Assembly: GCA_964429585.1 (NCBI GenBank)
Contig: CAYSCN010000001.1
Coordinates: forward strand, 49,809 to 113,808
Length of the DNA: 64,000 bases
Source of the DNA: an uncultured bacterium
Lineage (GTDB): Bacteria; Desulfobacterota; Deferrimicrobia; J040
Direction: 5' to 3'
In this document: piece by piece, positions 1-64,000 of the stretch
How positions within the stretch are numbered: the stretch's first letter is position 1
How the letters are laid out: the number at the start of each line of letters is the position of its first letter
Notes under the pieces: model-generated
Databases searched by the model: none
Told to the model about the DNA's origin: nothing
What the model saw: the letters and a program-made list of their open reading frames with translations, nothing else
Position numbers and translations under genes: made by a program

Positions 1-43
1 GAGTGTGAGAAGGAGCGAAGAAGGGACTGATGTAAGAGGGGAG

Positions 44-69
44 CGGGGAGACCTGCACGGTCTCCCCGT
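44..69 (-). terminator. GC-rich hairpin just downstream of norB
   Basis: CGGGGAGACC-tgcac-GGTCTCCCCG, perfect 10-bp stem 5 nt past the norB stop. Confidence 0.55.
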
Positions 70-74
70 AGACA

Positions 75-1439
75 TCAGTAGGCGCCTTCTTCCGAGAGAG
101 TTCCGTATGCCGCTGCTTTTTCTTCCGCCGGTCTTATCGTGAGAAGGTCGTAGACGGTAATTATTACTCCCGCCAGGAATGCTATCCCGAAGAAGAATGC
201 TATCGCCATCCAGAGCCTCATGTAGCTTTGTGCCGTCATGTAGCCCAGGCCGAGCATCCTCTCTACGTAAGACTGGATCACGCCTGCCACGCCGAAAGCG
301 AGTCCGATTCCAAGCATGGAAATGGTCATGGTCCAGAAACCTATCTTTCCCAGTTTTTCGTCGAATACCTCTATCCCCTTTAGTTTTGGGAGCATGAAAT
401 ACGCCGCTGTCAGGTTGAGCAACACGTAGGCTCCGAAGAACGCCAGGTGTCCGTGGGACACCGTTACCTGTGACCCGTGCGTGTAATAGTTGATTTGCGG
501 CAGCGTGTGGGCTATCCCCCAGACTCCAGCTCCGAGAAGGTGGTAAACTGCATTGCCCACGGCGTACGTGACCAGTAACCGGTTCTTTATCTCGCCCCTG
601 CGGTGTTTGACGTGGTTCAGGGTGTCGAAGACCATGAATATGATGGGGAGAGGCTCGAGGGCGCTGAAGATTCCGCCCACCCAGAGCCAGTATCTCGGAG
701 CTCCGAGCCAGTAATAATGATGTCCTGTTCCGGCTATCCCGGTGAACAGAAAGAGTCCTATCTCCACGTAGAGCCACTTTTCAACCACTTCTCTGTCGAC
801 ACCGGTCATTTTCAATAGGATGAATGCAATTATCGCTCCCGTCACCAACTCCCAGGCGCCTTCGACCCAGAGGTGGATGACCCACCACCAGTAATACCAG
901 TCGATGGAAGCGTTCTTGTAGAAAGGAACGCCAAAGAGATAGAGGAGTGCCAGAAACACGAGCCCGCCCAGAAGAGTTCCCTGGATAGCGGTCCATCTGT
1001 TCGCTTTGATCATGGTTATACCGATGTTGAACAGGAATATGAGTGCGCCGATTACCACGAGCATATCCAGCGGTCTTGGGATTTCGAGCAGGGGTCTTCC
1101 CTGTGTCCATCCGAACAAAAACCCTATTATTGCCGCCACTCCCGTGAGAACGAGTATCACGAGCTGTATGTAGGCGAGCTTGGTGGAATAGATTTCGCTT
1201 TCGGTTTCTTCCGGGACTATGTAGTAGGCTCCCCCCATGAACCCGAGCAGAAGCCACAGCACGAGCAGATTCGTGTGAATGGCTCTGGCTGTGGCGAATG
1301 GGAACGCATTCACCACCGATTGTGGAATTGTTATGAAATAGTTGAGCGCCAGGTAGAGGCCCACTATGACCTGAAGGACGAACAGTGGCAGAGCCACCAT
1401 GAAATAGACCTTGGCGATTTGCTGTGATTTGTACTTCAT
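75..1439 (-). CDS. norB: Nitric oxide reductase large subunit (cNOR, heme-copper oxidase superfamily)
   Basis: 454 aa, multi-TM. HLWVEGAWE (non-heme Fe His/Glu motif typical of NOR rather than O2 reductases), GTGHHYYW and HGHLAFFG; adjacent to norC. Confidence 0.92.
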   Translation of the reverse strand: MKYKSQQIAKVYFMVALPLFVLQVIVGLYLALNYFITIPQSVVNAFPFATARAIHTNLLVLWLLLGFMGGAYYIVPEETESEIYSTKLAYIQLVILVLTGVAAIIGFLFGWTQGRPLLEIPRPLDMLVVIGALIFLFNIGITMIKANRWTAIQGTLLGGLVFLALLYLFGVPFYKNASIDWYYWWWVIHLWVEGAWELVTGAIIAFILLKMTGVDREVVEKWLYVEIGLFLFTGIAGTGHHYYWLGAPRYWLWVGGIFSALEPLPIIFMVFDTLNHVKHRRGEIKNRLLVTYAVGNAVYHLLGAGVWGIAHTLPQINYYTHGSQVTVSHGHLAFFGAYVLLNLTAAYFMLPKLKGIEVFDEKLGKIGFWTMTISMLGIGLAFGVAGVIQSYVERMLGLGYMTAQSYMRLWMAIAFFFGIAFLAGVIITVYDLLTIRPAEEKAAAYGTLSEEGAY

Positions 1440-1455
1440 CTCATTTCCTCCCTTT

Positions 1456-2160
1456 TCATTTGAGGTTCGACAGGAAGTCGGCCAGCGCTTCGAGTTCGTC
1501 TTCGGAGAGCTGACTCTGTGGGGGCATGGTCGCTCCGGGCCGGACTGACTGCGGGTTTCTGACGAACCTGACGAAGAAGTTCCTGTCGTAACTTGCCCCT
1601 ACTCCGTCCAGCTCTGGCCCCACGTCCCCTCCGACTCCTTCGATGGAGTGACACTGAATGCAGCCCCTGGTTTTAAAGATTGCTGCTCCTTTGGACATTC
1701 CGACTGCCCCCGCCAGGCGGTAGGTGGCCCTTTTCGCCCTGTCCAGGCTGTCCTGTGGCGGCCAGTCGTTGTTGTCGATTTCGCTGATCCACTTCAGAAA
1801 CGCAATCAGATTGCTCACTTCTTCATCGCTCAGATGCTGGTTTGGCATTTTCCTCCACGAATTGGCGAATGCTTTTTCGGGGCTCTTCACTACAAAGGCA
1901 ATCCCTTCTGCTCCCAGCCTGCGGTAGACTTTGGTCATATCCGGAGCGTAGTAGCCGCCGAAGCCCAGAATAGTGTGGCAATCGTTACAGTTGTACTTCT
2001 CCCATACCTTCTTCCCCGCCACGACTTTCGCGTCGAGCCTGTCGGCGTGAGTCAGAACGTGTATCTGCCTCTGAGTGTCGAATGTGAGATAGAGAAACAG
2101 GACCGCCGACGAAAGCGTTCCCACGAGGAAGATCCAGAATGCGGTTTTCTTCGACATCAC
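1456..2160 (-). CDS. norC: Nitric oxide reductase cytochrome c subunit with an extra C-terminal cytochrome c domain
   Basis: N-terminal TM helix, CNDCH...GGYYAPDMT (NorC-like), then a second class I cyt c domain CIQCH...GPEL...MPP. Confidence 0.85.
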   Translation of the reverse strand: MMSKKTAFWIFLVGTLSSAVLFLYLTFDTQRQIHVLTHADRLDAKVVAGKKVWEKYNCNDCHTILGFGGYYAPDMTKVYRRLGAEGIAFVVKSPEKAFANSWRKMPNQHLSDEEVSNLIAFLKWISEIDNNDWPPQDSLDRAKRATYRLAGAVGMSKGAAIFKTRGCIQCHSIEGVGGDVGPELDGVGASYDRNFFVRFVRNPQSVRPGATMPPQSQLSEDELEALADFLSNLK

Positions 2161-2224
2161 CTTTCCCCCTTTCTAAAATTGGTCTCGGTAGCGATAATTA
2201 TATTTGTGGGGGGATTCGAGGTTA

Positions 2225-2238
2225 TTGACCGAAGTCAA
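2225..2238. promoter_or_regulatory. CRP/FNR-family (HcpR/Dnr-like) palindrome 1
   Basis: TTGAC-CGAA-GTCAA in the norC/hao divergent intergenic region. Confidence 0.75.
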
Positions 2239-2271
2239 GCGGTTGGATTTATTGGATGGGTTTTCTCAAAT

Positions 2272-2285
2272 TTGACTTACGTCAA
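2272..2285. promoter_or_regulatory. CRP/FNR-family (HcpR/Dnr-like) palindrome 2
   Basis: TTGAC-TTAC-GTCAA, second perfect copy starting 47 nt after the first. Confidence 0.75.
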
Positions 2286-2375
2286 TTACAGGCGAAAATC
2301 CTCGAAATATCCTTCGGCAGGATAATGTCGGAAGGTGCAGTGAACCAGCCAAACAGAATTGAGGGAGGTGGTGAG

Positions 2376-3695
2376 ATGCACCGTAAAATTGCCTTCTTTG
2401 TACCCGCAGTCCTGCTGTTAACCGTAATTTTTGCCTTCACCGCGGGCCGCTCAGTTGCGTCTACGGTGGGGGTTCCAAAGGGAAGTAAGGCGTGTGTTTC
2501 GTGCCACACCAGGAAGAAAGTCGGCGTGGCCGCCATAGGCGAGTGGCGCCAGTCCACCCACGCGAAGGAGGGAGTTGGGTGTTATGACTGTCATCAGGCG
2601 AAGAAGGGTGAGCCGGATGCGTTCAAGCATTATGGAAAGTACATTGCGATCATCGTGTCGCCCAAGGATTGTGCTGAATGTCATGAGGAGGAAGCGACCC
2701 AGTTTCAGAAATCTCACCACGCGAGAGGAGGCGAGATTCTCGGATCGCTCGACAACTTTTTGGGAGAAGTTGTGGAGGGACCACCGGCTGTCATCAACGG
2801 GTGCAAGCAGTGCCACGGCTCTTACGTGAAGGTGACCAAGGACGGTATGCTTGACCCTTCGACCTGGCCTAACACGGGGATCGGAAGGATAAATCCCGAT
2901 GGTTCAAAAGGTTCCTGCACCGCCTGCCATTCCAGACACTACTTCAGCGCCAAGGTGGCGAGGAGACCCGAGTCCTGCGGAAAGTGCCATCTGGGACCGG
3001 ATCATCCTCAGAAGGAGATCTACGACGAGTCCAAGCACGGCATAGCCTTCTACTCAAACGTGGACAGGATGAACCTGGACAGCGACTCGTGGGTGGTGGG
3101 AGTCGACTACACCGCTGCTCCGACCTGCGCAACCTGCCATATGAGCGCCACGCCGGATATGGAGGCCACGCACGATCCGGGCGAGAGGATCTCCTGGACG
3201 CTCAGACCCGTGGTTTCCAAACACATGGAAAACTGGCAGGAGAAAAGGGAAAACATGAAGAAGGTGTGCATCAACTGTCACAACAGGAGGTATGTGGACG
3301 CTTTCTTCACCCAGTATGATCTATCCATAGAGCTTTACAACGAGAAGTTCGCTAAGCCCGCAAAGGAAATAATGTCGAGGCTCAGAAAAGCCGGCAAGCT
3401 CACGCCCACTCCGTTCGACGAGAAGATCGAGTGGACGTTCTTCTACCTCTGGCACCACGAGGGTAGAAGGGCCAGGCACGGAGCGGCCATGATGGGACCC
3501 GACTACACGCAGTGGCACGGGTTCTTCGAGGTTGCAGAGAGATTCTACTTCGAGCTGGTTCCTGAAGCCGAGGAGCTTCTTCCCGGAGTCACGAAGGACA
3601 TAATCGCTCAGGACCAGCACAAGTGGCTTAAGGGTATAAGCAAGGAGGAGAGAGAGAAGATAATGAAGTTCTATGAGAAGAGGTATGGAGAGTAG
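2376..3695 (+). CDS. Octaheme cytochrome c of the hydroxylamine oxidoreductase (HAO) family, probably reductive type
   Basis: Start moved to ATG 2376 (GGAGG SD, signal peptide). Eight CxxCH motifs (CVSCH, CYDCH, CAECH, CKQCH, CTACH, CGKCH, CATCH, CINCH), GPDHPQ and MGPDYTQWHG. Confidence 0.85.
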   Translation: MHRKIAFFVPAVLLLTVIFAFTAGRSVASTVGVPKGSKACVSCHTRKKVGVAAIGEWRQSTHAKEGVGCYDCHQAKKGEPDAFKHYGKYIAIIVSPKDCAECHEEEATQFQKSHHARGGEILGSLDNFLGEVVEGPPAVINGCKQCHGSYVKVTKDGMLDPSTWPNTGIGRINPDGSKGSCTACHSRHYFSAKVARRPESCGKCHLGPDHPQKEIYDESKHGIAFYSNVDRMNLDSDSWVVGVDYTAAPTCATCHMSATPDMEATHDPGERISWTLRPVVSKHMENWQEKRENMKKVCINCHNRRYVDAFFTQYDLSIELYNEKFAKPAKEIMSRLRKAGKLTPTPFDEKIEWTFFYLWHHEGRRARHGAAMMGPDYTQWHGFFEVAERFYFELVPEAEELLPGVTKDIIAQDQHKWLKGISKEEREKIMKFYEKRYGE

Positions 3696-3901
3696 AGAGG
3701 TGTGGATGCCGGGCCGGTGCTCCATATGGTCCGGCGTCTCCTCTGCATCATCGGGCGCTTCCCCATAACTTCGGGGAGAGGTGGTTGCCTCTCCCCTTTC
3801 TGCTATCGGGATGATATTTTCTCGTTCGGCTTGGCCGGCGGTTTGGCGTCCAGCGTCGTTTATTTTCATGTTGACAGAGGCGGGGAAGCATGGTTATATA
3901 C

Positions 3902-3920
3902 TTTAGAAAGTTCGAAACTA
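3902..3920. promoter_or_regulatory. Putative ArsR operator, copy 1
   Basis: TTTAGAAAGTTCGAAACTA; 16/19 identical to the reverse complement of 4309-4327; lies just upstream of the arsR start. Confidence 0.5.
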
Positions 3921-3930
3921 AGGAACTAAA

Positions 3931-4281
3931 GTGAAAATAGACAATAAGCAGATATACGAGATTCACGCGGAGTTCTGCAAGGTAATAGCCAACGCCAAGA
4001 GACTGATGATAATAGCTCTCCTGGAAGAGGGGGAGATGAGCGTGGGCGATATGGCGGAGGCGATGGGCATCTCCATTTCGAACGTCAGCCAGCACCTGAG
4101 GGTCTTAAGGTCTCAGAACATCGTTCAGGTGAGAAAAGAAGGGCAGGTCGTTTATTACAGGCTCACCGAACCCAGGCTTCCCAAACTGTGCAAGGAGATT
4201 AGGGCTCTTCTGCTAAAAATGATGACCAATCAGGGAAAAGTGGCCGAGGGATTCGAGAGCGAGGTTAAGGAGAAAGGCTGA
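3931..4281 (+). CDS. ArsR/SmtB-family transcriptional repressor
   Basis: wHTH motif SNVSQHLRVLR...VRKEGQVVYY; Cys16 and Cys87. Confidence 0.88.
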   Translation: MKIDNKQIYEIHAEFCKVIANAKRLMIIALLEEGEMSVGDMAEAMGISISNVSQHLRVLRSQNIVQVRKEGQVVYYRLTEPRLPKLCKEIRALLLKMMTNQGKVAEGFESEVKEKG

Positions 4282-4308
4282 AATTTTTTTTTTCGTTTTT
4301 TTATTTAC

Positions 4309-4327
4309 TACTTTCGAAGCTTCTAAA
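4309..4327. promoter_or_regulatory. Putative ArsR operator, copy 2 (upstream of tusA operon)
   Basis: TACTTTCGAAGCTTCTAAA, inverted near-copy of 3902-3920. Confidence 0.5.
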
Positions 4328-4361
4328 TTTATCATATTGACAAAGAAAGAGGAGGTGGATC

Positions 4362-4616
4362 ATGACTTCCGAGGAATTGAAGGAACTGAAGGTTGACAAG
4401 GTGGTAGATGCGAGGGGAACAGCGTGCCCGGGGCCTCTTCTCGAGGCGAAAAGGGGAATAGCTTCTGTTCCCAAAGAAGGGGTGATGGAGGTTCTTTCAT
4501 CTGACGAGGCGACGACCGAGGACATTCCGCTATGGTGCAAAAAGGTGGGTCACGAATTCCTCGGAGTTGTTGAGGAACCAGGGTACTGGCGCGTTTTCGT
4601 CCGGAGAAAGAAGTGA
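4362..4616 (+). CDS. tusA: TusA/SirA-family sulfur carrier
   Basis: 84 aa, VDARGTACPGP motif and SSDEATTEDIPLWC; GGAGG SD. Confidence 0.9.
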   Translation: MTSEELKELKVDKVVDARGTACPGPLLEAKRGIASVPKEGVMEVLSSDEATTEDIPLWCKKVGHEFLGVVEEPGYWRVFVRRKK

Positions 4617-5008
4617 CGGGAAAAAGCAGGGGAAAGCCCAGGATCCTCGTGTTCTCGACGGTGAGCATCTCCGATCCGGGCATCGACATGGCGGGTTCCG
4701 CCCACATGGATTACCCGTCTACCGTCGAGGTGATATCACTTCCGTGCTCGAGCTCCATCAGGCCGGATTGGATACTTTACGCTCTCGAGAAGGGGTTCGA
4801 CGGAGTTTTCATCGCTGCCGATGGAGGGGACTGCCCGTATCACCCGGATTGCACGACCCTGACTGGAAAGATCGTCCAGAGGGCCCAGGAGATGATGAGG
4901 GAGAAGGGGGTCGATCCGGGAAGGCTCAAGATGGCGGCGATATGCTCGGTTTGCTCCGAGGCTTTCGTTTCCCACGTGAAAAAGCTCTCGGAGCAACTCG
5001 AAAACTGA
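4613..5008 (+). CDS. mvhD: MvhD/FlpD-like [2Fe-2S] subunit, atypical
   Basis: LPCSSSIRPDWILYALEKGFDGVF..GDC..GVDPGRL; GTGA overlap with tusA. Confidence 0.75.
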   Translation: MTGKSRGKPRILVFSTVSISDPGIDMAGSAHMDYPSTVEVISLPCSSSIRPDWILYALEKGFDGVFIAADGGDCPYHPDCTTLTGKIVQRAQEMMREKGVDPGRLKMAAICSVCSEAFVSHVKKLSEQLEN

Positions 5009-5029
5009 ATTTCAGGGAGGATTCAGGCG

Positions 5030-7765
5030 GTGGATTACGACGCCCTCGTTGTTGGAGCCGGAATAGCCGGGATGGAGTCTGCCCTAACCCTGGGCGATAT
5101 GGGATTTCGGGTTCTTCTCGTCGAGAAGGAGCCGAGTGTGGGTGGGAAGATGATACTTTTGAGCAAGGTGTTTCCGACTCTTGACTGCGCGAGTTGCATT
5201 TCCACCCCGAAGATGGCTGCTGTGGCACATCACCCGAATGTAAAACTCCTCAACTACAGCGAGGTGGAGAGAATTTCGAGGAATGGAGATGGAACGTTCG
5301 ATGTGGTTGTTAAGAGGAAAGCGGCGTTCGTTGACCCCGCCAGGTGCACGGGTTGCGGGGACTGCGAGAAAGCGTGTACGGTCCCGGTTCCGGACAGGTT
5401 CAACTTCGGGCTCGTGGCTCATCGCGCGGCTCACATCCCCTTCCCCCAGGCTGTTCCCAAAAAAGCGGTGATAACCAGGGAAGGAACGTCTCCCTGCACC
5501 TACAGTTGTCCGGCAGGTGTGAAGGCTCACGGATACATAGCCCTGGTGAGGGCCGGCAGATACGACGAGGCGTTCAGACTTCACATGGAAGATGCTCCTC
5601 TTCCTGGAGTCCTGTCGCGGGCGTGTTACGCTCCGTGCGAAGCCGCGTGCACGAGGGGTGAACTGGACGGGAGCCTTCGAATCAGAATGATCAAACGATT
5701 CATGGTCGACAGGTATTACGAGGAACATCCCGAACCCGAATATGCCCCCCCTGAGAAGTCGAGAGAGCAAAAAGTGGCGGTTGTGGGGTCCGGACCGGCG
5801 GGCCTCGCTGCTGCCTATTTTCTCGCCAGGGAAGGCTTCAGAGTCAAGGTTTTCGAGGCGATGGAGGAACCGGGAGGCATGTTGAGATACGGGATTCCCC
5901 CGTACAGGCTCCCCAGGGAGGTTCTGGACAGAGACTTGAGGAACATCACTGCCCTGGGCGTCGAGATCGAGACGTGCCACAGGGTGAAGTCTATAAAAAA
6001 ACTGAAAGAGGAGTTCGATGCGGTTTTCATTTCCGTCGGGACGTTTTCCCCGATCGAGCTCGGTATAGAAGGTGAGAATTTCGAAGGGGTGATGAATTCG
6101 ATTGAGTTCTTGAAGAGGGCGTTTTCCGAAAGGGGCCGATTCCTCGCTGGCAAAAAGGTGCTGGTTGTGGGAGGTGGAAACGTGGCGATAGACTCCGCCA
6201 GGACAGCGCTCAGGCTTGGGGCGAGGGAAGTGGAAATAGTCTACCGCAGGACCAGAGACGAAATGCCCGCTCACAGGTGGGAAGTGGAAGCGGCGCTTGA
6301 AGAGGGAGTGAAAATCAGGGAGCTTGCCGCCCCCGTCAGATTCGAGGGGACTTCAGGTGAGTTGACCGGCGCAGTCGTTGTAAGAATGAGGCTCGGAGAG
6401 CTTGACGAAAGCGGCAGGAGAAGGCCGATTCCCATCGAGGGGAGCGAGTTTTCGATTCCCGCAGACGCAATAATACTCGCAGTGGGATTGAAGCCCGAGA
6501 CGTCGGTGTTCGCCGACGAGCTCGAGCTGAACGAAGATGGGACGGTGAAAGTCGATCCTGGAACGCTCGAGACGTCGTTGAGTGGGGTGTTCGCCGGGGG
6601 AGACGCGGTTACTGGACCGTCGATGATAATCCAGGCCATAGGGCAGGGGAAGAGGGCGGCGTTTTTCATTTCCCGATATCTGGAAAATGGAGAAACCAGC
6701 GGATTGGAGTTTCCCGAGCTTCTCCCGCCGGTTGAGAAGGAGAAAGTGTTGAGGGGCGGGTCCGGCTTTTCACGGGACGGCAATGGGAAACCGACCCCGA
6801 AGAGTCGTGTCCTGGTCAGGGAAATTCCCCCGGAGAAAAGGACGCGGTCGATGGAGGAGGTGGAACAGCCGTTTTCCGAGGAAGAAGCTCTTCGAAGCGC
6901 GGGCAGGTGCCTCGATTGCGCCGTCTGCTCGCTCTGCGGAGAGTGCGTGAGAGTCTGCCCCTCGGGGGCGATCGATTTTTCGATGAGAGAGATCGTTGAG
7001 GAGTACAGGGTTGGTTCCGTGATCTTCTCCACGGGGTTTAGACTCTACGATCCCGGTTTGAAAGAGCAGTACGGTTTCGGGAAGTTTCCGAACGTTATCA
7101 CCGCGATGCAGATGGACAGGCTTCTTGCGCCGACCAGGCCTTTCAACAGCGTTCTCAGGCCATCAGACGGGAAAGTTCCCGACAACATCGCTTACGTTCT
7201 CTGCGTCGGGTCCCGTGATAGAACTGCGGACAACCCCTACTGTTCCCGCGTCTGCTGCATGTACTCGATCAAGCAGGCCCAGCTCATTCTCGGCGCTGTG
7301 CCACTTGCTGACGTGACCATTTACTACATGGACATCAGAGCTTTCGGAAAAGGGTACGAGGAATTCTTCGAGCAGGCGAAGGCAATGGGCATCTACTTTG
7401 TGAAGGGCAGGGTCGCGAGGGTAGAGGAGAAAGCGGACGGGAACCTGCTTGTTTACTACGAGGATATAGAGGGTTCCGGAAGAGTGGAGGTGGCGGAGCA
7501 CGATCTGGTGGTTCTTTCGGTCGGACTTCTCCCCGGGAGCGATCTGTCAGGAATGATAGAAGGGGAATCTCTGGAACTTTCGGAGCTCATGTTCGCGAGG
7601 GAGAGGGATGAGATTCTCGATCCGGGAAGGACGAATCTGGAAGGGGTGTTCGTGGCCGGAGCGGCTGTGGGTCCCAGGGATATTCCGGACACGGTGCTTC
7701 ACTCGGGGGCAGTGGCGGCGCAGGTCGCTGCTCGTCTGATGAAAATGAGGAGCGTCAGGACATGA
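5030..7765 (+). CDS. hdrA: HdrA/QmoA-like flavoprotein with inserted GltD/NfnB-like NAD(P)H module (HdrL type)
   Basis: VVGAGIAG FAD site, FPTLDCASC, ferredoxin motifs; insert CTYSCPA...RACYAPCEAAC, GSGPAG, GGGNVA, YRR; C-terminal LCVGSR...CSRVCCMYSIK. Confidence 0.88.
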   Translation: MDYDALVVGAGIAGMESALTLGDMGFRVLLVEKEPSVGGKMILLSKVFPTLDCASCISTPKMAAVAHHPNVKLLNYSEVERISRNGDGTFDVVVKRKAAFVDPARCTGCGDCEKACTVPVPDRFNFGLVAHRAAHIPFPQAVPKKAVITREGTSPCTYSCPAGVKAHGYIALVRAGRYDEAFRLHMEDAPLPGVLSRACYAPCEAACTRGELDGSLRIRMIKRFMVDRYYEEHPEPEYAPPEKSREQKVAVVGSGPAGLAAAYFLAREGFRVKVFEAMEEPGGMLRYGIPPYRLPREVLDRDLRNITALGVEIETCHRVKSIKKLKEEFDAVFISVGTFSPIELGIEGENFEGVMNSIEFLKRAFSERGRFLAGKKVLVVGGGNVAIDSARTALRLGAREVEIVYRRTRDEMPAHRWEVEAALEEGVKIRELAAPVRFEGTSGELTGAVVVRMRLGELDESGRRRPIPIEGSEFSIPADAIILAVGLKPETSVFADELELNEDGTVKVDPGTLETSLSGVFAGGDAVTGPSMIIQAIGQGKRAAFFISRYLENGETSGLEFPELLPPVEKEKVLRGGSGFSRDGNGKPTPKSRVLVREIPPEKRTRSMEEVEQPFSEEEALRSAGRCLDCAVCSLCGECVRVCPSGAIDFSMREIVEEYRVGSVIFSTGFRLYDPGLKEQYGFGKFPNVITAMQMDRLLAPTRPFNSVLRPSDGKVPDNIAYVLCVGSRDRTADNPYCSRVCCMYSIKQAQLILGAVPLADVTIYYMDIRAFGKGYEEFFEQAKAMGIYFVKGRVARVEEKADGNLLVYYEDIEGSGRVEVAEHDLVVLSVGLLPGSDLSGMIEGESLELSELMFARERDEILDPGRTNLEGVFVAGAAVGPRDIPDTVLHSGAVAAQVAARLMKMRSVRT

Positions 7766-9489
7766 AAAGACTGGGAATCTTCATATGCCACTGCGGCGGA
7801 AACATATCCGATTACATCGACGTGGAGAAAGTGAGGGAGGCGGTCTCCAGGCTGCCCGGTGTGGAAGTTGCGAAAACGACGATGTTTGCCTGTTCCGAGG
7901 CGGCGCAGGAAGAAATGGTGGCGGCGGTGAAGGAAGCAAAGCTGGAGGGGATGGTCGTGGCATCCTGCTCTCCCAGGCTTCACCTTCACACTTTCAGGAA
8001 GGTGGCGGAAATGGCGGGGCTCAACCCTTACGCCTACGTTCACGTGAACGTGAGGGAACAGTGCTCGTGGGCTCACAGGAAGGACCCTGATGGAGCCACC
8101 AGAAAGGCTGTGAAGCTGATCGAGGCGGGGGCTGCGAAGGCAGCGCTCTCCGAACCGCTTGTGAGGTTCAGGGTTGAGACGAGACCTGCGGTCCTTGTGG
8201 TGGGGGCGGGGATAGCTGGATTGAGAGCGGCTCTCTCCCTGTCGGATATGGGTTTGTCCGTGTTCGTTGTGGAGAAGGAACACAAGCTCGGTGGGTGGGT
8301 TGGCTCCTTGAGGAAGATGTACCCGGGAAACAGGGACGGGGAGAAGCTTGTGGAGGATCTCCTGGAGAAGCTCTTTGAAAGGGACAATGTGACGATTTTC
8401 ACCGGGGCGGAGCTCCTGGAAAAGTCGGGGACCGTGGGTGATTTCACGGTGAAGGTCAGGGTGAGGGCGGGGGAGACGTTGTCTCTTAATGTGGGCGCCA
8501 TAGTGGTGGCTACGGGGTTCTCTCCTTACGTCCCGGTCGATGGCGAGTTCGGTTTCGGGAGCGACCGCGTGATGACGCTTCCGGATTTCTATAGATTACT
8601 TAGCGAATCGGATGGAGCTATTTTCGTGGATGGGAAGAGGGTGCGCGTAATCGCCTACATATATTGCGTTGGGAGCAGGGGAACCAGGGGATCTGAAAAC
8701 TCGTGTGCCAGGGAATACTGTTCCAGGTATTGCTGTGCTGCGGCGGTCCACGCCTCGATAACGGCGGGTGAAATGGACGGCGAGCTGGCTCAATACCACT
8801 TTTTCAGGGATGTGAGGACTTACGGGAAGCTCGAGGAGATGTACGAGAGGTCCGGAAGGATGGGCTCTGTCTTCGTGAGGTTCGATGGAGATGAACCGCC
8901 GATTGTGGAGGATTTCGGAGATGGGATCCTCGTTAGAGCGAGGGATACTCTGGCAGGGGGAGAAGAAGTGGAACTCGTGGCTGATCTGGTGGTTCTCGTC
9001 ACCGGGATGGTTCCCAGGGAAAACCAGCAACTTGCCTCTGTTCTCAAATTGCCCGTTGGAACCGACGGTTTCTACGGCGAGATACACCCCAAATTGAGGC
9101 CGGTTGAGACGGTACTGGACGGGATTTACATAGTCGGCGCGTCCCAGGGACCGAAGACGGCGCCGGAGGCGGTGGCTTCTGCCCTAGCTGGAGTTGCCAG
9201 GTGCGCAGCCACCTTGCTGAAGGGGTACGTGGAGCTGGAACCGTTCGTGGCAGAAGTGAATGAGGAAAATTGCGAGTGGTGCGGCGAGTGCGAGAAAGTT
9301 TGCCCGTACGGGGCGATCCAGAAGGTGTCCATAGATGGGAGGGAGGTGGCAAAAGTGATCGAAACCCTCTGCAAGGGCGGCGGAGCTTGCGCCCCCGTTT
9401 GTCCAAAAAGCGCGATAGATCTTAAAGGTTACAGGGACGCGCAGATAAGAGCGATGATAGAAGCCATGTGCGGGGAGGTAGGATCGTGA
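7762..9489 (+). CDS. hdrA: HdrA/QmoB-like flavoprotein (no fused MvhD)
   Basis: GIFICHCGGNI, ASCSP, NVREQCSWAH, VGAGIAG, CVGSR...CSRYCC, two C-terminal 4Fe-4S motifs. Confidence 0.88.
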   Translation: MKRLGIFICHCGGNISDYIDVEKVREAVSRLPGVEVAKTTMFACSEAAQEEMVAAVKEAKLEGMVVASCSPRLHLHTFRKVAEMAGLNPYAYVHVNVREQCSWAHRKDPDGATRKAVKLIEAGAAKAALSEPLVRFRVETRPAVLVVGAGIAGLRAALSLSDMGLSVFVVEKEHKLGGWVGSLRKMYPGNRDGEKLVEDLLEKLFERDNVTIFTGAELLEKSGTVGDFTVKVRVRAGETLSLNVGAIVVATGFSPYVPVDGEFGFGSDRVMTLPDFYRLLSESDGAIFVDGKRVRVIAYIYCVGSRGTRGSENSCAREYCSRYCCAAAVHASITAGEMDGELAQYHFFRDVRTYGKLEEMYERSGRMGSVFVRFDGDEPPIVEDFGDGILVRARDTLAGGEEVELVADLVVLVTGMVPRENQQLASVLKLPVGTDGFYGEIHPKLRPVETVLDGIYIVGASQGPKTAPEAVASALAGVARCAATLLKGYVELEPFVAEVNEENCEWCGECEKVCPYGAIQKVSIDGREVAKVIETLCKGGGACAPVCPKSAIDLKGYRDAQIRAMIEAMCGEVGS

Positions 9490-9731
9490 TGGCGGCCGGT
9501 TCGAAGCGGGTCGAGGAGTCCATGAGGGAAGAGATGCTGATGAGGAGGAAAATAGCCACGCTCCTCGCGGAGGGCCCTCTAACAATTCCGCAGATTGCGG
9601 AAAGGCTCGGCGCTCCCGTGAGGGAAGTGACGCTGTGGGTGATGGGGATGTGGCGATACGGCCTTGTAGAAGAAACCGGAAAGAGCGATGACGAGGGGTA
9701 CTTCAGCTACAGGCTGAAGGATGGAGGGTGA
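9486..9731 (+). CDS. Small winged-helix protein inside the hdr/qmo operon
   Basis: GPLTIPQIAERLGAPVREVTLWVMGMWRYGLV wHTH pattern; start overlaps the hdrA stop. Confidence 0.7.
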   Translation: MMAAGSKRVEESMREEMLMRRKIATLLAEGPLTIPQIAERLGAPVREVTLWVMGMWRYGLVEETGKSDDEGYFSYRLKDGG

Positions 9732-9732
9732 G

Positions 9733-10857
9733 ATGACTCGAAGACTCGATCCGGGGTTGCGAAGAGAACTGGTGAATTATGGTGCGGGGGATCTCACGGC
9801 GTGCTTCAGCTGCGGCACATGCACCGCGATTTGTCCTCTTTCCGCTGAAGGGCCGTCGTTCCCGAGGAGGATCATTCACCTCATGCAGCTGGGACACAGG
9901 GAGGCTCTTCTCTCCTCACCAGAGCCCTGGCTCTGTTACTACTGCGGGGAGTGTTCCAGGTCCTGCCCCAGAGAAGCCAACCCGGGCGAGACGATGATGT
10001 CCGCCAGGAGATGGCTGATAGCTTCTTATGACAGGACCGGGATATCCGGGAAGATATATTCTTCCAGGCTCTGGGAGTGGGGACTTGTGCTTTTATCTTC
10101 TGCAATTGTAATTATCCTTTTCGCTCTCTTTCACGGCCCCATCGTTCTGGACAGGGTCGAACTGAACACGTTCGCTCCCGTCGAATGGATCTCCCTCGCC
10201 GACCACCTGGGAGCTGCATTTGCCGTGACTGTTCTTCTCGTCAACGCTCTCACGATGGCACGTTACATAATGGATGGCGAGAGAGTTCCATTAAGTGCCT
10301 ACGTAAAAGGTGTTCCCACTTTTTTCTCTCACTTCTTCACTCAGAAGAGGTGGAAAGAGTGCGGAGAGGACAGATCGAAGTGGTTCAGACACTTCATTCT
10401 CGTTAGCGGATACGTGACCATGATGATCATTATAATTTTCTTCCTCGATTGGTTCCAGACGGACAGGGTGTATCCGCTCCTTCACCCTCAGAGGCTGCTC
10501 GGTTACTACGTCACTTTCGCTCTGATTTACGGGACGGTTGGTTTCGCCTGGGGCAGGATCAGGAGGGATGACGAAATGCACCGCTTCACGCATCCAACAG
10601 ACTGGACCTTCCTGATCCTCCTGTTTCTGATAGCTCTGACCGGCATTCTCGTTCACGTTTTCAGGTTAACGGGCATGCCGCGACTCACGTACTACACGTA
10701 CGTAGTCCACATGGCGGTAGACGCTCCGTGGCTTCTCGTGATCATCCCATTCGGGAAGTGGACACATCTGCTTTACAGACCCTTTGCTCTTTATCTCCTC
10801 GACGTGAAGGAGAGGGCACGAAACGCGGAAGGAGTTCGTGAAGGGGCGGCGGCGTGA
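9733..10857 (+). CDS. qmoC: QmoC-like protein (HdrC 2x[4Fe-4S] fused to heme b membrane domain)
   Basis: CFSCGTCTAICP and CYYCGECSRSCP followed by several TM helices with His residues (RHF, VHM, WTHL). Confidence 0.82.
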   Translation: MTRRLDPGLRRELVNYGAGDLTACFSCGTCTAICPLSAEGPSFPRRIIHLMQLGHREALLSSPEPWLCYYCGECSRSCPREANPGETMMSARRWLIASYDRTGISGKIYSSRLWEWGLVLLSSAIVIILFALFHGPIVLDRVELNTFAPVEWISLADHLGAAFAVTVLLVNALTMARYIMDGERVPLSAYVKGVPTFFSHFFTQKRWKECGEDRSKWFRHFILVSGYVTMMIIIIFFLDWFQTDRVYPLLHPQRLLGYYVTFALIYGTVGFAWGRIRRDDEMHRFTHPTDWTFLILLFLIALTGILVHVFRLTGMPRLTYYTYVVHMAVDAPWLLVIIPFGKWTHLLYRPFALYLLDVKERARNAEGVREGAAA

Positions 10858-10915
10858 AGGGAGTTTTGATCCCGATTCTATAGGGATGCGGGAAATACAT
10901 GAAGGAGGGAAAACG

Positions 10916-11290
10916 ATGTCGAACGAAAACGGCGAAAAACTCGTTGTGATCGGGACTCACGGGGTGGAGGATCCCGAGAGAGCCATCCTGCCTTTCGTGG
11001 CGGCCAATACGGCTCTGACGATGGACGTGAAAGCGGTCGTGATACTTCAGGGAGATGGCGTTACGATCGCGAGGAAGGGCGCTGCGGAGCAGGTTTCCGT
11101 TCCCGGCTTCCCGCCTCTGGGTGAGTTGCTGAAAAACGTCACGGAGATGGGAGGGGAGATTTTGCTCTGCACCCCGTGCGTCGAGACGAGAGGTATTCCA
11201 AAGGAAGAGCTCGTGGATGGGGCGGTCCTCATCAAGGCGGGCAGGGTGATGGCGGAAGTCCTCGAGGCGAAAAACGTGCTCACGTATTGA
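10916..11290 (+). CDS. DsrE/DsrF-family sulfur-relay protein
   Basis: THGVEDPERA, LQGDGV, LLCTPC; start moved to ATG 10916 (GGAGG SD). Confidence 0.82.
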   Translation: MSNENGEKLVVIGTHGVEDPERAILPFVAANTALTMDVKAVVILQGDGVTIARKGAAEQVSVPGFPPLGELLKNVTEMGGEILLCTPCVETRGIPKEELVDGAVLIKAGRVMAEVLEAKNVLTY

Positions 11291-11398
11291 TTTCACGAAG
11301 AGGGCACACAGGAGGCGATCAGATCATGCGGGCGCGGTGCGCTTCCCTTTCGGACCGCTGACGTGGTGTGTTTCTTCACCAGCCGAAGAGGAGGAAGG

Positions 11399-11420
11399 GG
11401 AGAGGGGAGCGCCCCTCTCC
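11399..11420. terminator. Hairpin between convergent genes
   Basis: GGAGAGGGG-agcg-CCCCTCTCC, perfect 9-bp stem. Confidence 0.55.
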
Positions 11421-11431
11421 GATGTGATCGC

Positions 11432-12202
11432 TCACTTGACCACTACGGTTGTTTTGTCTACGCCGGTGTTTCCGGTGACTTCATCGTAAGCGTAAACGGT
11501 TATCTCGTAGACCCCCTTTTTCGAGGTTTTGAGGGTTCCCTGGAAGATGCTCGTCTTGCCGGAAAAGGAGAGGGGGATTTCCTCAATCTTTTCCCCATTT
11601 CTCTTCACAATGGCTTTCACTTCATATTTGTTCGCGTCCCATATGAAATTTTCCTTGATGGGACACCCGCACATCATTGTAACGTTGGCTCTGATCGGAA
11701 TCTCGAGGGAATCGCCCTTGAGCTTCACTATTTTGTGAGCTCTGGGCTTAAGGACGTCGACGACGAAGCCGGGGATTTCGATAATTACTCCGTCCCCTTC
11801 GATGTTCTTTCCCGGAATCAACCATATTTGGGTCGATGCCTTGATCGCAGATTGAGCCTGAGCGTACGGAGCCAGGACTTCGATCGTGACGAGAGTCGGT
11901 TCGTTGATGTCGATTGTGGTTTCGAATTTCGCGGCTTTGTCGTCGGAGAGCCTCTTTCCCCTGATGTGGGGGGCTTTCATCAGGATTTTGGTGTTTCCCG
12001 TCGTGCCGAAAGTGAATCCTTTCGCGAGGATTTCGCCGGTTTGCGCGTCTCTCACCACCACGAGTGCTCCTCCCATAGAAGTTCCGATGAATTTGGCGTC
12101 TTTGGCCCGGGCTCTGACCACGAGCCTGGTTTCCACTGCGCTGGACGTGCCTGCAAAAAGTAAAAGTAAACCCGTCAAAAAAACAACAAGTCCTTTTTTC
12201 AT
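11432..12202 (-). CDS. Secreted beta-rich hypothetical protein with MMCGCP motif (putative metal binding)
   Basis: Signal peptide MKKGLVVFLTGLLLLFAGTSSA; NVTMMCGCP; own sigma54 promoter. Confidence 0.7.
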   Translation of the reverse strand: MKKGLVVFLTGLLLLFAGTSSAVETRLVVRARAKDAKFIGTSMGGALVVVRDAQTGEILAKGFTFGTTGNTKILMKAPHIRGKRLSDDKAAKFETTIDINEPTLVTIEVLAPYAQAQSAIKASTQIWLIPGKNIEGDGVIIEIPGFVVDVLKPRAHKIVKLKGDSLEIPIRANVTMMCGCPIKENFIWDANKYEVKAIVKRNGEKIEEIPLSFSGKTSIFQGTLKTSKKGVYEITVYAYDEVTGNTGVDKTTVVVK

Positions 12203-12270
12203 TTCTCGACCTCCCTGTGTGACTGGTGTTGTCGACTCGACGACCGTATGGCTTGATGTGATGTATAAAA

Positions 12271-12286
12271 AGCAACCTTCGTTCCA
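12271..12286 (-). promoter_or_regulatory. sigma54 -24/-12 promoter
   Basis: Minus strand TGGAAC-GAAGG-TTGCT, about 70 nt upstream of the 12202 ATG. Confidence 0.7.
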
Positions 12287-12498
12287 GGCGGACCGAATAT
12301 ACGGGGATATTTTTCATTCGTAAATACAGGGCATTACGTGGAAGTAAAACTTATTGTATTTCCAGCGATTCCAAGTGTTGCTGAAAGATGCAGCGGATGA
12401 AACGTTTTGAGGTAAACTGTTGCCGTTTAGCATTGCAGGCCTTTATTGGGGCGATTTCTGGAGAAAAAACTGTTTTTCTACGACCTGTAAATTTTGGG

Positions 12499-12527
12499 TT
12501 GACTGTCCCTCGATGTTGTTTTACACT
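12499..12527 (+). promoter_or_regulatory. sigma70-type promoter of the 79-aa gene
   Basis: TTGACT-17 nt-TACACT. Confidence 0.55.
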
Positions 12528-12555
12528 ATGTAAAAAACACCCAGGAGGTTGAGCC

Positions 12556-12795
12556 ATGAAGAAACTGGCAGCTCTCGCGCTTGGCATTTTCATCGCTGCT
12601 GCGGTATCGATCGCCATGGTTCCGCATCTCGTAACCGCAGGGGAAGTCAAGGCGAAGGAGGTCGTGGTTAAGGGCGAGAAATACGTTGTCCCTCCCTGCT
12701 GTGACAGGGTTACTCTGGACTGCTCCAAAAAGAGCAACGTGGAAAAGAAGAGCGATTTCGACGATGAGTCGTGGCTCGACAAAGGCGGCGCCTGA
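12556..12795 (+). CDS. Small exported protein with PPCC...C motif
   Basis: 79 aa, signal peptide, GGAGG SD, own promoter and terminator. Confidence 0.7.
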   Translation: MKKLAALALGIFIAAAVSIAMVPHLVTAGEVKAKEVVVKGEKYVVPPCCDRVTLDCSKKSNVEKKSDFDDESWLDKGGA

Positions 12796-12832
12796 TTTCG
12801 CTTGATTCCAGCTTCCCCTCACCCCCCCCAGG

Positions 12833-12861
12833 AGAGGCCCCTTCAAAGGGGCCTCTTTTTT
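12833..12861 (+). terminator. Rho-independent terminator
   Basis: AGAGGCCCCT-tcaa-AGGGGCCTCT followed by a T-run. Confidence 0.8.
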
Positions 12862-12921
12862 CTTTCGTGCGATGCCCCTTAAATATTATTAAAATGGTTT
12901 CAAGGGGATATCGGATATTTC

Positions 12922-14568
12922 ATGAAGAGGGGTAGGAGAAATCTATACATACCGGCAGTGAGCATCATAATGGTGATGCTCACTCTTCTGGTCATACTCG
13001 TGGTTTCGACTCAGAAGAGCCTGACGAGACAGAGAAACATTCTCATGTCGTCTCTTGTGGAAAAGGGAAGGCTTCTGATGGAGTCGATCGGCGTTTTGCT
13101 GGACGATGCGGTTGCGTCGGGGGAGTCTCCGCGGGACAAGGTGTTTCCCCTTATAACTCATCTGTCTGAAAAACTAGAAATACGGCACATCTTCGTCGCA
13201 GATTCGAGAGGAGACGTGGTGATACACACGCACGGCGGGGCAATCCGTGAAAGCTGGATACACAGGAATATGTTCGAGAGGGTGTTGAAGGAGGGAGACG
13301 TCACGATAGTCGACGAGGGGGAAAAACTGCTCAACATGGGAAAGAGGTTTGGAGATTTCGTCGTTGTGCTTGGTATCGATCTTTCCGGGTTCTACGAGGC
13401 CAGAAAAGGTGATATTCGACATGCCCTGCTTATGGGTTTCATCCTACTCGCTCTCGGTTCCGCCTCAATTTACTTCATATTCCTGGCTCAAAACTACTAC
13501 CTGGTGGAGAGAAGCCTGAGGATTGTCAGCTCATTTGCCGATAACGTGGTAGAGTCGATGCCCGACGGGCTGGTTTCAGCCGATTCCAGCGGGAAGGTTG
13601 TGCTGGTCAACAGGGAGGCTCAAAGGATTTTCGGATTGCCGCAAAGTGCCTGGTGGAGGAAGCGAGTGGAGCAGCTTCTACCCCTTCCGGTTGATGCCCG
13701 TGCCAGGCTGGAAGGTGACGGGGTGAAAGTTCCCGTCAAGTACGAAGCCGTGGTGGTGAACGCTGGAACAGGCGAGAGGATACCCGTTCTGATAAGCGGA
13801 AACAGGATGCTCGACGAGGAGGGGAAAAATCTTGGGACGGTTTTCGTCATAAGGGATTTGAGGGAAATAAGGGCATTGCAGGAGAAACTCGTTCGCTCGG
13901 AGAAGCTCGCCCTTGCGGGCAGCCTCGCCGCCGGTCTGGCTCACGAGATAAGGAATCCGTTGAGTTCCATCAGGGGGTTTGCTCACCTGTTCAAGAAGCG
14001 TTTTCCGGAAGGAACTGATGAGGCCAGATATCTGGAAATCATGATCTCCGAGATAGACAGGGTGGACGGGATAATATCCGACCTTTTGAACCTGACCGGG
14101 CAGAAAGGCCCCCGCCTGGAAGAAGGAGATATAGGAAGAGCCCTCGAGAAGGCGCGCTCGGTCGTCGAGGCGAAAGCCAAGGAGAAGGGAGTGTCCATCA
14201 GAGTGGAATGCTCCATCGAGAGGCCGATTCGCTTTGATTCTGAGCAGCTCCACCAGATACTTCTGAATCTTCTTCTCAACTCTCTCGACGCGACGGATGA
14301 AGGGGGCGAAATAACGATGCGGGCGTGGGAAGAGGGGGGTGTTTCGTATCTGCAGGTTTCGGATACGGGACGTGGAATCAGGAAGGAAATAATAAACAGA
14401 ATATTCGATCCGTTTTTCACGGACAGAGCCACGGGCACCGGCCTTGGACTCGCTCTCGTGCAGTCTTTCGTCGATGCCCACGGTTGGGAGATATCCGTGG
14501 AGAGCAGGGAGGGGGAAGGCTCTTCCTTCACGATAAGGATACCGCCCGATAAAGGAGGAACAGGGTGA
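12922..14568 (+). CDS. Membrane sensor histidine kinase with PAS domain (ZraS/HydH-like)
   Basis: Two TMs, PAS (ESMPDGLV), H-box AHEIRNPL, N-box NLLLNS, G boxes DTGRG and GTGLGL. Confidence 0.9.
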   Translation: MKRGRRNLYIPAVSIIMVMLTLLVILVVSTQKSLTRQRNILMSSLVEKGRLLMESIGVLLDDAVASGESPRDKVFPLITHLSEKLEIRHIFVADSRGDVVIHTHGGAIRESWIHRNMFERVLKEGDVTIVDEGEKLLNMGKRFGDFVVVLGIDLSGFYEARKGDIRHALLMGFILLALGSASIYFIFLAQNYYLVERSLRIVSSFADNVVESMPDGLVSADSSGKVVLVNREAQRIFGLPQSAWWRKRVEQLLPLPVDARARLEGDGVKVPVKYEAVVVNAGTGERIPVLISGNRMLDEEGKNLGTVFVIRDLREIRALQEKLVRSEKLALAGSLAAGLAHEIRNPLSSIRGFAHLFKKRFPEGTDEARYLEIMISEIDRVDGIISDLLNLTGQKGPRLEEGDIGRALEKARSVVEAKAKEKGVSIRVECSIERPIRFDSEQLHQILLNLLLNSLDATDEGGEITMRAWEEGGVSYLQVSDTGRGIRKEIINRIFDPFFTDRATGTGLGLALVQSFVDAHGWEISVESREGEGSSFTIRIPPDKGGTG

Positions 14569-15944
14569 TGGGTGACAGTAAGGGTGGTTTCAAAGTTCTC
14601 GTCGTGGACGATGAGCCGGGACACAGGCTGATGCTCAGGGCGAATCTGGAAACGGAGGGGTTTCAGGTGAGCGAGGCAGAAGACGGACTCAAGGCGCTCG
14701 CTCTTCTCGAGAAAGAACCTTTCGACTGCGTTTTGATGGACGTGCGCATGCCCAGGCTGGGGGGGCTGGAAGCGCTCAGGGAACTCAGGGAGAGGTTTCC
14801 CGACCTTCCTGTGATAATGATGACTGCATATGCTTCGGTGAGGTCTGCAGTCGAGTGCCTCAAGGCGGGCGCGGAAGATTATCTGATGAAGCCGCTTAAC
14901 GTGGAGGAACTGTTGCTTAAGGTGAAAAAGGTGATGGAGGTGAGAAAGCTTCTCAGGGAAAATGAGGAGTTCAGGCAGCGTCTCGACGAGAAATTCGGAT
15001 TCGAGCGGATAGTGGGAAACAGCGAAGCGATGAGGGAGGTTTTCGAGATAGTTTCGATGGTGGCTCCCACCGACGCGACGGTTTTGGTAACCGGTGAGAG
15101 CGGAACGGGGAAAGAACTCGTGGCGAACGCGATTCACCAGAGGAGTCCCAGGAGACGAAGGCCCTTCGTCAAGATAAACTGCGCGGCGCTTCCCGACAAC
15201 CTGCTGGAATCCGAGCTTTTCGGGCACGAGAAGGGAGCGTTTACCGGGGCGGTTTCCAGGAGAGAAGGAAAGTTCGCTTACGCGGACGGCGGTACCATAT
15301 TCCTCGACGAAATCACGGAGATGAGCCCTGGCACGCAGGCGAAAATTCTCCGGGTTCTCCAGGAGAAGGAGTTCGAGCCTCTTGGGACCAACACCACCGT
15401 GAAGGTTGACGTCAGGGTCATTGCGGCCACCAACAGGAATCTGGAAGAAGAGGTCGAAAATGGTAGATTCAGGGAAGATCTGTATTATCGCCTGAATGTC
15501 GTCCAAATAAGGGTGCCCCCGTTGAGGGAGAGGAAAGATGACATCCCTCTTCTCGCCGATTATTTCCTCAGGAGGAACTGCGAGAAGCTGGGGAAGAAGA
15601 TATTGGGTTTCAGCCGGGAGGCACTCGACGCCCTGATCGAATACAGATGGCCCGGCAACGTGAGGGAACTGGAAAATGCGGTGGAGAGAGCCGCAATCCT
15701 TTGCAAGGGAGACGAAATAACCCTCTCTCTTTTGCCGGACCCGGTTAGAATGAGGAGGGAGGGAGAGTCGGAGGGCCACGCGCCGGCGATAAGAGTTGGA
15801 ATTTCTCTTAGGGAGGCCGAGCGCAGGTTGATCATATGGACGCTCGAGAATACGGGTGGTAACAGAACTAAAGCCGCGGAGATGCTCGGCATTTCCAGGA
15901 AAACTCTCCAGAACAAAATCAAGGAATACGGCATAGACCTCTAA
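14565..15944 (+). CDS. sigma54-dependent response regulator (ZraR/NtrC family)
   Basis: REC (VDDE, MDVRMP), GESGTGKE, GAFTGA, WPGNVREL, Fis-type HTH. Confidence 0.95.
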   Translation: MMGDSKGGFKVLVVDDEPGHRLMLRANLETEGFQVSEAEDGLKALALLEKEPFDCVLMDVRMPRLGGLEALRELRERFPDLPVIMMTAYASVRSAVECLKAGAEDYLMKPLNVEELLLKVKKVMEVRKLLRENEEFRQRLDEKFGFERIVGNSEAMREVFEIVSMVAPTDATVLVTGESGTGKELVANAIHQRSPRRRRPFVKINCAALPDNLLESELFGHEKGAFTGAVSRREGKFAYADGGTIFLDEITEMSPGTQAKILRVLQEKEFEPLGTNTTVKVDVRVIAATNRNLEEEVENGRFREDLYYRLNVVQIRVPPLRERKDDIPLLADYFLRRNCEKLGKKILGFSREALDALIEYRWPGNVRELENAVERAAILCKGDEITLSLLPDPVRMRREGESEGHAPAIRVGISLREAERRLIIWTLENTGGNRTKAAEMLGISRKTLQNKIKEYGIDL

Positions 15945-16001
15945 TCTCATCCAGTACCCCATTTTTGGGCACTTCCCTTGCACTTGTTAGTAGTCAGAGA
16001 A

Positions 16002-16220
16002 ATGACAGGTCAGGGGAGTCAGACCGTGAAAAGCGTTCCAGGAAAATATTATGGTAAAAGATTCGTGTGGAGCTCCCTCTGCCTGATTTTGTGCGTTGCT
16101 CTCGTTGTGTCGGTGGTGGCGCTCTACTTTGCCGGTTTGATTGGAGATTACGTTCTGCTTTTGTTGCTTCTTCTGTTTCCGGCCCTGCATTTCATTATTC
16201 TCGCGAGGAGAAAGCGGTGA
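16002..16220 (+). CDS. Small membrane protein (hypothetical)
   Basis: Two hydrophobic helices and a basic C-terminus; start uncertain. Confidence 0.4.
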   Translation: MTGQGSQTVKSVPGKYYGKRFVWSSLCLILCVALVVSVVALYFAGLIGDYVLLLLLLLFPALHFIILARRKR

Positions 16221-16415
16221 GTTCGAGAGTGTTCCATGCTCGGGTGACGGGCTTCAACATGGTGGGAAGAAAGTTCGCAATCAGAAAGTGCCCTGCGAAA
16301 ATAATTCTCTCACGTGCATTTCGCGGATTGGGTCTGTTCAGTGAACAAGCGTCGAAAATGCTGAAAAAACCGCAGGGTTCACGAATCCGAAATTCATATC
16401 ATATTGGATAGCGCG

Positions 16416-16431
16416 TGGCACGAGGTATGCA
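16416..16431 (+). promoter_or_regulatory. sigma54 promoter of copA
   Basis: TGGCAC-GAGGT-ATGCA. Confidence 0.65.
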
Positions 16432-16532
16432 CAATATTAAAGATAAAGCGTCATGTGGCCGATTATAGTGAAAAAAATCAGAGAAGTTCAATTTCCCCCG
16501 CGACTTGTGGGGGAGAAAGGGGAGAAGGAAAA

Positions 16533-19409
16533 ATGAAGAAGTTCAAGGATCCAGTATGCGGTATGGATGTAGAGATAACCGAAACGACGCTCTCGCATGA
16601 GCACGACGGGAAAAAATATTATTTTTGCAACCCGTCGTGCCTGAAAGAATTTCAGGAATCGCCAGAGTCGTTTATCGGTGAGAGCCCGGCGAGCGCAGAG
16701 GGTGAGGGTGTCCCGGACGGGCCGCCGGTCGATCCGGTGTGCGGCATGAAGGTGGAGGTTGGTGAGGGGACGCTCTCGCACCAGCACGAAGGGGTGACGT
16801 ATTATTTCTGCAGTGAAGCGTGCTTGAATGATTTCAAGGGATCCCCCGAGAGTTTCACCGGGAAAGAGCATTCGGATGGAGGGGGCTCGGCCTCTCACGC
16901 GGCTCACGCCGAGGAAGAAGTCGATGTGGAAAAGCGTGAGCTGGATGTGGAAAAGGGAGAATCCGTGTCCCTGGGGATATCCGGCATGACCTGCGCGTCC
17001 TGCGTGGCGAGGATTGAAAAAGCCTTGAAAGGCGTTCCCGGCGTCATTGATGCTTCGGTGAATTTCGCCACGAACGATGCTCTCGTTGTTTACCAGAAAG
17101 GCAAGGTAACCGTCGGTGACCTGATAAAAGCGGTGAAAGGTGCCGGATATGACGTGGTGACGGAAAAGCTCGACTTCCCCATCAAGGGTATGACCTGCGC
17201 GTCCTGCGTGGAGAAGATCGAAAAAGCTCTCAAAAAGATTCCCCAGGTGATAGACGCTTCCGTGAATCTGGCGACGGGGGCAGGGAGAGTGGAGTACGTC
17301 GCTGGAGACGTGGACATAAGAAGCGCCGTGAGGGAAGCGGTGGCGTCTGTTGGCTACGAGGTTGAGGAGATATCAGAAGAGGAAGATCCGCTTGCTGCCA
17401 AAGAGAGGAGGGAGAAGGAGGAGATCCGGATACTGAGGAAGAAGTTCCTCGTCGGTCTCGTGCTGGTGATTCCCACGTTTTTGCTGGTTTACTGGGATGT
17501 TATCGGTCTTGACAAGATACTTCCCATACCCAAGAGAATAAGTTTCATACTTCAGTTGATACTCATCACCCCTGTTCAGTTCTGGGCTGGATCGCAGTTT
17601 TACAAGGGAGCTATAGCTGCTGCCAAGCACAAAACAACCAACATGAACACGTTGATCGCAGTGGGTACCACTGCCGCTTACATTTACAGCTTGATGGCGA
17701 CCTTCTTCCCGTCTTTCTTCGAGGCGAGCGGCTACGGTGCCGAAGTTTACTACGACACCGCAGGGGCGATCATAGTCCTGATTCTGCTCGGCAGATACTT
17801 CGAAGCGATAGCAAAGGGCAGGACCGGAGATGCGGTGAAGAAGCTTATCGGGCTCAAGCCTAAAACCGCCAGAGTGAAAAGAGGCGATGAGTTCGTGGAT
17901 ATACCAATCGATGACGTGAAACCCGGTGACCTGATCCAGGTCAGGCCGGGCGAGAAAATACCAGTCGACGGTGAGGTCGTGGAAGGCAATTCGATTGTCG
18001 ACGAGTCGATGCTCACTGGAGAACCCATGCCGGTCAGCAAAGGTCCTGGAGACAAGGTGGTAGGCGCCACTGTCAACCAGACGGGAACTTTCGTGCTGAA
18101 GGCAACGGGCGTCGGAAAAGACATGGTGATATCCAGGATAATAAAGTTGATTCAGGAGGCGCAGGGGTCCAAGCCACCCATCGCCAGGCTGGCAGACCAG
18201 ATATCCAGCTATTTCGTGCCCGTGGTTATTGTCATATCGATTATCACCTTCGCAATATGGTATGCGATAGGGCCGGAGCCCAAACTTACCTACGCTCTCC
18301 TCACTTTCATCTCGGTTCTCATCATCGCGTGCCCGTGCGCGCTCGGTCTCGCCACTCCGACTTCGATAATGGTAGCGACCGGAAAAGGCGCTCAGCACGG
18401 GATCCTCATAAAGAGCGGGCTCGCCCTCGAGACGGCTCACAAGATAGATACCATAGTTCTTGACAAGACCGGAACCCTAACGAAGGGGAAACCCGAAGTG
18501 ACGGATATAGTCGTCCCCGGGAAGAACAATCCGCTCACGGAGGAAGAACTCCTGAAGTATGCCGCCTCCATCGAGGTCGGTTCGGAGCATCCTCTGGCGA
18601 CTGCTATAGTGCAGAAGGCGGAGCAGCTCGGTGTCAAGGTCGACAAGGCAGAGGAGTTCGAGGCGGTTCCCGGACACGGAGTCAGAGCGAGCGTGTCAGG
18701 AAGGACGGTTATTCTCGGGAACGAGAAGTTTATGAAGGACAACGGAGTCGACGTGGAGCCGTTACGGGAGAAGGAAAAACAGCTCTCAGGTGACGGAAAG
18801 ACCCCGATATTCGTGGCAGTCGACGGGAAGCTCGGCGGGATAATAGCGGTGGCTGATACCCTCAAGGAAAATTCCAAGAAGGTGGTTACGGAGCTCAAGA
18901 AGAGGGGTTTGACCGTGGTCATGCTGACAGGTGACAACTGGAGGACTGCTGAAGCGATAGGGAAGCTGGTCGGTGTGGACAGGGTTATAGCCGAGGTATT
19001 GCCGGAAGACAAGGCGGATGCCGTAAAGTCTCTCCAGGCCGAAGGAAGGACGGTTGCGATGGTCGGTGACGGTATAAACGACGCTCCCGCACTTGCTCAG
19101 GCGGATGTGGGTATAGCCATAGGCACGGGCACGGACATCGCCATAGAGTCTGGTGACATAATCCTGATGAGCGGTGAACTGGACGGGATAATAGTGGCAA
19201 TCGAGCTCTCCCATGCTACGATAAGGAACATCAAGCAGAACCTCTTCTGGGCGTTTGCATACAACACGGCTCTCATCCCGGTAGCGGCGGGTGTTCTCTA
19301 TCCCTTCTTCCACGTTCTTCTCAATCCGATTTTTGCCGCGGCAGCCATGGGTTTGTCTTCGGTGACGGTTGTCGGAAATGCCCTGAGGCTCACGAGGTTC
19401 AAAATCTGA
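16533..19409 (+). CDS. copA: Cu(I)-translocating P1B-1 ATPase with 2 YHS and 2 HMA domains
   Basis: DPVCGM...YFC x2, GMTCASC x2, CPC, DKTGT, HP, GDGIND, YN and MxxSS; start moved to ATG 16533. Confidence 0.95.
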
Positions 19410-19428
19410 GGGACACTGGTCCGAAGTA

Positions 19429-19470
19429 ATTCTACTTTCGGTAGAACTTTAATTCTACATATTGTAAAAT
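19429..19470. promoter_or_regulatory. Tandem ATTCTAC-N5-GTAGAAT operator sites
   Basis: ATTCTAC-TTTCG-GTAGAAC (19429-19447) and ATTCTAC-ATATT-GTAAAAT (19452-19470). Confidence 0.6.
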
Positions 19471-19539
19471 ATAGTCGGGTGGGGCTCTCTGGAGCCCCAA
19501 GCCGGCTTTTTATCAAGATACTTCAAAAAAGGAGGAATC

Positions 19540-20442
19540 ATGAAGAGGGTCAAGCCTGCAGTGAAATACACGGCGGTCATGGGAATAGTGATTTTGCTCG
19601 TCGTGGGTCTGTACCTGTATCTGGTCGAGAGCAAGAAAAGTAAGACGGTCGAGAAGGAAGGTCCCCCTAAGAGCGAGGCGACCGTGAAAGCCTCGTCGGA
19701 GTATCTCAAACTGTATGGGAATGTTCCCGATGTGGGGATGATAAAATGTGAAGCGTTTGTCGCTTATTACCCATCCATAGACGGAAAGGAATATTTGCCC
19801 TTTCCGTTCTTCATAACGTCGCCCGAGAAGAGGGACACGCTCGTTGCCAGAACCCTGCTTGCCGGTCTTCCAACGAAGGCTCTGTCTAAAGTTGCAAGCC
19901 CCCTTCTTTCGGGGAAGTGGGAACTCGTGAGCGTCGACAGGAAAGAAAGGACTCTGACTTTTCTGGTCAAAGGAAACGCGGAAAAGAGCTCTCAGGGACT
20001 CGAAAAGGCGGCAGGCGCCCTTTTCCTGACTTATTCGCAGTTTTACCCTGACCTTGCGGAGGTGAGGCTCAAAGTCGAAGGCGGAAACGAGGCCGTTTCC
20101 CGGGGTGAAGGATTGAAAGTCCGTGACCCCGGCGCTCCCGCGCTGCTCGACGCATTCCTGGTGAAGAAGGGAGAAGACGAAAAACCTGGAGAGCTCAGAG
20201 TGATATTCGACAGGCCGGTGATGATACTCGATTTCGAGGTGAAAAGGCCGGGTGGTGAGAAGGTGCCGGGAAAGGTCTATTTAGCCGAATTTTCGATGGC
20301 GGCGATTCTGGATTTGGACGAAGGAGGTTCCGTGAGAGAAGGGGAGAACCTCGTGATATCTTACGGGATTCACGATTATCTTGGCAGGGTTTCCCGCGGG
20401 GAGAAGAGTTTTCCGATGAGAGTGGAAGTTCACTCGAAATGA
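19540..20442 (+). CDS. Membrane-anchored periplasmic hypothetical protein (possibly GerMN-like)
   Basis: N-terminal TM anchor, GGAGG SD, normal codon usage; domain call tentative. Confidence 0.6.
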   Translation: MKRVKPAVKYTAVMGIVILLVVGLYLYLVESKKSKTVEKEGPPKSEATVKASSEYLKLYGNVPDVGMIKCEAFVAYYPSIDGKEYLPFPFFITSPEKRDTLVARTLLAGLPTKALSKVASPLLSGKWELVSVDRKERTLTFLVKGNAEKSSQGLEKAAGALFLTYSQFYPDLAEVRLKVEGGNEAVSRGEGLKVRDPGAPALLDAFLVKKGEDEKPGELRVIFDRPVMILDFEVKRPGGEKVPGKVYLAEFSMAAILDLDEGGSVREGENLVISYGIHDYLGRVSRGEKSFPMRVEVHSK

Positions 20443-20448
20443 GGCGCA

Positions 20449-20498
20449 TCGGTAATATTTACGCACTCCCACGTTCCGATCAGAGTAAATTTTTCTCA
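20449..20498. promoter_or_regulatory. Putative enhancer (UAS) pair for a sigma54 activator
   Basis: TCGGTAAT-A-TTTACGCA (20449-20465) and AGAGTAAA-T-TTTTCTCA (20482-20498), about 90-140 nt upstream of the -24 box; similar site at 51297-51313. Confidence 0.5.
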
Positions 20499-20590
20499 TT
20501 CGCGGCGGGAGAGGTTTCCGAGATGAGGTCTGGGGTTTTAAAATCCTTGGTTTTCAGGGAGATATGAATTGCAGATGCCGCCTCTTTTTC

Positions 20591-20606
20591 TGGCATGGTT
20601 GGTGCA
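20591..20606 (+). promoter_or_regulatory. sigma54 promoter (cassette copy 1)
   Basis: TGGCAT-GGTTG-GTGCA, followed by SD and ATG 20639. Confidence 0.55.
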
Positions 20607-20638
20607 ATGATGGATGGTGAAGAAAGGAGGTGGTTCAG

Positions 20639-20806
20639 ATGTTGGGAGGATGGCTAGGACTGATAATCATAGGCGGGCTGATTTTCCTGATGTTCCGCGG
20701 AGGTGGTTGTTGCGGTGGAGGCGGTAAGGGTTCTGATGTCTCGGGGAGCTCTCACCACGGGGGCGTAACCTCCGATGGAAGCGGCTCGAAGAAAGGGTGT
20801 CATTGA
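20639..20806 (+). CDS. 55-aa single-TM Gly/His/Cys-rich protein (below the ORF-track cutoff)
   Basis: MLGGWLGLIIIGGLIFLMFRGGGCCGGGGKGSDVSGSSHHGGVTSDGSGSKKGCH; GGAGG SD; paralog at 50934-51116. Confidence 0.8.
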   Translation: MLGGWLGLIIIGGLIFLMFRGGGCCGGGGKGSDVSGSSHHGGVTSDGSGSKKGCH

Positions 20807-20847
20807 ATTCTTAAAATGGGGAGATCAAAAGCAAGGAGGTGATGGAA

Positions 20848-20901
20848 ATGAAGAGATTCATGGTTCCAAGAGTGGCACATTGCCAGGAAGGACACATCTG
20901 A
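20848..20901 (+). CDS. 17-aa micropeptide MKRFMVPRVAHCQEGHI
   Basis: GGAGGT SD 7 nt upstream; paralog at 50817-50897 differs mostly by synonymous changes. Confidence 0.65.
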   Translation: MKRFMVPRVAHCQEGHI

Positions 20902-20928
20902 GGTCCTGGACATGACCTAAAACTGTCC
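20901..20928 (+). ncRNA. Putative 28-nt H-type pseudoknot, copy 1
   Basis: AGGTC-CT-GGACA-T-GACCT-AAAAC-TGTCC; two 5-bp stems; 25/28 identical to 50810-50837. Confidence 0.5.
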
Positions 20929-20955
20929 GCCTTTTTATATAGGTTGAAATATAAT

Positions 20956-20984
20956 TTGAAAGAAAATTTTAAGAAATATAGAAT
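20956..20984 (+). promoter_or_regulatory. sigma70-type promoter
   Basis: TTGAAA-17 nt-TAGAAT in an AT-rich stretch upstream of the 21000 gene. Confidence 0.55.
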
Positions 20985-20999
20985 AAAAAGGAGAAAACG

Positions 21000-21188
21000 A
21001 TGAACTGTCCGAAGTGCAATGGGCTTATGCTCTTCGAGAGGTTCGTTGACGGAACCGAGCATTTCTTCGGGTGGAGGTGTCTCCTCTGCGGCCTGATAGT
21101 CGACGAGGTGGTGCTGAAAAACAGGAGGGCGGAGCTCGGCAATCCAAATGAATTGAAAACAGTCGGAGCAAAAGGAGGTTTGAAATGA
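21000..21188 (+). CDS. Small zinc-ribbon-type protein
   Basis: 62 aa, CPKC...CLLCG; AGGAG SD; ATGA overlap with the next gene. Confidence 0.7.
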   Translation: MNCPKCNGLMLFERFVDGTEHFFGWRCLLCGLIVDEVVLKNRRAELGNPNELKTVGAKGGLK

Positions 21189-21883
21189 TGGAGATGAAAA
21201 GGAAGTCTTTGACCGTCACGGCTCTCATCGTGATGTTTCTGTTTTCGGCTTCGCTCGTCATGGCGCAGGCCGGTGGGCAGATGAAACACCACGGAGCTAC
21301 ACAGGGAAAAGAGAAGTCGGAAAAAGGCGGCGGAGCGATGATGGGCTCAGGCGGTCAGGGCGGCATGATGGGAATGATGAGCAAAATGATGAGTGGGATG
21401 AGTGGAATGATGAGCATGATGAGCAGTCGCGGCGGGTGCGGCATGATGAGCATGATGGACATGGAAAGCAAATTCCAGGAACACTTCGCTCTCTGCCTCA
21501 AGAACGCCGACAAACTGGGTCTCACCGAGGAACAGATCGGGCAGCTGAAGAAGATTCACAACGAGCAGCTCAAGAAATTGATAATGCTTAAAGCCGAGGT
21601 AAAGGTGATAGATGTGGACCTCTCAGCGGAGCTGGAAAAGGACGTTCCGAATCTCGATAGGGTGGAGAAGCTGCTCAAGAAGCAGGAAGAGCTGAAGACG
21701 AAGTACCGCCTCGAACTTGTGAGGGCAAAAGTAGAGTCCTCCAAGATTCTTACCAAGGAGCAGAGAAAGAAGCTCAAGACTCTCATGAAAGGCGGAATGA
21801 TGGGAGGAATGAAGGGCGGTAAAAAAGGCGGCATGAAAGGTGGAATGCAAGGGTCTTCAGGTGGCTCCATGATGAAAAAATAA
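21185..21883 (+). CDS. Spy/CpxP-family (LTxxQ) Met-rich periplasmic protein
   Basis: Signal peptide, LGLTEEQ and LTKEQ motifs, two Met/Gly-rich tracts. Confidence 0.8.
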   Translation: MMEMKRKSLTVTALIVMFLFSASLVMAQAGGQMKHHGATQGKEKSEKGGGAMMGSGGQGGMMGMMSKMMSGMSGMMSMMSSRGGCGMMSMMDMESKFQEHFALCLKNADKLGLTEEQIGQLKKIHNEQLKKLIMLKAEVKVIDVDLSAELEKDVPNLDRVEKLLKKQEELKTKYRLELVRAKVESSKILTKEQRKKLKTLMKGGMMGGMKGGKKGGMKGGMQGSSGGSMMKK

Positions 21884-21912
21884 CCCATGCTTTCGACGTG
21901 AAAAGCAGTATG

Positions 21913-21944
21913 AAGGGGTCTTCTTATCCGAAGGCCCCTTTTTT
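21913..21944 (+). terminator. Rho-independent terminator
   Basis: AAGGGGTCTT...AAGGCCCCTT followed by a T-run. Confidence 0.7.
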
Positions 21945-22111
21945 GAGTATTTATTTACCTCCGGGTGCGTAATGTTTACCCGAGCCTGCTGGACCCAGGT
22001 GTCGTTTCATTTCCCAACTGGTTGAGAAAGAACGTTTTTTGGCAATGACTGCCCTTGGTATGGATGATGCATCATATTCTCGTGCAGGGAAAAATGGATC
22101 AGGAGGCGGTC

Positions 22112-22435
22112 ATGTTTCACGATAGTCAGATAATAAGGTTTTTGTGGGGCTCTATTGTTTTGTCCGCTGGATTTGCTCTGTACTATTTTAGTGTGATGTA
22201 TCTGAATTGGAGGTTCCCGCTGGAGAAGTCATCCGTGAAGGCCGAAGGGGGCCTCGAGCTCTGCTTCGACCCGGTTTGCGGCGAACTCCTCGAGGGAGGC
22301 GCAGGAGTTTACTGGTTGAAACTCGAAGAAAAGAGGTTCGGATTCTGTTCTAAGGAGTGCAGGGATACTTTCAGGGAAAACGCTGAGCTCGTTATGAATT
22401 ATCGCAGGATGAACGGGAGGAGAATTCTGCTGTGA
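22112..22435 (+). CDS. Membrane-anchored YHS/TRASH-domain protein
   Basis: TM helix then DPVCG...FGFCSKEC; GGAGG SD before ATG 22112. Confidence 0.7.
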   Translation: MFHDSQIIRFLWGSIVLSAGFALYYFSVMYLNWRFPLEKSSVKAEGGLELCFDPVCGELLEGGAGVYWLKLEEKRFGFCSKECRDTFRENAELVMNYRRMNGRRILL

Positions 22436-22944
22436 GGAAAGTGGCGATCCTCGTTCTCATTGTTTTTTCTCTCGGGGTGTTTCTCGCTAGTTACGTCTGG
22501 GGAGAGCGTTTACCCGCAGGTCTTGTTGTGAAAGATTTCGAGGGAAGGGAGTTCGACTTCGAGGCATTGAGGGGAAGGAGAGTCGTTCTGGTGGTATTTG
22601 CCTCCTCGATGCCGGATTGCAGAAAGTCCATGCTTAAATTGGCGGAGCTCTCGAGGAAGTGGAAAGGCCCAGAGACGTTGTTTCTGGCCGTGGATGTGAG
22701 TCCCCCCAGGATGGCGTCCGACTCACCTTTTGGTCCCTGGGAGTCCGAAAAGGTGATCGTCCTCAGAGACGAGAGGGGGGATTTCGCGAGGAAACTATCC
22801 ATCAAGTTGATCCCGACCACGCTTATAATCTCCCGGGACGGTTCGGTGCTCGATAAGCTGGAAGCGTTTACTGACTGGGGATCACTCCAGTTCATGAATA
22901 AGTTGCTCTCGCTCTTCGGTGAGGGTGAGCGTACTGGTGGCTGA
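22432..22944 (+). CDS. TlpA/redoxin-like thioredoxin-fold protein with MxxC instead of CxxC
   Basis: Signal/anchor, DFEGREFDFEALRGRRVVLVVFASSMPDC, IPTTLIISRDG. Confidence 0.7.
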   Translation: MRKVAILVLIVFSLGVFLASYVWGERLPAGLVVKDFEGREFDFEALRGRRVVLVVFASSMPDCRKSMLKLAELSRKWKGPETLFLAVDVSPPRMASDSPFGPWESEKVIVLRDERGDFARKLSIKLIPTTLIISRDGSVLDKLEAFTDWGSLQFMNKLLSLFGEGERTGG

Positions 22945-22985
22945 AGAATGTGAGCGAGCCGGTTCATCGGAGCCTGCGGAATTCA

Positions 22986-23786
22986 TCAGGATCCCGAGAC
23001 CAAGATCTCGTAGTCGGGGAAATAACTTCCGACCGTTTCCAGGGCTTTTTCCCTCAGCTCTTCTTCGACGTCGAAGAAGTGAACTGCTACCTTGTTTTCT
23101 CCTGTAACTTCGAGGGATATCAGGCTCGGGTCTATCCCGAGCTTGAGGTGAAACCTGTTCGCTGACGCGACGATTCCGAACTTTTCGTTCAGGAATTTTC
23201 TCCCTACTTCTTCGAAGCGCTCCTCGAGACGAACTGCGTTTGCTGCGCTTCTAAGGATTTCAACGCTTTCTGATATCCCCATCATCAGCGGGTTCAGGCT
23301 GATGTGGAAATCCGCCGGGTCGGGCCACTTTTTCTCGAAGAAATACGCTATGAACCCCTCCCTTTCCCTGTCAACTCTCTTCACTTTTTCCTCTGCGTGG
23401 AAGAGCTCTATTTTTTCTTTGTCTGCCAGCCGCTTCACCCTGGAAGCGATGTCTGAGACGGCGAGGACGTTCAGAACTCCCGGCGGAGAACCCACGATCT
23501 CGAATCCTCCCCTGCCGAGTATGATGACTTTACCCTCTTTGGCGAAAGAAAGGATACTCTCACTCAGGAGATTTCTGGAGAGCCTGGTGTCGAACGCGTA
23601 ACGCTCTAGAAGCCCGGGGCTCTTCTCTTTCACTATTTCTCCAGGGGTGGTCGTTCCAGTGATCTCTCTTATCCTCTTTTCAATCTCCTTCCTGCCGATT
23701 ACCGCGTAGCCGTATTTCTCCGCGAACGTTCGGGCGAATTCTCCCGCCCCAGCGCTGAACTGTCTCGAAATCGTTATTACGCCCAT
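22986..23786 (-). CDS. Cytidylate kinase-like family protein
   Basis: ITISRQFSAGAGE, VIILGRGG, FHISLN pattern. Confidence 0.7.
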   Translation of the reverse strand: MGVITISRQFSAGAGEFARTFAEKYGYAVIGRKEIEKRIREITGTTTPGEIVKEKSPGLLERYAFDTRLSRNLLSESILSFAKEGKVIILGRGGFEIVGSPPGVLNVLAVSDIASRVKRLADKEKIELFHAEEKVKRVDREREGFIAYFFEKKWPDPADFHISLNPLMMGISESVEILRSAANAVRLEERFEEVGRKFLNEKFGIVASANRFHLKLGIDPSLISLEVTGENKVAVHFFDVEEELREKALETVGSYFPDYEILVSGS

Positions 23787-23816
23787 TTTTTTCCTCCATG
23801 GCGTGTGGTCATTATA

Positions 23817-23835
23817 ATTCTACAAAATGTAGAAT
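23817..23835. promoter_or_regulatory. Perfect ATTCTAC-N5-GTAGAAT palindrome overlapping a sigma70 promoter
   Basis: ATTCTAC-AAAAT-GTAGAAT; on the minus strand it overlaps TTGACT-17-TAGAAT driving the 23786 gene. Confidence 0.6.
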
Positions 23836-23876
23836 ATGCAGTCAACAGATTTCCGTAAAATTACGGGTTCGCAGAT

Positions 23877-24308
23877 TCATATGACCCAGATTTTGTCGAT
23901 ACCTATAATGTGCACCACCTTCCATCCCCTGTAAAAGAGAGCTTTCCCCACGTGGAGGCGATGGCATTTCCAGGGGAGTGCTTCTGCGCAGACAATAACA
24001 GTGGTGGCCTGGAGAGCTTCGGTTTCCAGTAGTTCTATTCCGCGTTTGAACGTTTCTGTGCGGGAAAACGATTCATAGCCCTCGTCTCGAAAACCACCGA
24101 GTTCTTTTCCCAGGTATACGTACCTGATTCCTACGTCTTGCAACCCTTTTTGCAGTTTTTCCCTGCGGAAATGATCGAGTCTGCTGATGGGGAACCTCCT
24201 GACGTCCACCAGAGTGGATATCGAGAACGCGTTGAGCAGGGAAGTGAACTCTTCCCAGCTTCTCGTGCTGGTTCCGACCGTGTATACGATTTTCCCCGAT
24301 TCAGTCAT
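23877..24308 (-). CDS. DUF488-family protein
   Basis: YTVGTSTR, LVDVRRFP, CAEALPWKCHR. Confidence 0.8.
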   Translation of the reverse strand: MTESGKIVYTVGTSTRSWEEFTSLLNAFSISTLVDVRRFPISRLDHFRREKLQKGLQDVGIRYVYLGKELGGFRDEGYESFSRTETFKRGIELLETEALQATTVIVCAEALPWKCHRLHVGKALFYRGWKVVHIIGIDKIWVI

Positions 24309-24316
24309 CTAATTTT

Positions 24317-24556
24317 TCATCTATCTTTCTCTGTAATTCCTATTTTATACCTCAGTAGCTCAAGCTTCATGATCAGCGCTGGTATTCGATCTTCCAAAAC
24401 GACGAATCCGTATACGAGTGCCGCGAATATGATCGGGATTCCCAGAAGCGGCAGGTCGCTTTCCAGCCGGTTTGAGAGACCGATACATGCGACGACGGAT
24501 GTCAGTAGAATCGACCAGAATAGGAGACAGATTATGGCTTCGACGAGCCGATACAC
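24317..24556 (-). CDS. Small two-TM hypothetical protein
   Basis: Hydrophobic 3' part of the 186-aa ORF; GTG start with GAGGGG upstream is assumed. Confidence 0.35.
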   Translation of the reverse strand: MYRLVEAIICLLFWSILLTSVVACIGLSNRLESDLPLLGIPIIFAALVYGFVVLEDRIPALIMKLELLRYKIGITEKDR

Positions 24557-24696
24557 GCAGATTCCCCCTCTTTGCTTTTCCCGTCGAGAATATTTTACTC
24601 CGCTTGCATCCTGCCGGCGAACTGATAAAGTAAGGTTTCCGTCTGGCCAGTTGTCTGGAAAAGGTGCTTTACCTTCATGGAACTCCGTGATAGCAT

Positions 24697-24712
24697 AAAC
24701 AAACGTTTGTTT
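24697..24712. promoter_or_regulatory. TetR-type operator of the RND operon
   Basis: Perfect 16-bp palindrome AAACAAACGTTTGTTT just upstream of the TetR gene. Confidence 0.75.
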
Positions 24713-24740
24713 GAATTTCAGACTGCGAGGTGGAGATCCG

Positions 24741-25391
24741 GTGTCCGAAAAAAGGAGAAAGAGCAGTAGAGATAGAATACTCGCTGTCGCGGAGAGGCTC
24801 TTTGCCGAGAGAGGGTACAGGATGGTGAGCGTGAGAGACATCACGAAAGCGGCTGGCTGCAACGTGGCGGCTGTCAACTATTACTTCGGAAGCAAAGAAA
24901 ATCTTTACCTGGAGGTGATTAAAACCAGGATAGTTCCGAGAGCTCGCAAGATAAGGGAGCATTTCGTTTCGATGCTCTCAGGCAGAAGCGATCCCGGACC
25001 GCACGAGGTGGTGAGGGCGCTTTGTCTCGCCTTTTTCAAGAGTCCCATCCCGGAGAAAGAGAGGAGGGTCCATCAGCATTTCATGGCGAGGGAAATGTCT
25101 CATCCCACGATGGGATTCCACATAATCGCCGAAGAGGTGGTAAAACCGATGCACACTCTGCTCGTCGACTACCTCGAACCCCATTTTCCGGAAGGCACCA
25201 AAAGGAGCGAGATTGTGCTGTTTGCGCTTTCTGTCTTCGCGCAGGTGGCCCATTTCAATTATGCGAGGCATATGGTCTCGGCTCTGACGGACAGGGAATT
25301 CGACGAATCTTTCGTAGAGACTCTCGTGGAACACGTGACCCGGTTTTCCACGGCGGCTATTCCCGGGTCTGGGAGAGAAAACGGTGATTGA
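24741..25391 (+). CDS. TetR/AcrR-family regulator (CecR-like C-terminal domain)
   Basis: RILAVAERLFAERGY..VSVRDITKAAGCNVAAVNYYFGSKENLY. Confidence 0.9.
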   Translation: MSEKRRKSSRDRILAVAERLFAERGYRMVSVRDITKAAGCNVAAVNYYFGSKENLYLEVIKTRIVPRARKIREHFVSMLSGRSDPGPHEVVRALCLAFFKSPIPEKERRVHQHFMAREMSHPTMGFHIIAEEVVKPMHTLLVDYLEPHFPEGTKRSEIVLFALSVFAQVAHFNYARHMVSALTDREFDESFVETLVEHVTRFSTAAIPGSGRENGD

Positions 25392-26796
25392 GAGAATCAG
25401 GTTGTTGGCGCTGCTTTCGCTGATTTTTCTGGTTTCCTGTGCTCCGAGGGTGAAATTGCCAGAGCCCTCTGATATCGGGATTGCAGTTCCAGAGAAATTT
25501 GAGAGCGACAGGTCCGCCTTGTCCGGTGTGTCTTTTGACGATGCGTGGTGGAAGGATTTCGGCTTGCCGGAAATAGATGATCTCGCCTCGAAAGTGATGG
25601 AAGGAAACTTTGACGTGAAAGAGGCCGAAGCGAAGGTGGAGGAGATGAAGGTTCTTCTGGGTGTGGCATCGGCTGAGTGGTACCCGGAATTGAACCTTGA
25701 AGGAAAAGGTTCGAGAAGCAAAATCGTTTACAGAGGGTTAGGTGGGGGGGATATATCGGCGATAATCGAGAATTACGAAGTGGATCTCGTGCCTTCTTAC
25801 GAGCTCGATCTTTGGGGGAGGAAGAAAAACACTGTGAGAGCATCATTATACGAGTATCTCTCCGCTGTCGAGAAGAAGCGGGCGGCTGTACACAGCGTCC
25901 TTTCAGATGCGATCAACCTCGCTTTCGAAGAGGCGTTCCTGGAGCAACAACTCGAGCTGTCTCGTAAGAGGGTTGAGACTGCAAAAGCCCTCGTCGATGC
26001 GGTTGAGAGGAGATACAGGGCCGGTATGAGCACTCTGAATGACGTGCTCGGGGCGAGACGTTCTCTTCACGCAGCAAGCGCGGTCATACCCGACCTGGAG
26101 AGGAGCCTGGACGAGGCGAGGCGAAAGTTATCTGCGCTTGTGGGAGAATACCCTTCCGGAAAAAAACGTGGATTTGCGGGAGTTGTGAATGTCGAAGATC
26201 TTCCTGTGATTCCGCCGGGTCTGCCTTCCGATCTGCTTCGGAGAAGACCCGACATCAGGGCCGCGGAATCGGCCATGAGAGCTCAGTATGAAAGAGTGTT
26301 TCAGGCCTGGAAAAACAGGTTTCCGAGGATCACTCTCACTGGTTCTCTCGGCTACTCGAGCGATGAGCTTAGGGAGCTTTTCTCGAGGGGGAACGAGATC
26401 TGGAATCTTGCCCTTGGTATTGCATCTCCTGTTTTCGACGGAGGGAGGTTGAAGGGACTTCAGAAGGCAGAGGAGGCGCGTTTCAGGGAGTTCATCGCTC
26501 TTTACGCCAAAACGGTCCTTCAGGCGTTCTATGAGGTGGAGGTGGGCTTGACGGGCGAGAGGGAGCTCGTGAGGAAAAGGAGATTGCTGGCACGTGAGGT
26601 TGAGGAGGCGAAACGGATTCTCGATCTAGTTGAAGACAGGTACAAAAGAGGGCTTTCGGAATTCACGGAGATTTTGACCGCCAGAAACGAATATTACGGT
26701 GCGAAACAGGAGCTTTTGAAGGTGGACCTTGCGATATTGAAAAACAGGGTTTTCATCTACCGGGCACTCGGCGGTGTCAGGTTCGGAAGAAAGTAG
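25384..26796 (+). CDS. TolC/NodT-family outer-membrane efflux lipoprotein
   Basis: Lipobox LVSC, WWKDF, YELDLWG, LLRRRPDIRAAE. Confidence 0.88.
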   Translation: MIERIRLLALLSLIFLVSCAPRVKLPEPSDIGIAVPEKFESDRSALSGVSFDDAWWKDFGLPEIDDLASKVMEGNFDVKEAEAKVEEMKVLLGVASAEWYPELNLEGKGSRSKIVYRGLGGGDISAIIENYEVDLVPSYELDLWGRKKNTVRASLYEYLSAVEKKRAAVHSVLSDAINLAFEEAFLEQQLELSRKRVETAKALVDAVERRYRAGMSTLNDVLGARRSLHAASAVIPDLERSLDEARRKLSALVGEYPSGKKRGFAGVVNVEDLPVIPPGLPSDLLRRRPDIRAAESAMRAQYERVFQAWKNRFPRITLTGSLGYSSDELRELFSRGNEIWNLALGIASPVFDGGRLKGLQKAEEARFREFIALYAKTVLQAFYEVEVGLTGERELVRKRRLLAREVEEAKRILDLVEDRYKRGLSEFTEILTARNEYYGAKQELLKVDLAILKNRVFIYRALGGVRFGRK

Positions 26797-26819
26797 AATT
26801 TTCGAATGGGAGAGCTGAG

Positions 26820-27998
26820 ATGGGAATAAAGGGAAGGCTTCTGCCGCAGGTTGTGGCGGGATTGGTGATAATTTTGATTGGGGTGGCGGGTACCGTTGCT
26901 CTCGTCAGGTCGAAGCCCAAGGTGAAAAAGGTCAGAAGCGAGGTGAAGCCCCCCCTGGTGACCGTGATAAAGGTCGATCCGTCTTCCATTCCGGTTTGGG
27001 TCAGAGGGGAGGGAACTGTCAGGCCTCTCCACGAGGCGGAAATATCATCTCAGGTCTCGGGCAGGGTCGTGGAGGTTTCCCCCTTTTTCGTCAAAGGGGG
27101 GAGAGTGAAGAAGGGAGAAGTGCTCCTGTCCGTCGAACGAAAAGATTACGAAGTTGCCGTCGCGCTGGCCGAAGCGAAGCTTCGCCAGGCAGAAGCACGG
27201 CTTCAGGAACTGCTCGAAGAGTCCCGCATCTCGAGGGAAGAATGGGAGAGGTACTTTTCTCCGGACGAGAATCCTCCATCTCTGCTGGTGAAGGAACCTC
27301 AGATAAAGGCTGCCAGGGCTGAGCTCGACGCGGCAAGGGCTCAGCTCGAAAAGGCGAAACTCGATCTGGATAGAACGAGGGTCAGGGCGCCGTTCGATGG
27401 AGTGGTGGTGGAGAAGAAGGCCGATCTGGGCGATTTCCTAACACCAGGGAAAACGGTTGGGAGGGTTTATGCGGCTTCCGCGGCGGAGATCGAAGTCTAT
27501 CTGAGCGAGTCCGAGATCGATCTCATATCCGTTCCAGGTTTCAACACTCGGGAACGGAGCGGTTCTCAGGCCAGGGTGATTTTGTCGGCCGGAGAGCGGG
27601 AGGTCGTCTGGGGCGGAACTGTTGTGAGGACTTCCGGACAGGTGGACGAGAAAACCCGGATGATTCCAATCGTCGTCAGGGTGAGCGACCCGTTCAGCAA
27701 GACTCCTCCTCTCATGTCCGGTGCCTTCGTTCGTGTGGAAATACTTGGAAAGAAGCTCGATAAAGGCGTGGTGCTTCCCGACTACGCGATCAGGTGGGGG
27801 GAAGGCGGCGAAACCCTTCTCTGGGTCGTGGATGGGAACAATCGTCTCCGTTTCAGAAAGGTCGAAGTCGCCCTTTTCGATGAGGGAAAGGTTTTCATCG
27901 AGCGGGGGCTTGAAGCGGGTGACCTCGTCATCACTACCCCTCTCAGGGCCGTGACCGATGGCATGCCGGTCAGAGTGAAGCTGGAGGACGCCAGATGA
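26820..27998 (+). CDS. RND periplasmic adaptor (membrane fusion protein)
   Basis: N-terminal TM, SSQVSGRV, RAPFDGVV. Confidence 0.9.
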   Translation: MGIKGRLLPQVVAGLVIILIGVAGTVALVRSKPKVKKVRSEVKPPLVTVIKVDPSSIPVWVRGEGTVRPLHEAEISSQVSGRVVEVSPFFVKGGRVKKGEVLLSVERKDYEVAVALAEAKLRQAEARLQELLEESRISREEWERYFSPDENPPSLLVKEPQIKAARAELDAARAQLEKAKLDLDRTRVRAPFDGVVVEKKADLGDFLTPGKTVGRVYAASAAEIEVYLSESEIDLISVPGFNTRERSGSQARVILSAGEREVVWGGTVVRTSGQVDEKTRMIPIVVRVSDPFSKTPPLMSGAFVRVEILGKKLDKGVVLPDYAIRWGEGGETLLWVVDGNNRLRFRKVEVALFDEGKVFIERGLEAGDLVITTPLRAVTDGMPVRVKLEDAR

Positions 27999-30900
27999 AA
28001 AAGTGGATAGAGTGGTTCGCCGACAATCACGTGGCGTCCAATCTTCTCATGGCGTTTCTCCTCGTCGCGGGTGTCGTGATGATAATCACGGCCAAAGTCG
28101 AGGTGTTTCCCGAAACATCTCCCAACTTCATAACCATAAAGGTGGTGTATCCAGGGGCCTCTCCTTCTGAGGTGGAGGAGTCGGTGACAAGGCGCATCGA
28201 GGAGAGGATTGCCGGGGTGAGCGGGATAAAGAAGATAGAGTCTTACTCTTCGGAAGGTCTTTCTCTAATAGTAGTCGAGGTGCTCGACGGGTGGGACGTG
28301 AAGGACGTGCTGGATGACATCGACTCGGAGGTCTCTCGAATCACTTCTCTGCCCGAAGAGTCGGAGAGACCAATCGTCTCTCGAGTCGTGCTGAAGAGAC
28401 AGGTCATAAATGTCGTAGTATACGGCGATGTTCCCGAGCTCACTCTCAGAGAGGTGGCGAAAAATATCAAGGACAGGCTCACGCTGATTCAGGGAATAAC
28501 CGAGGCTGAATTGAAGGCGCTGAGGGAGCCGGAGGTTCACGTAGAGGTGTCAGAGGAGACGCTCAGAAAGTATGGTCTTTCGCTGGAGGAAATAGCGGCG
28601 ATCATAAGGAGTGAGAGCCTGGATCTTCCGGCGGGTAGCATAAAGACCAGAGGGAACGAGATACTCGTCAGGACTCTGGGGAAGAAATATTACGCCAGAG
28701 ATTTCATGAAGATCCCTGTGATCGTGGGACCTGGCGGATCCAAGCTCACGCTCGGGGAAATAGCGAAGGTTTCGGACGGCGTGGAAGAGGTGGATCTCTT
28801 TGCCAGATACAGGGGAAAGAGAGCCGCGATAATTCAGGTGTTCAGAGTGGGAGACCAGAACGCTCTCACGGTTTCCAGAAAGGTCAGGGAGTTCGTCAAG
28901 GAGATCGCCCCCACTCTTCCCGATGGGATATACGTGGACACGTTCCAGGACAGGTCCGAGGTTTTGAGGAGCAGGATAAGGCTTCTACTCAAGAACATGG
29001 CTTACGGAATGGTGCTCGTGATCACGGTCCTTGGACTTTTCACGAACCTGAAGCTAGCCTTCTGGATTGCGCTGGGGATACCGATTTCTTTCTCCTTCTG
29101 TTTCTGGCTTCTGCCCCAGTTCGACGTTTCCATAAACATGATCTCCCTTTTCGCATTCGTGATGGTCCTTGGAATGGTTGTGGACGACGCGATAGTGATA
29201 GGGGAGAACGTCTTCAGGAAGCGAGAAGAAGGTTTACCACCGCTTAAGGCTTCCGTAGAGGGGACCTTCGAGGTTGGTAGAGCGGTCATTTTCTCGGTGT
29301 TGACCACCATGGCGGCGTTCTGGCCTCTTTTGCTGGGAACCGGCGTGATGGGGAAGTTCATAAGGAACATCCCCATAGTCGTCATACTGGTGCTGGCAGG
29401 GTCTCTGACGGAGTCGCTCTTCGTGCTTCCATCTCATCTGGCGATCACCCGTTTCAGAAAAGAGGATCGAAAGGAGAACCATTCCAGGAAGTGGCTGAGA
29501 AAGTTCATAGAGGGACCCTATTCGGGATTTCTCTCACTTTCTCTCAAATACAGGTACGTAACGGTTTCGATTGCTGTGGTGCTGCTTCTTTTCATGCTGG
29601 GTCTCTGGTTTGGGGGAAGGTTGTCCCTGGTGTTTCTCCCTCGTGTTGAGAGCGACAACATGATAGCTGAGGTGACGATGCCGGCTGGGACTCCGGCGTC
29701 GAGAACGGTGGAGGTCGTGGAACGGCTCGAAAAGACCGCGGAAGAGGTTGTGAAAGAGGCAGAGAAAAACAGGAAGAATGATGGTGAGCCTCTGCTTAGG
29801 TCGATCATATCGATGGTGGGCGTGAAACTCAGAATCAGCGGGCACGAGGAAGGCGTTTCCGGGATAGGTGGAAACCTCGGCCAGGTCGTTGTCCAGTTGA
29901 TAGGGGCTGAAAAGAGAGAGGACATAAGCACCAAGGACTTGGTGAAGAGATGGCGGCAGAAGATGGGCGAGGTGCCCGGAGCGGAGTCACTCACATATCA
30001 GAGCGAGCTTTTCAGTGCCGGGAGTCCCATTCAGGTGAACCTGTTCTCCGACGACGACGAGAAGCTTGCAAGGGCGGTGGAGGAGCTGAAGAAGATCCTG
30101 AGAGGATACAGGGGTGTGTTCGACATTGCCGATAGCTCCATTCCAGGCAAAGATGAGCTGAGAGTCAGGCTCAACGAGGAGGCGGAATCCCTGGGAGTCA
30201 CTCTCGACGACGTGGCGAGGGCACTCAGGCACGCTTATTACGGCGCTGAGGCGATGAGGTTTCAGAGAGGCGAAGACGAAGTCAAGGTTCTCGTCCGCTA
30301 TCCGGAGAAAGAGAGGAAGAGTCTCTCCTCCATAGCTTCGATGAGGATACGCTTGAGAGACGGGAGGATGGTTCCCCTTTCGCAGGTGGCCGAGATAACC
30401 CACAAACAGGGATATGTTTCTCTCAGGAGGTATCAGAGGGGAAGGGTCATCTCGGTGACCGCAGACGTGGACGAGACGGTTACCAATGCCTCCAAGATAA
30501 GGAGGGAATTGAAGGAGAAGGTTCTGCCGGCGCTGGTGGAGAAGTACGGGAACGTTTCGTTCTCCTTCGAGGGAGAGGGGAAGGAAGAAGAGGAGGCTTT
30601 CACCGACATATTTCAGGGATTCGCCCTGGCGCTGTTTCTGATATACACGCTGCTCGCCATTCCACTTCGGTCTTTCTCGCAACCTCTGATCATAATGACG
30701 GCGATACCATTTGGGATTGTTGGTGCTTTCCTGGGTCATATAATCCTGGGACTCAACCTGAGCATACTTAGTATGTTCGGAATAGTGGGGCTCGCCGGCG
30801 TGGTCGTGAACGATTCACTCGTCCTCGTCGACGCGATAAACAGGTTGAGAAAGGCTGGAGTCGGCCTTAGAGAGGCTGTGATGAAGGGGGGCAAGCTAAG

Positions 30901-31114
30901 ATTCAGACCCATTATCTTGACGACTGTCACGACGTTTGCTGGACTTGCTCCGATGATGGCCGAGAGATCGCTTCAGGCGAGATTTTTGATTCCCATGGCG
31001 GTGAGTCTGGCTTTCGGGGTTCTGTTTTCCACCCTTATAACCCTCGTTCTCGTTCCCTGCGGGTATCTGATTCTAGAGGATGTGAAGGGGATTTTTTCGA
31101 GGAAGGATACCTGA
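27995..31114 (+). CDS. RND efflux permease (AcrB/AcrD/AcrF family)
   Basis: 1039 aa, GMVVDDAIVIGE, RFRPIILT. Confidence 0.93.
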   Translation: MKKWIEWFADNHVASNLLMAFLLVAGVVMIITAKVEVFPETSPNFITIKVVYPGASPSEVEESVTRRIEERIAGVSGIKKIESYSSEGLSLIVVEVLDGWDVKDVLDDIDSEVSRITSLPEESERPIVSRVVLKRQVINVVVYGDVPELTLREVAKNIKDRLTLIQGITEAELKALREPEVHVEVSEETLRKYGLSLEEIAAIIRSESLDLPAGSIKTRGNEILVRTLGKKYYARDFMKIPVIVGPGGSKLTLGEIAKVSDGVEEVDLFARYRGKRAAIIQVFRVGDQNALTVSRKVREFVKEIAPTLPDGIYVDTFQDRSEVLRSRIRLLLKNMAYGMVLVITVLGLFTNLKLAFWIALGIPISFSFCFWLLPQFDVSINMISLFAFVMVLGMVVDDAIVIGENVFRKREEGLPPLKASVEGTFEVGRAVIFSVLTTMAAFWPLLLGTGVMGKFIRNIPIVVILVLAGSLTESLFVLPSHLAITRFRKEDRKENHSRKWLRKFIEGPYSGFLSLSLKYRYVTVSIAVVLLLFMLGLWFGGRLSLVFLPRVESDNMIAEVTMPAGTPASRTVEVVERLEKTAEEVVKEAEKNRKNDGEPLLRSIISMVGVKLRISGHEEGVSGIGGNLGQVVVQLIGAEKREDISTKDLVKRWRQKMGEVPGAESLTYQSELFSAGSPIQVNLFSDDDEKLARAVEELKKILRGYRGVFDIADSSIPGKDELRVRLNEEAESLGVTLDDVARALRHAYYGAEAMRFQRGEDEVKVLVRYPEKERKSLSSIASMRIRLRDGRMVPLSQVAEITHKQGYVSLRRYQRGRVISVTADVDETVTNASKIRRELKEKVLPALVEKYGNVSFSFEGEGKEEEEAFTDIFQGFALALFLIYTLLAIPLRSFSQPLIIMTAIPFGIVGAFLGHIILGLNLSILSMFGIVGLAGVVVNDSLVLVDAINRLRKAGVGLREAVMKGGKLRFRPIILTTVTTFAGLAPMMAERSLQARFLIPMAVSLAFGVLFSTLITLVLVPCGYLILEDVKGIFSRKDT

Positions 31115-31115
31115 T

Positions 31116-31243
31116 CACGAACCACCGAACCACCGAACCGCCGAGGCTCCGAACATCTGGTCCGTAATTATCGTGGTTGTGTGGTTGTGTGGTTGGGTAT
31201 TTATCTCAGATACGCAACTACGGTAATTACGTAACCACGAACC
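31116..31243. repeat. Octamer-periodic repeat/palindrome cluster
   Basis: (c)accgaac tandem units; gtggttgt units opposed by cgcaacta/gtaaccac; same family as 46357-46727. Confidence 0.6.
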
Positions 31244-31386
31244 AGTTGTTTTAAGTGGAGAAGAGGGGGTTTCAGGGGGAGAATCCCCCTGAAGTGAAGC
31301 TGGTGGTTATAAGCAATGCCCGGGGAATGAGAAGGTTTTTTTGGAGGATAAAAACAGGCTCTGACGTTCTGCAGGTAGAAGAGCCT

Positions 31387-31411
31387 GTAGGGGCGGGATT
31401 TATTCCCGCCC
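31387..31411 (+). repeat. REP-like element (GTAG plus hairpin)
   Basis: GTAG-GGGCGGG-atttatt-CCCGCCC. Confidence 0.65.
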
Positions 31412-31538
31412 GGTTTACGATTCAACGTGTTAGTCGGCAGTCGAAATCCGGTAGTCGATAGTCGGAGAAGGAAAAAACGGAAGTCGTGAGAAAATCGGCC
31501 CGGTGATGATATGATTTTCTCATTCCCGAATACGTGAG

Positions 31539-32462
31539 GTGGAAGCCTTGAACGTGGTGATCCTCGGAGGAGCGAGTTATTTCTGCAGGCAGGTTCTTGG
31601 ACGTATCGTGGACGCCCTTCCCTCGAACTGCCGGTACGTTCTCGCCGATTATGAGTATCGCACTGTCAGAAAGATGGCGAAGAAGCTGGGAGAGAGATTT
31701 CAGGGCAGGATGGTCGATGTCACCGACCAGGTTGCGATGGGCGAGCTCCTGGATGACGCAGATATTGTTCTTTCATTCGTGGGCCCCTGGTACCGTTTCG
31801 GGGAGTTCGTTGTCCGTTCATGTCTGGATGCGGGCGTCCCGCTTGTGGCTGCCAATCCCCGTTCGACCCTGGAACCCTGGAGTGAACGTGGAAAGGGAGA
31901 TCCGCCGATCATTCTGGGTGCCGCTTTCTTTCCTGCGGGTTTCAAGCTGGCTGCTATGTTCCTCGCTGATAGGGGAGTTTCACTCGAAGAATTGAAGGGG
32001 GTCGTGAGCGTCGATTTCGGTTCATATGGTGGATTGGGTGGGCTGCGGGAATTCCACAGGTTTCTCGCCGTCGAAAAAGGCAGAATTCGTAAGGGCGATG
32101 TGACTCCCGTAGACGTGGAGGTTCTTCCCTCGGGGGTCCTGCAGAAGCTGGCTCGTTCTGGAATCTTTGGGAGGTCCGGGATTAAGGGGGAGTTCCTCTC
32201 TGCTCTGCAAGAGATGAGGAGGAGATCTGTTGGTCTTCCCGAACCAGGATCGGTGACGATTTCCTTCGTTGCTGGAGAAAACGAGGAGCTTCGTCTTTAC
32301 TGGGATCAGGTGAGGGACATATCCGCTTGCCTGATGGCAACTGCAGCTCGCTTTATAATAGAAGGAAAGAATCTGGGGGGAATCGAAGAACTGGTATCTC
32401 TGGAGGAAGTCAGAGTCCCTGTATTCGAGATAATAAAAGGATGTGAGATGAGTAAAAAATAG
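31539..32462 (+). CDS. Saccharopine dehydrogenase-like NAD(P)-binding protein
   Basis: ILGGASYFCR, DVTD, SFVGPWYRFG..VVRSCLDAGVP. Confidence 0.6.
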   Translation: MEALNVVILGGASYFCRQVLGRIVDALPSNCRYVLADYEYRTVRKMAKKLGERFQGRMVDVTDQVAMGELLDDADIVLSFVGPWYRFGEFVVRSCLDAGVPLVAANPRSTLEPWSERGKGDPPIILGAAFFPAGFKLAAMFLADRGVSLEELKGVVSVDFGSYGGLGGLREFHRFLAVEKGRIRKGDVTPVDVEVLPSGVLQKLARSGIFGRSGIKGEFLSALQEMRRRSVGLPEPGSVTISFVAGENEELRLYWDQVRDISACLMATAARFIIEGKNLGGIEELVSLEEVRVPVFEIIKGCEMSKK

Positions 32463-32473
32463 GAGGTGGAACC

Positions 32474-32977
32474 ATGAGGGAGATGACGAAGGAAAACCTG
32501 AAGGCTGCTTTTGCCGGGGAGAGTCAGGCGCACATGAAGTATATGATATTCGCCGAGCGCGCCGAGAAAGAGGGTTTCAAGAACATAGCGCGTCTCTTCA
32601 CGGCCATCGCTTATGCCGAGCTTGTTCACGCCAGGAACCACCTGGAAGTTCTGGGAGGCGTGAGCGAGACGGGTGATAACCTTCAGGTTGCAATAGACGG
32701 GGAGACGTTCGAAGTGGAGGAGATGTATCCAGCTTACAGAAGCGTAGCGGAGCTTCAGAACGAGAAAGGAGCTCAGCGGTCGATACACTTCGCGGAGGAG
32801 GCAGAGAAGATCCACGCTTCTCTTTACAATGAGGCGAAGGAGTCGGTGAAGGCGGGGCGGGATATAGAGATAGGGGACATCTACATTTGCCCGGTCTGCG
32901 GTTACACGGTGATCGGAACGGCTCCAGACAGGTGCCCCGTCTGCAGCGTGACGAAAGACAGATTCAGGACTTTTTGA
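32474..32977 (+). CDS. rbr: Rubrerythrin
   Basis: AFAGESQA, ELVHA, EVEEMYP, EKIH and a C-terminal CPVC...CPVC rubredoxin domain. Confidence 0.93.
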   Translation: MREMTKENLKAAFAGESQAHMKYMIFAERAEKEGFKNIARLFTAIAYAELVHARNHLEVLGGVSETGDNLQVAIDGETFEVEEMYPAYRSVAELQNEKGAQRSIHFAEEAEKIHASLYNEAKESVKAGRDIEIGDIYICPVCGYTVIGTAPDRCPVCSVTKDRFRTF

Positions 32978-33003
32978 GGGGAGCCCTTCGACTCCCCTTT
33001 TCT

Positions 33004-33858
33004 TCAGCCAATGAAGATGGGAAGTAGAGATTCTATTCTCTCCTTCGCCGTTTCCGCTGCTTTTTCTGCGACCTCTGAGGTGAGGTTCAGACGCGCCACC
33101 GATTCGCACGATGGGCACATCTTCAGGCGAACGCCTGTGAGTCCAATATCGCACACGTAGCAGAGCGCGTTTGCGACGTGGACCAGATCGATCATCAGTT
33201 GCGTTTCCACGCCTCTGTCGGGCTGGTGGTGCCACCTGACGACTTCCACAACAGATGGCGGAAGATTCCAGTTTTCCAGGAGTATGGCACCGCTCTCCGC
33301 GTGATCGATTCCCAGCACCTGCTGTTCCGCTATGTCGATGGAGATGCGTTCCCTGAGTGCCATCCCGAGAATCGGCTCCGGGTCGATTTCGAGGCAAGAG
33401 CCGAGCACGATCTTCCCCACGTCGTGGAGCAGCCCTGCGGTGTAAGTGTGAGCGGGCTCGACAGTTCCAAGTTTTCGGGCTATTTCTTCGGAAGTGATTG
33501 CTACAGCGACGGAGTGCTTCCAGAGCATCTCAGGAGGGAGGTCGTAGGAACGGGCCTGTTTCGCTATCAGCGGGTTGAATCCGGTGGCGATGACCATTTT
33601 GAGAACGGTCTCCGTTCCGAGCCTCATGATGGCATCCTTGATTGAGACTATCTCACCGTATCTTCTGGCGTATGCCGAGTTGGCAAGTCTCAGGACCGAG
33701 GATGCGAGACTCGGTTCGTGCTCAATTATCGTCTTCAACTCGGTGATGTCCACTTCGGGCTTTGAGAGAAGAGATATCACCCGTCCCGTCACCGGGGGCA
33801 GATGAAAGGTTTTCTTTATTCGTTCGATTACCTGGTCTCTCAAGTCGGCAGGATTCAC
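33004..33858 (-). CDS. HDOD-domain signalling protein
   Basis: LPPVT..VI, EPSLASSVLRLANS, GLLHDVGK, DHAESG..WNLP..HH. Confidence 0.85.
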   Translation of the reverse strand: MNPADLRDQVIERIKKTFHLPPVTGRVISLLSKPEVDITELKTIIEHEPSLASSVLRLANSAYARRYGEIVSIKDAIMRLGTETVLKMVIATGFNPLIAKQARSYDLPPEMLWKHSVAVAITSEEIARKLGTVEPAHTYTAGLLHDVGKIVLGSCLEIDPEPILGMALRERISIDIAEQQVLGIDHAESGAILLENWNLPPSVVEVVRWHHQPDRGVETQLMIDLVHVANALCYVCDIGLTGVRLKMCPSCESVARLNLTSEVAEKAAETAKERIESLLPIFIG

Positions 33859-33948
33859 GGTTCCTCCACGAGAGAAAACGCACTTTTCTCCTATTGATAA
33901 TTATCGAAAGGTCGTGAACATTCTTGAGGATAAATGCGAACGTTTGCC

Positions 33949-34833
33949 TCAGAATCCGTGCCACAGAGCCGAGGTGAGGAGAGTTTTCCACTCTCTCTCC
34001 ACGTTTGCCTTTATGTGTTCAACTTCTTCCCGGGTGAGCGAGGAGAATCTGCCCTGTCTCGACAGGTATTCCGATACGTCTATCCCTTTCGGCTCGTGGG
34101 TGATGTGAATCTTTTCTCCGTCGAATATTTCCAGAAGCGGGAAGACCCTGGATTCCACTGCGAGGCGGGAAATCTTTATCGTATCGCTTGAGGGAAACTT
34201 CCACCCTGGAGGGCAGGGAGACAAAATGTGTATGAACGACATCCCGTCTATTTTCTTCGCTTTTTCGAATTTTTCAATGAAATCGTCGGGGAATGCGGGT
34301 GTTGCGGTTGCAACGTATGGGATTCTGTGAGCAACTGCTATCTTGACGATGTCTTTTTTAGGACGCTTTTTGAGGCGGCCCACGGGGGTTGTAGTGGTCC
34401 AGGCTCCCCAGGGGGTTGCCGAGGATCTCTGGATTCCCGTGTTCATGTAAGCTTCGTTGTCGTAACAGGCGTAGATTATTTTTTCGTTTCTCTCGGCAGC
34501 GCCCGACAGTGCCTGAAGTCCTATATCGAATGTGCCCCCATCTCCCGCGAATGCGAGGACGCTTGTGTCTTTTTTCCCGATAGCGTCCAGCCCTGCTCTT
34601 ATCCCGGTTGCCGCTGCGGCGGCAGTTTCAAAGGCCGTGTGAAACACGGGGACCCTGATGGCGGAGTGAGGGTATGGACCGCAGATTACCGAGAAGCAGG
34701 ATGCAGGTATCACGACGGCGGTGTTTTTCCCGAGCGCTCTCAAGGCGAGCCGCATGGCGATGGCCGCGCCGCATCCCTGACACGCCAGATGTCCGCCAGT
34801 GAGGAGTTCCTCTCTGGTGATTTCTGGGTTCAT
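33949..34833 (-). CDS. porB: 2-oxoacid:ferredoxin oxidoreductase beta subunit
   Basis: GHLACQGCG, GDGGTFDIG, YDNEAYMNTG TPP motif, SPCP; start moved to ATG 34833. Confidence 0.88.
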   Translation of the reverse strand: MNPEITREELLTGGHLACQGCGAAIAMRLALRALGKNTAVVIPASCFSVICGPYPHSAIRVPVFHTAFETAAAAATGIRAGLDAIGKKDTSVLAFAGDGGTFDIGLQALSGAAERNEKIIYACYDNEAYMNTGIQRSSATPWGAWTTTTPVGRLKKRPKKDIVKIAVAHRIPYVATATPAFPDDFIEKFEKAKKIDGMSFIHILSPCPPGWKFPSSDTIKISRLAVESRVFPLLEIFDGEKIHITHEPKGIDVSEYLSRQGRFSSLTREEVEHIKANVEREWKTLLTSALWHGF

Positions 34834-35990
34834 GATGCCTCCTTCAGCATCTCGTGCAGGAAAAGCACGTTTTCTGTTCGTTCGGATTTCACTATTCTCT
34901 CCACGACTCTCACGATGTCGTCCGGCGTGACGTCGAGCCCTCCTATGCCGGCTATCAGGTTCACGAGATTCTTCCCGGCGAGTGCCCGGGAACAGGCGCT
35001 CGATATTTCCGAGCACAGGATGCCTTTTCCACCTGGGGAAATGTTCCTTTCGATGACGATGATCGTTTCCGCTTCTTTTGCGAGTTCCTCCAGTCTGTGA
35101 GAGGCGAGAGGTCTTATGAGTTTCAGGTCTGCGAGCGTTGTGGGGATCCCTTTTTCAGCCAGGATTTCCACAGCCGTTTCGAGGTTTCCCGCGAGGCTTC
35201 CGGAGGTCACGAGGAGTATTCCATTTCCGGGCTTGAGGACTTCGACCGGGGCGTATTTCCTTCCGAAAGCCTCTGCGAAATGTTCGAAGGACTTTTCGAA
35301 CCCCTCGATCGAGGAGATGAGGGAGCGGTGCAGCGATTCTCTGAATTGGACGTAATCTTCGGGCATCGTGAGGCTCCCTATACCCCGGGGATTGTCGAAG
35401 TCGATGTATCCTGTGAACCTGGAAGGACCTAGGAACTCGTCTGCCCTCTCCTGAGAGGGCAGGTCGACGACTTCCTGTGTGTGTGAAATGTAGAAGGCGT
35501 CGTAGCATACCATTATCGGTATTCTGTATTCTTCGGCGACGCGGTATGAGACGAGAATGAAGTCGAGAGCTTCCTGGGGAGAGGAGCAGTGAACCTGTGC
35601 CCATCCAGTGTCGCGCTGAGAAAGGGAATCCGTCTGGTCGGCCCATATATTCCATCCGGGTGCGACGGCTCTGTTGACGTTGACCATCACGATGGGAAGC
35701 CTCGCTCCTGCGACCCAGTGGAGAATTTCGTGCATGAGAAGAAGTCCCTGCGAGGAGGTGGCCGTGAAGGCTCTGGCGCCTGCGGCTTGCGCCCCCATTA
35801 CACACGCGAGAGCGGAGTGCTCCGACTCCACCATTATGAACCTCGCGTCTAGAACACCCTCTGCGCACATCTTCGAGAGCTCCTCGACGATGCTCGTCTG
35901 GGGAGTTATGGGATACGCTGCGATTACCTGGACCCTCGAGAGCTTTGCTCCCCATGATGCCGCGCTGTTTCCCGTTAGAAGAGTTTTCAC
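34830..35990 (-). CDS. porA: 2-oxoacid:ferredoxin oxidoreductase alpha subunit
   Basis: AAYPITPQT, VESEHSA, ATSSQG. Confidence 0.88.
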   Translation of the reverse strand: MKTLLTGNSAASWGAKLSRVQVIAAYPITPQTSIVEELSKMCAEGVLDARFIMVESEHSALACVMGAQAAGARAFTATSSQGLLLMHEILHWVAGARLPIVMVNVNRAVAPGWNIWADQTDSLSQRDTGWAQVHCSSPQEALDFILVSYRVAEEYRIPIMVCYDAFYISHTQEVVDLPSQERADEFLGPSRFTGYIDFDNPRGIGSLTMPEDYVQFRESLHRSLISSIEGFEKSFEHFAEAFGRKYAPVEVLKPGNGILLVTSGSLAGNLETAVEILAEKGIPTTLADLKLIRPLASHRLEELAKEAETIIVIERNISPGGKGILCSEISSACSRALAGKNLVNLIAGIGGLDVTPDDIVRVVERIVKSERTENVLFLHEMLKEAS

Positions 35991-35991
35991 C

Positions 35992-37599
35992 TCAGTCCTC
36001 CTCGTATCTCATTGCCCCTCTGGGACATTCCGTCCAGCATATTCCGCACCCCTTGCAATGGTCGTAGTCCAGGACGATGGAGTCGTTCTCCCTGACAGCG
36101 GCCCCGTCGGGACAGAAGATGACGCAATTTTCACACAGGTTGCAGACGCCGCAGGACATACACCTTTGAGATTCCCTCATCGCCTCTAGAGGGGTGAGTG
36201 TTCTGTATATTTCTTCGAAAGACTTTGCCCGCTCGTGGATCGGCAGGATCTTTACCCTGATCCTTTCGGAAAGCTTCACGTAATCGGGGTTCAGGCATTC
36301 GGGGCCAGCCAGTGGGGGATTCTCAGGTGAAGTCGAGACGTTTACGAGCCCCCACTCGGCGAGAAGGGCGAAAGCTTCTTCTCTCCCGCTTCCAATGGCG
36401 TGCGTGACGGTCTTGGCGGTTCCGTGGGCGGCATCTCCGGCGAAGACGATTTTTTCCGAACCAGCGAAGTCGCTATCCGTGAACATGGGTCGTCCTCCAG
36501 TGGCTAGGATTACTATACTGCAGGGGACGAAGTGGTCCGTTCCCTCCAGGGGAACGACCTGCCCTCTTCCGCCGGCTTCGTCTTTACGGATTTCCGTTTT
36601 TCTGAGAACAAGACCCTCCAGATTACCTTTCCCGTCGTATACGGGGCGGATGGGAGTAACCCTGAAGACGAAATTCACTCCTTCTTTCACTGCCTCCTCG
36701 TATTCCTCCCTGTAGGCGGGCATTTCTGACTCCGTTCTCCTGTAGTAGACGCTCACGTCCGCTCCGAGACGCCATGCGACTCTCGCGCTGTCCACGGCAC
36801 TGTTGCCTCCTCCCACCACTGCCACCGCCAGGCCCGATAAATCCGGGAGTTTTCTCTTCGCTTTTTCGAGAAAATCGTGCGCGAAAAGAACCCGGTTCCC
36901 GTCGGGGAGGAGTTCTCCCGTTTCCGGAGGCGTCCATGCTCCGGTGGCTACCAGGACCGCGTCGTATTCGTTTTCGAGTTTCTCGAGTTCAGAACGGTTG
37001 ATTTCTTTCTGGACGAACCTAACTCCCCAATCGAGCAGGCGGGAGATTTCTCCCCTGACCACCCTGGCGGGGAGCCTGTATTCCGGGATCACGTGGAGCA
37101 GCATGCCGCCTGGTTGTCGTTTCGCATCAAAGACGGTGACGCTGAACCCGTGGAGGGTCATCTGATATGCGAATGAGAGCCCCGCGGGGCCGCTGCCGAC
37201 CACGCAGACTTTTCCTTCCGAGCTTTTTTTCTTTTCCAGAAGCCCGTAGCGTTCGGAAAGGGCCGTATCTCCGATGAATCGTTCGAGGAAGTTCACGGCG
37301 ACTGCTCTGTCGAAGTGTTCCCTGTTGCACTCCCTCTCGCAGAACCGGTAGCACACTCTTCCCGTGGTTGCGGGAAATGGATTCACCCTGACCAGTTCGC
37401 GGAAGGCTTCCTCTATGTTTCCTCTTTTGAGGTGGTCGATGAAAATTTCCGGCCTGGCTCCGGCGGGACAGGCTTTTCTGCAGGGAGATAAGAGTGTTGC
37501 GAGTGCCGGTTTGAGATGACGCCAGGCGGAGGTGGTATTGTTTAGAGTGGACTTCCAGGCAAGAGGTGGAATCAGCTTGTCTTCAGCCAGCATCTTCAT
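35992..37599 (-). CDS. Fusion of PorD-like delta ferredoxin with a GltD/NfnB-like FAD/NAD(P) oxidoreductase
   Basis: N-terminal TSAWR (PorD-like), CRKACPAG, GRVCYRFCEREC, GSGPAG, GGGNSA, YRR; C-terminal CVIFCPD...CKGCGICWTECP. Confidence 0.8.
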   Translation of the reverse strand: MKMLAEDKLIPPLAWKSTLNNTTSAWRHLKPALATLLSPCRKACPAGARPEIFIDHLKRGNIEEAFRELVRVNPFPATTGRVCYRFCERECNREHFDRAVAVNFLERFIGDTALSERYGLLEKKKSSEGKVCVVGSGPAGLSFAYQMTLHGFSVTVFDAKRQPGGMLLHVIPEYRLPARVVRGEISRLLDWGVRFVQKEINRSELEKLENEYDAVLVATGAWTPPETGELLPDGNRVLFAHDFLEKAKRKLPDLSGLAVAVVGGGNSAVDSARVAWRLGADVSVYYRRTESEMPAYREEYEEAVKEGVNFVFRVTPIRPVYDGKGNLEGLVLRKTEIRKDEAGGRGQVVPLEGTDHFVPCSIVILATGGRPMFTDSDFAGSEKIVFAGDAAHGTAKTVTHAIGSGREEAFALLAEWGLVNVSTSPENPPLAGPECLNPDYVKLSERIRVKILPIHERAKSFEEIYRTLTPLEAMRESQRCMSCGVCNLCENCVIFCPDGAAVRENDSIVLDYDHCKGCGICWTECPRGAMRYEED

Positions 37600-38162
37600 C
37601 GCGATGTCTCCATTATCCTGACGAGGCGATACGCTTTCTTCATTGCCTCGATGTCTTTTTCGTGACCTTTTCCCAGGACTTTCTCGATTCCGAACGCCAG
37701 ATCGTCGATGGAAAGAAGCTCCGAAGCTTTCCCGAATGCTCCCACCATGACCGTGTTGACTATGGGGCTTGTGGGTGTTCCCAGGCCGTGCTCTATCGCG
37801 ATGCCACTGCCATTGACGGAGAAGATTCTGACTCCGCGGATTTCATCTCCCGCCGGCAGGCAGTCGGTGTCGCTGTTTACGACTGCGAACCCGCCATCCG
37901 GGATTCCTGAGAATACAGTGGGTTCGTGGGAGAGGTGTGGGTCGAGGACCAGAATCGCCCCGGGTTTTTTTATCATACAGCGGACCTTGATTGGCGAATC
38001 GCTTACCCTCGTGCACGCGTAAACGGGCGCTCCCCGCCTCTCCACGCCGAAGAAGGGGAATGATTGAACGAACTTGCCCCGTTTGAAGAATGCCCAGGCG
38101 AGGATTCGAGATGCCAGGACCGCACCCTGACCTCCTCTGCCGTGTATGCGTATCTCGAGCAT
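37596..38162 (-). CDS. porC: 2-oxoacid:ferredoxin oxidoreductase gamma subunit
   Basis: IRIHGRGGQG, FGVERRGAPV, IVNTVMVGAF. Confidence 0.9.
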   Translation of the reverse strand: MLEIRIHGRGGQGAVLASRILAWAFFKRGKFVQSFPFFGVERRGAPVYACTRVSDSPIKVRCMIKKPGAILVLDPHLSHEPTVFSGIPDGGFAVVNSDTDCLPAGDEIRGVRIFSVNGSGIAIEHGLGTPTSPIVNTVMVGAFGKASELLSIDDLAFGIEKVLGKGHEKDIEAMKKAYRLVRIMETSR

Positions 38163-38165
38163 GTT

Positions 38166-38756
38166 CTACCCCGTGAACAGGACAACGATCGCCCTGGCTT
38201 TCTTCTTTCCTATGCCCCTGAACGCATGAGGTATCTGGGAGTCGAAATAGAGGGAATCTCCCGGTTGAAGTTTTATGACTCCCTCGCTGGTTCTGAACTC
38301 CAGTTCTCCTTCAAGAAGGTAGAGAAACTCCTCTCCTCCATGTGAGAGGGTGGGGACGTCCTCGTCTATGTCCGAATCGAACTCGACCAGGAATGGCTCC
38401 ATGTGCTTCTCCGATTTCCGGAAGGATAGGGACTCGTATGAGTAGGAGAGAGGGTCCTTACCTCGTGGGAAACGCCGCTTCACCTTTTTCCTTTCCTCTT
38501 TCCTCACGACTTCTATTTTCGGTTCTTCCTCGTCTTCCTGGAAGAAGTAACCTATGTGAACGTCGAGGGCTCTGGATATCTTGAGAAGCGTGGCCACCGG
38601 CGGTATAACAACTTCGTTCTCGATTTGGGATATGAGCGCTTTTGAAAGGCCGGTTACATTGGCGACGTCCTGGATGGTGAAGCCCCTCTTTAACCTCAAC
38701 GACCGGATCTTTTCTCCGAGCTTAAGTTCCTTGAGCTCGTTCTTCTCCTCATTCAT
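38166..38756 (-). CDS. XRE-HTH plus cupin transcriptional regulator
   Basis: LGEKIRSLR...SQIEN and HGGEEFLYLLEG...GDSLYFDS..H. Confidence 0.9.
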   Translation of the reverse strand: MNEEKNELKELKLGEKIRSLRLKRGFTIQDVANVTGLSKALISQIENEVVIPPVATLLKISRALDVHIGYFFQEDEEEPKIEVVRKEERKKVKRRFPRGKDPLSYSYESLSFRKSEKHMEPFLVEFDSDIDEDVPTLSHGGEEFLYLLEGELEFRTSEGVIKLQPGDSLYFDSQIPHAFRGIGKKKARAIVVLFTG

Positions 38757-38905
38757 GATCCCCTCCGTGAAGATCGTCTACTTTATTTATTCATTTCCCG
38801 AAGGATGATGTCAATGAAAAATTTAGTATGGTTGAAATTAGTTTGATAGCATTAAACGTCTCGTGTTTCCAGGCAGTTTCGCAAAAGGGTCATTAAAGAT
38901 TTTCA

Positions 38906-40129
38906 ATGGGTTTCCGAAGAGTAAAAAAAATAGCTTCAATGAGTTCATTCTGGAGTGAATTGATGGAAGACACTCTTTTCTACTCGCAGCTTCTGCACAT
39001 TCAAAAGATGGAGGCTCTGGGCAAGCTCTCCAGCGGCGTCATCCACGAGATCAACAATTATCTGGCGACGATAATGGGTAACTGCGAGATAGTGAAGATG
39101 AAGCTGGGAAATGAAACCGAGATAGTGAGCAGGCTGGAGGCCGTCATAGAAACCTCTTTCAAGGCATCCAAGCTCTTGCGGGAACTTCTCGCTTTTTCGA
39201 AATCGGGACCCGAGGCGACGGAGATAGTCAATATAAATGAGATAGTCATGCGGATGAAGGAGATGGTGGATGGGCTCATAGGAGAGCACATAAGGCTGGA
39301 GCTGGTGCTCGAGGACCAGCTCGCGAATGTGAAGGCCGACCCAACGAAGATCGAGCAGGTGATACTCAACCTGGTGATAAATTCCAAGGATGCGATGCCC
39401 ACGGGAGGCGTCATCACGATAGAGACGGCTAACGTGGAGTTTACTCCCGAGTTTATGAAGAAGCACCACGTCATGAGTCCTGGGGATTACGTGATGCTCG
39501 CCGTCACCGATACGGGAATAGGTATCCCGGACGAGATAAAGGACAAGGTTTTCAAGCCGTTCTTCACAACAAAGGACGTGGGAAAGGGTTCGGGGCTCGG
39601 GTTGTCCACTGTTTACGGCATAGTGAAGGGTTATCAGGGTTACGTCTGGCTTTACAGCGAAGTGGGTAAGGGCACCACGATGAAGGTTTACCTCCCCGCG
39701 GTGGGTGAGGTGAAGAGGGAGAAGAAGAAATCCGGTGGAGTCTCTTTCGAGGATGTGAAAGGCACTGGCAGGGTTCTGGTGATAGAGGACAACGAGGGTA
39801 TAAGAGAGACGACCAAAGAGGTTCTCGAGACGGCCGGGTATGAGGTCGTGACCGCTTCGACGGGTGAAGAGGCGCTGGAGCTTTTCGAGAAGGACTCGAA
39901 TTTCGACCTTTTGTTGACAGATGTCATCCTGCCGGGAATGAACGGAAGAGAAGTGATGGAGCGCTTGAGGGAGAAGAAGGAAGGTCTCAAGGTCATATTC
40001 ATGTCCGGGTACACGGACGGGGTGCTTTTTTGCAACGGCATCCTCTATAAAGGGTTGAATTTCATTCAGAAACCTTTCACCAGCGTGGATCTGCTGAAGA
40101 CTGTGAGGGACGTTCTCGAGGAGGGGTGA
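38906..40129 (+). CDS. Hybrid histidine kinase (HisKA-HATPase-REC) with no recognisable input domain
   Basis: HEINN H-box near the N-terminus, NLVINSKDAM, GSGLGL, REC (IEDN, TDVILP); start uncertain. Confidence 0.85.
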   Translation: MGFRRVKKIASMSSFWSELMEDTLFYSQLLHIQKMEALGKLSSGVIHEINNYLATIMGNCEIVKMKLGNETEIVSRLEAVIETSFKASKLLRELLAFSKSGPEATEIVNINEIVMRMKEMVDGLIGEHIRLELVLEDQLANVKADPTKIEQVILNLVINSKDAMPTGGVITIETANVEFTPEFMKKHHVMSPGDYVMLAVTDTGIGIPDEIKDKVFKPFFTTKDVGKGSGLGLSTVYGIVKGYQGYVWLYSEVGKGTTMKVYLPAVGEVKREKKKSGGVSFEDVKGTGRVLVIEDNEGIRETTKEVLETAGYEVVTASTGEEALELFEKDSNFDLLLTDVILPGMNGREVMERLREKKEGLKVIFMSGYTDGVLFCNGILYKGLNFIQKPFTSVDLLKTVRDVLEEG

Positions 40130-40177
40130 TTCTTCCGTTTGCTCTCCCTGGGACTCTGACGCTTTTGCAAATCCCTT

Positions 40178-41299
40178 TCAGGAGATGGTTCTTAAAAGTG
40201 CTTCAGAGAAGTTTTCCACCAGTTCCGGGTTGAACTCTTTTCCGGCGTTGCTCTTCATGAGAGAGAGTATTTCTCCGACTTTCCAGTCTTTTTTGTAGGG
40301 TCTTCTGCTTCGGAGAGCATCGAAGAAATCGGATATCTGGACTATCTGACTGATCAGGTTCTGTTTTTTGCGATATTTTCTCCCGTAAGGGTATCCTTCT
40401 CCGTCGTAGCGCATGTGGTGCTCGTATGCCACGATAGGGGCTAGCTGCGTCAATCCTTCCACCTGGGAGAGATATTGCGCTCCGTAGACCGTGTGGTTGG
40501 TTATCATTTTGAATTCTTCGTCTGTGAGTCTGCCCTTCTTCTCGAGAATTTCACCGGGAATGAAGAGTTTCCCCACGTCGTGGAGCAGAGCCGCTATGCC
40601 TATTTCGTGGAGGAAACGACCGCCTATTCCCAGGGATTGCGCCTGGAACAGAGTCAGTATGGCGACGTTCGTGGCGTGGGTGTATGTGAATTCGCTGTAG
40701 CTTCTCACCGGAGTCAGGAGTTTGAGGACGGAGGCCTCTCTCTTGAACGAGAGAATGAAATTCACCACGAGTTCTTCCAGGCCGTGGACGTTCATTTTCT
40801 GGAAGGGGGAGATCGAACCGAGCGATTCCTTAACCAGGGTCAGGAGTTTTCTTCTCGATTGCGCTTGGGCTGCTGACTCTTCCCCTTCAGGGCTCTTTTC
40901 TTCGTCGGGTCTGAACGCAACGGTGGTTTTTCCTATCTTTATGTGTGGCGATTTCAGAGGCTTCTCGATCGGCGACGAGAGAGTCTCTGCGAGGTCGAGT
41001 AATTCTCGCGTGGTTACTTCGGGATGTATCACTATGCCGGATATCCCCCTTCTTTTCATTTTTTTCATGAGATTCGTTCCGTGAATGCCCGGGTCTCTCA
41101 CCATTGCTTCGTTGACTATCAGGTCGTCTTCGACCAGCATTATTTTCGTTGGTCGATTTCTGTTTTTCTCGATTATGCTCCTGAGTTTTTCGGCCGATTC
41201 CAGGGCGAATTGATGTTTCCTGGAGTAGAGACTGCACGTATTGACCGTGGAGGCAAGAAGAGCCAGAATTCTGCCAGTTTCTCTTTTGTGGTCGCTCAT
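40178..41299 (-). CDS. HD-GYP domain phosphodiesterase
   Basis: HDVGK, HH..YDGEGYP, RRPYK; start moved to ATG 41299. Confidence 0.87.
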   Translation of the reverse strand: MSDHKRETGRILALLASTVNTCSLYSRKHQFALESAEKLRSIIEKNRNRPTKIMLVEDDLIVNEAMVRDPGIHGTNLMKKMKRRGISGIVIHPEVTTRELLDLAETLSSPIEKPLKSPHIKIGKTTVAFRPDEEKSPEGEESAAQAQSRRKLLTLVKESLGSISPFQKMNVHGLEELVVNFILSFKREASVLKLLTPVRSYSEFTYTHATNVAILTLFQAQSLGIGGRFLHEIGIAALLHDVGKLFIPGEILEKKGRLTDEEFKMITNHTVYGAQYLSQVEGLTQLAPIVAYEHHMRYDGEGYPYGRKYRKKQNLISQIVQISDFFDALRSRRPYKKDWKVGEILSLMKSNAGKEFNPELVENFSEALLRTIS

Positions 41300-43452
41300 C
41301 CTTTCTCTCCGCCTTCTTTTTTCAGCATTCTGGCACATTCTCTGCGAACCGTTTCGCTTCTGCTCTTCAGACCCCATGTGACCATTTCTCTGACCTGCTC
41401 GAAAGGAAAATATTTGAGGTGCAGGAAAACTGTCTCCTTGAGAGAGTCCAGGGACCCCTTGAACAGGATGCTCTTTTCCTTCAGAATCTCGCGGTAGGCG
41501 CGGATTGCGCCCGGATACCCGATTTCGGCCAGCGCTCTCACGGCGATCTTTTTGGCTTCGAAGTCGCTTCCGGTGGTGGCTTTTTTGAGGAGAAAAGAGC
41601 ATATTTCTTCTGCTGCCTCTGTTACCCTGAACTTTCCCGCCAGGTCCATCGCATGATGGAAGAACGCCTCCCGGGGGGTTCTCAGGTGCTCAATGAGCTT
41701 TCGCTTCGCCTCCGGATCTCCGTGTTTCAAAAGGCACCTGAACGCTTCGACCTTTACTCTGTCGTCTGGGTGTTCCAGAAACGGTTTCACCGCTTCTACC
41801 TGCTCCCTGCTGCCGCAGGTGTAAATCAGGTGGAGCATGTTTCGAACGACGAACCACCTCGTGTCATCGAGACGTTTTGCCGCCTCACTGGCGACTCTCT
41901 CTCCGAGTGTGGAAAGGAGGTCTATGAGAAACCTCCTGACCGCGCTGTCTTCTTCCTCTGAGAGGGCGTCCAGCAGGTCTGGAATCAGCTTATCTCCCAG
42001 CATCGTCACGAGTTTCAATGAACTATCGCGCTCTCGCCTACCCACGAGACGGAGGGTGTTGACAAGGGCCGCTGGAAAATTCCCTTTGGCGAGTTTTTCC
42101 ATCTTCCCCTCTGCTATTTCGGGAAATTTTCCCTTCTGCGATTCGTTCATAAGAAACTCTATCCCCTCGAGTACGCCTCTTAAGTCGCCCGCTTCGTTCA
42201 GGCTCAGAATTCTCGACGTGATAGATGCGATCAGATTCCTGTAGGATTCCTCGTCCCCGTCGGAGCCTGCTATAAGCTCGAGCAAAATCTCGAGGTGGTC
42301 CCGTTCGATTTCTTCTTCGGAGGGTAATGGCCCGGTTTTCTCTCTCGCGGTTGATTCTTGCGGCGGCTGGAACTCGAGAATCTTTTTTATCTCCCGGTCG
42401 TAATCATCGGTTACGAAGTCGTGAAAGCGTCCCTTTTCGAGGAGAACAGCCATTTCTTCTTTGAGAAGGAGATCGTCGAGGAGGAATTTGTCGTCGATGA
42501 AGCCCAACTCGTTCAGGGACTCGTCTACCTGCGAGAATTTGGATATCAGGTTTTTCAGGGTATCCGGTATGTGGGCAGACTGAGTTTCCAGAAGGGATAT
42601 GAACCGTTCCACCTCTTCGGGAGAGAGATCCTTAAGTGCCCTCTCTAGCTCTTCTCCTCGTTGGGGGAAGTTCTGGACGGTCATCGAGAGGAAATGGGTT
42701 TTTAGTTCCGGGCTCAGCGAATTGATGAGCATAACCATTTTTTTCACGTCTTCAGATGCGAGATCCCTTCCTGAAGACCTGTGGAGATAAGAGGTGATCA
42801 CTTTCTCGTAGTTTTTTTCGCTGAAAGAGCCCTTTTCGCTCGCTTCGTTCAGTATTTTCGCCAGCGTGGTCGGGGGAATCACGGTTATGACGGGTTCCGC
42901 TTCCTCGGGGGCGAGGGTGCCGCTCAAAAGTCCGTAAATGTATCTGTCCCAGAGTCCTTCCCCGGTTTCTGTTTCTGCTACTTCGCCGGTTTCGACGCGG
43001 AGCAGGTCGAAGTCTATGAGCCCCACTTCCACGTGCTTCAATTCTTTCTTCAGATTTTCCAGCTCGGCGCGTGTCAGTGTGTCCTCTCGCTTGCTCCTGG
43101 AGAGTATCTTCTCGTTGAAGCGGAGAAGCTCGTCACCTGTTATTCCTTTTTTGAAGGTTATGTGCGAGATGCCGAGACCGTGGAGGTGGGATGCGAATTC
43201 CTTCAGGACGGCGTTTTTTTCGTCCAGCCGCTGGCCGTCGACCACGAGGGCGTCGCCGGATACAGCAAGGGTTATATGTTTTCTGAGGGAGAAGACGTTA
43301 TCGAGCTTTTCAAGCGCGCGTTTGATTGAGCCTTCGATGGCGGGATGACCGGGGGGGTAGATTGACACGTTTCTCCGGGCGATGTTAAGCTCTATGATTG
43401 CTTCGCTCAAAAGCCTGGCGTCGACGGGGATGTTGTTTTCACGGTTTTCCAT
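41296..43452 (-). CDS. HEAT-repeat protein coupled to the HD-GYP gene
   Basis: YPPGHP at the N-terminus; C-terminal repeats LDDTRWFVVRN, HPDDRVKVEA; 4-bp overlap with HD-GYP. Confidence 0.7.
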   Translation of the reverse strand: MENRENNIPVDARLLSEAIIELNIARRNVSIYPPGHPAIEGSIKRALEKLDNVFSLRKHITLAVSGDALVVDGQRLDEKNAVLKEFASHLHGLGISHITFKKGITGDELLRFNEKILSRSKREDTLTRAELENLKKELKHVEVGLIDFDLLRVETGEVAETETGEGLWDRYIYGLLSGTLAPEEAEPVITVIPPTTLAKILNEASEKGSFSEKNYEKVITSYLHRSSGRDLASEDVKKMVMLINSLSPELKTHFLSMTVQNFPQRGEELERALKDLSPEEVERFISLLETQSAHIPDTLKNLISKFSQVDESLNELGFIDDKFLLDDLLLKEEMAVLLEKGRFHDFVTDDYDREIKKILEFQPPQESTAREKTGPLPSEEEIERDHLEILLELIAGSDGDEESYRNLIASITSRILSLNEAGDLRGVLEGIEFLMNESQKGKFPEIAEGKMEKLAKGNFPAALVNTLRLVGRRERDSSLKLVTMLGDKLIPDLLDALSEEEDSAVRRFLIDLLSTLGERVASEAAKRLDDTRWFVVRNMLHLIYTCGSREQVEAVKPFLEHPDDRVKVEAFRCLLKHGDPEAKRKLIEHLRTPREAFFHHAMDLAGKFRVTEAAEEICSFLLKKATTGSDFEAKKIAVRALAEIGYPGAIRAYREILKEKSILFKGSLDSLKETVFLHLKYFPFEQVREMVTWGLKSRSETVRRECARMLKKEGGEKG

Positions 43453-43627
43453 TATAACTAAAATTATTAGAATTATTATGGGAAATCAACAGGATTTGAA
43501 ATGTTTAAAAATTCATATTTATTGGAACAATTATTTATATTAGGATATCTACCCAAAGTAAAATCCAGTCGCTTTTAACCCGCTATTCCCGTCCATCGGG
43601 AAACTGGCATTTTCGGGGAAAAGGGCA

Positions 43628-52864: not shown

Positions 52865-54655
52865 TCACCGGCTTGTATTCAGCTCCTCTATGAGAGATTC
52901 GATTTTTTCGAGAGCTCGAGTCAGTTTCTCTTCTTCGCTTTTCGTTACCTCTGCCCGCTCGAGTCTTTTTTTCATTGCCGCATCCATTGCTCCCCGGGTC
53001 GATTTGAGTGCCTCTTCCATCCTGCTTGCGAGAGCTGAGGTGAACTTTCTGAAGGTGTTGTCGATGTTTTGCAGCGTGACCCATCTTAGGTTTTCCACGT
53101 TGTGAAGAACCAGTTCTTCCACGTGTTTCATCATTCTCTTTTTGACCCTTCCTTTTCTGATACCCGGTGGCAGAAGCGCGTCTGCAGCCCCTTCTGGGAC
53201 GAAGGATAGGCTGGCGCTCCATTTGTGGGTAACCCAGTAAGGCTCCTTTTCTACGACGAATCTGGAAGCTCCTTCGAGAGTTCTATATGGGATGTCGAAG
53301 AGTTCTGCGGCTGTTTTTCTTATCGAGCCTATGAGCTCGTCGGCTTTCTGTTCAAATGGGGTGAGGGCTTCTGTTATTCGGTCTTCCATCTTTCGGGACA
53401 TCTCTCCCAAGAGTCTCTCGAAATATCCCGGAATTGACTCAGATATGGCATCTCTTACCCTTTTATCGAGGTTTTTCTCGCTTCCGCACCTTGCAATCGT
53501 TTCGTCCACGACTCTTTCGAGGAACTCCCTCGCTTCGCTCCTCAGCGATTCGGCCTGTTTTTCGAGGAACTCCACGGTCCTTTTTCTTTCTCCGCTGATC
53601 ATGTCGTCGAAGGTTATCTTTTGCCTTTCGATTTCTTTGAGTTTTTCGTCGAAGATTCTGGTTTTTTCCTCCAGCTCTTCTATCGGAAGGAGATACGATT
53701 TGATGAGGAGATTCAGCCTCATCTGAATGTCCAGCATGACGTCGTGCGCTTTCCTCGAAATGGCTTCCACGAAAACACGTTCCTTCTCGCGCGCGAGGAA
53801 TTCTACCAGGAAGCTCTCAACGATTCCCATTCCGCTTTTTTCCCACAGAATTTCGTCCCCTGCCTGTCTGGCTTTGAGCCCGTCTCTCGCCGAGGTCAGG
53901 AAGATCTGGACGTCGGAGACACCAGCCTGATCGCGCAAAACGTCGGTTATGAACTCTTTGATCTGAGATCGTTCATCTTCATCAAGGTAGTCCACCTTGT
54001 TTATCACGAAAAAGAGCCTCGAAACCTTCTTTTTGACTTCCTTGAGGAATTCTATTTCCACTTCGGTTATTGGAGGATCGGCTGATACCATGAAGAGTGC
54101 CGCATCGCACTCGGCGAGGAAGTTCAGAGTCGCTTCTGTGTTGTGCTTGAAAGTGGAACCGATTCCTGGAGTGTCGATCAACACCACGCTCCTTCCGAGT
54201 ATCGAGGAAGGGATCGCTACTTCCACCTGAGAGACGGCTTTTTCGTTTTTAGGGTTTTTCTCTTCCGTGACGTATTCTTCGAGAACCTGCCTGGCTTCGT
54301 CGGGGGAAGATGCGTCGATTCTTTCCGTTTTCCCGTTCTGAAATGTGACAGAGATTTCCAGGCGGTCCGAGGTCTTGAGAAAAGTGGGGATGGCTGTGAG
54401 CGGCACGACTGATGACGGGAGGACCTTTGCACCTATGAGAGCGTTCAAGAACGTGCTTTTCCCTCTTTTGAACTGACCGAGGACGGCCAGGTGAAACCTC
54501 TCATTCTCGAGACGGGTTTTGAGAGAATCGAGCATCTTTCTTGTGCCTTCCAGTTCATCCCCGAAGATGGTCGCGAGAGCCACGCCTTCCTCTATTATTT
54601 CTTTCAGCTTTTCGCCGGTCAGACCGGGTGAACTTTTCAGTCTCGTCTCGCTCAT
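52865..54655 (-). CDS. Bacterial dynamin-like GTPase
   Basis: G1 GQFKRGKST, G3 DTPG, G4 NKVD, long helical C-terminal region. Confidence 0.85.
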   Translation of the reverse strand: MSETRLKSSPGLTGEKLKEIIEEGVALATIFGDELEGTRKMLDSLKTRLENERFHLAVLGQFKRGKSTFLNALIGAKVLPSSVVPLTAIPTFLKTSDRLEISVTFQNGKTERIDASSPDEARQVLEEYVTEEKNPKNEKAVSQVEVAIPSSILGRSVVLIDTPGIGSTFKHNTEATLNFLAECDAALFMVSADPPITEVEIEFLKEVKKKVSRLFFVINKVDYLDEDERSQIKEFITDVLRDQAGVSDVQIFLTSARDGLKARQAGDEILWEKSGMGIVESFLVEFLAREKERVFVEAISRKAHDVMLDIQMRLNLLIKSYLLPIEELEEKTRIFDEKLKEIERQKITFDDMISGERKRTVEFLEKQAESLRSEAREFLERVVDETIARCGSEKNLDKRVRDAISESIPGYFERLLGEMSRKMEDRITEALTPFEQKADELIGSIRKTAAELFDIPYRTLEGASRFVVEKEPYWVTHKWSASLSFVPEGAADALLPPGIRKGRVKKRMMKHVEELVLHNVENLRWVTLQNIDNTFRKFTSALASRMEEALKSTRGAMDAAMKKRLERAEVTKSEEEKLTRALEKIESLIEELNTSR

Positions 54656-54664
54656 TTTTACTCC

Positions 54665-55090
54665 TCACTCGGATAAACCCTCGAAAATTCGAATCACCTT
54701 TTCCGCCCATTCCTCCTGGTTCGGGATGAGGTTTTCGTCGGGAGGCCTCGGGAACCAGTGGGGACATCCCCCGCATAGCTTCCAGGTTTCTTTTATTACT
54801 TTTTTCCCGGTCAATTTGAAGAACCACCGGCATGAGAACGTGTATATAGGATGGGAGTTGCTGCGGAACCTGACCGGTATTAAATACAGGCAAGGTCTTT
54901 TTTCGGTGGATAGTTCGTCTGGGATCGAGCAGGGAGAACACCAGCGATCGATAAGTTCTCCGGGATCTGGTGACGAATCCAGATGCCTGGGGCCGGCTGC
55001 CTTGCAGTGGAGATTCCAGATGGTTCCATTGCTCCATATTTCTCCGAAGGGGCAGCTGATATGGGTGAGTTCATCGTTTTTGAGGAGCAT
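54665..55090 (-). CDS. Cys-rich hypothetical protein, first gene under the fluoride riboswitch
   Basis: 141 aa, 8 Cys including CSPC and CGGC; AGGAG SD lies in the terminator stem; 9 bp from the dynamin start. Confidence 0.7.
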   Translation of the reverse strand: MLLKNDELTHISCPFGEIWSNGTIWNLHCKAAGPRHLDSSPDPGELIDRWCSPCSIPDELSTEKRPCLYLIPVRFRSNSHPIYTFSCRWFFKLTGKKVIKETWKLCGGCPHWFPRPPDENLIPNQEEWAEKVIRIFEGLSE

Positions 55091-55124
55091 AAAAAAACTC
55101 CTGCCACTGCAAAAGTGCAGGAGT
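55091..55124 (-). terminator. Riboswitch expression platform (intrinsic terminator)
   Basis: ACTCCTG-CAC...GTG-G-CAGGAGT then TTTTTT directly before the ATG. Confidence 0.85.
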
Positions 55125-55164
55125 CATCAGCCCTGCCGGGCGGTTAGAGGCGGACTCCATCGCC
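55117..55164 (-). ncRNA. Fluoride (crcB) riboswitch aptamer
   Basis: GGCGATGGAGTCCGCC-TCTAACC-GCCC-GGCA-GGGC-TGATGACTCCTGC: P1 GGCG/CGCC, pseudoknot GGAGU/ACUCC, conserved GAUG and UGAUG. Confidence 0.92.
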
Positions 55165-55173
55165 TTTTGAAAA

Positions 55174-55203
55174 ATTATATGGACGGGTGCACTTTTGAGT
55201 CAA
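55174..55203 (-). promoter_or_regulatory. sigma70 promoter feeding the riboswitch
   Basis: TTGACT-18 nt-TATAAT; predicted TSS a few nt before the aptamer. Confidence 0.75.
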
Positions 55204-55291
55204 GATGAAACGCCGTGTGAAACCCGGAAGTTTTTTCAAGGATTCGTCGTTTCGGCCGTATGTGTTTGGCATCTCGTCGGAGGCAATAGGG

Positions 55292-57715
55292 TCATTTGCC
55301 TCGTGAAGGACCTGCTTTCTCCATGCTCGGGACGATCGCCAGGTGATTGGTGAAGTTGGACCTTTCGTCGATGTCGAGCGTGACGTTTCTGTATTCTCCC
55401 TTCAGCCACAGTGGGAACTGATCCCTGTAGTGCTCCTCGAAGTAGTATCCCGATTGACCGGTGGTTATCACGACTCTGGCTCTGTCCGCCTGCGCTGGTG
55501 ATACGACGAGCCTGAACGAAGGACCCACGGCGGCGGTGAAGTCGCTCCCGTGAGCAAACTCCATCTTCCATACGGTTCTTCCGCTCCCCGGCGCTTTTGC
55601 TGGACCTATGTTGAAGAACTTCCGAAAATACCATTTCTTGCCGAACGGGTGCCTCATCACCACCCGGTGGAGCTCTCCCCACTTCCAGGAGCTGAGGTCG
55701 TCCCCGAACTTTTCCCTGAGGAAGTCGATGGTTTCTGCGAAGCTCTTTTTCACCACGTCCTCGATGGTTTCCCGCCTGTCCCTGGTGTTTACGTCGTCGA
55801 ACCACCGGGAGTCGGGTTTGTCGAACATCAGGCGAGTCAGGGAGAGCACCGGCACCCTGAGAGTTCGGCTGAATATCCGGTAACCATCGGGGCCCAGTTC
55901 ATCGCCGAAGGTGTTTTTCAGGACTTCTTCGTAGAGAACCTCGAATATCGTCGCGCCGATGCTGTCTACGCTGAAGTCGCCATTCCATTTCTCGAGCTGC
56001 TTCAGAGCTTCGCTCCAGAGAGGGTTCTTGGGTTCTGTCCCCTCGAGGAGTTTCAAGAATAGGGCAACCTCTCTTTCCGCGCCGGCCATCTTCGTGTCGG
56101 TCTGGAGATCGATGAGCTCATCCAGGGAAAATTTTTCTTTCGATTCGAGGAAGGAGATTATTCTCTTTCCCCTTGCCGGGGGTTCGTAAACAGAGGAGAT
56201 GTAAGGCTTGCTTCCGGGCGGCAAAGGTGGAAAATTGGCTGTGACGATGAAACCTTCCGGTGGGTCGATGGTTCGAGGGTTCTCTCTGAAGGGGAGATAT
56301 CCTTTCCAGTCGTATTTACCGGTTTCCCCTGGAACGGGAATGGGGGGGTGGTTTTTTTCTCTTACCGGTATCCTGCCTGCGAGAACGTAGCCTATGTGTC
56401 CGTCTGCCGTGGCAAACACGACGTTCTGCGCAGGAAACTGGAAATAGGAAAGCGCCTTCACCACATCGGAGACGCTCTTTGCTGAGTTGAGCAGCAAAAA
56501 CGAGCGAAGGTGGTCGCCTGTGGCGTCAAACCCCGTCCATCTGACTGCGAATTCGCCATCAATTCCGCTGAATATCGGAGTCATGATGGGACCGTGAACC
56601 GTCTTTCTGAGGATCAATGATTCCTCGGTGCCGCCTCTGACCGGTATGGTCGATTCTTTCGATTCCACGTTGAGCTTCTTTACACCGTGTCGGTAAGTTC
56701 CATCGCTGGATATCTTTTCCAGGTAAAGATCCAGGTCGTCCATCATGACGTTGGTGAAACCCCAAGCCACGTAGCGGTTGAAGCCTATTATTACGAACGG
56801 TGCTCCAGGAAAGGAGAATCCGTAGACGTCCAGTTCGGGCGAGACCAGGTGATTTTCGAACCAGACGGATGGAGCGGTGAGAGGAAGGTGCGGATCGTTG
56901 AAAAGATATGGTTTTCCGTCATCGACCCTGGAACCGGATATGACCCATGAATTGGAGCCTCCAGATATCGGGAAAAATGGAAATGAGAGAACTACATCGA
57001 GAATGTTTCTCAGTTTTGATAAGGAGTTTTTCGAAAGCCGCGGGACGGTCCCTTCACGCAGGATCGAGATCCCGTATATATCCTTCCCGTATGGGTTGAT
57101 GTCCCGGAAGAGTTTCTCTCCCGCTTTTGCGAGAACTGTGTAATACGCGAGCTCCTCCAACCACTGCGCGAGGCCGAAGCCTTTGAGGAGTGAAAGCAGC
57201 ATGATGTCTTTCCCGGTGAACGGTTCTGGTTTGTAGAAAAGTATCCTCGCCTCTGGCGGTGGTTTTTTCATCGCCTTCATTGCATCGTTTACCCCCGCGA
57301 CGTATCGGTCGACGAGAATTTTGAGATCGGGGGCGAGCTGGAGATACATTTCTTCCGCCTTTTCGACGAACGCGAGGGATCGGAAGAACCGATCGATTGG
57401 AAGAGCGTCTCCCCCGTATATCTCGGAGAGCCTGCCAGAGGCGAGCCGTCTTTCCGTATCCATCTGAAAGAGTCGTTCCTGAGCGTGCACGTATCCCTGG
57501 GAGTATATGAGGTCTCCCATGTTTTCGGCCACGATGTGGACGACTCCCCACCTGTCTCTGTATATGTGCACTGGAGCCTCGACGCGGCCTATCACCGCTC
57601 CTTCTCTTTTGGGAAGGCTCGATCGAAAAATGCTGGAGCATTGTACGAGCAACAGACTCGTTAAGGTGAAGAAAAGAATTATCCCCGTAACTCGTCGTTT
57701 TGCGGAAGAGATCAC
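55292..57715 (-). CDS. Penicillin acylase family Ntn-hydrolase
   Basis: N-terminal TM, IYRDRWGVVHI, QERLFQMD, GGSNSW (catalytic Ser), NDPHL. Confidence 0.9.
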   Translation of the reverse strand: MISSAKRRVTGIILFFTLTSLLLVQCSSIFRSSLPKREGAVIGRVEAPVHIYRDRWGVVHIVAENMGDLIYSQGYVHAQERLFQMDTERRLASGRLSEIYGGDALPIDRFFRSLAFVEKAEEMYLQLAPDLKILVDRYVAGVNDAMKAMKKPPPEARILFYKPEPFTGKDIMLLSLLKGFGLAQWLEELAYYTVLAKAGEKLFRDINPYGKDIYGISILREGTVPRLSKNSLSKLRNILDVVLSFPFFPISGGSNSWVISGSRVDDGKPYLFNDPHLPLTAPSVWFENHLVSPELDVYGFSFPGAPFVIIGFNRYVAWGFTNVMMDDLDLYLEKISSDGTYRHGVKKLNVESKESTIPVRGGTEESLILRKTVHGPIMTPIFSGIDGEFAVRWTGFDATGDHLRSFLLLNSAKSVSDVVKALSYFQFPAQNVVFATADGHIGYVLAGRIPVREKNHPPIPVPGETGKYDWKGYLPFRENPRTIDPPEGFIVTANFPPLPPGSKPYISSVYEPPARGKRIISFLESKEKFSLDELIDLQTDTKMAGAEREVALFLKLLEGTEPKNPLWSEALKQLEKWNGDFSVDSIGATIFEVLYEEVLKNTFGDELGPDGYRIFSRTLRVPVLSLTRLMFDKPDSRWFDDVNTRDRRETIEDVVKKSFAETIDFLREKFGDDLSSWKWGELHRVVMRHPFGKKWYFRKFFNIGPAKAPGSGRTVWKMEFAHGSDFTAAVGPSFRLVVSPAQADRARVVITTGQSGYYFEEHYRDQFPLWLKGEYRNVTLDIDERSNFTNHLAIVPSMEKAGPSRGK

Positions 57716-58794
57716 TTAGGCTGGGCTTCCCCCTTCTTTTTGAAGATCTTCGACTTCACCTTCGAGAGGACCAGCTCGAAGGGTTCTCCTGTATATTCCC
57801 TGATGAGCCTCTTCATTTCCGAGAGGTACCGCTCTATGTGAGGCCACTTTTCCTTTATTTTTTCCATCTGGTTATTGTATGCTTCTTCGTATTTCTTCTT
57901 TATTTTCTCCGATAGCTGTTTCCTTTTTTTCGAATCGCTCGGGTAAACTTTGCGGGGAATGAAATCGTATATGGGCTCGTGGATTTTCACGTCTGTGGAA
58001 TCCAGGTGAAAAATTTCTATGTTGTCGATCGTGTAGACTTTTCCGTCTTCCGTCGCCATGTAATGGCCGAATCTGAGAGCGCAACCTATGGCGTCTCCAA
58101 GAGCATCGCATCTGGCGACTCCCTCTGCTATCCACTCCCAGTTCTTCAGGAAGTAGTCGGGATCAAGCGAATCGTCCAGGTATATGTTGATCCCTCTTTC
58201 GATCGGTTTTATCAGGATTTCCTCTCCCTGTGGGGTTGTGTGCAGGTATACCGGCTGGGAAGGGATGTCCAGGATGGGGGGGAGGCCGCTGAATATGTAT
58301 TCGCCAGTGCACCCGAACCGGGAAATGTAGAGATCGAACTTTTCTCCGTCGTCGGTCACCACGGATATCTTCGTGTCCTTGTGTATCTTGTCCACCAGCT
58401 GGACGTCATCCACGTAGAAATCCTTTGGTTTCTTGCCTTTCAGCTTTCCGAGGAGCTCGAGGATTGCTTTTTTGAGGCCCGTAAGCTTGAGCTTTGAGCT
58501 GAATATTTTCACTCTCGACTCTTTCGGTAGAGAGCGAATTGCTCCCCTCACCCAGTTCACGTAGGAGTGCCCGATGCTTATCGGTAACATGTCCGTGCTG
58601 GACGGGTCGAGGAGCTCGTCTATCCTCGCCTGCCAGAGCGGTATGTGCATGTTGAGGAATTCCTGAGGATTTTCGACTCCCAGAATTGTCAACAATTTTT
58701 CCCTGTCTTTCTGTTTTCTCTCGGATGCCGGTATGCTGAAAAATCTTCTGAGTGCCCGTTCATACCTTTGCAACTCTTTCTTCAAAGGGTTCAT
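57712..58794 (-). CDS. Hypothetical protein, possible degenerate kinase-like fold
   Basis: 360 aa; GDAIGCALRFGHYMATEDGKVYTIDN resembles PI3K/HipA-like catalytic spacing; GTGA overlap with the acylase. Confidence 0.6.
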   Translation of the reverse strand: MNPLKKELQRYERALRRFFSIPASERKQKDREKLLTILGVENPQEFLNMHIPLWQARIDELLDPSSTDMLPISIGHSYVNWVRGAIRSLPKESRVKIFSSKLKLTGLKKAILELLGKLKGKKPKDFYVDDVQLVDKIHKDTKISVVTDDGEKFDLYISRFGCTGEYIFSGLPPILDIPSQPVYLHTTPQGEEILIKPIERGINIYLDDSLDPDYFLKNWEWIAEGVARCDALGDAIGCALRFGHYMATEDGKVYTIDNIEIFHLDSTDVKIHEPIYDFIPRKVYPSDSKKRKQLSEKIKKKYEEAYNNQMEKIKEKWPHIERYLSEMKRLIREYTGEPFELVLSKVKSKIFKKKGEAQPK

Positions 58795-58993
58795 ATTTCA
58801 CCACCTATTCGGTTAACTATTCCCATTTTAGCATTAAAGTTGCACGGGTAAAACTTTTCCCTCACTGGCAGCGGTCTCGCAGAGCATGTTCCCGGCAATT
58901 TGCTGAGTCGTATGTGTTGTCCGCAGGGGAGTTCATCGGACGCCGCTGTGTTTTCACAGGATGTATAATGTTTAGAAAAAGCCGGGGGAGAAA

Positions 58994-59458
58994 ATGAATC
59001 TCAGGGAAGTGATGGAGAAATCGCTCATGATGGAGTTTGCCTCGATGCTCGTGTATCAGGAACTCGCCGGGAAGGTAATCGATGATGACGCGAGAGAAGT
59101 TCTCAGGTTCCTGGCGAGGGGCGAAGAGAGCCACGTGGCTAGGCTCGTCGACGTCTTTTCCTCCCGCCTGCGGGAGGGGGGTGAACGGCTCGAAGAGATC
59201 GGCATCATAAAAGCCCACAGAAGCCAGGCACGTGATGTGCTCGAGCGCGCCCTTCGCGAGCGGGGGGTGGGCGAAGACTCGCCGGTTCTCGATATACTCG
59301 AGTTTGCCAGGGAAGCTGAGAGGCATGCTTTTGATTACTACATGAAACTGGCGGAAATCGCGGAAGACGAGGAGCTTTCTCACCTTTTCAGGGACCTGGC
59401 AGAAGAAGAAAAGAACCATGAAGTAAGCGTGATAAGACTCAAAGACCTTTTTTCATGA
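58994..59458 (+). CDS. Ferritin/rubrerythrin-like di-iron protein
   Basis: E...Y...EESH and E...Y...EKNH repeats. Confidence 0.8.
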   Translation: MNLREVMEKSLMMEFASMLVYQELAGKVIDDDAREVLRFLARGEESHVARLVDVFSSRLREGGERLEEIGIIKAHRSQARDVLERALRERGVGEDSPVLDILEFAREAERHAFDYYMKLAEIAEDEELSHLFRDLAEEEKNHEVSVIRLKDLFS

Positions 59459-59499
59459 GGGATCGCTGCCCTTTGTCCCCTGACGGGTTCCGGAGCGCG

Positions 59500-60825
59500 T
59501 CACCTTTCCTTTTTCCTTCCCCAGAGCTTTTCGATGAATTCTTTGATGATTTTTTCATGGCCCCTGTCTGTGGGGTGGTAGAAACGGACCTTTTTGAGAG
59601 ATTCCGGGAAGTAGTTTTCTTCCACGAATCCATCGTCGAAGTCGTGAGGATAACGATAGTTTCTCCCGTAACCGAGTTCGTCCATGAGCTTTGTCGGCGA
59701 GTTCCTGAGGTGCATCGGAACCGGATGATATCCGGTTTCGTCCACGAACTTCCGGGCCCGCGCAAACGCGGTGTAGACCCTGTTGCTCTTGGGGGCGGCG
59801 GCGAGGTAAATGGCAGCTTGAGCTATGGCCAGTTCGCCTTCGGGGGATCCGAGTATGGTGAATGCCTGGTGAGCGGATAGAGCGACCGTCAGCGCGCCGG
59901 GGTCGGCGTTTCCCACGTCTTCGGAGGCGAATCGAATCATCCTTCTGGCTATGTAGAGAGGGTCTTCGCCGCTATTGAGCATTCTTACGAGCCAGTATAA
60001 GGCGGCGTCAGGGTCGGATCCTCTCAGAGACTTGTGGAAGGCGCTGATCAGGTTGTAATGCTCTTCCCCGCTTTTGTCGTAAAGGAGTGCTTTCCTGCGA
60101 AGGGCCTCCTCAGCTACCTGGAGGTCGATTTTCTTTTTGCCTCTGGACGCGGCGATAAACGTGGATGCTTCCACTGCGTTTATGAGGGATCTCGCGTCCC
60201 CGTGCGAGCTTCTGATCAGATGCTTTTTCGCCTCTTCCGTGAAGCTGTATCCTTCCCTGGCCACTCCGTGTTCAGGATGGTTCAGCGCCCTTTCGAATAT
60301 CTTCTCCATGTCGGCATCGGTCAGGCTTTCGAGCACGAGGACTCTCAGGCGAGATAAAAGAGCTCCGCGAATCTCGAACGATGGGTTCTCCGTCGTGGTT
60401 CCAATGAGGGTGACCGTGCCGTCTTCAACGAAGGGGAGAAGGGCATCCTGCTGTGACTTGTTGAAGCGGTGGATTTCGTCGATGAAGAGGATGATCGGTT
60501 TATCGGATTTGAGCTTCCTGCTTGAGGCTTCCCTGATGGTGTCTTTTATTTCTTTGATTCCCGAGAGGACCGCAGAAAAAGTTAGAAACGTGGCTCCCAG
60601 TTCCCTGGCTATTATCCTGGCCAGGGTGGTCTTTCCGGAACCTGGAGGCCCCCAGAAAATCAGGGATGGGAGGCGTTTTTCCTTGATGGCGGATGAGAGG
60701 AACTTCCCTTCTCCGAGTATGTGTTCCTGCCCCACGAACTCGGATAGGCTCTTAGGCCTCAGCCTGTCGGCCAGGGGAGCGTTTTTCTTCCTCTCCCTCT
60801 CGTATATCTTTTCGAAGAGGTCCAT
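59500..60825 (-). CDS. rarA: Replication-associated recombination protein A
   Basis: PLADRLRP, WGPPGSGKT, DEIHRFNK, SAFHKSLRGSD, SEDVGNADP. Confidence 0.95.
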   Translation of the reverse strand: MDLFEKIYERERKKNAPLADRLRPKSLSEFVGQEHILGEGKFLSSAIKEKRLPSLIFWGPPGSGKTTLARIIARELGATFLTFSAVLSGIKEIKDTIREASSRKLKSDKPIILFIDEIHRFNKSQQDALLPFVEDGTVTLIGTTTENPSFEIRGALLSRLRVLVLESLTDADMEKIFERALNHPEHGVAREGYSFTEEAKKHLIRSSHGDARSLINAVEASTFIAASRGKKKIDLQVAEEALRRKALLYDKSGEEHYNLISAFHKSLRGSDPDAALYWLVRMLNSGEDPLYIARRMIRFASEDVGNADPGALTVALSAHQAFTILGSPEGELAIAQAAIYLAAAPKSNRVYTAFARARKFVDETGYHPVPMHLRNSPTKLMDELGYGRNYRYPHDFDDGFVEENYFPESLKKVRFYHPTDRGHEKIIKEFIEKLWGRKKER

Positions 60826-60951
60826 AAACTATCTTTATTTTATGATACTTGTGAAAAACCAATTCTGATAAAATTCTCAACAATAAAATTCTACCCGCAT
60901 AATTGCGGCTCCGAAAGTGGGGGAGTGAACCTTTCGAGAGAAGAGGGACCC

Positions 60952-61806
60952 GTGGAGCGTTTCGGCATCATCGCAAAGCACACGGAAGAGGAAGCCGTAG
61001 CAGTCGTCAGCGAACTCGCCGGGTGGCTTAAGGAGAGAGGAAAGGAAGTTTTCCTCGACAGGGAAACGGCGATAGTGATGAGAGAAGAGGCGGGAGTTCT
61101 TCGTTCCCGCCTTCCGGAAGTTGCTGACATCCTGATATCCATAGGCGGCGATGGGACGCTCCTTTCCGCCGCCCGCGTTGTGGGGACGTCCGGTATTCCG
61201 ATTCTGGCGGTCAACATGGGGAGTCTCGGCTTCATCACTGCAATAACGCTCGAGGAGCTGTATCCTGTCATGGATATGCTCATAGGCGGGAAGGCGGAAT
61301 ACGACGAGAGGATGATGCTCGTTTGTCACGTGCACAGGATGGGAGAGCGGGTTGCGAATTACACGGTGCTCAACGACGTGGTCATAAACAAGGGGGCTCT
61401 GGCTAAGATAATAGACATAGAGACCTGGGTGAACGAGCATTATCTGACCACTTTCAAGGCAGACGGGTTGATAATTTCCACGCCTACCGGCTCCACTGCA
61501 TATTCTCTTTCCGCCGGTGGGCCGATAGTCTTCCCCAGTCTCGAATGCATACTCATAACCCCTATATGTCCCCATACTCTTACAAATAGACCCATCGTTT
61601 TGTCCCAGGACGTGGTGGTGAGGGCGAGGCTGAAGAGCAAGGAGACGGATGTTCTGCTCACGCTCGACGGTCAGGTGGGATTCGGTTTGAAAGAAGAGGA
61701 CATCATAGAAGTAAGAAGATCCGAGAAGCCTCTCAAGCTGGTTCGCTCGCCGTTCAAGGATTATTTCAGCGTTCTTCGAGCAAAACTCAAGTGGGGAGAG
61801 AGGTGA
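60952..61806 (+). CDS. nadK: NAD kinase
   Basis: GGDGT, GSLGF, LND, DGLIISTPTGSTAY; start could be 60925. Confidence 0.95.
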   Translation: MERFGIIAKHTEEEAVAVVSELAGWLKERGKEVFLDRETAIVMREEAGVLRSRLPEVADILISIGGDGTLLSAARVVGTSGIPILAVNMGSLGFITAITLEELYPVMDMLIGGKAEYDERMMLVCHVHRMGERVANYTVLNDVVINKGALAKIIDIETWVNEHYLTTFKADGLIISTPTGSTAYSLSAGGPIVFPSLECILITPICPHTLTNRPIVLSQDVVVRARLKSKETDVLLTLDGQVGFGLKEEDIIEVRRSEKPLKLVRSPFKDYFSVLRAKLKWGER

Positions 61807-61812
61807 TGCCAG

Positions 61813-63483
61813 GTGCTCCGTGAGATCAGGGTGAAAAACGTGGCTCTCCTCCAGGATGTGAGGGTTGAGTTCGAAGAAGGATTCAACGTGATAACTGGTG
61901 AGACCGGAGCGGGGAAATCCATCCTGATCGAGTCGCTCAAGCTCGCTCTAGGAGAGAGAGTGCCGCCTTCGCTCGTTCCGAAGGAGGGAGCCGCCACGGT
62001 GGAGATGGTATACGAAATGGGAGAAGACGTTGATGAGTTCAGGGTGCTGCTCGAGAATGCGGGTGTGGAGTACGGAGATGACCTGATTCTCAGGAGAGTG
62101 GTCAATCCCACCGGGAGGAGCAGGTGTTTCGTGAACGACTCAGCTGTGACGGGCAAGTTGCTGTCCGAGCTCACCTCGTCTCTTGTGAACGTTCTGGGTC
62201 AGCACGCCCTTCAGAAACTGTTCGGCGCCAGAACCGCCGCAGCGATTCTCGATGAATACGCCGGCTGTGGGTCACTCCTCTCGGAATACGGCAGAAATTT
62301 CAGGGAATGGAGGAGGGTTCGCAGGGAAATTGAAGCCTTGCGACGCGAGTTGCCGCACCTCGAGGAGAGGGTCGCCTGGTTCGACGAAGCCATAGCAGAG
62401 CTAGAAAAGGCGGGGGTCTATCCCGGAGAAGAGGAAGAGATAGAGAAGGAACTCCCGGTCTTGAAGAACGCGGCTAAGATAAGGGACGCGCTTCAGAAAG
62501 CCTACGGTCTGATAAGCCAGAATGACGTCAACTGTCTTTCTCTCCTGAAGGAGGCATCGGATGTCCTCGAAGGGGTTGCGGAGTTCGACGTTAAATTGAA
62601 GGAATTTCTCGAGCTGTTGAATGGGCATCTGTACGGGCTTTCTGATTTGTCTCACGATCTGATTTCCAGGGCTTCTTCGGTTCCACTCGACGACGAGAGG
62701 TTCGACCGACTCACCGAGCGACTTTCTCTGATCAGGAAGCTTTCCAGGAAATACAGCGTTTTCCCGGACGAGCTCGAGGGAAAGCTCGTGGAGTTGAAGA
62801 GAGAGAGGGAAAAGTTGAAGGGGATTTCCGGTGAGCTGGAGGTGCTCCTGGAGAAGGAGAGAGAATTGAAAGAGAAAGTCCGGGCTCTGGGAAAGGAACT
62901 GTCCCGAAAGAGGAGCGATGCCATCCGTAATCTCGAGAAGGATGTTATGAAAGAGCTCGAAGACCTGGAGCTTGCCGGCGCCCGGTTCAAGGTCAACCTG
63001 GTGAAGAACGAAAACGGGGAGCCGGCGGCCTGGGGACTAGAGAGAGCGGAATTTCTCTTTTCTTCCACCGAAGATGTGGAGCCCGGCCCACTGGTGAGTA
63101 TCGCTTCGGGGGGAGAGCTCTCCAGAGTGATGCTGGCGATACACAATGCAGTCGCCGGGAAGGGGAAATTCAGGACTCTCATATTCGACGAGGTGGATTC
63201 GGGGATAGGAGGAAAGGTTGCCGAGAAAGTGGGTGAGAAACTCAAGTCTCTTTCTTCTTCCGCACAGGTGATATGCATAACTCACCTTCCGCAGATAGCA
63301 GCTCTGGCTAACCATCACGTAAAAGTGTTCAAGGAGGAAGCGGAGGGCAGGGTTAAGACGAGAGTGAAAATTCTCGGCCCAAGGGATAGGGTGGATGAGA
63401 TAGCGAGGATGGTGTCCGGGGTGAAAATCAGCGCCGAGGCGGTCAAGTATGCGGAGAATCTCCTTAAAAGGGGTGCTGGATGA
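61813..63483 (+). CDS. recN: DNA repair protein RecN
   Basis: TGETGAGKS, ASGGELSR, FDEVD, ITHLPQ. Confidence 0.95.
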   Translation: MLREIRVKNVALLQDVRVEFEEGFNVITGETGAGKSILIESLKLALGERVPPSLVPKEGAATVEMVYEMGEDVDEFRVLLENAGVEYGDDLILRRVVNPTGRSRCFVNDSAVTGKLLSELTSSLVNVLGQHALQKLFGARTAAAILDEYAGCGSLLSEYGRNFREWRRVRREIEALRRELPHLEERVAWFDEAIAELEKAGVYPGEEEEIEKELPVLKNAAKIRDALQKAYGLISQNDVNCLSLLKEASDVLEGVAEFDVKLKEFLELLNGHLYGLSDLSHDLISRASSVPLDDERFDRLTERLSLIRKLSRKYSVFPDELEGKLVELKREREKLKGISGELEVLLEKERELKEKVRALGKELSRKRSDAIRNLEKDVMKELEDLELAGARFKVNLVKNENGEPAAWGLERAEFLFSSTEDVEPGPLVSIASGGELSRVMLAIHNAVAGKGKFRTLIFDEVDSGIGGKVAEKVGEKLKSLSSSAQVICITHLPQIAALANHHVKVFKEEAEGRVKTRVKILGPRDRVDEIARMVSGVKISAEAVKYAENLLKRGAG

Positions 63484-63968
63484 AGATAAGGAGAGCCAAG
63501 ATAGCGGATGCGAAGGACATCCAGAAGCTCGTGAATACCTTTGCCGCCAGGGGGGAAATGCTTCCCAGGTCGTTGAGCGAGATTTACGAGAATATAAGAG
63601 ATTATTTCGTTTGCGAAAACGAAGATGGCGAAGTCGTCGGAGTGGCTGCTCTCCACGTCATGTGGGAGGACCTCGCTGAAATACGTTCACTGGCCGTGGC
63701 GGAAAGTGCGGCGGGCAGCGGCGTGGGCACCAGGCTGGCTCGCGCTTGTCTCAGAGAAGCCAGAGGCCTAGGAGTTAAAATGGTATTCGCCCTCACTTAC
63801 AGGGTCGGTTTCTTCCTGAAACTCGGTTTCGAAGAGGTGGACAAGGCCACCCTTCCGCAGAAGATATGGACGGATTGTCTCAAATGCTCGAAGTTCCCGG
63901 ACTGCGACGAGTCGGCGGTTGTCTACCGGCTCGAGAACAGGAAGAAGGGAGAGAAAGTTGATAGCTAG
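63480..63968 (+). CDS. argA: Short GNAT amino-acid N-acetyltransferase
   Basis: MLPRSLSEIYENIRDY, LAEIRSLAV, KIWTDCLKC. Confidence 0.8.
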   Translation: MKIRRAKIADAKDIQKLVNTFAARGEMLPRSLSEIYENIRDYFVCENEDGEVVGVAALHVMWEDLAEIRSLAVAESAAGSGVGTRLARACLREARGLGVKMVFALTYRVGFFLKLGFEEVDKATLPQKIWTDCLKCSKFPDCDESAVVYRLENRKKGEKVDS

Positions 63969-64000
63969 GATTGAAAGGCTTCTCGCAGGCGGAGGTTTGG
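63958..64000 (+). CDS. Partial CDS at window edge, possibly TRAM/RlmD-like RNA methyltransferase
   Basis: TTG start overlapping the argA end; MIARIERLLAGGGL; only 14 codons visible. Confidence 0.3.
   Translation, partial: MIARIERLLAGGGL

Follow-up and report, generated by a model that had tools for sequence, protein, structure and literature searches.

Does a bacterium without NirS and NirK use an octaheme cytochrome to feed NO to a neighboring NO reductase, or do the two enzymes jointly defend the cell against nitrite and NO? The question is raised by a stretch of 64,000 nucleotides (hereafter the window) from the 2.34-Mb genome of an iron-reducer-like member of Ca. Deferrimicrobia (MBNT15), in which norCB and an eight-heme gene of the HAO family, here termed hao1, lie back to back. 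From this arrangement, an initial annotation had proposed either a co-regulated route from nitrite via NO to N2O or a two-way NO sink.

A cNOR with a two-heme NorC is encoded next to hao1

The coordinates confirmed that norC and hao1 are divergent and separated by a gap of 215 bp (2161 to 2375). On the minus strand, norB (75 to 1439) encodes a protein of 454 amino acids that was identified from structure matches as the catalytic subunit of a cytochrome c-dependent NO reductase (cNOR). It matched P. aeruginosa cNOR NorB (3o0r_B, E = 1.7e-118) and 4xyd_A (E = 4.6e-111), and it is ~50% identical to the cNORs of P. aeruginosa and Roseobacter denitrificans (3O0R and 4XYD), with which it shares the conserved glutamates and every metal ligand. 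The alignment retained H55, H189/E193/E197 (HLWVEGAWE), H240/H241, E262, and H329/H331, which comprise the His ligands of heme b, heme b3, and FeB as well as the FeB/proton-path glutamates. The N-terminal, quinol-binding extension of qNORs was not found in this alignment of the 454-residue NorB with cNOR.

The norC gene (1456 to 2160, minus strand) encodes 234 amino acids when read from the GTG at 2160 and 233 when read from the ATG at 2157. The N-terminal part (residues 1 to 138, aligned over 6 to 136) matched 3o0r_C (E = 5.7e-26) and contains a heme c site (CNDCH, residues 58 to 62) with Met105 as ligand, both shared with 3O0R/4XYD; as in other cNORs, NorC is a separate membrane-anchored subunit. 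By sequence, the norCB product is a cNOR with predicted NO reductase activity.

A detail absent from the initial annotation is that this NorC is a two-heme fusion. Residues ~150 to 234 (window ~1459 to 1713, minus strand) form an extra class I cytochrome c domain with a second heme motif (CIQCH, residues 167 to 171), of which residues 156 to 234 matched Pfam Cytochrom_C/Cytochrome_CBB3. In contrast to 3O0R/4XYD, which lack this C-terminal monoheme domain, 29 relatives kept the fusion at full length, and 1,660 homologs, most of them of 233 amino acids, were found in the database.

hao1 groups with octaheme cytochromes lacking the P460 cross-link

The hao1 gene (2376 to 3695, plus strand) encodes an IhOCC/epsilon-Hao-like octaheme cytochrome c of 439 amino acids with eight CXXCH motifs and an N-terminal signal or anchor helix. 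The longest open reading frame begins at 2256, but a GGAGG sequence at 2364 to 2368 and homolog alignments that begin at the same point place the real start at ATG 2376, from which the intergenic distance of exactly 215 bp follows. The fourth heme motif (CKQCH, 2802 to 2816) corresponds by homology to the catalytic heme. A terminator-like hairpin (3773 to 3796, plus strand; 10-bp stem with 7 G-C pairs, T-rich tail) is located ~78 nt past the stop codon, indicating that hao1 is monocistronic.

The closest solved relative was IhOCC of Ignicoccus hospitalis (4qo5, E = 4e-48; family profile, E = 9e-66), whereas NeHAO was matched with E = 6e-19 in the sequence search and 8e-30 with the family profile. 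A Foldseek search with the AlphaFold model of hao1 (pLDDT 80) also ranked 4qo5 first (TM 0.71), and the HAO/HOX/HAOr/HDH group reached 0.53 to 0.61. The eight c-type heme motifs and an HAO fold with C-terminal oligomerization helices assign hao1 to the HAO family. Within it, the first rank of 4qo5 by sequence, profile, and fold, together with the missing P460 cross-link residue, points to the reductive IhOCC clade as defined in PMC9250108, the structural alignment giving only 26% identity to IhOCC itself.

The cross-link position was mapped in two steps, from NeHAO (NPGGWTY467TEGW) to a second HAO paralog of the genome (paralog 2, NPD-YAL389WYGW) and from there to hao1 (GPDYTQ379WHGF). In agreement with the initial annotation, the cross-link tyrosine (NeHAO Tyr467) was not found in hao1; these alignments place Gln379 (3510 to 3512) at the position, or Trp380 if they are left ungapped. 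This bears on the idea that hao1 oxidizes hydroxylamine to NO, which cNOR would reduce to N2O in a hydroxylamine detoxification like that of methanotroph HAO. The family fold with its eight hemes and the occurrence of hao1-family members in Methylococcales would agree with such a function, but we consider it very improbable: the cross-link position holds Gln or Trp, the nearby conserved Tyr377, which aligns with NeHAO Trp465, is Phe in ~10% of close homologs, no ammonia or methane monooxygenase context exists in this anaerobe, and cross-link-free HAOs are reductases with negligible oxidation (PMC8042395).

Two types of cross-link-free enzymes offer guidance on the reaction. IhOCC has been classed as an octaheme nitrite reductase without P460 (PMC9250108), and both IhOCC and the epsilon-Hao of Campylobacterota reduce nitrite and hydroxylamine (PMC8042395, PMC9250108). 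Like hao1, they combine the HAO fold and eight hemes with the absence of the Tyr cross-link, and they have an N-terminal membrane helix; their reductive chemistry is predicted for hao1. Ammonium is the product of IhOCC and epsilon-Hao. Anammox HAOr (Kustc0458/0457, 6H5L), also a cross-link-free reductive HAO, is the precedent for NO formation, having NO as its product in vivo; what it releases depends on the electron donor, mild donors yielding NO and methyl viologen NH4+ (PMC8042395). Unlike hao1, which has no such partner gene, HAOr works with a diheme partner in a 60-heme complex inside the anammoxosome. Furthermore, hao1 is nearer to IhOCC than to HAOr, and paralog 2 is the protein of this genome closest to HAOr. 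The bacterial hao1 family (~440 amino acids) comprises >8,000 database matches at ~60% identity from many phyla, and we found no biochemically characterized member in the literature consulted.

Two palindromes mark a putative divergent promoter region

The gap contains two perfect TTGAC-N4-GTCAA palindromes, namely, box 1 (TTGACCGAAGTCAA, 2225 to 2238) nearer norC and box 2 (TTGACTTACGTCAA, 2272 to 2285) nearer hao1. They are the only two in the window, where 0.07 are expected and none of 100 shuffles reached two, and the whole genome contains five. A -10 hexamer of the presumed norCB promoter (TATAAT, 2197 to 2202, minus strand, read from 2202 to 2197) is centered 32 bp from the center of box 1 (2231.5). 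The same distance of 32 bp separates the center of box 2 (2278.5) from that of a -10-like hexamer of the presumed hao1 promoter (TATCCT, 2308 to 2313, plus strand; center 2310.5). Deduced from these hexamers, both promoters would show class II CRP/FNR geometry with the box at -41.5, and boxes 1 and 2 are the putative activator sites of norCB and hao1, respectively.

Among 29 Ca. Deferrimicrobia relatives, 24 carry a box (at most one mismatch, within 260 bp) upstream of norC, and 21 of these 24 promoters have TAnnnT at 32 ± 1 bp from it. Both palindrome halves were kept in the relatives, although the flanking sequence diverged. The box also precedes the hao1 orthologs of seven relatives and several of the relatives' nrfA-like genes. 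In other phyla, it was found upstream of 12 of 77 hao1-family loci, with 4 perfect sites versus ~0.03 expected. Promoter geometry and conservation thus strongly support the predicted shared regulation of norCB and hao1.

A consensus scan called TTGACT (2272 to 2277) with GAAAAT a sigma-70-like promoter, as would be seen if the palindromes were chance occurrences or mere -35 elements (TTGACa). The low number of sites expected in the window, the total of just five in the genome, the constant phasing of 32 bp between box and -10 hexamer, and the retention of both halves argue against such an origin, which the conservation data effectively refute and to which we assign a negligible probability.

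The boxes probably belong to a small regulon with an HcpR1-like regulator

At least five further promoters (five to six) of the genome combine a box with the 32-bp spacing to the -10 hexamer, resulting in a regulon of approximately eight promoters. One of them precedes paralog 2 (contig C8, 64326 to 65576), for which HAOr is the nearest structure (E = 1e-33). The others precede genes for a small membrane protein, a membrane protein with two DUF1858/ScdA_N domains, a NapH-like polyferredoxin, and a hemerythrin-cupin protein; the DUF1858/ScdA_N and hemerythrin content is typical of NO stress.

The initial annotation had recognized the motif as the HcpR-type box of Geobacter-type bacteria, and it is indeed identical to the HcpR1 motif wyTTGACnnnnGTCAArw described for Geobacter/Desulfuromonas/Desulfotalea and cyanobacteria, which Rodionov 2005 tied to Pro or Ser as residue 180 (CRP numbering) followed by Glu181 (PMC1274295). 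A search for hcpR returned one CRP/FNR regulator with this signature (contig C9, 51719 to 52396; 225 amino acids; Pfam cNMP_binding and HTH_Crp_2): in its recognition helix, AAPETFSRMLKRM, the segment APETFSR gives Pro180/Glu181/Arg185. We infer that this protein is the likely regulator of the boxes. The N-terminal Cys cluster of FNR was not found in either of the two CRP/FNR proteins of the genome, so that the C9 regulator probably senses NO through heme.

A general anaerobic, O2-sensing FNR-like regulon, or another global CRP/FNR regulon, with the genes as an anaerobic respiratory set, would account for the overlap of TTGAC/T-N4-A/GTCAA with the FNR consensus and for the TTGAC-N4-ATCAA variant seen in many relatives. 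NCBIfam, moreover, places the C9 regulator only loosely, its best matches (FtrB, CRP, and Fnr) all being under the cutoff. We nevertheless regard this explanation as quite unlikely, considering the missing FNR Cys cluster, the HcpR1 signature Pro180/Glu181, and the small set of promoters, which precede NO-related genes and not general anaerobic ones.

The known HcpR1 targets are norB (Synechocystis), nrfHA (Geobacter), and genes for hemerythrin-, ferredoxin-, and cytochrome c-like proteins (PMC1274295). The regulon described here differs in its lineage (Ca. Deferrimicrobia/MBNT15), in the position of its regulator, which is not next to the targets, and in its main targets, which are two HAO-family octahemes and cNOR. 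It also lacks hcp, the core and eponymous HcpR target, which was not found in the genome. The sole Prismane-family gene was considered as a candidate and rejected, as it encodes a CO dehydrogenase (519 bits for TIGR01702 versus 24.6 bits for TIGR01703).

NirS, NirK, and NosZ are absent, and hao1 alternates with ammonifying enzymes

The searches for nitrite reductases in the 2.34-Mb genome found neither NirS nor NrfA, and the NirK model matched only a two-domain multicopper oxidase (60.7 bits versus a cutoff of 296). The genome thus has neither the cd1 nor the copper nitrite reductase that defines canonical denitrification. Nap/Nar nitrate reductases and NosZ were not found either; no open reading frame of the genome contains a CuA motif, which argues for the absence of NosZ. 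A Rieske/cytochrome b complex is encoded.

This gene content sets the organism apart from denitrifiers. In the latter, DNR/NnrR are NO-responsive CRP/FNR activators that act at -41.5 on norCB, the nitrite reductase, and accessory genes such as nnrS and dnrN (hemerythrin/ScdA-type). The predicted position of the putative activator sites and the set of targets would be alike here, but NirS/NirK, NosZ, and nitrate reductase are lacking, and the nitrite-reducing partner would be an octaheme cytochrome that is probably ammonifying. Since an NO sensor activates both nir and nor in true denitrifiers as well, co-regulation alone cannot separate detoxification from respiration.

The gene distribution was compared in 41 Ca. 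Deferrimicrobia genomes. NorB was present in 34 of them, with or without hao1, whereas NirS and NirK were each found in none of the 41. hao1 occurred in 14 genomes and NrfA/ONR-type enzymes in 19, the one overlap being a stop-ridden fragment; this near mutual exclusion (Fisher P = 3e-4, with genomes treated as independent of phylogeny) was seen even inside one genus. Of the 18 nrfA-type genomes, 17 encode cNOR. The claim that the cytochrome makes NO for cNOR is not borne out by these data, since cNOR occurs irrespective of hao1 and hao1 takes turns with ammonifiers.

Adjacency of hao and nor recurs in the class in four different arrangements and was seen once, with a qNOR, in another phylum, which hints at a functional link tighter than mere shared stress control. 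A wider survey across phyla showed hao-nor linkage at just 2 of 80 loci. The hao1-family neighbors in other phyla are NarK, NirC-like, NasA/NapA-like, and NapC-type genes, as expected of nitrite assimilation or respiration.

Nitrite/NO defense versus Nir-independent denitrification

According to the route of the initial annotation, hao1 would be an NO-forming nitrite reductase like HAOr, conserving energy with cNOR in the sequence NO2- to NO to N2O, and NO would co-activate both. The absence of NirS/NirK here and in the relatives, the frequency of cNOR, the four hao-NOR arrangements with the hao-qNOR pair of another phylum, the boxed paralog 2 nearest HAOr, and a Rieske/cytochrome b complex available to feed cytochrome c are all compatible with it, as are the NO production of HAOr in vivo (PMC8042395) and the same proposal for Phycisphaerae with norBC and without nir (PMC11266412). 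In contrast, cNOR is distributed independently of hao1, also among nrfA-type genomes, hao1 alternates with ammonifying enzymes, the nearest characterized relatives IhOCC and epsilon-Hao reduce nitrite and hydroxylamine, the family neighbors elsewhere are assimilation- or DNRA-like, linkage across phyla is scarce, and there is no nitrate reductase as nitrite supplier. We judge this route unlikely, though with a real minority chance of being correct. The two-way nitrite/NO sink of the initial annotation fits better.

We favor, with moderate confidence, an HcpR-type nitrosative-stress regulon in which hao1 stands in the place of NrfA, converting nitrite, NH2OH, or NO to NH4+, while cNOR removes NO. 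A CRP/FNR activator of the HcpR1/DNR type would act through a single TTGAC-N4-GTCAA site at each of two back-to-back class II promoters and, in response to NO or nitrite, would turn on norCB, hao1, and at least five other promoters. NorCB would reduce NO to N2O, with the extra cytochrome c domain of NorC as the probable electron entry, and hao1, an octaheme cytochrome from the IhOCC/epsilon-Hao branch that lacks the Tyr cross-link of P460, would act in the periplasm or anchored to the membrane. Since nitrate reductase, NirS/NirK, NrfA, Hcp, and NosZ are all missing, the module probably defends against external nitrite and NO or consumes them as an opportunistic sink. The locus is most likely an ordinary, though neatly built, nitrite/NO defense and not a new denitrification route.

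The locus offers a clean, testable regulon for the poorly known phylum MBNT15/Deferrimicrobiota, for which a published genome analysis reported no such nitrite or NO enzymes (PMC9386147). It places a widespread family of ~440-residue HAO-like cytochromes, alternating with NrfA/ONR-type enzymes, under predicted NO-stress control, and cNOR without canonical Nir emerges as the rule in the class. Whether hao1 forms ammonium or NO decides between nitrogen retention and N2O emission by such organisms. There is perhaps one chance among several that the HAO-like octaheme, alone or with the HAOr-like paralog, fills the gap left by Nir in Ca. Deferrimicrobia by reducing nitrite to NO. In that case, an HcpR-like factor sensing NO would co-induce NO producer and consumer, respiration of nitrite to N2O would take place in iron-reducing anaerobes without NirS/NirK or NosZ, making them an unrecognized N2O source, and this would be the first HAOr-type nitrite reductase at work outside anammox bacteria. 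The replacement of Nir by HAO-like octahemes is not a new concept, as it was raised earlier for Phycisphaerae, beside norBC (PMC11266412); the norCB-hao1 locus provides a compact system in which to test it.

Divergent norCB and hao1 genes share a promoter region with two palindromes

The norB gene (75-1439, minus strand, 454 amino acids) lies at the start of the window, and its product matches the catalytic subunit of the Pseudomonas aeruginosa cNOR with an E value of 1.7e-118, with all metal ligands and the conserved glutamates kept. Residues 1-138 of the product of norC (1456-2160, minus strand, 234 amino acids) match NorC of the same P. aeruginosa cNOR structure (E 5.7e-26), whereas residues ~150-234 (1456-1713 of the window) form an extra class-I cytochrome c domain that contains a separate CIQCH motif. 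Each of the 29 relatives examined retains this two-haem NorC at full length, and its database homologues number ~1660, mostly of 233 amino acids and common in metagenomes. In annotations, two-haem homologues of 233 or 234 amino acids usually appear as plain NorC. Genes for a glnB-like PII protein, AmtB, a porin-like protein and a PAS-domain protein (C1:46718-49838) immediately precede the window and run convergently into the norB end.

Transcription of norBC is directed away from hao1 (2376-3695, plus strand), an octahaem cytochrome gene that most likely starts at the ATG at 2376, since a GGAGG sequence precedes it at 2364-2368 and alignments with homologues begin at this ATG. With this start, the 215-bp gap between norC and hao1 given in the initial annotation is exact. 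The 439-amino-acid hao1 product has eight CXXCH motifs, and transcription terminates at a strong hairpin (3773-3796). Beyond this terminator, genes for an ArsR/BigR-like regulator, TusA and an MvhD-like protein (3931-5008) open an Hdr/Qmo-like cluster that appears unrelated to the nor-hao module.

The two perfect TTGAC-N4-GTCAA palindromes reported for the gap are real: box 1 (TTGACCGAAGTCAA, 2225-2238, centre 2231.5) on the norCB side and box 2 (TTGACTTACGTCAA, 2272-2285, centre 2278.5) on the hao1 side have no further match in the 64-kb window, where 0.07 are expected, and represent two of the five perfect boxes in the 2.34-Mb genome. A further perfect box, at C4:29689, is internal to lysA and was regarded as a chance occurrence, as were one-mismatch boxes within genes near glnB-amtB. 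The hexamers TATAAT (2202 to 2197, minus strand) and TATCCT (2308-2313) are each located 32 bp from the centre of box 1 and box 2, respectively, and both spacings fit a class II CRP/FNR arrangement with a predicted site at -41.5. Among the relatives, 24 of 29 have a box at most 260 bp upstream of norC, followed in 21 of these 24 by TAnnnT at 32 ± 1 bp. The half-sites at these norC promoters are constant between genera while the flanks vary, and the boxes are therefore a phylogenetic footprint and not chance; the same pattern rules out that the half-sites are simple -35 boxes. Taken together, promoter geometry and conserved boxes in relatives support well the proposed co-regulation of norCB and hao1.

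A putative HcpR1-type regulator and its regulon

Two CRP/FNR proteins are encoded in the genome. One of them (C9:51719-52396) has the recognition helix AAPETFSRML, in which Pro-Glu occupies CRP positions 180/181 and Arg position 185, and is devoid of the FNR-type cysteine cluster, whereas the other has a CRP-like RE...K helix. Exactly this Pro-Glu/Arg substitution was tied by Rodionov et al. (2005) to the HcpR1 motif wyTTGACnnnnGTCAArw of Geobacter, Desulfuromonas and Desulfotalea, and the HcpR targets listed include norB (in Synechocystis), nrfHA, and hemerythrin-, ferredoxin- and cytochrome c-like genes (PMC1274295). The assignment of the box to the HcpR-type motif was thus right, because the helix of the C9 regulator carries the HcpR1-linked substitution and the published motif and targets agree with it (PMC1274295). 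The hcp gene was not found in the genome; the sole Prismane-family gene was rejected as hcp, since it encodes a CO dehydrogenase. The HcpR1-type system is therefore unusual here in that regulator and regulon are present but hcp itself is missing. In none of 20 relatives did a homologue of the C9 regulator adjoin norCB.

The search for further boxes (at most one mismatch, 32 bp to a TAnnnT/A hexamer) identified five genes outside the window. The second HAO-family paralogue, hao2 (C8:64326-65576), has the box TTGATCTCGGTCAA at C8:64251, with its centre 68.5 bp before the start. Boxes at 32 bp were found for a membrane protein with two DUF1858/ScdA_N domains (C15:51828-52727, box at C15:51711), a hemerythrin-cupin protein (C60:3082-3975, box at C60:4054), a NapH/NosR-like polyferredoxin at a contig end (C9:73569-74606, box at C9:73518), and a 151-amino-acid membrane protein with no Pfam match (C5:60036-60491, box at C5:59964). 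A 161-amino-acid ORF with no Pfam match (C15:13145-13630, box at C15:13691) had a spacing of 33 bp.

The hao-nor linkage highlighted in the initial annotation proved rare across phyla (2 of 80 loci) but recurs within the class. Four layouts were observed, namely, the divergent one of this genome, hao1-box-norC (G001/L016), norCB-box-hao1 (G027), and a third HAO type followed by a box and norCB (G006). In many relatives, norB is instead followed by the gene for the DUF1858 membrane protein, which has a separate box, as judged from tblastn-anchored genes only in the high-GC relatives; here it is on a different contig from norB and has retained the box. Since layouts vary while boxes stay, the constant feature is the shared regulator and not the neighbourhood. 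One of the two linked loci in other phyla belongs to an unrelated uncultured bacterium (L028, 7851-11582), in which a hao1-family gene is followed after 46 bp by a gene for a 756-amino-acid qNOR on the same strand.

Identity of the octahaem cytochrome

The nearest solved relative of the hao1 product is Ignicoccus IhOCC (4QO5), with E values of 4e-48 by sequence and 9e-66 by family profile, and the AlphaFold model (pLDDT 80) superimposes on 4QO5 with a TM score of 0.71; HOX, HAOr, NeHAO and HDH follow by fold with TM scores of 0.53-0.61. IhOCC was placed as sister to HAO/HDH and is without P460 (Soares et al. 2022, PMC9250108). The hao1 family is large, with >8000 matches at ~60% identity in many phyla.

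Direct HMMER/profile alignment of hao1 with NeHAO ends short of the C-terminal region and was bridged via hao2: HMMER aligned NeHAO ...HVNPGGWTY467TEGW with hao2 ...HMNPD-YAL389WYGW, and BLASTP aligned this hao2 segment with hao1 ...GPDYTQ379WHGF. The chained alignments place Gln379, or Trp380 if ungapped, at the cross-link position, so that the cross-link tyrosine is predicted to be absent. The conserved Tyr377 (PDYTQW) was rejected as the P460 cross-link residue, since NeHAO Tyr467 aligns two residues further on; Tyr377 is the equivalent of NeHAO Trp465 and is Phe in ~10% of close homologues, as well as in the L028 protein. HAO enzymes that lack this cross-link act as reductases (PMC8042395), and hydroxylamine oxidation by the hao1 product is unlikely. 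The hao2 product (416 amino acids, octahaem) has as its nearest solved relative the anammox NO-forming HAOr Kustc0458 (E 1e-33), with Leu at the cross-link position.

Nitrogen enzymes and gene distribution

A search of the assembly, for which a completeness of 100% is reported, found neither NirS nor NrfA nor a true NirK, in agreement with a Nir-independent setting. The sole match to the NirK model (60.7 bits, cut-off 296) is a TAT-signal two-domain multicopper oxidase of 398 amino acids with HWHG, HCH and HxxHxH motifs (C44:8217-9413). Nitrate reductase was not found either: the only molybdopterin protein is NuoG, and there is thus no Nap/Nar/Fdh/Psr-type enzyme. A scan of all ORFs for the CuA motif, which replaced a Pfam nos_propeller search that gave no signal in control genomes, found no such protein and therefore no NosZ. 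The genome encodes a Rieske/cytochrome b complex, with Rieske/cytochrome b-linked cytochromes on contig C50, and ~30 multihaem cytochrome ORFs (at least three haem motifs) with up to 40 haem motifs. A giant multihaem cluster at C14:43117-61203 comprises proteins of 2603 (33 CXXCH), 2099 (40 CXXCH) and 677 (13) amino acids. The relatives' contigs are labelled Ca. Deferrimicrobiaceae; the phylum description predicted iron reduction and did not report nitrite/NO enzymes of this type (PMC9386147).

Because sequence cannot settle the product of hao1, we approached this question by comparing which genes occur in 41 genomes of the class. Of these, 34 had cNOR, none had NirS or NirK, 14 had hao1 orthologues and 19 had NrfA-family genes. 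The NrfA-family genes inspected in sister genomes (L176-L190) were mostly octahaem and ONR-like (540-690 amino acids, CXXCK plus six to seven CXXCH), and several of them had the same TTGAC-N4-GTCAA box upstream. hao1 and an NrfA-family gene occurred together in one genome only (Fisher p = 3e-4, uncorrected for phylogeny), where the nrfA match is a 107-amino-acid remnant with two stop codons, and they alternate even within one genus. cNOR was found with either partner. This distribution indicates that hao1 takes the place of NrfA and that the substrate supply of cNOR is independent of hao1.

The module is probably an HcpR1/DNR-type nitrosative-stress regulon in which cNOR would remove NO; we infer the pairing of regulator and box, NO as the signal, and the hao1 product. 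That hao1 and cNOR instead form a Nir-independent route from NO2- via NO to N2O, as suggested in the initial annotation and already proposed for Phycisphaerae (PMC11266412), is less likely, given the occurrence of cNOR with either partner.

In other phyla, hao1-family genes have as neighbours Rieske/cytochrome b genes (10 loci), NapC/NirT-type tetrahaem cytochromes (9 loci), NarK (8 loci), NasA/NapA-like reductases (5 loci) and a formate/nitrite transporter, which are nitrite-to-ammonium contexts. Of 77 such loci, 12 had a box upstream of the hao1-family gene, and in 4 of these the box was perfect (~0.03 expected).

Follow-up and report, generated by a model that had tools for sequence, protein, structure and literature searches.

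A widespread HdrL-type, Qmo-like operon with an NADPH module and the sulfur carriers TusA and DsrE, and its putative role in sulfur use

What would a scaffold of HdrA- and Qmo-type proteins do when it is encoded together with two sulfur carriers, TusA and DsrE, and apart from APS reductase? For flavin-based electron bifurcation the HdrA-type flavoproteins serve as the paradigm, and in sulfate respiration Qmo is a link that has long awaited resolution. In the window, the whole 64,000-nucleotide stretch of bacterial DNA that was analysed, one operon on the plus strand (3931-11290) has the order arsR-tusA-mvhD-like-HdrL-type hdrA-hdrA-wHTH-qmoC-like-dsrE. The run from tusA to dsrE lies just where the preliminary description had placed it; the ArsR-family gene at 3931-4281, missing from the earlier gene list, is part of the operon as well.

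The genes, all on the plus strand, are tightly coupled, overlapping or almost abutting. The stop of tusA (4362-4616, 84 aa) is overlapped by 4 nt by the start of the mvhD-like gene (4613-5008), which encodes a predicted iron-sulfur protein of 131 aa. There follow hdrA::gltD (5030-7765), for the HdrL-type flavoprotein of 911 aa, and, beginning with an ATGA overlap at 7762, the gene of a second HdrA-like flavoprotein of 575 aa (7762-9489). The small winged-helix gene (9489-9731, about 80 aa) sits in an ORF that opens at 9468, with the ATG at 9489 as its likely start, given its TGATG overlap with the hdrA stop and a strong RBS. Its 3' end is overlapped by the start of the gene for the QmoC-like membrane subunit (9721-10857, 378 aa). 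The last ORF opens at 10838, and the likely start of dsrE (10916-11290) is the ATG at 10916, preceded by GAAGGAGGG; from there the protein has 124 aa, the same length as its relatives.

Upstream, a terminator-like hairpin at 3773-3796 closes a cytochrome gene and is followed by a likely sigma70 promoter on the plus strand (3871-3899), with a -35 of TTGACA at 3871-3876, a 17-nt spacer and a -10 of TTATAT at 3894-3899. This promoter was read by eye, and a consensus scan omits it, its -10 failing the A2 rule; a TTGACA -35 is also found upstream of arsR at loci L011, L012, L026, L100 and L102. Immediately 3' of the -10 lies an operator-like inverted repeat, TTTAGAAAGTTCGAAA (3902-3917, plus strand), and a second operator-like box, TTTCGAAGCTTCTAAA, occupies 4312-4327 of the same strand in the arsR-tusA spacer. 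The pattern TTTMGAANNTTCKAAA has exactly two matches in the 64 kb, against 0.08 expected, and two matches were obtained in none of 100 shuffles. The operator core AGTTCGAAACT recurs identically, as its reverse complement, at locus L016, a similar box stands in the same arsR-tusA spacer at locus L011, and TCGAA-centred palindromes occupy the equivalent position in the arsR promoters of other phyla.

The presumed ligand of these boxes is an ArsR/SmtB-family repressor of 116 aa, above the cut-offs of both Pfam HTH_5 (51.7 bits) and NCBIfam HTH_metalloreg (90.7 bits), in which two cysteines are conserved among 17 orthologues (C16 in 16, C87 in 14). It is not a BigR equivalog (66.6 bits against a cut-off of 155), and in the alignment with BigR (3pqj) the position of the BigR alpha2 cysteine is an alanine, while C16 and C87 stand opposite positions without cysteine, so that a different two-cysteine site is conserved here from that of the BigR/SqrR persulfide sensors. 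Due to these differences, persulfide sensing is only putative; the signal is possibly a persulfide, and a metal is also possible, since the operon borders a copper/mercury island.

TusA scores 78.6 bits with the Pfam TusA model (cut-off 28.6), falls under the cut-off of the E. coli TusA equivalog (47 against 78), and carries its active-site Cys22, within a CPGP motif, in 31 of 31 sequences. DsrE reaches 62.4 bits with Pfam DsrE (cut-off 22.7), and its CTPC motif is conserved (C111 in 21/21 sequences and C114 in 20/21, in ORF numbering); it aligns with DsrE3A (3MC3), the first CTPC cysteine matching a 3MC3 cysteine that is presumably the DsrE3A active site. Neither carrier holds a redox cofactor. 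A YeeE-type sulfur importer was neither linked to nor correlated with the operon.

Between the carriers and the flavoproteins stands the MvhD-like protein (Pfam FlpD, 97.8 bits; 49.5 bits to 5odc_D), free-standing rather than fused to a QmoB. Its cysteine set is non-canonical: C45, C74, C80, C111 and C114 are all invariant (31/31), two of them at canonical positions and three of them new, whereas the ligand positions of the canonical CCxxC and GGC have been lost and HPDC and CSVC gained. The canonical positions are kept in methanogen MvhD, in two canonical QmoB tails and in all 14 MvhD proteins sampled from TusA-less clusters; clusters of the type HdrA-QmoC-HdrA-MvhD that lack TusA retain the canonical cysteines, and the rewired set thus co-varies with TusA.

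The 911-aa subunit consists of the TrxR-like core of HdrA, without the N-terminal and C-terminal ferredoxin domains, and of a complete GltD/NfnB-type FAD/NAD(P)H/2x[4Fe-4S] module (nt 5483-6913) inserted in the inserted-ferredoxin domain. Residues 4-151 align with HdrA 145-291 and residues 629-905 with HdrA 289-567, while residues 153-634 align with the solved NfnB-type chains 9bov, 9n5u and 4ylf (393 bits to 9bov and 326 bits to NfnB 4ylf_B). The motifs of the chain are GAGIAG (9-14), DCASC (52-56), GSGPAG (253-258), GGGNVA (381-386) and YRR (405-407), the last two of them inside the insert, as had been claimed before. All parts of an NfnB/GltD module are present, namely two N-terminal [4Fe-4S] motifs, the FAD fold and the GGGNxA...YRR NAD(P)H fold; from the YRR motif, the substrate is probably NADPH rather than NADH. 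Twenty cysteines are invariant, a further one is retained in 24 of 25 sequences, and over 7,800 full-length relatives of the protein were found.

The 575-aa HdrA is its complement, retaining the N-terminal cluster domain and the C-terminal ferredoxin domain and lacking both the inserted ferredoxin domain and the CxxC beside FAD. Its residues 3-234 and 238-573 align with 8rvu HdrA (380 bits), and its second ferredoxin motif, CKGGGACAPVCP, has three cysteines, not four. The winged-helix protein, found in 29 loci between hdrA and qmoC or hdrC, is devoid of cysteine and has only weak wHTH matches in Pfam and a PDB profile search; it is probably a subunit or adaptor. The QmoC-like protein fuses an HdrC-like 2x[4Fe-4S] domain to a membrane domain with several hydrophobic stretches (aa 115-345). 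Its eight cysteines are invariant in 19 of 19 sequences, and H138, H224, H330 and H349 are conserved in 18-19 of them, predicted to be enough for two haems b. At 201.2 bits it lies under the NCBIfam qmoC cut-off (NF038018, 300), as do its orthologues elsewhere (196-208), whereas canonical QmoC proteins beside aprBA score 407.7 and 397.1 bits. No recognisable persulfide- or disulfide-reducing site, neither a CCG domain nor a rhodanese, was found in this set of proteins. The domains and motifs thus support the earlier idea of a Qmo/Hdr-like, membrane-anchored and NAD(P)H-linked complex, of which the further features proposed there, a protein persulfide as terminal substrate, its reduction and bifurcation, are hypothetical.

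For conservation, 39 related loci were compared, which represent at least 10 phyla, and 31 host genomes were surveyed. A TusA gene is present in all 30 loci with a readable upstream flank, as is MvhD, and a DsrE gene in 20 of the 23 loci in which both flanks can be read; within the class of the organism itself, all 11 operon-bearing genomes, the window's included, have TusA immediately upstream. A search via the MvhD-like protein independently recovered the same order in three of three contexts, one of them in the cultured Desulfotomaculum copahuensis. The conserved core ends in one of two ways, either in QmoC, as here, or in a soluble HdrC with a one-CCG protein, HdrB', that weakly matches DsrK, and the HdrA tree shows at least two such swaps. 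Based on that sister build, the family is linked to thiol/disulfide chemistry. The soluble build is present in D. copahuensis and probably also in Dissulfurimicrobium hydrothermale. Among 129 neighbouring ORFs in a flank census, only extra DsrE genes and regulators recurred, which argues that no other catalytic partner is encoded nearby, and no CCG protein recurred near QmoC-type loci. The absence of HdrB in the preliminary description therefore stands for this operon and fails for the family, whose sister build has HdrC and a CCG protein; the conservation of tusA and dsrE with the cluster was borne out.

A literature search found no paper describing the operon, in keeping with its having been called uncharacterised, but its separate parts are already known, the HdrA::GltD fusion as the published HdrL type and HdrA-like proteins in print as type II Qmo. 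Loci at about 40-45% identity, which we take to be the classical HdrL type, have a larger gene followed by a canonical MvhD, and show no TusA, DsrE or QmoC pattern; in the operon MvhD instead precedes the gene, its cysteines are non-canonical, and there is pairing with a second HdrA and a QmoC. HdrL of Desulfobacterium autotrophicum HRM2 was described as an HdrA/GltD fusion next to mvhD (Strittmatter et al. 2009, PMC2702500), and the present locus likewise has both parts in a single polypeptide with mvhD adjacent, a likeness judged by that definition. In the portions of the account of Neukirchen et al. (2023, PMC10504309) available to us, type II QmoAB are nearer to true hdrA than to bacterial qmoAB, occur with or without Dsr/Apr, and have a function left open; with 370-380 bits to methanogen HdrA, both HdrA-type proteins of the operon fit that description, while those portions mention for type II Qmo neither an NADPH insert, nor a TusA/DsrE linkage, a free MvhD-like protein or a winged-helix subunit.

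Type I QmoABC, the systems of sulfate reducers and green sulfur bacteria, shares with the operon two HdrA-derived flavoproteins, an MvhD-type module, a QmoC with HdrC-like and di-haem-b-type domains and a presumed link to the menaquinone pool. It differs in that the MvhD-like domain is fused to the QmoB C-terminus (seen at L091 and L092) instead of forming a separate 131-aa gene, in that the inserted ferredoxin domain is retained in the operon's QmoA-like subunit, along with a full NfnB/GltD NADPH module, and in its conserved neighbours, AprBA instead of TusA and DsrE. With the methanogen HdrABC-MvhAGD, Fdh-Hdr and Elp-Hdr complexes (5odc, 7bkb, 8rvu) the operon has in common the HdrA fold, FAD site, cluster motifs and MvhD connector. 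Unlike them, it splits the HdrA functions over two unequal subunits, has no hydrogenase, Fdh or Elp donor module, and puts QmoC in the place of HdrC-HdrB and the NADPH module in that of the free-ferredoxin arm; HdrB, the catalytic subunit of HdrABC, has two CCG domains, and there is no CCG in the operon. The insert is a complete module of the DsrL/NfnB/GltD family, nested in HdrA and with no NfnA-like partner in the operon, and is 43-45% identical to a GltD/NfnB-like ORF, presumably DsrL, beside dsrAB in host genomes. The sulfur-oxidising sHdr system likewise has an Hdr-type complex whose genes are linked to those of TusA and of DsrE-family sulfur transferases, in some bacteria under the control of ArsR-type repressors (PMC11094781), and the operon resembles it in combining such a complex with these carriers and ArsR-type control. 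However, HdrB1/B2 and HdrC1/C2 pairs are absent from the operon, which has only one HdrC-like domain and no lipoate-binding protein gene (an LbpA-like gene was not found among the operon genes or recurrent neighbours), whereas sHdr has none of the two HdrA-type subunits, NADPH module, MvhD and QmoC.

In the solved Hdr complexes, MvhD joins the N-terminal clusters of HdrA to the FAD of the partner, HdrC is supplied by the C-terminal domain, and the low-potential arm is formed by the inserted ferredoxin domain (PMC12350162). By analogy with the Mvh-, Fdh- and Elp-Hdr structures, we infer that the products would form an autoregulated, self-contained redox complex with three ports on an asymmetric pair of HdrA-type flavoproteins. 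At one port the NfnB/GltD-type module of the 911-aa subunit would exchange hydride with NAD(P)H, probably NADPH. At another the C-terminal ferredoxin domain of the 575-aa HdrA would connect, through the QmoC-like subunit with its two [4Fe-4S] clusters and two haems b, in either direction with the menaquinone pool, and the third would be formed by the N-terminal cluster domain of the 575-aa HdrA with the MvhD-like protein. TusA and DsrE would deliver sulfane sulfur to the core in the form of persulfide or polysulfide, with the rewired MvhD-like protein as the most plausible site of delivery, and the operon would be switched on when the two-cysteine ArsR leaves its TTCGAA-centred operators. Our preferred reading, tentative at a probability of about 0.4, is that the complex reduces the sulfane sulfur on the carriers to sulfide, either to dispose of it or to respire it, with NADPH as the donor and the quinone link serving to balance or conserve energy. 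The cst/CoAPR systems of Firmicutes, in which a repressor that senses reactive sulfur species, sulfurtransferases and an NAD(P)H persulfide reductase cooperate, can be counted as a precedent. On the other hand, thermodynamics permit the reverse direction equally, which counts against the reductive reading, and far simpler enzymes reduce persulfides with NADPH alone, so that a complex of this size suggests energy coupling or a different reaction. We consider it improbable that the MvhD-like protein is a new iron-sulfur/thiol site doing persulfide/protein-disulfide chemistry without HdrB, with carrier sulfur as a leg of NADP(H)/menaquinone bifurcation or confurcation in a new class of HdrA-based enzyme; an example would be sulfide/persulfide oxidation that drives NADP+ reduction without reverse electron transport.

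The similar subunit logic, with two HdrA-like proteins, an MvhD module and QmoC, might recall an ordinary QmoABC that serves an APS reductase encoded elsewhere, but the genomes leave this next to no credence. In the 100%-complete genome of the organism AprA is absent (best 27.9 bits against a cut-off of 642) and so is DsrA (best 86 bits against 393); only 8 of the 31 host genomes have AprA/DsrA, AprA is missing from the other 23, and the three AprA-positive hosts that were inspected each have their own canonical qmoABC beside aprBA, to whose QmoA, B and C the operon proteins are 27-38% identical. These results, with the low QmoC score, contradict a service to AprAB, and they uphold the preliminary description in its view of an operon with neither aprAB nor HdrB and independent of AprAB. 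Neither of the outcomes it had named as contrary to it, true aprAB or hdrB partners elsewhere in the genome and a lack of conservation of tusA and dsrE with the cluster, was found. It is more conceivable, albeit improbable, that the part of the QmoC build is confined to charging or discharging the quinone pool and that a separate enzyme encoded elsewhere carries out the sulfur chemistry of TusA and DsrE, e.g., a quinol-dependent DsrK/HdrD-like CCG protein or a small sulfite-reductase-like protein paired with a second TusA. The genome does encode a membrane CCG protein (G000:C4:39522-41543) and a trio of cysG, a small sulfite-reductase-like gene and a second tusA (G000:C5:47222-50590), and it is clear from the soluble build that the core can work together with a CCG protein. 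However, all three CCG proteins of the genome lie outside the operon at unrelated loci; the first adjoins an acyl-CoA dehydrogenase-like ORF (its N-terminus judged by eye) and regulator-like ORFs, which is an EMO/beta-oxidation context, and the other two look like GlcF and LutA types. Moreover, small DsrA-like matches similar to that of the trio occur in only 3 of the 31 hosts, and the census, as noted, placed no CCG protein near QmoC-type loci.

Two further readings, each of them unlikely, keep the complex and change its reaction. It could be an NAD(P)H:menaquinone oxidoreductase that, like FixABCX, possibly also bifurcates to ferredoxin. TusA and DsrE would not be its redox substrates; they would be co-regulated but separate, e.g., in buffering sulfane sulfur or in gating or maturing the complex. 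Every cofactor motif needed from NADPH to menaquinone is present and a sulfur-reducing site is not visible, and, as menaquinone and the HdrB' substrate share the end port across the family, the high-potential acceptor in the QmoC build is already accounted for. Set against this is the presence of TusA in every locus of both builds, translationally coupled to mvhD, which is hard to explain if it has no direct role, together with the loss of the canonical MvhD cysteines in the TusA-linked clusters and their retention in the TusA-less ones. The same machine could also run in reverse, as a bifurcating sulfide:quinone/NADP+ oxidoreductase in which sulfide or carrier persulfide is the mid-potential donor at the port of the MvhD-like protein and the N-terminal clusters; the HdrA flavin would split the electron pair between menaquinone, via QmoC, and NADP+, via the NfnB-type module, and TusA and DsrE would carry off the sulfane sulfur produced. 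The HdrA domains map one to one on such a scheme, with the NADPH module in the low-potential arm and the C-terminal domain leading to QmoC, and at textbook potentials S0/HS- (about -270 mV) lies under the mean of menaquinone (-75 mV) and NADP+ (-320 mV). In addition, the closest published interpretation of an Hdr cluster linked to TusA has it work oxidatively (PMC8542988), and 8 host genomes have Apr/Dsr kits able to run oxidatively. Nevertheless, neither an SQR-like nor any other sulfide-oxidising site was identified, many of the hosts are organoheterotrophs with no obvious need for such an enzyme, the soluble HdrC-HdrB' build has no quinone port and does not fit the scheme, and a search of the organism's own genome for AprA and DsrA found neither of these to take the sulfur further.

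The operon is thus real, self-contained and widespread, a relative of HdrL and type II Qmo with an NADPH module and a TusA/DsrE linkage, and its role in sulfur use is putative. It appears to connect the HdrA/Qmo scaffold with both NADPH and quinone, and genes for sulfur carriers invariably accompany it. The natural swap of QmoC and HdrC-HdrB' is a built-in comparison for how such a scaffold partitions electrons, and, as the soluble build is found in cultured bacteria, part of the question is directly testable. Thousands of related sequences come from phyla of soil, sediment and groundwater (Acidobacteriota, Gemmatimonadota, Methylomirabilota, Chloroflexota, Actinomycetota, Bacteroidota and Deferrimicrobium-like lineages), most of them without Dsr and Apr. 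If sulfane sulfur is turned over by these complexes, they would form a widespread but so far unrecognised node in the cryptic sulfur cycle, one that marker surveys based on dsrAB and aprAB would miss.

Sequence reading and family searches showed that 3.87-11.29 kb on the plus strand is a single tightly packed unit. A terminator-like hairpin (3773-3796) closes the upstream octahaem-cytochrome gene, and the sequence after it reads as a near-consensus promoter (TTGACA at 3871-3876, a 17-nt spacer and TTATAT). There follow, all on the plus strand, arsR (3931-4281), tusA (4362-4616), an mvhD-like gene (4613-5008), the gene of a 911-aa HdrA with an inserted GltD/NfnB module (5030-7765), that of a 575-aa HdrA (7762-9489), a small winged-helix (wHTH) gene with a likely start at 9489, a qmoC-like gene (9721-10857), and dsrE, with a likely start at 10916 and its end, which is also that of the operon, at 11290. 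Neighboring genes overlap at GTGA (tusA/mvhD), ATGA (hdrA/hdrA) and TGATG (the wHTH start), and good ribosome-binding sites precede the likely starts of the wHTH gene and dsrE, whose resulting lengths of 80 and 124 aa are close to the 77-82 and 124 aa of their relatives. Every detail of the gene run listed in the preliminary description was present, and the insert has both GGGNVA (aa 381-386) and YRR (aa 405-407). Downstream, convergent to dsrE, the next real gene (11432-12202, minus strand) encodes a secreted protein of 256 aa that contains an MMCGCP motif and matches nothing in Pfam; an ORF on the plus strand at 11363-12163 was judged to be spurious. Upstream, 75-3695 holds a haem-copper oxidase family pair on the minus strand (COX1, 222 bits, and a dihaem cytochrome c) and a 479-aa multihaem cytochrome of the HAO family, with the terminator lying between these genes and the operon.

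A search with the 911-aa protein gave more than 7,800 full-length relatives, roughly 60-65% identical to it. Eighty loci were fetched from named genomes, and the 39 of the operon's type span MAGs labelled Deltaproteobacteria/Myxococcota, Deferrimicrobium, Gemmatimonadota, Methylomirabilota, Acidobacteriota, Chloroflexota, Actinomycetota, Bacteroidota, Hydrogenedentota and Armatimonadota. The linkage to sulfur carriers proposed earlier, for which a gene-order survey had been suggested, was borne out: where flanks were readable, TusA and the MvhD-like gene were each found in 30/30 loci and DsrE in 20/23, while the wHTH gene was present in 29 loci and ArsR was adjacent in 16. A search begun from the MvhD-like protein gave 6,408 relatives, and the same operon in all three contexts inspected, among them those of the cultured Desulfotomaculum copahuensis and a Dissulfurimicrobium MAG. 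Within the window's own class, a full-length orthologue occurred in 10/40 relatives (1/6 in the same family), a patchy, accessory-like distribution, and TusA was immediately upstream in 11/11 operon-bearing genomes, the window's own included. In a Pfam scan of 129 ORFs around 24 loci the recurrent neighbors were confined to additional DsrE genes (6), sigma54/PAS activators (5) and regulators of the Crp type (5); rhodanese and CGGC proteins appeared twice each, and no YeeE, SQR-like or CCG partner recurred. A YeeE/YedE importer was therefore rejected as a co-factor, being unlinked in these flanks and uncorrelated within the class (4/11 operon genomes, two of them only weakly, vs 12/30 others). 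In one fetched locus (L053:10212-13219) and two relatives' genomes (G044:C63:25489-27825 and G053:C5:75437-77841) hdrL is split over frames, and these genes may be frameshifts, pseudogenes or assembly errors. A different conserved cluster was met in loci L066-L090 (e.g., L082:9107-14753), mainly in Acidobacteriota, Krumholzibacteriota and relatives: an hdrA-like, a qmoC-like and a second hdrA-like gene are followed by a canonical mvhD, at about 40% identity, with no TusA/DsrE match in the cluster and no GltD-insert match within the first hdrA-like ORF. It is another Qmo-like system, one whose cluster includes no sulfur-carrier gene.

The preliminary description had cast the complex as free of AprAB, and the genomes agreed. 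The window's genome (2.34 Mb, 100% complete) has no identifiable AprA (best 27.9 bits vs a cut-off of 642) or DsrA (best 86 bits vs 393), and only 8/31 operon-carrying genomes, the same eight for both proteins, have AprA and DsrA. Each of three such positive hosts that were inspected carries a canonical qmoA-qmoB(MvhD-fused)-qmoC beside aprBA, only 27-38% identical to the operon's proteins. The NCBIfam qmoC model (cut-off 300) gave canonical QmoC 408 and 397 bits and the operon's QmoC 196-208 bits, and one genome holds a copy of both. The absence of AprA, together with the separate canonical qmoABC and the low qmoC scores, ruled out a classical Qmo serving AprAB; the separate qmoABC, the low identity and the lower scores therefore mark the operon as a distinct paralogous system and not an AprAB partner. 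A hidden HdrB partner was likewise rejected, since the genome's three CCG-domain proteins are all away from the operon, in contexts unrelated to sulfur: a membrane CCG protein of the EMO type beside an ORF that by eye resembles an acyl-CoA dehydrogenase, a GlcF/GlpC-like protein and a LutA-like one. Elsewhere in the genome (G000:C5:47222-50590, outside the window) lie three consecutive ORFs: a 438-aa one resembling, by eye, a CysG-type siroheme synthase; a 303-aa small sulfite-reductase-like one (DsrA model, 86 bits) with a ferredoxin insert; and a 71-aa TusA-like one whose start overlaps the reductase end. Similar small DsrA-like matches also occur in genomes G001, G004 and G029, and in G032 a TusA is directly beside the position of the G001 match. 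Possibly a small sulfite reductase that depends on TusA, the trio could either supply or draw on the carrier pool that the operon uses.

The MvhD-like protein has been rewired. Methanogen MvhD has CCxxC, xCSG and GC...GDC, and a cysteine at each site is kept by the C-terminal domains of QmoB and by 14 sampled MvhD proteins from TusA-less HdrL-MvhD and HdrA-QmoC-HdrA-MvhD clusters. In the operon's protein and all 31 orthologues the CCxxC and GGC cysteine are absent, the other two are kept, and three new cysteines (HPDC, CSVC) are invariant. Presence of the rewired set and presence of tusA match without exception, and in the window the stop of tusA overlaps the start of mvhD; for these two reasons the MvhD-like protein is the preferred candidate for the site of sulfur contact.

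The core of the operon proved to exist in two builds. In 8/39 loci fetched via the 911-aa protein (L021, L030-L034, L049 and L060), and in two more fetched via the MvhD-like protein (L100 and L101), qmoC gives way to two genes, one for an HdrC of 90-100 aa and one for a single-CCG-domain protein of about 320-370 aa (45.9 bits in Pfam, with a weak match to DsrK), and in the eight loci dsrE is usually shifted upstream of tusA. Common to both builds are TusA, the MvhD-like protein, HdrL, HdrA and the wHTH protein. In a tree of the 575-aa HdrA the soluble builds fall in at least two places held apart by well-supported branches, with four build changes as the most parsimonious count, and thus the end module was exchanged more than once on a conserved core. 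The earlier statement that the complex lacks HdrB holds for the QmoC-type loci, which have no CCG protein, but not for the sister build of the same core, with its HdrC and one-CCG protein. That CCG-bearing sister would tie the family to thiol/disulfide chemistry, and since TusA is retained throughout the QmoC-type loci, which are free of CCG proteins, TusA would act in the shared core, unless its role is non-redox.

The two HdrA proteins are complementary. In the 911-aa protein, aa 4-151 align with residues 145-291 of HdrA of the solved Methanothermococcus enzyme, aa 153-634 with NfnB/GltD-type modules (9bov, 393 bits; 9n5u, 362 bits; NfnB 4ylf_B, 326 bits), and aa 629-905 with HdrA 289-567; these blocks place a complete NAD(P)H/FAD/2x[4Fe-4S] module between the two clusters of the HdrA inserted ferredoxin domain. 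The protein has neither the N-terminal domain nor the C-terminal ferredoxin domain of HdrA, and keeps the CxxC beside the flavin (DCASC), with 20 invariant cysteines and one further cysteine in 24/25 orthologues. The 575-aa protein retains the N-terminal cluster domain and the C-terminal ferredoxin domain (380 bits, 8rvu HdrA), and is without the inserted ferredoxin domain and the CxxC. Its last ferredoxin motif (9370-9405), CKGGGACAPVCP, has three cysteines in 30/30 orthologues, whereas canonical HdrA has the four-cysteine CxxCxxCxxxC. A [3Fe-4S] cluster, or one with another ligand, may lie closest to the HdrC-like domain of QmoC. The QmoC-like protein has two invariant four-cysteine motifs, several hydrophobic stretches and four conserved histidines, enough for a predicted two haems b. 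TusA has an invariant CPGP cysteine, and the invariant cysteine of DsrE, within a conserved CTPC motif, aligns with a cysteine of DsrE3A (3MC3) that we take to be its active site. For the wHTH protein a PDB profile search and a Pfam scan returned only marginal winged-helix matches. In solved Mvh-, Fdh- and Elp-Hdr complexes (PMC12350162), MvhD joins the HdrA N-terminal clusters to the flavin of the partner, HdrC is supplied by the C-terminal domain, and the low-potential arm is the inserted ferredoxin domain. By homology of wiring, the two unequal proteins look like an asymmetric HdrA dimer, whose three ports would serve NAD(P)H, QmoC/menaquinone, and the MvhD-like protein at the N-terminal port. 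A second NfnB/GltD-type NADPH module lies at 36073-37491, within a 535-aa ORF (35992-37599, minus strand; 39% identity to the insert, 252 bits), and NADPH modules are nested in more than one iron-sulfur scaffold in this genome.

The 64-kb window holds exactly two copies of a 16-bp inverted repeat, TTTMGAANNTTCKAAA (0.08 expected): one follows directly on the -10 of the arsR promoter, and the other lies between arsR and tusA. The exact 16-mer is absent from the other loci, its matches being confined to the window's own genome, and by eye the arsR promoters of this operon in other phyla have TCGAA-centred palindromes in the same place, one with an identical 11-mer. ArsR has two conserved cysteines, C16 and C87; a BigR/SqrR-type sensor was rejected, as ArsR scored below the cut-off of the BigR model and its cysteines do not occupy the BigR/SqrR positions. 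The operon plausibly has an autoregulated switch based on thiols, with either sulfane sulfur or a metal as the signal, the latter because the operon borders a copper/mercury island. In five ArsR-less loci (L027:16369-18222, minus strand, and four others) a sigma54 activator with two PAS domains adjoins the operon; the copy that was read has CxxxxxxxxCxxxC in each PAS domain, and the activator may be an alternative redox- or sulfur-sensing regulator.

Our leading reading, to which we give a probability of about 0.4, is that of a three-port complex that would link NADPH, menaquinone and sulfane sulfur, the last shuttled to it by TusA and DsrE and, on balance, reduced to sulfide. It is favored because the carrier genes are invariant and the sister build bears a CCG protein, and there is precedent for joint control of sulfurtransferases and NAD(P)H persulfide reductases by RSS-sensing repressors. 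Against it are the complexity of the machine, an ArsR whose sensor role is only putative, and a QmoC build with no recognisable sulfur-reducing site. Run in reverse, with sulfide or persulfide as the bifurcating donor to menaquinone and NADP+, the reaction would be thermodynamically just as feasible, and it maps neatly onto the build of HdrA, in which the low-potential arm is where the NADPH module sits; we consider this direction unlikely. We are equally doubtful of a plain or Fix-like NADPH:menaquinone(:ferredoxin) oxidoreductase, which would need no sulfur-reducing site and would leave the invariant carriers in a non-substrate role. A two-enzyme scheme, in which the sulfur chemistry is done elsewhere, seems to us improbable.

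Parts of this system have been glimpsed before. The 911-aa protein, as a fusion of HdrA and GltD, belongs to a type that received the name HdrL in 2009 (PMC2702500); a 2023 study noted 'type II' Qmo proteins that resemble HdrA and occur whether or not Apr/Dsr is present, and left their function open (PMC10504309); and in a MAG paper of 2021 an Hdr cluster linked to TusA was given an oxidative role (PMC8542988). Among proteins of unknown function, the D. hydrothermale genome paper names TusA LGS26_05795 and DsrE LGS26_05760, which probably belong to such an operon, a prediction that the tag spacing fits. In the papers covered by full-text searches, neither the operon nor its two builds nor the rewired MvhD is described. 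The operon is real and strongly conserved, and its sulfur function is putative.

Follow-up and report, generated by a model that had tools for sequence, protein, structure and literature searches.

Within a window of 64,000 nucleotides from an uncultured bacterium, two very short open reading frames encode nearly the same peptide, each with an RNA structure right behind it. Such a locus raises two questions: whether so short an ORF is a gene at all and, if it is, whether its function would lie in the free peptide, as a metal ligand, or in the act of its translation.

A conserved micro-ORF in many phyla

The two ORFs and their Shine-Dalgarno (SD) sequences lie as follows.

20848..20901, + strand: micropeptide ORF copy 1, 17 aa, MKRFMVPRVAHCQEGHI*; the conserved core is residues 4-16, with His11, Cys12 and His16
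20835..20839, + strand: Shine-Dalgarno GGAGG of copy 1, 8 nt 5' of the copy 1 ATG
50817..50897, - strand: micropeptide ORF copy 2, 26 aa, MTITRFMIPRVAHCGEGHQSRSRTRP*; its UAA stop lies in pseudoknot loop 3
50906..50910, - strand: Shine-Dalgarno GGAGG of copy 2, 8 nt 5' of the copy 2 ATG

Copy 1 (20848-20901 +) reads ATG AAG AGA TTC ATG GTT CCA AGA GTG GCA CAT TGC CAG GAA GGA CAC ATC TGA. A preliminary description of this DNA had placed both ORFs at these coordinates, each with a GGAGG SD, which we confirmed, and had listed four synonymous third-position changes between copies 1 and 2 (AGA/AGG, GTG/GTC, GCA/GCT and TGC/TGT), a Val/Ile swap and one variable residue (Q/G), all of which were found. 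A genome-wide pattern scan returned two copies in the 2.34-Mb genome, both in the window. An opposite-strand ORF at 20800-20913 (-) was dropped, as no counterpart is conserved in copy 2.

The same ORF is present at more than 200 further loci in more than 15 phyla, with the family core [F/Y/W]-M-[ILV]-[P/R]-[R/P]-V-A-H-C-x-x-G-[C/H]. These phyla include Desulfobacterota, Actinomycetota, Bacillota, Planctomycetota, Omnitrophota, Patescibacteria, Zixibacteria and Methylomirabilota, tiny CPR genomes also carry the ORF, and cultured carriers of the element are Desulfofundulus thermosubterraneus DSM 16057, Neomoorella carbonis and Desulforudis sp. Tu-874. A degenerate FM[VI]PRVAHC DNA pattern matched at least 118 loci in other genomes, and scanning by the downstream RNA motif alone, independently of the peptide pattern, recovered the same reading frame. 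Across a 401-genome sample of the window's phylum, the ORF plus pseudoknot pattern occurred in 41 genomes and a reversed control pattern in 0. Recovery by both routes, together with the empty control, therefore puts the match far beyond chance.

Homologs were then examined for the frameshifts and losses of start or SD that had been named as evidence against coding: an in-frame start codon is present in 168/168 unique pseudoknot-linked copies and an SD-like motif in 166/168. At loci found by the RNA motif alone, the expected frame carries H in 77/101, C in 81/101 and G in 80/101, and entropy at codon positions 1, 2 and 3 is 1.22, 1.27 and 1.74 bits; third-position variation also reaches beyond the stretch covered by the search pattern. 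Three sequence subtypes diverge in their nucleotides and keep the amino-acid pattern. A logo anchored on codon 16 is conserved from positions -14 to 0, where position -11 is always Met and position -12 aromatic, whilst the length from start to codon 16 varies from 14 to 22 and the tails past the conserved core are variable and dispensable. Start and SD retention and codon periodicity across homologs thus uphold the conserved coding micropeptide first proposed, and this pattern of conservation indicates that the 17-aa ORF is genuine, a translated micro-gene of a widespread unannotated family. Profile-HMM scans of 11 peptide variants against Pfam and NCBIfam gave no meaningful match, tblastn against PLSDB plasmids gave none, and a full-text literature search for the peptide and RNA sequences and the related concepts retrieved no description of either peptide or pseudoknot.

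The lack of a protein family match and the clearly structured RNA in the 3' half would also suit a stretch of about 100 nt that is non-coding RNA throughout, its 5' half open by accident. This reading is contradicted, and we rate it as vanishingly improbable: the 5' half varies with a strict period of three bases and contains no base pairs that covary, the amino-acid pattern survives in all three diverging subtypes with start and SD retained, and the covariation between Cys13 and Cys16 described below is at the protein level.

A pseudoknot at a fixed distance from codon 16

The structure behind each ORF is a compact pseudoknot.

20903..20928, + strand: H-type pseudoknot copy 1; S1 is 20903-20905 paired with 20914-20916, S2 is 20908-20912 paired with 20924-20928
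50810..50835, - strand: H-type pseudoknot copy 2 (GUCCCGGACACGACCUUAAACUGUCC), beginning 8 nt past codon 16 (CAC, 50844-50846)

In copy 1, S1 can be extended to 20901-20905 with 20914-20918, L3 is A-rich (20917-20923), and the pseudoknot starts 7 nt past codon 16 (CAC, 20893-20895) and 1 nt past the UGA stop. The 26-nt consensus, GUC-CY-GGGCA-n-GAC-nnnAAAC-UGCCC, belongs to the H-type class by its S1a-S2a-S1b-S2b order and by compensatory changes in both stems. Over 95 homologs, 90% of cells pair and double changes occur in 7/9 pairs, a result equalled by 0/500 shuffles; S2 pair 78-97 is GC in 72 and AU in 21, and S1 pair 72-85 is GC in 89, AU in 4 and CG in 1. Double changes are seen in four S2 pairs and in S1 pairs 72-85 and 73-84, these two S1 pairs having at most one break in the 95 sequences, and RNAalifold predicts S2 independently. 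A fourth S1 base pair, 71-86, is not general (59/95 unpaired), and no covariation was found for extra RNA structure within the ORF or for an anti-pseudoknot pairing of codon 16 with S2a. We also rejected the pseudoknot as an intrinsic terminator, with a U-tract right behind it in 22% of copies against a background of about 12%. The genome has a third pseudoknot-like match (contig C34:4498), which falls within coding sequence, lacks the micro-ORF and is probably due to chance.

Rfam cmscan, run at E<=10 on the window copy and a consensus-type copy and at the gathering threshold on 18 orphan loci, gave no family match to the pseudoknot; the hits were noise, tRNAs and, elsewhere, one Pistol and one SAM element. 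The preQ1-I, SAM-II and guanidine-III riboswitches are likewise H-type and of similar size (26 nt), with an A-rich loop 3 and nucleotides in the loops that are invariant, but differ in stem lengths and conserved positions, and no gene association of the present element points to a metabolite. The resemblance to guanidine-III (GGACAAGAC) is local; these nucleotides form a loop there and a covarying stem in the micropeptide-linked pseudoknot.

The ORF and the pseudoknot are held in register. The spacer from codon 16 to the pseudoknot measures 8 nt at 80/82 loci anchored on the pseudoknot and at 91 of about 99 anchored on the peptide, those stopping at codon 17 included; N-terminal length varies (16-19 aa) and the distance to the pseudoknot is constant. 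In 166/168 copies the reading frame reaches a stop by codon 25, and the ORF nearly always stops before or inside the pseudoknot: the loop nucleotide that completes UAA is T in 55/57 copies without an earlier stop, as compared to 65/111 otherwise (p=2.5e-8). Part of the reason for the fixed spacing could be that it keeps these embedded stops in frame.

The pseudoknot also occurs without the ORF, commonly in phages, with hundreds of copies over phage and cellular genomes; the Corynebacterium glutamicum phages phi673 and phi674 carry it. Phage pseudoknots begin at least 6 nt after the upstream stop, which is mostly UAA, with a peak at 6-8 nt and zero overlap with the upstream ORF. Because they never overlap, the overlap of stop and pseudoknot is a special property of the micro-ORF. 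The ORF-pseudoknot module was found in only 3/18 genomes with orphan pseudoknots and the ORF at 0/120 phage pseudoknots, and we therefore rejected the idea of a regulon in which the pseudoknot is the binding site of the peptide. The pseudoknot is an autonomous RNA element and is not peptide-specific.

The converse is also seen. In lineages without the pseudoknot, a strong hairpin, GC-rich in some of them, begins 4-8 nt after codon 16 and the nominal stop falls anywhere from codon 17 to 57; in CPR and Geothermincolia copies of this kind, the ORF enters or crosses a strong terminator-like hairpin that starts about 7 nt past codon 16. Since each part occurs without the other, peptide and pseudoknot are separable. 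Copies that run into or through such a hairpin recall pyrBI-type attenuators, from which the family differs in that the peptide sequence itself is conserved, runs of regulatory codons are absent and, in most copies, the structure is a pseudoknot with no U-tract.

An H-type pseudoknot 8 nt past a fixed codon has the geometry of known frameshift and readthrough signals, and we considered whether it drives selenocysteine insertion, stop readthrough or -1 frameshifting. The -1 frameshift of E. coli copA (CopA(Z)), dnaX and the MuLV readthrough signal all have a compact H-type pseudoknot 5-9 nt past a defined codon and a short product ending at or near the structure; copA also shares the copper-homeostasis context. 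Copy 1 has UGA directly before the structure, and a -1-frame UAG occupies linker positions 3-5 in 42/168 copies. The micropeptide loci, however, have no slippery sequence (codons 14-16 are GAN GGN UGC/CAC, with no slippery heptamer X XXY YYZ) and conserve neither a leaky stop nor a second frame, there is no conservation or periodicity in any frame past the pseudoknot, and phage stops before the pseudoknot are mostly UAA. Stop identity (UAA, UAG or UGA) and position (codon 17 to 25) vary, copy 2 has no UGA, which does not fit a bacterial SECIS selenoprotein, and selenocysteine insertion or readthrough at the copy 1 UGA was rejected as copy 2 would need a different frame. Because the stops vary and nothing is conserved downstream of the pseudoknot, recoding is largely refuted, and we regard it as exceedingly unlikely.

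A putative ligand site in metal-homeostasis loci

The His-Cys-x-Glu-Gly-His end of the two window peptides, which in the family is His-Cys-x-x-Gly-His/Cys, had been proposed as a plausible metal site. Residue 16 is Cys or His in 106/119 copies, and Cys13 is present in 11/13 copies without Cys/His at residue 16 (Fisher p=9e-13): a second Cys/His, at residue 16 or 13, is almost never missing. This compensation argues that a three-ligand His/Cys site is under selection. The His/Cys/Cys(His) motif therefore behaves as a putative soft-metal or thiol ligand site, a reading supported by the covariation and further borne out by metal-homeostasis genes around the family.

In the window, the surroundings of the two ORFs are as follows.

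20639..20806, + strand: first gene of cassette 1, for a small protein that combines an N-terminal TM helix with a Gly/Cys/His-rich tail (...KKGCH at its end)
50934..51116, - strand: first gene of cassette 2, for a paralogous small TM and Gly/Cys/His-rich protein (MFGGWIWLIVIGGLIFLLFRRGGGGCGGHG...GSCH)
20591..20606, + strand: sigma54-like -24/-12 motif TGGCATGGTTGGTGCA upstream of cassette 1; pattern match only
51153..51168, - strand: sigma54-like -24/-12 motif TGGCACGAACGATGCA upstream of cassette 2; pattern match only

The small TM protein gene of cassette 1 ends 41 nt 5' of ORF copy 1, and its product had no match in Pfam; paralogs of these proteins adjoin the sORF in relatives and in other MAGs. 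The sigma54-like motif of cassette 1 lies at an equal distance in three family relatives. Both window copies form the 3' end of their own transcription unit, and copA precedes one ORF copy and hgcAB the other.

Across loci, upstream neighbours include ArsR, MerA-like, YHS, MarR, ArsP, Metal_resist and NifU proteins, and downstream neighbours Rrf2, HMA, cupredoxin and DUF5676 proteins; in Desulfofundulus the order is csoR-sORF-pseudoknot. Judged by these neighbours, the family belongs to Cu/Hg/thiol-homeostasis loci. Each metal transcription unit has one module copy, as expected of cis elements. At many loci the module is last in its unit and is followed by a convergent gene or by a new promoter, leaving no downstream gene for it to regulate, and only in subsets does it stand upstream of a gene (for example sORF-pseudoknot-Rrf2). 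Pfam tallies of 294 nearest neighbours revealed no partner protein conserved across loci and no recurrent maturase family.

The latter result bears on the possibility that the peptide is a RiPP or cofactor precursor, modified post-translationally at its Cys residues. Short Cys-containing peptides with an invariant core do resemble RiPP cores, and ICMT-type methyltransferases, Rce1-like proteases and one radical-SAM gene lie near some copies, but the peptide lacks a leader/core architecture, occurs in tiny CPR genomes and has no RiPP-precursor match in NCBIfam or Pfam, and we consider such a role very unlikely.

The main rival of the pause module proposed below is a free metallopeptide: the 16-25-aa product would be a mini-chaperone, buffer or ligand for soft metals of the Cu(I)/Hg(II) type, its partners adjacent Cys/His-rich small proteins, YHS proteins or metalloregulators, and the pseudoknot merely a generic cistron-end element. 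The ligand covariation, the invariant Met at -11 and aromatic residue at -12, the ORF's own start and SD, its pairing with small Gly/Cys/His-rich TM proteins in the window, relatives and other MAGs, and retention of the peptide where the pseudoknot is missing (the latter being autonomous elsewhere) all speak for it, as does the 3'-terminal operon position. The slot after csoR is often that of copZ, which the sORF takes; near-invariance across phyla, a strong SD of its own and this slot would fit a trans-acting peptide. CopZ/HMA chaperones, MntS and the metallothioneins SmtA and MymT likewise adjoin metalloregulators and P-type ATPases and use Cys/His/Met ligands, but the micropeptide is only 16-25 aa long with its 3' end embedded in a conserved pseudoknot, and it has no HMA match or MxCxxC where HMA/CopZ proteins have a ferredoxin-like HMA fold and GMxCxxC. 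A free metallopeptide would leave unexplained why the conserved residues end exactly 8 nt before the pseudoknot, and why the ORF enters a structure from which phage genes keep their stops at least 6 nt away. The variable, dispensable tails and the lack of a conserved partner also count against it, as do some CPR (Patescibacteria) ORFs that cross the terminator and would yield non-stop or long-tailed products. On balance, we consider a free metallopeptide possible, if rather on the doubtful side.

A proposed translational pause and its implications

From the observed coding, conservation, ligand covariation, pseudoknot, fixed spacing, stops within the pseudoknot and metal context, we infer pausing, its metal dependence and an output, and tentatively propose a nascent-peptide and roadblock pause module that would respond to soft metals and gate the cistron-end RNA element, a reading that we hold to be a little short of evenly balanced. 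The ribosome would reach the pseudoknot as codon 16 passes from the A site to the P site, at which point about 13 conserved residues would span the exit tunnel between the peptidyl-transferase centre and the constriction. Through the His-Cys...Cys/His motif in the nascent chain, thiophilic metal or thiol status would set how long the pause lasts or how it ends: a passing ribosome would unfold the pseudoknot and terminate within it, and a stalled one would leave it intact. Translation of the micro-ORF may thereby gate a generic cistron-end RNA element and thus the fate of the metal-operon mRNA, with 3'-end stability, termination and next-cistron expression as candidate outputs. The more specific version, in which the peptide binds Cu(I)/Hg(II)-type ions or oxidises in the exit tunnel and, with the pseudoknot 8 nt downstream, toggles between pass-through and arrest with a portable cistron-end element, we regard as unlikely, though not negligibly so.

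A stalling sensor acting with the RNA behind the ORF had been suggested in the preliminary description, and it appears plausible because the geometry fits, with a fixed 8-nt spacer and stops inside the pseudoknot. Ribosome arrest peptides (TnaC, SecM, SpeFL and the Erm leaders) are likewise short ORFs whose conservation is limited to the C-terminal 12-16 residues, with an aromatic residue about 12 positions before the critical codon, Pro/Arg between, a variable N-terminal length, and RNA structure immediately downstream whose folding is determined by ribosome position. Arrest-peptide conservation lies in the C-terminal 10-17 or so residues that occupy the exit tunnel at the stall site, independent of N-terminal length, and the codon-16 logo displays this pattern too (positions -14 to 0). 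Unlike them, the micropeptide has no sequence similarity to known arrest peptides, is often 3'-terminal instead of a leader, would owe any stall to a fixed-distance pseudoknot and not to the peptide alone, and has a metal or thiol as putative ligand; we know of no arrest peptide with such a ligand. Arrest peptides control a downstream gene, and the window copies, both at the 3' end of transcription units, do not: a classical leader role is excluded there. It would also be unusual for the fate of the upstream mRNA to be controlled from a 3' position.

Taken together, this analysis describes a 16-residue peptide that is near-invariant over many phyla, was missed by annotation, and sits in copper, mercury (hgcAB included) and Fe-S/thiol regulatory loci. 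The presence of the element in cultured organisms and in phages phi673 and phi674 makes the question of its function directly testable. If the peptide is a free metallopeptide, it would be a missing part of metal trafficking in anaerobes, mercury methylators included. If it is a cis-acting sensor, translational control would gain a new input, soft metals or thiols, and a new architecture in which a peptide is coupled to a pseudoknot at a fixed distance, often at the 3' ends of operons. Either way, the 26-nt pseudoknot linked to the peptide is an RNA motif that has not been described. Were the metal- or thiol-sensing nascent peptide true, it would be the first of the ribosome-arrest sensors to respond to a metal ion, and it would bring to light a new RNA punctuation element, very widespread in the mRNAs of bacteria and phages.

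The duplicated cassette in the window

Two copies of the micro-ORF are present in the whole genome, both in the window, and the preliminary description had located and compared them accurately: each open reading frame (ORF) was found at its reported position with GGAGG 8 nt 5' of the ATG, and within RFM[VI]PRVAHC the copies differ by the synonymous changes it named (AGA/AGG, GTG/GTC, GCA/GCT and TGC/TGT). Alignment of the two regions revealed that the duplication covers a larger cassette than the ORF alone, comprising in order a sigma54-like motif, the gene of a small transmembrane (TM) protein whose tail is rich in Gly, Cys and His, then, after a gap of 41-42 nt, the micro-ORF, and finally a block of 26 nt with higher conservation than the micro-ORF.

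Features of the two cassettes (window coordinates)
20591-20606, + strand: sigma54-like -24/-12 motif TGGCAY-N5-nTGCA, cassette 1 (pattern match only)
20639-20806, + strand: small TM and Gly/Cys/His-rich protein, cassette 1 (no Pfam match)
20848-20901, + strand: micro-ORF copy 1, encoding MKRFMVPRVAHCQEGHI and a stop
51403-52768, - strand: HgcA-like/HgcB-like gene pair, cassette 2 directly 3'
51153-51168, - strand: sigma54-like -24/-12 motif TGGCAY-N5-nTGCA, cassette 2 (pattern match only)
50934-51116, - strand: small TM and Gly/Cys/His-rich protein, cassette 2 (no Pfam match)
50817-50897, - strand: micro-ORF copy 2, encoding MTITRFMIPRVAHCGEGHQSRSRTRP and a stop

In each cassette, as in three family relatives (loci L121-L123), the sigma54-like motif precedes the micro-ORF by ~270-290 nt, which suggests that each cassette may be its own sigma54-dependent transcription unit; the window's own family retains the motif, the small TM protein, the micro-ORF and the pseudoknot. 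A YHS-HMA CopA ATPase gene is found upstream of copy 1, and directly upstream of copy 2 are an HgcA-like gene (CdhD domain, cap-helix motif NVWCSAGKG, TM region at the C-terminus) and an HgcB-like 2x[4Fe-4S] ferredoxin with a CC-rich end (...CGCSSSCCD), together a putative mercury-methylation pair. Both modules (micro-ORF plus pseudoknot) are the last feature of their own transcription unit, with a CFA-synthase gene convergent to copy 2 and, 3' of copy 1, a sigma70-like promoter that would serve the following gene.

The small TM proteins form a family in which a single TM helix (GGW..L.IGGL.FL) is combined with a tail whose last residues are C-H (KKGCH, KKSCH, GSCH), with further members at L034, L051, L115, L122 and L123. 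YHS-domain proteins beside other micro-ORF copies end in ...PPCH or ...QKCH, and this shared C-terminal Cys-His may be meaningful. A 62-aa zinc-ribbon protein (MNCPKCNGLMLFERF...CLLCG; 21000-21188, + strand) without a Pfam match is encoded 3' of cassette 1 and has a separate sigma70-like promoter (20956-20984), and a homologue lies 3' of the cassette in the relative L121.

The micropeptide family and its candidate ligand site

A degenerate back-translation of FM[VI]PRVAHC was searched against a collection of species-representative genomes and matched at least 118 loci, with Desulfobacterota, Actinomycetota, Patescibacteria, Methylomirabilota, Gemmatimonadota, Spirochaetota, Acidobacteriota and others among the matches listed. 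Codon periodicity outside the searched columns equals that inside (ATG-AAR-CGN on the 5' side, TGY-nnn-GAN-GGN-TGC/CAC on the 3' side), and third codon positions in the flanking columns carry near-zero information. A second search, using the downstream RNA motif alone and independent of the peptide, yielded ~100 new loci. Read in the one frame ending 8 nt 5' of the motif, these have His (77/101), Cys (81/101) and Gly (80/101) at the expected codons, with entropies of 1.22, 1.27 and 1.74 bits at codon positions 1, 2 and 3, orphan sites (pseudoknots without a micro-ORF) counted in. Two more peptide subtypes were recovered in this way: MDIT[IV]KYMLRPVAHCKEGC in Planctomycetota, Omnitrophota and Margulisiibacteriota, and MLRKR[YW]MLR[AP]xAHCK[EG]GC in Bacillota and Geobacterales, carried by Desulforudis sp. 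Tu-874, Desulfofundulus thermosubterraneus DSM 16057, Neomoorella carbonis and Thermincola.

Counting back from codon 16 as position 0, the logo of 168 unique copies reads F/Y/W at -12 (167/168), M at -11, I/L/V/M at -10, P/R at -9, R/P/A at -8, V/I/T at -7, A at -6, H at -5, C at -4, E/D/S at -2, G at -1 and C/H at 0. An in-frame start (ATG, GTG or TTG) is present in every one of the 168 unique ORF-pseudoknot elements, and 166 of them have an SD-like motif; the loss of starts or SD sequences among homologues, which the preliminary description had named as evidence against a conserved micropeptide, was therefore not what we found. Within a sample of the window's phylum the module occurs in 41/401 genomes and 35/254 genera (reversed control pattern: 0 matches in the same 401 genomes). 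It is found in 4/7 genomes of the window's own family and in 0/34 of the sister family, and is thus an accessory element with a patchy distribution.

Among the 119 peptide-anchored copies (those found by the peptide pattern), 106 carry Cys or His at residue 16. Cys occupies residue 13 in 11 of the 13 exceptions (AHCCGGS, AHCCEGA and similar; Fisher p = 9e-13), and one of the other two (L055) is a chance match within a longer ORF. Because Cys13 is present where residue 16 is neither Cys nor His, the peptide appears always to present His11-Cys12 plus one further thiol or imidazole. Met at -11 is nearly invariant, and we infer that this His/Cys/Met pattern resembles a redox-active site or one for soft metals (Cu(I), Hg(II), Zn, Cd).

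Register between the micro-ORF and the pseudoknot

Between codon 16 and an H-type pseudoknot, GUC-CY-GGGCA-n-GAC-nnnAAAC-UGCCC, lies a linker of 8 nt whose sequence is essentially random. In an alignment of 95 peptide-anchored homologues (A2), stems S1 (columns 72-74 with 83-85) and S2 (77-81 with 94-98) are paired in 90% of cells, with compensatory double changes at 7/9 pairs; 0/500 shuffles match these values, and slid controls are only 26-43% paired. Pair types are GC 72/AU 21 at 78-97 and GC 86/AU 8 at 79-96 in S2, and GC 89/AU 4/CG 1/GU 1 at 72-85 in S1, where 73-84 has a single UA-to-AU change; A81, G83 and the loop-3 AAA do not vary. RNAalifold recovers S2 unaided and gave no convincing structure within the ORF. 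Both window pseudoknots have the S2 variant GGACA/UGUCC and an S1 of 5 bp.

Linker positions 3-4 (A2 columns 64-71 span the linker) are enriched for UA (UAG 42/168, UAU 20, UAC 9), and a ribosome in the -1 frame would meet UAG as a stop. Tandem pseudoknots were seen at L141 (two, 7 nt apart), L224 and L163 (5800-5860), the second copies having covarying stems (GAUCC UAAGCA AGAUC ... UGCUU; GCC..GAGUA..GGC..UGCUU); the two at L163 lie 5' of an odd tRNA with an anticodon loop of 8 nt.

The spacer is 8 nt in 80/82 RNA-anchored loci (found by the pseudoknot motif) and in 91/~99 peptide-anchored loci, copy 1 being among the few with 7 nt. Since it is kept in about a dozen copies that already stop at codon 17, frame maintenance alone cannot explain it. 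Start-to-core distance varies (16, 17, 18 or 19 codons) and the AHCxxGC-to-pseudoknot distance is fixed. The stop position is not conserved (codon 17 in 22 copies, 19 in 23, 21 in 14, 23 in 51 and 25 in 55) and falls at or before codon 25 in 166/168, the codon-23 stop being the UGA of GCA-UGA-C and the codon-25 stop a UAA in loop 3. The loop nucleotide that makes this UAA is T in 55/57 copies without an earlier stop versus 65/111 otherwise (p = 2.5e-8), so the frame appears to run into the pseudoknot and to have to terminate there. Roughly 20 loci without a pseudoknot (Patescibacteria, Geothermincolia and others) have instead a very stable hairpin, often a terminator, 4-8 nt 3' of codon 16; their nominal stops fall anywhere from codon 17 to 57, and at least three of these ORFs read through the hairpin and its U-tract.

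The ribosomal helicase acts ~+11 to +13 from the first P-site nucleotide. With an 8-nt spacer, the first pseudoknot pair would be opened during the translocation that places codon 16 in the P site, when the conserved 13-15 residues would fill the stretch of tunnel between the peptidyl-transferase centre and the constriction. We tentatively favour a cis-acting pause or arrest module, for which four features speak: the register is fixed, stops lie within the pseudoknot, the tails are dispensable, and some ORFs read through terminators. The ribosome would be halted by the pseudoknot (or hairpin) while the conserved peptide occupies the upper tunnel, the ligand motif would make this halt sensitive to metal/thiol status, and whether the ribosome melts the pseudoknot would set the fate of the operon mRNA or the next cistron.

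The autonomous pseudoknot and the module's gene neighbourhoods

About 16 of 104 RNA-anchored genomic sites lack an ORF, and genomes holding such orphans carry the ORF-pseudoknot module in only 3/18.

Loci with orphan or phage pseudoknots
Genomic orphans: L130, L137, L138, L145, L156, L160, L163, L165, L168, L176, L177, L184
Genomic orphans, remainder: L193, L196, L199, L216, L222, L226
Phage records: L368-L370

The 26-mer pattern GUCCYGGGCAnGACnnnAAACUGCCC has at least 120 matches in IMG/VR viral contigs (L248-L367), and no micro-ORF was found beside any of the 120 listed. Among these listed matches the pseudoknot is co-oriented with its flanks (upstream gene on the same strand in 59/73, downstream in 61/67), and the stop-to-pseudoknot gap peaks sharply at 6-8 nt (28/59) with a minimum of 6; the next start codon often follows 7-29 nt further on. 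The pseudoknot also occurs 3-6 nt 5' of tRNA genes and 5' of promoters; its immediate 3' neighbour is often an RBS, a promoter or a tRNA gene. It is present unannotated in cultured phages: Moorella phage MTATph1, Corynebacterium phages phi673/phi674, Cellulosimicrobium phage DS1, Nostoc phage NMeng1 and a microvirus. Because it occurs without the ORF in genomes and phages, just beyond stops, it resembles an RNA element of cistron ends or intercistronic gaps that is portable, and may serve as a cistron-end stabiliser, insulator or ribosome barrier. Ordinary genes seem to hold it just beyond the footprint of the terminating ribosome, and only the micro-ORF would force the ribosome into it. That ORF and pseudoknot are separable, and that the module is 3'-terminal, argue for a near-equal rival which we consider possible, if slightly less so: a free metallopeptide would act with adjacent Cys/His-rich proteins or regulators, and the pseudoknot would be generic punctuation.

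In CPR-type small genomes (L156, L193, L199, L239, L247) the orphan sits in a conserved, mobile-element-like neighbourhood, with an 86-aa gene ending 7-9 nt 5', a convergent ~280-aa gene opposite, and, in the vicinity, a large serine recombinase as well as another conserved gene of ~100 aa. A Pistol self-cleaving ribozyme (50 bits, above the gathering threshold) at L176 4572-4629 (-), ~650 nt from the orphan, is consistent with a phage or mobile-element neighbourhood.

Pfam domains were tallied on the nearest same-strand genes. Upstream proteins (n = 148) include ArsR-type HTH (10), pyridine-nucleotide disulfide oxidoreductase (9, five with a MerA-like dimerisation domain), YHS (8), MarR (6), ArsP permease (5), Metal_resist/CpxP-like (5) and NifU (4); downstream proteins (n = 146) include Rrf2 (12), Usp (4), hemerythrin (4), COX2/cupredoxin (4), HMA (3), DUF5676 (3) and DUF2933 (2). 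The order in Planctomycetota and Omnitrophota is [YHS-ArsP permease or cysteine desulfurase]-micro-ORF-pseudoknot-Rrf2, with 8-46 nt from pseudoknot to Rrf2 start. The MDITIKYMLRPVAHCKEGC subtype with its pseudoknot lies 8-46 nt 5' of an Rrf2-family regulator (MKLITRDTDYALRA...) in Planctomycetota, Omnitrophota and Margulisiibacteriota (L127, L134, L142-L144, L162, L164, L174, L175, L204, L206, L208, L209, L215), often with a YHS-ArsP permease upstream. At L142 the Rrf2 ATG lies 8 nt 3' of the pseudoknot without an SD, which suggests that this gene may be translationally coupled to the module. In D. thermosubterraneus DSM 16057 (L167, 2120-2460) the order is csoR, micro-ORF (VLRKRYMLRPVAHCKGGC and a stop), pseudoknot, intrinsic terminator, promoter and copA; the promoter is sigma70-like and carries ATACCCTACAGGGGTAT, a CsoR-type box, and the 852-aa ORF closing the order presumably encodes a CopA-type ATPase.

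Readings of the element as a RiPP precursor, as a recoding signal or as purely non-coding were largely excluded. No Pfam, NCBIfam or Rfam family matches the micropeptide or the pseudoknot (for Rfam, window and consensus copies, E<=10 included), and in the full-text literature searched neither the peptide nor a description of such a peptide-pseudoknot module was found. Taken together, the comparisons show what appears to be a translated micro-ORF whose His/Cys/Cys(His) site is under selection, located at metal/thiol loci and in fixed register to a mechanical RNA structure. By analogy, the module would act like known sensor peptides coupled to RNA structure, yet it lies outside every family tested; D. 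thermosubterraneus is a cultured organism, in which it can be tested.

Follow-up and report, generated by a model that had tools for sequence, protein, structure and literature searches.

A 28-base motif that closes two micropeptide genes in a 64,000-nucleotide stretch of DNA from an uncultured bacterium, here called 'the window', is very probably a genuine conserved RNA pseudoknot, judging from its homologs. Covariation reaches each of its two helices but not their coexistence in one molecule, which the loop lengths allow. The explanation we favor, tentatively, is that this H-type mRNA pseudoknot bounds a widespread, unannotated micropeptide gene on its 3′ side and may act there as a translation-coupled terminal element.

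The motif occurs as AGGTCCTGGACATGACCTAAAACTGTCC at 20901–20928 on the forward strand (copy 1) and as AGGTCCCGGACACGACCTTAAACTGTCC at 50810–50837 on the reverse strand (copy 2). When re-read, both copies are exactly as a sequence-only reading had described them in sequence, coordinates and strand. Their geometry is also as noted there, with stem 1 (S1, AGGUC/GACCU), a 2-nt loop 1 (L1), stem 2 (S2, GGACA/UGUCC), a 1-nt junction and a 5-nt loop 3 (L3), and the three differences between copies all fall in loops, namely at base 2 of L1, at the junction and at base 1 of L3. A degenerate knot pattern has two matches in the window versus 0.00 expected from 100 shuffles, and these two copies are its only matches in the whole genome (2.34 Mb, 68 contigs). 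The features of the two cassettes are as follows.

20591–20606, forward: sigma-54-like −24/−12 element TGGCAT-N5-GTGCA, 5′ of cassette 1, by direct reading
20639–20806, forward: first gene of cassette 1, a small one-TM Gly/Cys/His-rich protein of 55 aa
20848–20901, forward: micropeptide gene copy 1, MKRFMVPRVAHCQEGHI followed by the stop, 17 aa, with a coding signature in homologs
20901–20928, forward: pseudoknot copy 1, from the pattern, family covariation and covariance model R1 (41.2 bits)
20901–20905, forward: copy 1, 5′ strand of S1
20906–20907, forward: copy 1, L1
20908–20912, forward: copy 1, 5′ strand of S2
20913, forward: copy 1, junction
20914–20918, forward: copy 1, 3′ strand of S1
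20919–20923, forward: copy 1, L3
20924–20928, forward: copy 1, 3′ strand of S2
51153–51168, reverse: sigma-54-like −24/−12 element TGGCAC-N5-ATGCA, 5′ of cassette 2 and just 3′ of hgcB, by direct reading
50934–51116, reverse: first gene of cassette 2, a small one-TM Gly/His-rich protein of 60 aa
50817–50897, reverse: micropeptide gene copy 2, MTITRFMIPRVAHCGEGHQSRSRTRP followed by the stop, 26 aa, with its UAA within L3 of the knot
50810–50837, reverse: pseudoknot copy 2 (AGGUCCCGGACACGACCUUAAACUGUCC), from the pattern and R1 (38.8 bits)

Each cassette has a gene for a TM protein, then a micropeptide ORF with a good Shine-Dalgarno (SD) sequence, and the knot as its closing element. The sigma-54-like elements, of the GG-N10-GC type, lie ~35–50 nt ahead of the TM-protein start in both cassettes. 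When cassettes 1 and 2 are aligned, protein-like conservation is seen in both ORFs, followed by a non-alignable stretch with a 1-base length difference and then by the 28-mer. In copy 1, GGAGG stands 8 nt 5′ of the ATG and the spacer to the knot is 7 nt, which is the family norm minus one; as had been noted before, the A of its UGA stop (20899–20901) is the first knot base. The spacer of copy 2 has the standard 8 nt, and its ORF (50897→50817) does run into the knot and end at the UAA in L3.

Homologs were chosen by a back-translated peptide motif, F-M-x-P-R-V-A-H-C, independently of the knot RNA. Of 401 genomes from the phylum of the window, 44 have this motif, against scattered single matches only for a reversed control pattern; it is also present in at least 118 contigs of a species-representative genome collection. 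With three false positives removed, 131 distinct peptide loci were obtained among the matches listed. They belong to Thermodesulfobacteriota/'Deltaproteobacteria', Actinomycetota (Acidimicrobiia, Thermoleophilia, Geothermincolia), Patescibacteria, Methylomirabilota, Aminicenantes, Ignavibacteria, Leptospirales, Gemmatimonadota, Peptococcaceae and others, all as MAGs.

The micropeptide (MKRFMVPRVAHC...) has the core M-K-R-F-M-[VIL]-P-R-V-A-H-C-[SGDKC]-[EDSG]-G-[CH] with a strong Shine-Dalgarno sequence upstream, and AAGGAGGTG precedes the micropeptide ORFs across the homolog loci. A coding signature is also found outside the search pattern, as Gly15 is encoded by an invariant GG with a free third base and the Arg3 codon is either CGN or AGR. 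Conservation collapses past residue 16, residues 17–19 being unconserved. Searches of Pfam and NCBIfam gave nothing relevant for the micropeptides, the TM proteins or the downstream zinc-ribbon protein; neither a full-text literature search with the peptide string and motif descriptions nor tblastn of the peptide against PLSDB plasmids found a match. Incidentally, one locus (L179, G006:C122) loses its frame ahead of Cys12 through an additional A (…GTT CAC A CTGC…) while its knot is intact, and this copy is either a pseudogene or an assembly error.

The knot is found in the same place in 111 of the 131 distinct peptide loci (85%). It was compared in A2, an ungapped 43-column alignment of 108 distinct sequences picked by peptide and not by RNA, with the family consensus GUCC-y-GGGCA-n-GAC-nnn-AAAC-UGCCC. 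From two copies the sequence-only reading had no covariation to offer for its H-type pseudoknot at the micropeptide gene ends; in these 108 homologs, both interleaved helices covary across phyla and the loop lengths are compatible with the fold. Paired cells make up 83.1% in A2, as compared with 22.6–39.6% when the 3′ partners are slid by 1–3 columns, and double-change cells number 102 rather than at most 38. None of 500 shuffles reaches the observed covariation score, a figure that is optimistic because the sequences are related.

Helix 2 is 90% paired, with double changes in five of its six pairs. Pair 16–34 is GC in 80 sequences and AU in 25, and pair 17–33 is GC in 98 and AU in 9. At least nine versions of stem 2 occur: GGGCA/UGCCC, GGACA/UGUCC, UGAGC/GCUCA, CGAGC/GCUCG, UGAAC/GUUCA, UAAGC/GCUUA, CAAGU/GCUUG, CUGGCA/UGCCAG and CCGGCA/UGCCGG. 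The stem 1 core is GUC/GAC in ~94%, with compensated AUC/GAU six times and GCC/GGC and GACC/GGUC once each; of its pairs, 10–23 is GC in 101 and AU in 6, and 11–22 is UA in 105, AU in 1 and CG in 1. G-U pairs are tolerated on the sense strand only, so the constraint acts on the sense RNA.

The outer S1 pairs of the window copies (A-U and G-C) are paired in ~36% of homologs, which is the chance level, and unpaired in ~64%. Therefore, the family-wide S1 is the 3-bp GUC/GAC core, and the 5-bp S1 is specific to the window's lineage. In all 108 aligned sequences, L1 has 1–2 nt, the junction 0–1 nt and L3 5–7 nt, which is sterically adequate for the H-type fold (at least 1–2 nt of L1 over an S2 of 5–6 bp, at least 3 nt of L3 over an S1 of 3–5 bp). 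A19, G21 and A27–29 are invariant in A2, and GUCC, A19, GAC and AAA are near-invariant as elements. The AAA invariance was not made by filtering, as the six filtered-out sequences are all plain hairpins. Single-sequence energies of nested folds are unremarkable (z of −0.1 to −0.7, ViennaRNA, which has no pseudoknot model); the support for the knot is comparative, not thermodynamic. Rfam 15 gave nothing relevant at the gathering score or at E ≤ 10 for the window, or at E ≤ 1 for 20 further loci, and the knot is a structured-RNA family new to Rfam 15.

The distance between peptide and knot is also conserved. The GUC of the knot starts 8 nt past the last conserved codon in ~95 of 106 loci (by the knot-calling scan, 78 plus 15 in a shifted stem-2 register), within a range of 7–9 nt; a spacing of 7 nt is seen in a few, such as window copy 1, L048 and L120. 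No in-frame variants (±3) of the spacing were found among the scanned loci. The 8-nt spacing is kept even where the ORF stops at codon 17, so frame-keeping does not explain it. Within this spacer (A2 columns 4–6, the 20895–20897 region of the window), out-of-frame UAG or UAU is frequent, as in CCUAG, AGUAG and UGUAG; in 108 sequences, column 4 is T in 47, column 5 is A in 56, and column 6 is G in 34 and T in 56.

Stop codons of 109 loci precede S1 in 26, lie inside the knot in 79 and lie beyond it in 4, so that 105 of 109 are before or inside the knot. Their positions are as follows.

Stop at codon 17: 12 loci (~11%)
Stop at columns 5–6: 3 loci
UAG whose G is the first stem 1 base: 11 loci
Stop at the start of the stem 2 5′ strand: 16 loci (UGA in 15, UAA in 1)
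UGA across the junction and the stem 1 3′ strand: 28 loci
UAA in L3: 35 loci
Stop beyond the knot: 4 loci

Among loci that lack an earlier stop, 35 of 38 have U in column 26, which makes the UAA, versus 30 of 68 otherwise (Fisher p = 8e-7, which the relatedness of the sequences makes optimistic).

The knot is replaced in 18 loci (Patescibacteria, Geothermincolia/Solincola and a few others) by a stable plain hairpin with its stem beginning at +5 to +9. The hairpin of Patescibacteria is a canonical terminator with a U-tract, and in some members of this group the ORF runs through it (L078, L109, L116). One Actinomycetota MAG (L115) keeps the 5′ half of the knot, GGUCCUGAGCA, and has its full complement as the 3′ half, making a plain 12-bp hairpin at +8. 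This looks like a knot-to-hairpin transition, as read from the one sequence.

The mRNA enters the 30S subunit at about +12. When codon 16 is in the P site, the first knot base would lie at ~+12, at the mRNA entry channel, and the knot would meet the ribosome just as the conserved 16-residue core is complete. No machine other than the ribosome is known to gauge how far downstream of a codon a structure lies, and for this reason we read the knot as a translation-coupled terminal element. How such a terminal element or roadblock would work we propose a little more guardedly still, as one possible course. The knot would slow the ribosome at the end of the core, and translation would be made to end within the knot, so that ribosomes are kept from reading on. 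Each terminating ribosome would open the knot, whose refolding afterwards could cap or insulate the short message. Three observations do not fit this explanation easily. Where the ORF ends at codon 17 (~11% of loci), ribosomes have no need to unfold the knot. Near-invariant GUCC, A19, GAC and AAA exceed the needs of a mere roadblock and could mean recognition by a ligand or protein. Lastly, there are a few orphan knots without an intact micropeptide, and together with the near-invariant bases they keep ligand- and protein-binding readings alive.

Those orphans came from a knot-first search with covariance model R1, which was built from the knot alone and models its stem 2. R1 has ~69 matches of at least 29 bits in ~60 of the 401 genomes of the phylum, separated by a clean gap from noise below 27 bits, and more than 90% of the strong matches sit behind canonical or variant micropeptides. 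We inspected 34 R1 matches that lack the exact peptide pattern, and most of them stand behind variant micropeptides of the same logic. The following variants were seen.

MRWMFPHATHCS[AT]CGS...: variant micropeptide
MLRKRYQLRAIAHCKEGC followed by the stop: variant micropeptide
MLKRWMLRAVAHCSEGC...: variant micropeptide
MAHLCSSPH...: variant micropeptide, short

One peptide family (family B) has a separate terminator ~25 nt past the knot. A handful of matches are orphan knots without an intact micropeptide, L185 and the three below.

L186 (G091:C20:4432-4462): intact knot of 37.7 bits with an apparently decayed MKRF... ORF upstream
L187 (G066:C12:240157-240187): orphan knot 35 nt past a P-II gene, in its 3′ UTR, at the end of an RND (ACR_tran) efflux operon
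L188: partial duplicate of knot and terminator

L186 lies between two intrinsic terminators, as an sRNA-like unit of ~150 nt, and the L187 knot overlaps the stop region of a convergent MerR-family regulator. The orphans hint that the RNA may act on its own.

Genes around the module are frequently those of metal handling. On the same strand and directly 5′ of the micropeptide are small YHS/TRASH proteins (L037, L042, L046, L089, L107, L148) or P1B-type ATPases (L054, L122, L130), making at least nine loci in total with one or the other directly upstream. ArsR regulators adjoin ~8 loci, and downstream partners include YHS proteins (L120, L122), DUF5676, hemerythrin and cupredoxin/COX2-like proteins. 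Gly/His-rich TM proteins like those of the window adjoin the micropeptide in L010, L068, L088 and L114, being downstream in the last three. In eight Desulfobacterales loci (L064, L083, L085 and relatives), a protein of 79 aa, rich in Cys and His (…FCPYYRTCLDH…WSCLECRH…), is directly upstream (−290 to −50) and has no Pfam match. Metal-homeostasis genes are within 4 kb in roughly a quarter to a third of loci, a proximity far above chance by a rough estimate from typical gene counts. Some co-directional ORF lies within 400 nt in 58 of 109 loci, some of these ORFs being spurious.

In the window, copy 1 belongs to a copper island and comes after a CopA that has YHS-type domains at its N-terminus. 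This CopA-type ATPase (16404–19409, forward) has two N-terminal DPVCGM...YYFC modules, which are YHS/TRASH-like, and two HMA domains; downstream of cassette 1 is a Met/Gly-rich periplasmic protein with a CpxP/Spy-like C-terminal part (21185–21883, forward). The cassette of copy 2 is directly behind hgcA and hgcB (51403–52768, reverse). HgcA has 350 aa, a CdhD-type domain and the cap-helix motif NVWCSAGKGKF, and HgcB has 97 aa with two 4Fe-4S motifs and a Cys-rich C-terminal tail. A CFA-synthase-like gene (49620–50738, forward) converges on the copy 2 knot, and a fluoride riboswitch (crcB motif) is found at 55111–55173 on the reverse strand, with 63.4 bits against a gathering score of 34. From this context, the neighbors (YHS/TRASH proteins, P1B-ATPases, ArsR, cupredoxin and hgcAB) would tie the knot-peptide module to metal homeostasis.

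The ribosome could also be irrelevant to the knot, if knots and hairpins only shield the short mRNA from 3′ exonucleases or aid transcript ending, which we consider unlikely. The equivalent structure in Patescibacteria being a canonical terminator favors such a 3′-end element, as does the family B terminator. The knot had been placed at the probable transcript 3′ end, and this is plausible for both window copies, where GCC-UUUUU, then a sigma-70-like promoter, come after copy 1 and a convergent gene after copy 2; it is not general, because ~10 loci continue into a downstream SD and gene 15–35 nt past the knot and just 17 of 109 loci (16%) have a T-run in the 12 nt that follow it. On this T-run count we rejected the knot itself as an intrinsic terminator; in 16 of 109 loci, another terminator is found within 130 nt. 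A mere stabilizer also leaves unexplained both the fixed 8-nt spacing, even with a codon-17 stop, and the selection for a stop in the knot. Another reading is a regulatory arrest module, with the nascent chain in the exit tunnel, its His and Cys possibly sensing thiophilic metals, the knot fixing the waiting site and the stall altering the fate of the mRNA or of neighboring genes. Conservation ends exactly at residue 16 while the C-terminal extension and stop position are free, as if only the arrested state matters; the structure is at +12 from codon 16; the module is located in metal operons, and its portability across phyla would suit an element that depends on the ribosome only. Nonetheless, we consider such arrest distinctly unlikely, as the peptide does not resemble known arrest motifs and a co-directional downstream gene to regulate is missing from about half of the loci, window copy 2 among them. 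As regards a leader-peptide attenuator, no conserved alternative pairing was found in the family. In a bolder form, which we regard as a long shot, the module would be a self-contained, horizontally portable ribosome-based sensor. Its nascent 16-mer would chelate a thiophilic metal (Cu+, Hg2+, Zn2+ or Cd2+) in the exit tunnel through His11, Cys12 and Cys/His16, the knot would hold the ribosome at codons 16–17, and the arrest would control the fate of a metal-stress transcript. If true, it would be the first metal-sensing arrest peptide.

The knot itself could be recognized by a ligand or a protein, or could serve recoding. A riboswitch-like knot would have a metal ion or small metabolite as its ligand, and how stable it is would control the passage of ribosomes or the decay of the mRNA. 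In size and architecture the knot is like the small pseudoknot aptamers; its L3 is A-rich, unpaired or junction bases (C13, A19, A27–29) are near-invariant, the AAA not being filter-imposed, and one orphan is in an RND/P-II/MerR metal-efflux locus. We find this improbable, since no Rfam family matches even at E ≤ 10, a position 3′ of the ORF is atypical for riboswitches, the invariant bases are explicable by triplex or tertiary contacts common in H-type knots, and regulation by proteins is already present at the loci (through ArsR, and through sigma-54 systems in the window). Even less probable is an operator, bound for autoregulation by a conserved RNA-binding protein or by the micropeptide itself, possibly metal-loaded. 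Knot and peptide are inherited together, the peptide N-terminus is basic (K2, R3, R8) and stem sequence is conserved beyond pairing needs, but no conserved neighboring RNA-binding protein was found, and the peptide is very short with three basic residues only. Least credible of all is a recoding signal, offered by the sequence-only reading as an alternative, in which readthrough of the UGA (copy 1) and a shift by +1 (copy 2) would produce ...GPGHDLKLS, or the knot would stimulate a −1 frameshift. A spacer of 6–8 nt with a compact H-type knot is the geometry of recoding stimulators, and the three copy differences do appear synonymous in the GPGHDLKLS frame. They fail as a sign of recoding, because the most variable loop columns (14, 20 and 26) are 6 nt apart and thus share one codon phase. 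The GPGHD frame is read in ~4 of 109 loci, with a spacer shorter by 1 nt, the dominant frame through the knot in homologs being x-S-[WR]-[AVT]-stop, and stem 2 covariation alters the residues of the former (PGH to PEQ or PEH). The stop position varies over 25 nt. No slippery heptamer X XXY YYZ exists 5–9 nt upstream, where codons 15–17 are GGN-UGY/CAY-NNN and the spacer columns are variable, and there is neither a conserved −1-frame ORF nor conservation 3′ of the knot in any frame.

Several other candidate roles were rejected. A stop-codon readthrough signal does not agree with stops at columns 2, 5–6, 8, 14, 20 and 26 or with unconserved post-core residues. For a bacterial SECIS, the UGA is variable in position or absent, and both UGA and Cys are missing from the aligned site of copy 2. 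A tRNA-like acceptor mimic was dismissed because 'RCC' 3′ of the knot is only ~40% conserved and the column 36 purine is better taken as part of a sixth S2 pair. An anti-SD role of GUCCU would have 4 bp at most, and pairing of the S2 strands with codons 15–17 is feasible only with particular Gly-His or Cys-Pro codons, which are not conserved.

The family thus adds a covariation-supported structured RNA absent from Rfam 15 and a very short protein family not found in Pfam, NCBIfam or the searched literature, the two being locked at a ribosome-sized spacing in at least six phyla. The knot-peptide module recurs in copper and heavy-metal operons, with one window copy adjoining the mercury-methylation genes hgcAB, and its micropeptide has been missed by automatic annotation in metal-resistance islands of uncultured anaerobes. 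Whatever its exact mechanism, it is a compact, experimentally tractable case in which decoding of a specific codon is tied to a conserved mRNA structure further downstream, with nothing recoded.

Among known systems, H-type knots of −1 frameshifting include those of the luteovirus BWYV type, MMTV gag-pro and bacterial E. coli copA/CopA(Z). The knots here are like these in being compact (~28 nt) with an A-rich L3, a 1-nt junction and the first pair at ~+12 from the P-site codon, and copA is a copper gene as well. They differ in having no X XXY YYZ site, no conserved overlapping frame and no sequence similarity, in embedding stops in the knot and in a stem 1 of only 3 bp family-wide. The readthrough pseudoknot of the MuLV type also lies a few nucleotides past a stop, as in the 12 codon-17-stop loci and window copy 1, whereas the stop here is not fixed relative to the knot, no in-frame extension is conserved and most stops are inside. 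The preQ1-I, SAM-II, fluoride and guanidine-III riboswitches share the size, H-type topology, A-rich 3′ loop and several invariant unpaired bases; in contrast, no covariance-model match to them was found, the knot here follows the coding region and stem 2 is longer than stem 1.

The arrest-peptide leaders (ermCL, secM, mifM, tnaC) are similar in having a short conserved ORF, a decisive codon that sets the leading edge of the ribosome at a downstream RNA structure, and later sequence unconstrained, although the present family lacks a consistent regulated downstream gene or alternative SD pairing, its peptide is unrelated and stalling here is hypothetical. Compared with arfA/brfA mRNAs, many members have an ordinary stop ahead of or within the structure, so that the family as a whole is not one of non-stop mRNAs, and the peptide is unrelated, but in both a small ORF enters a conserved stable structure, and L078, L109 and L116 run through the terminator.
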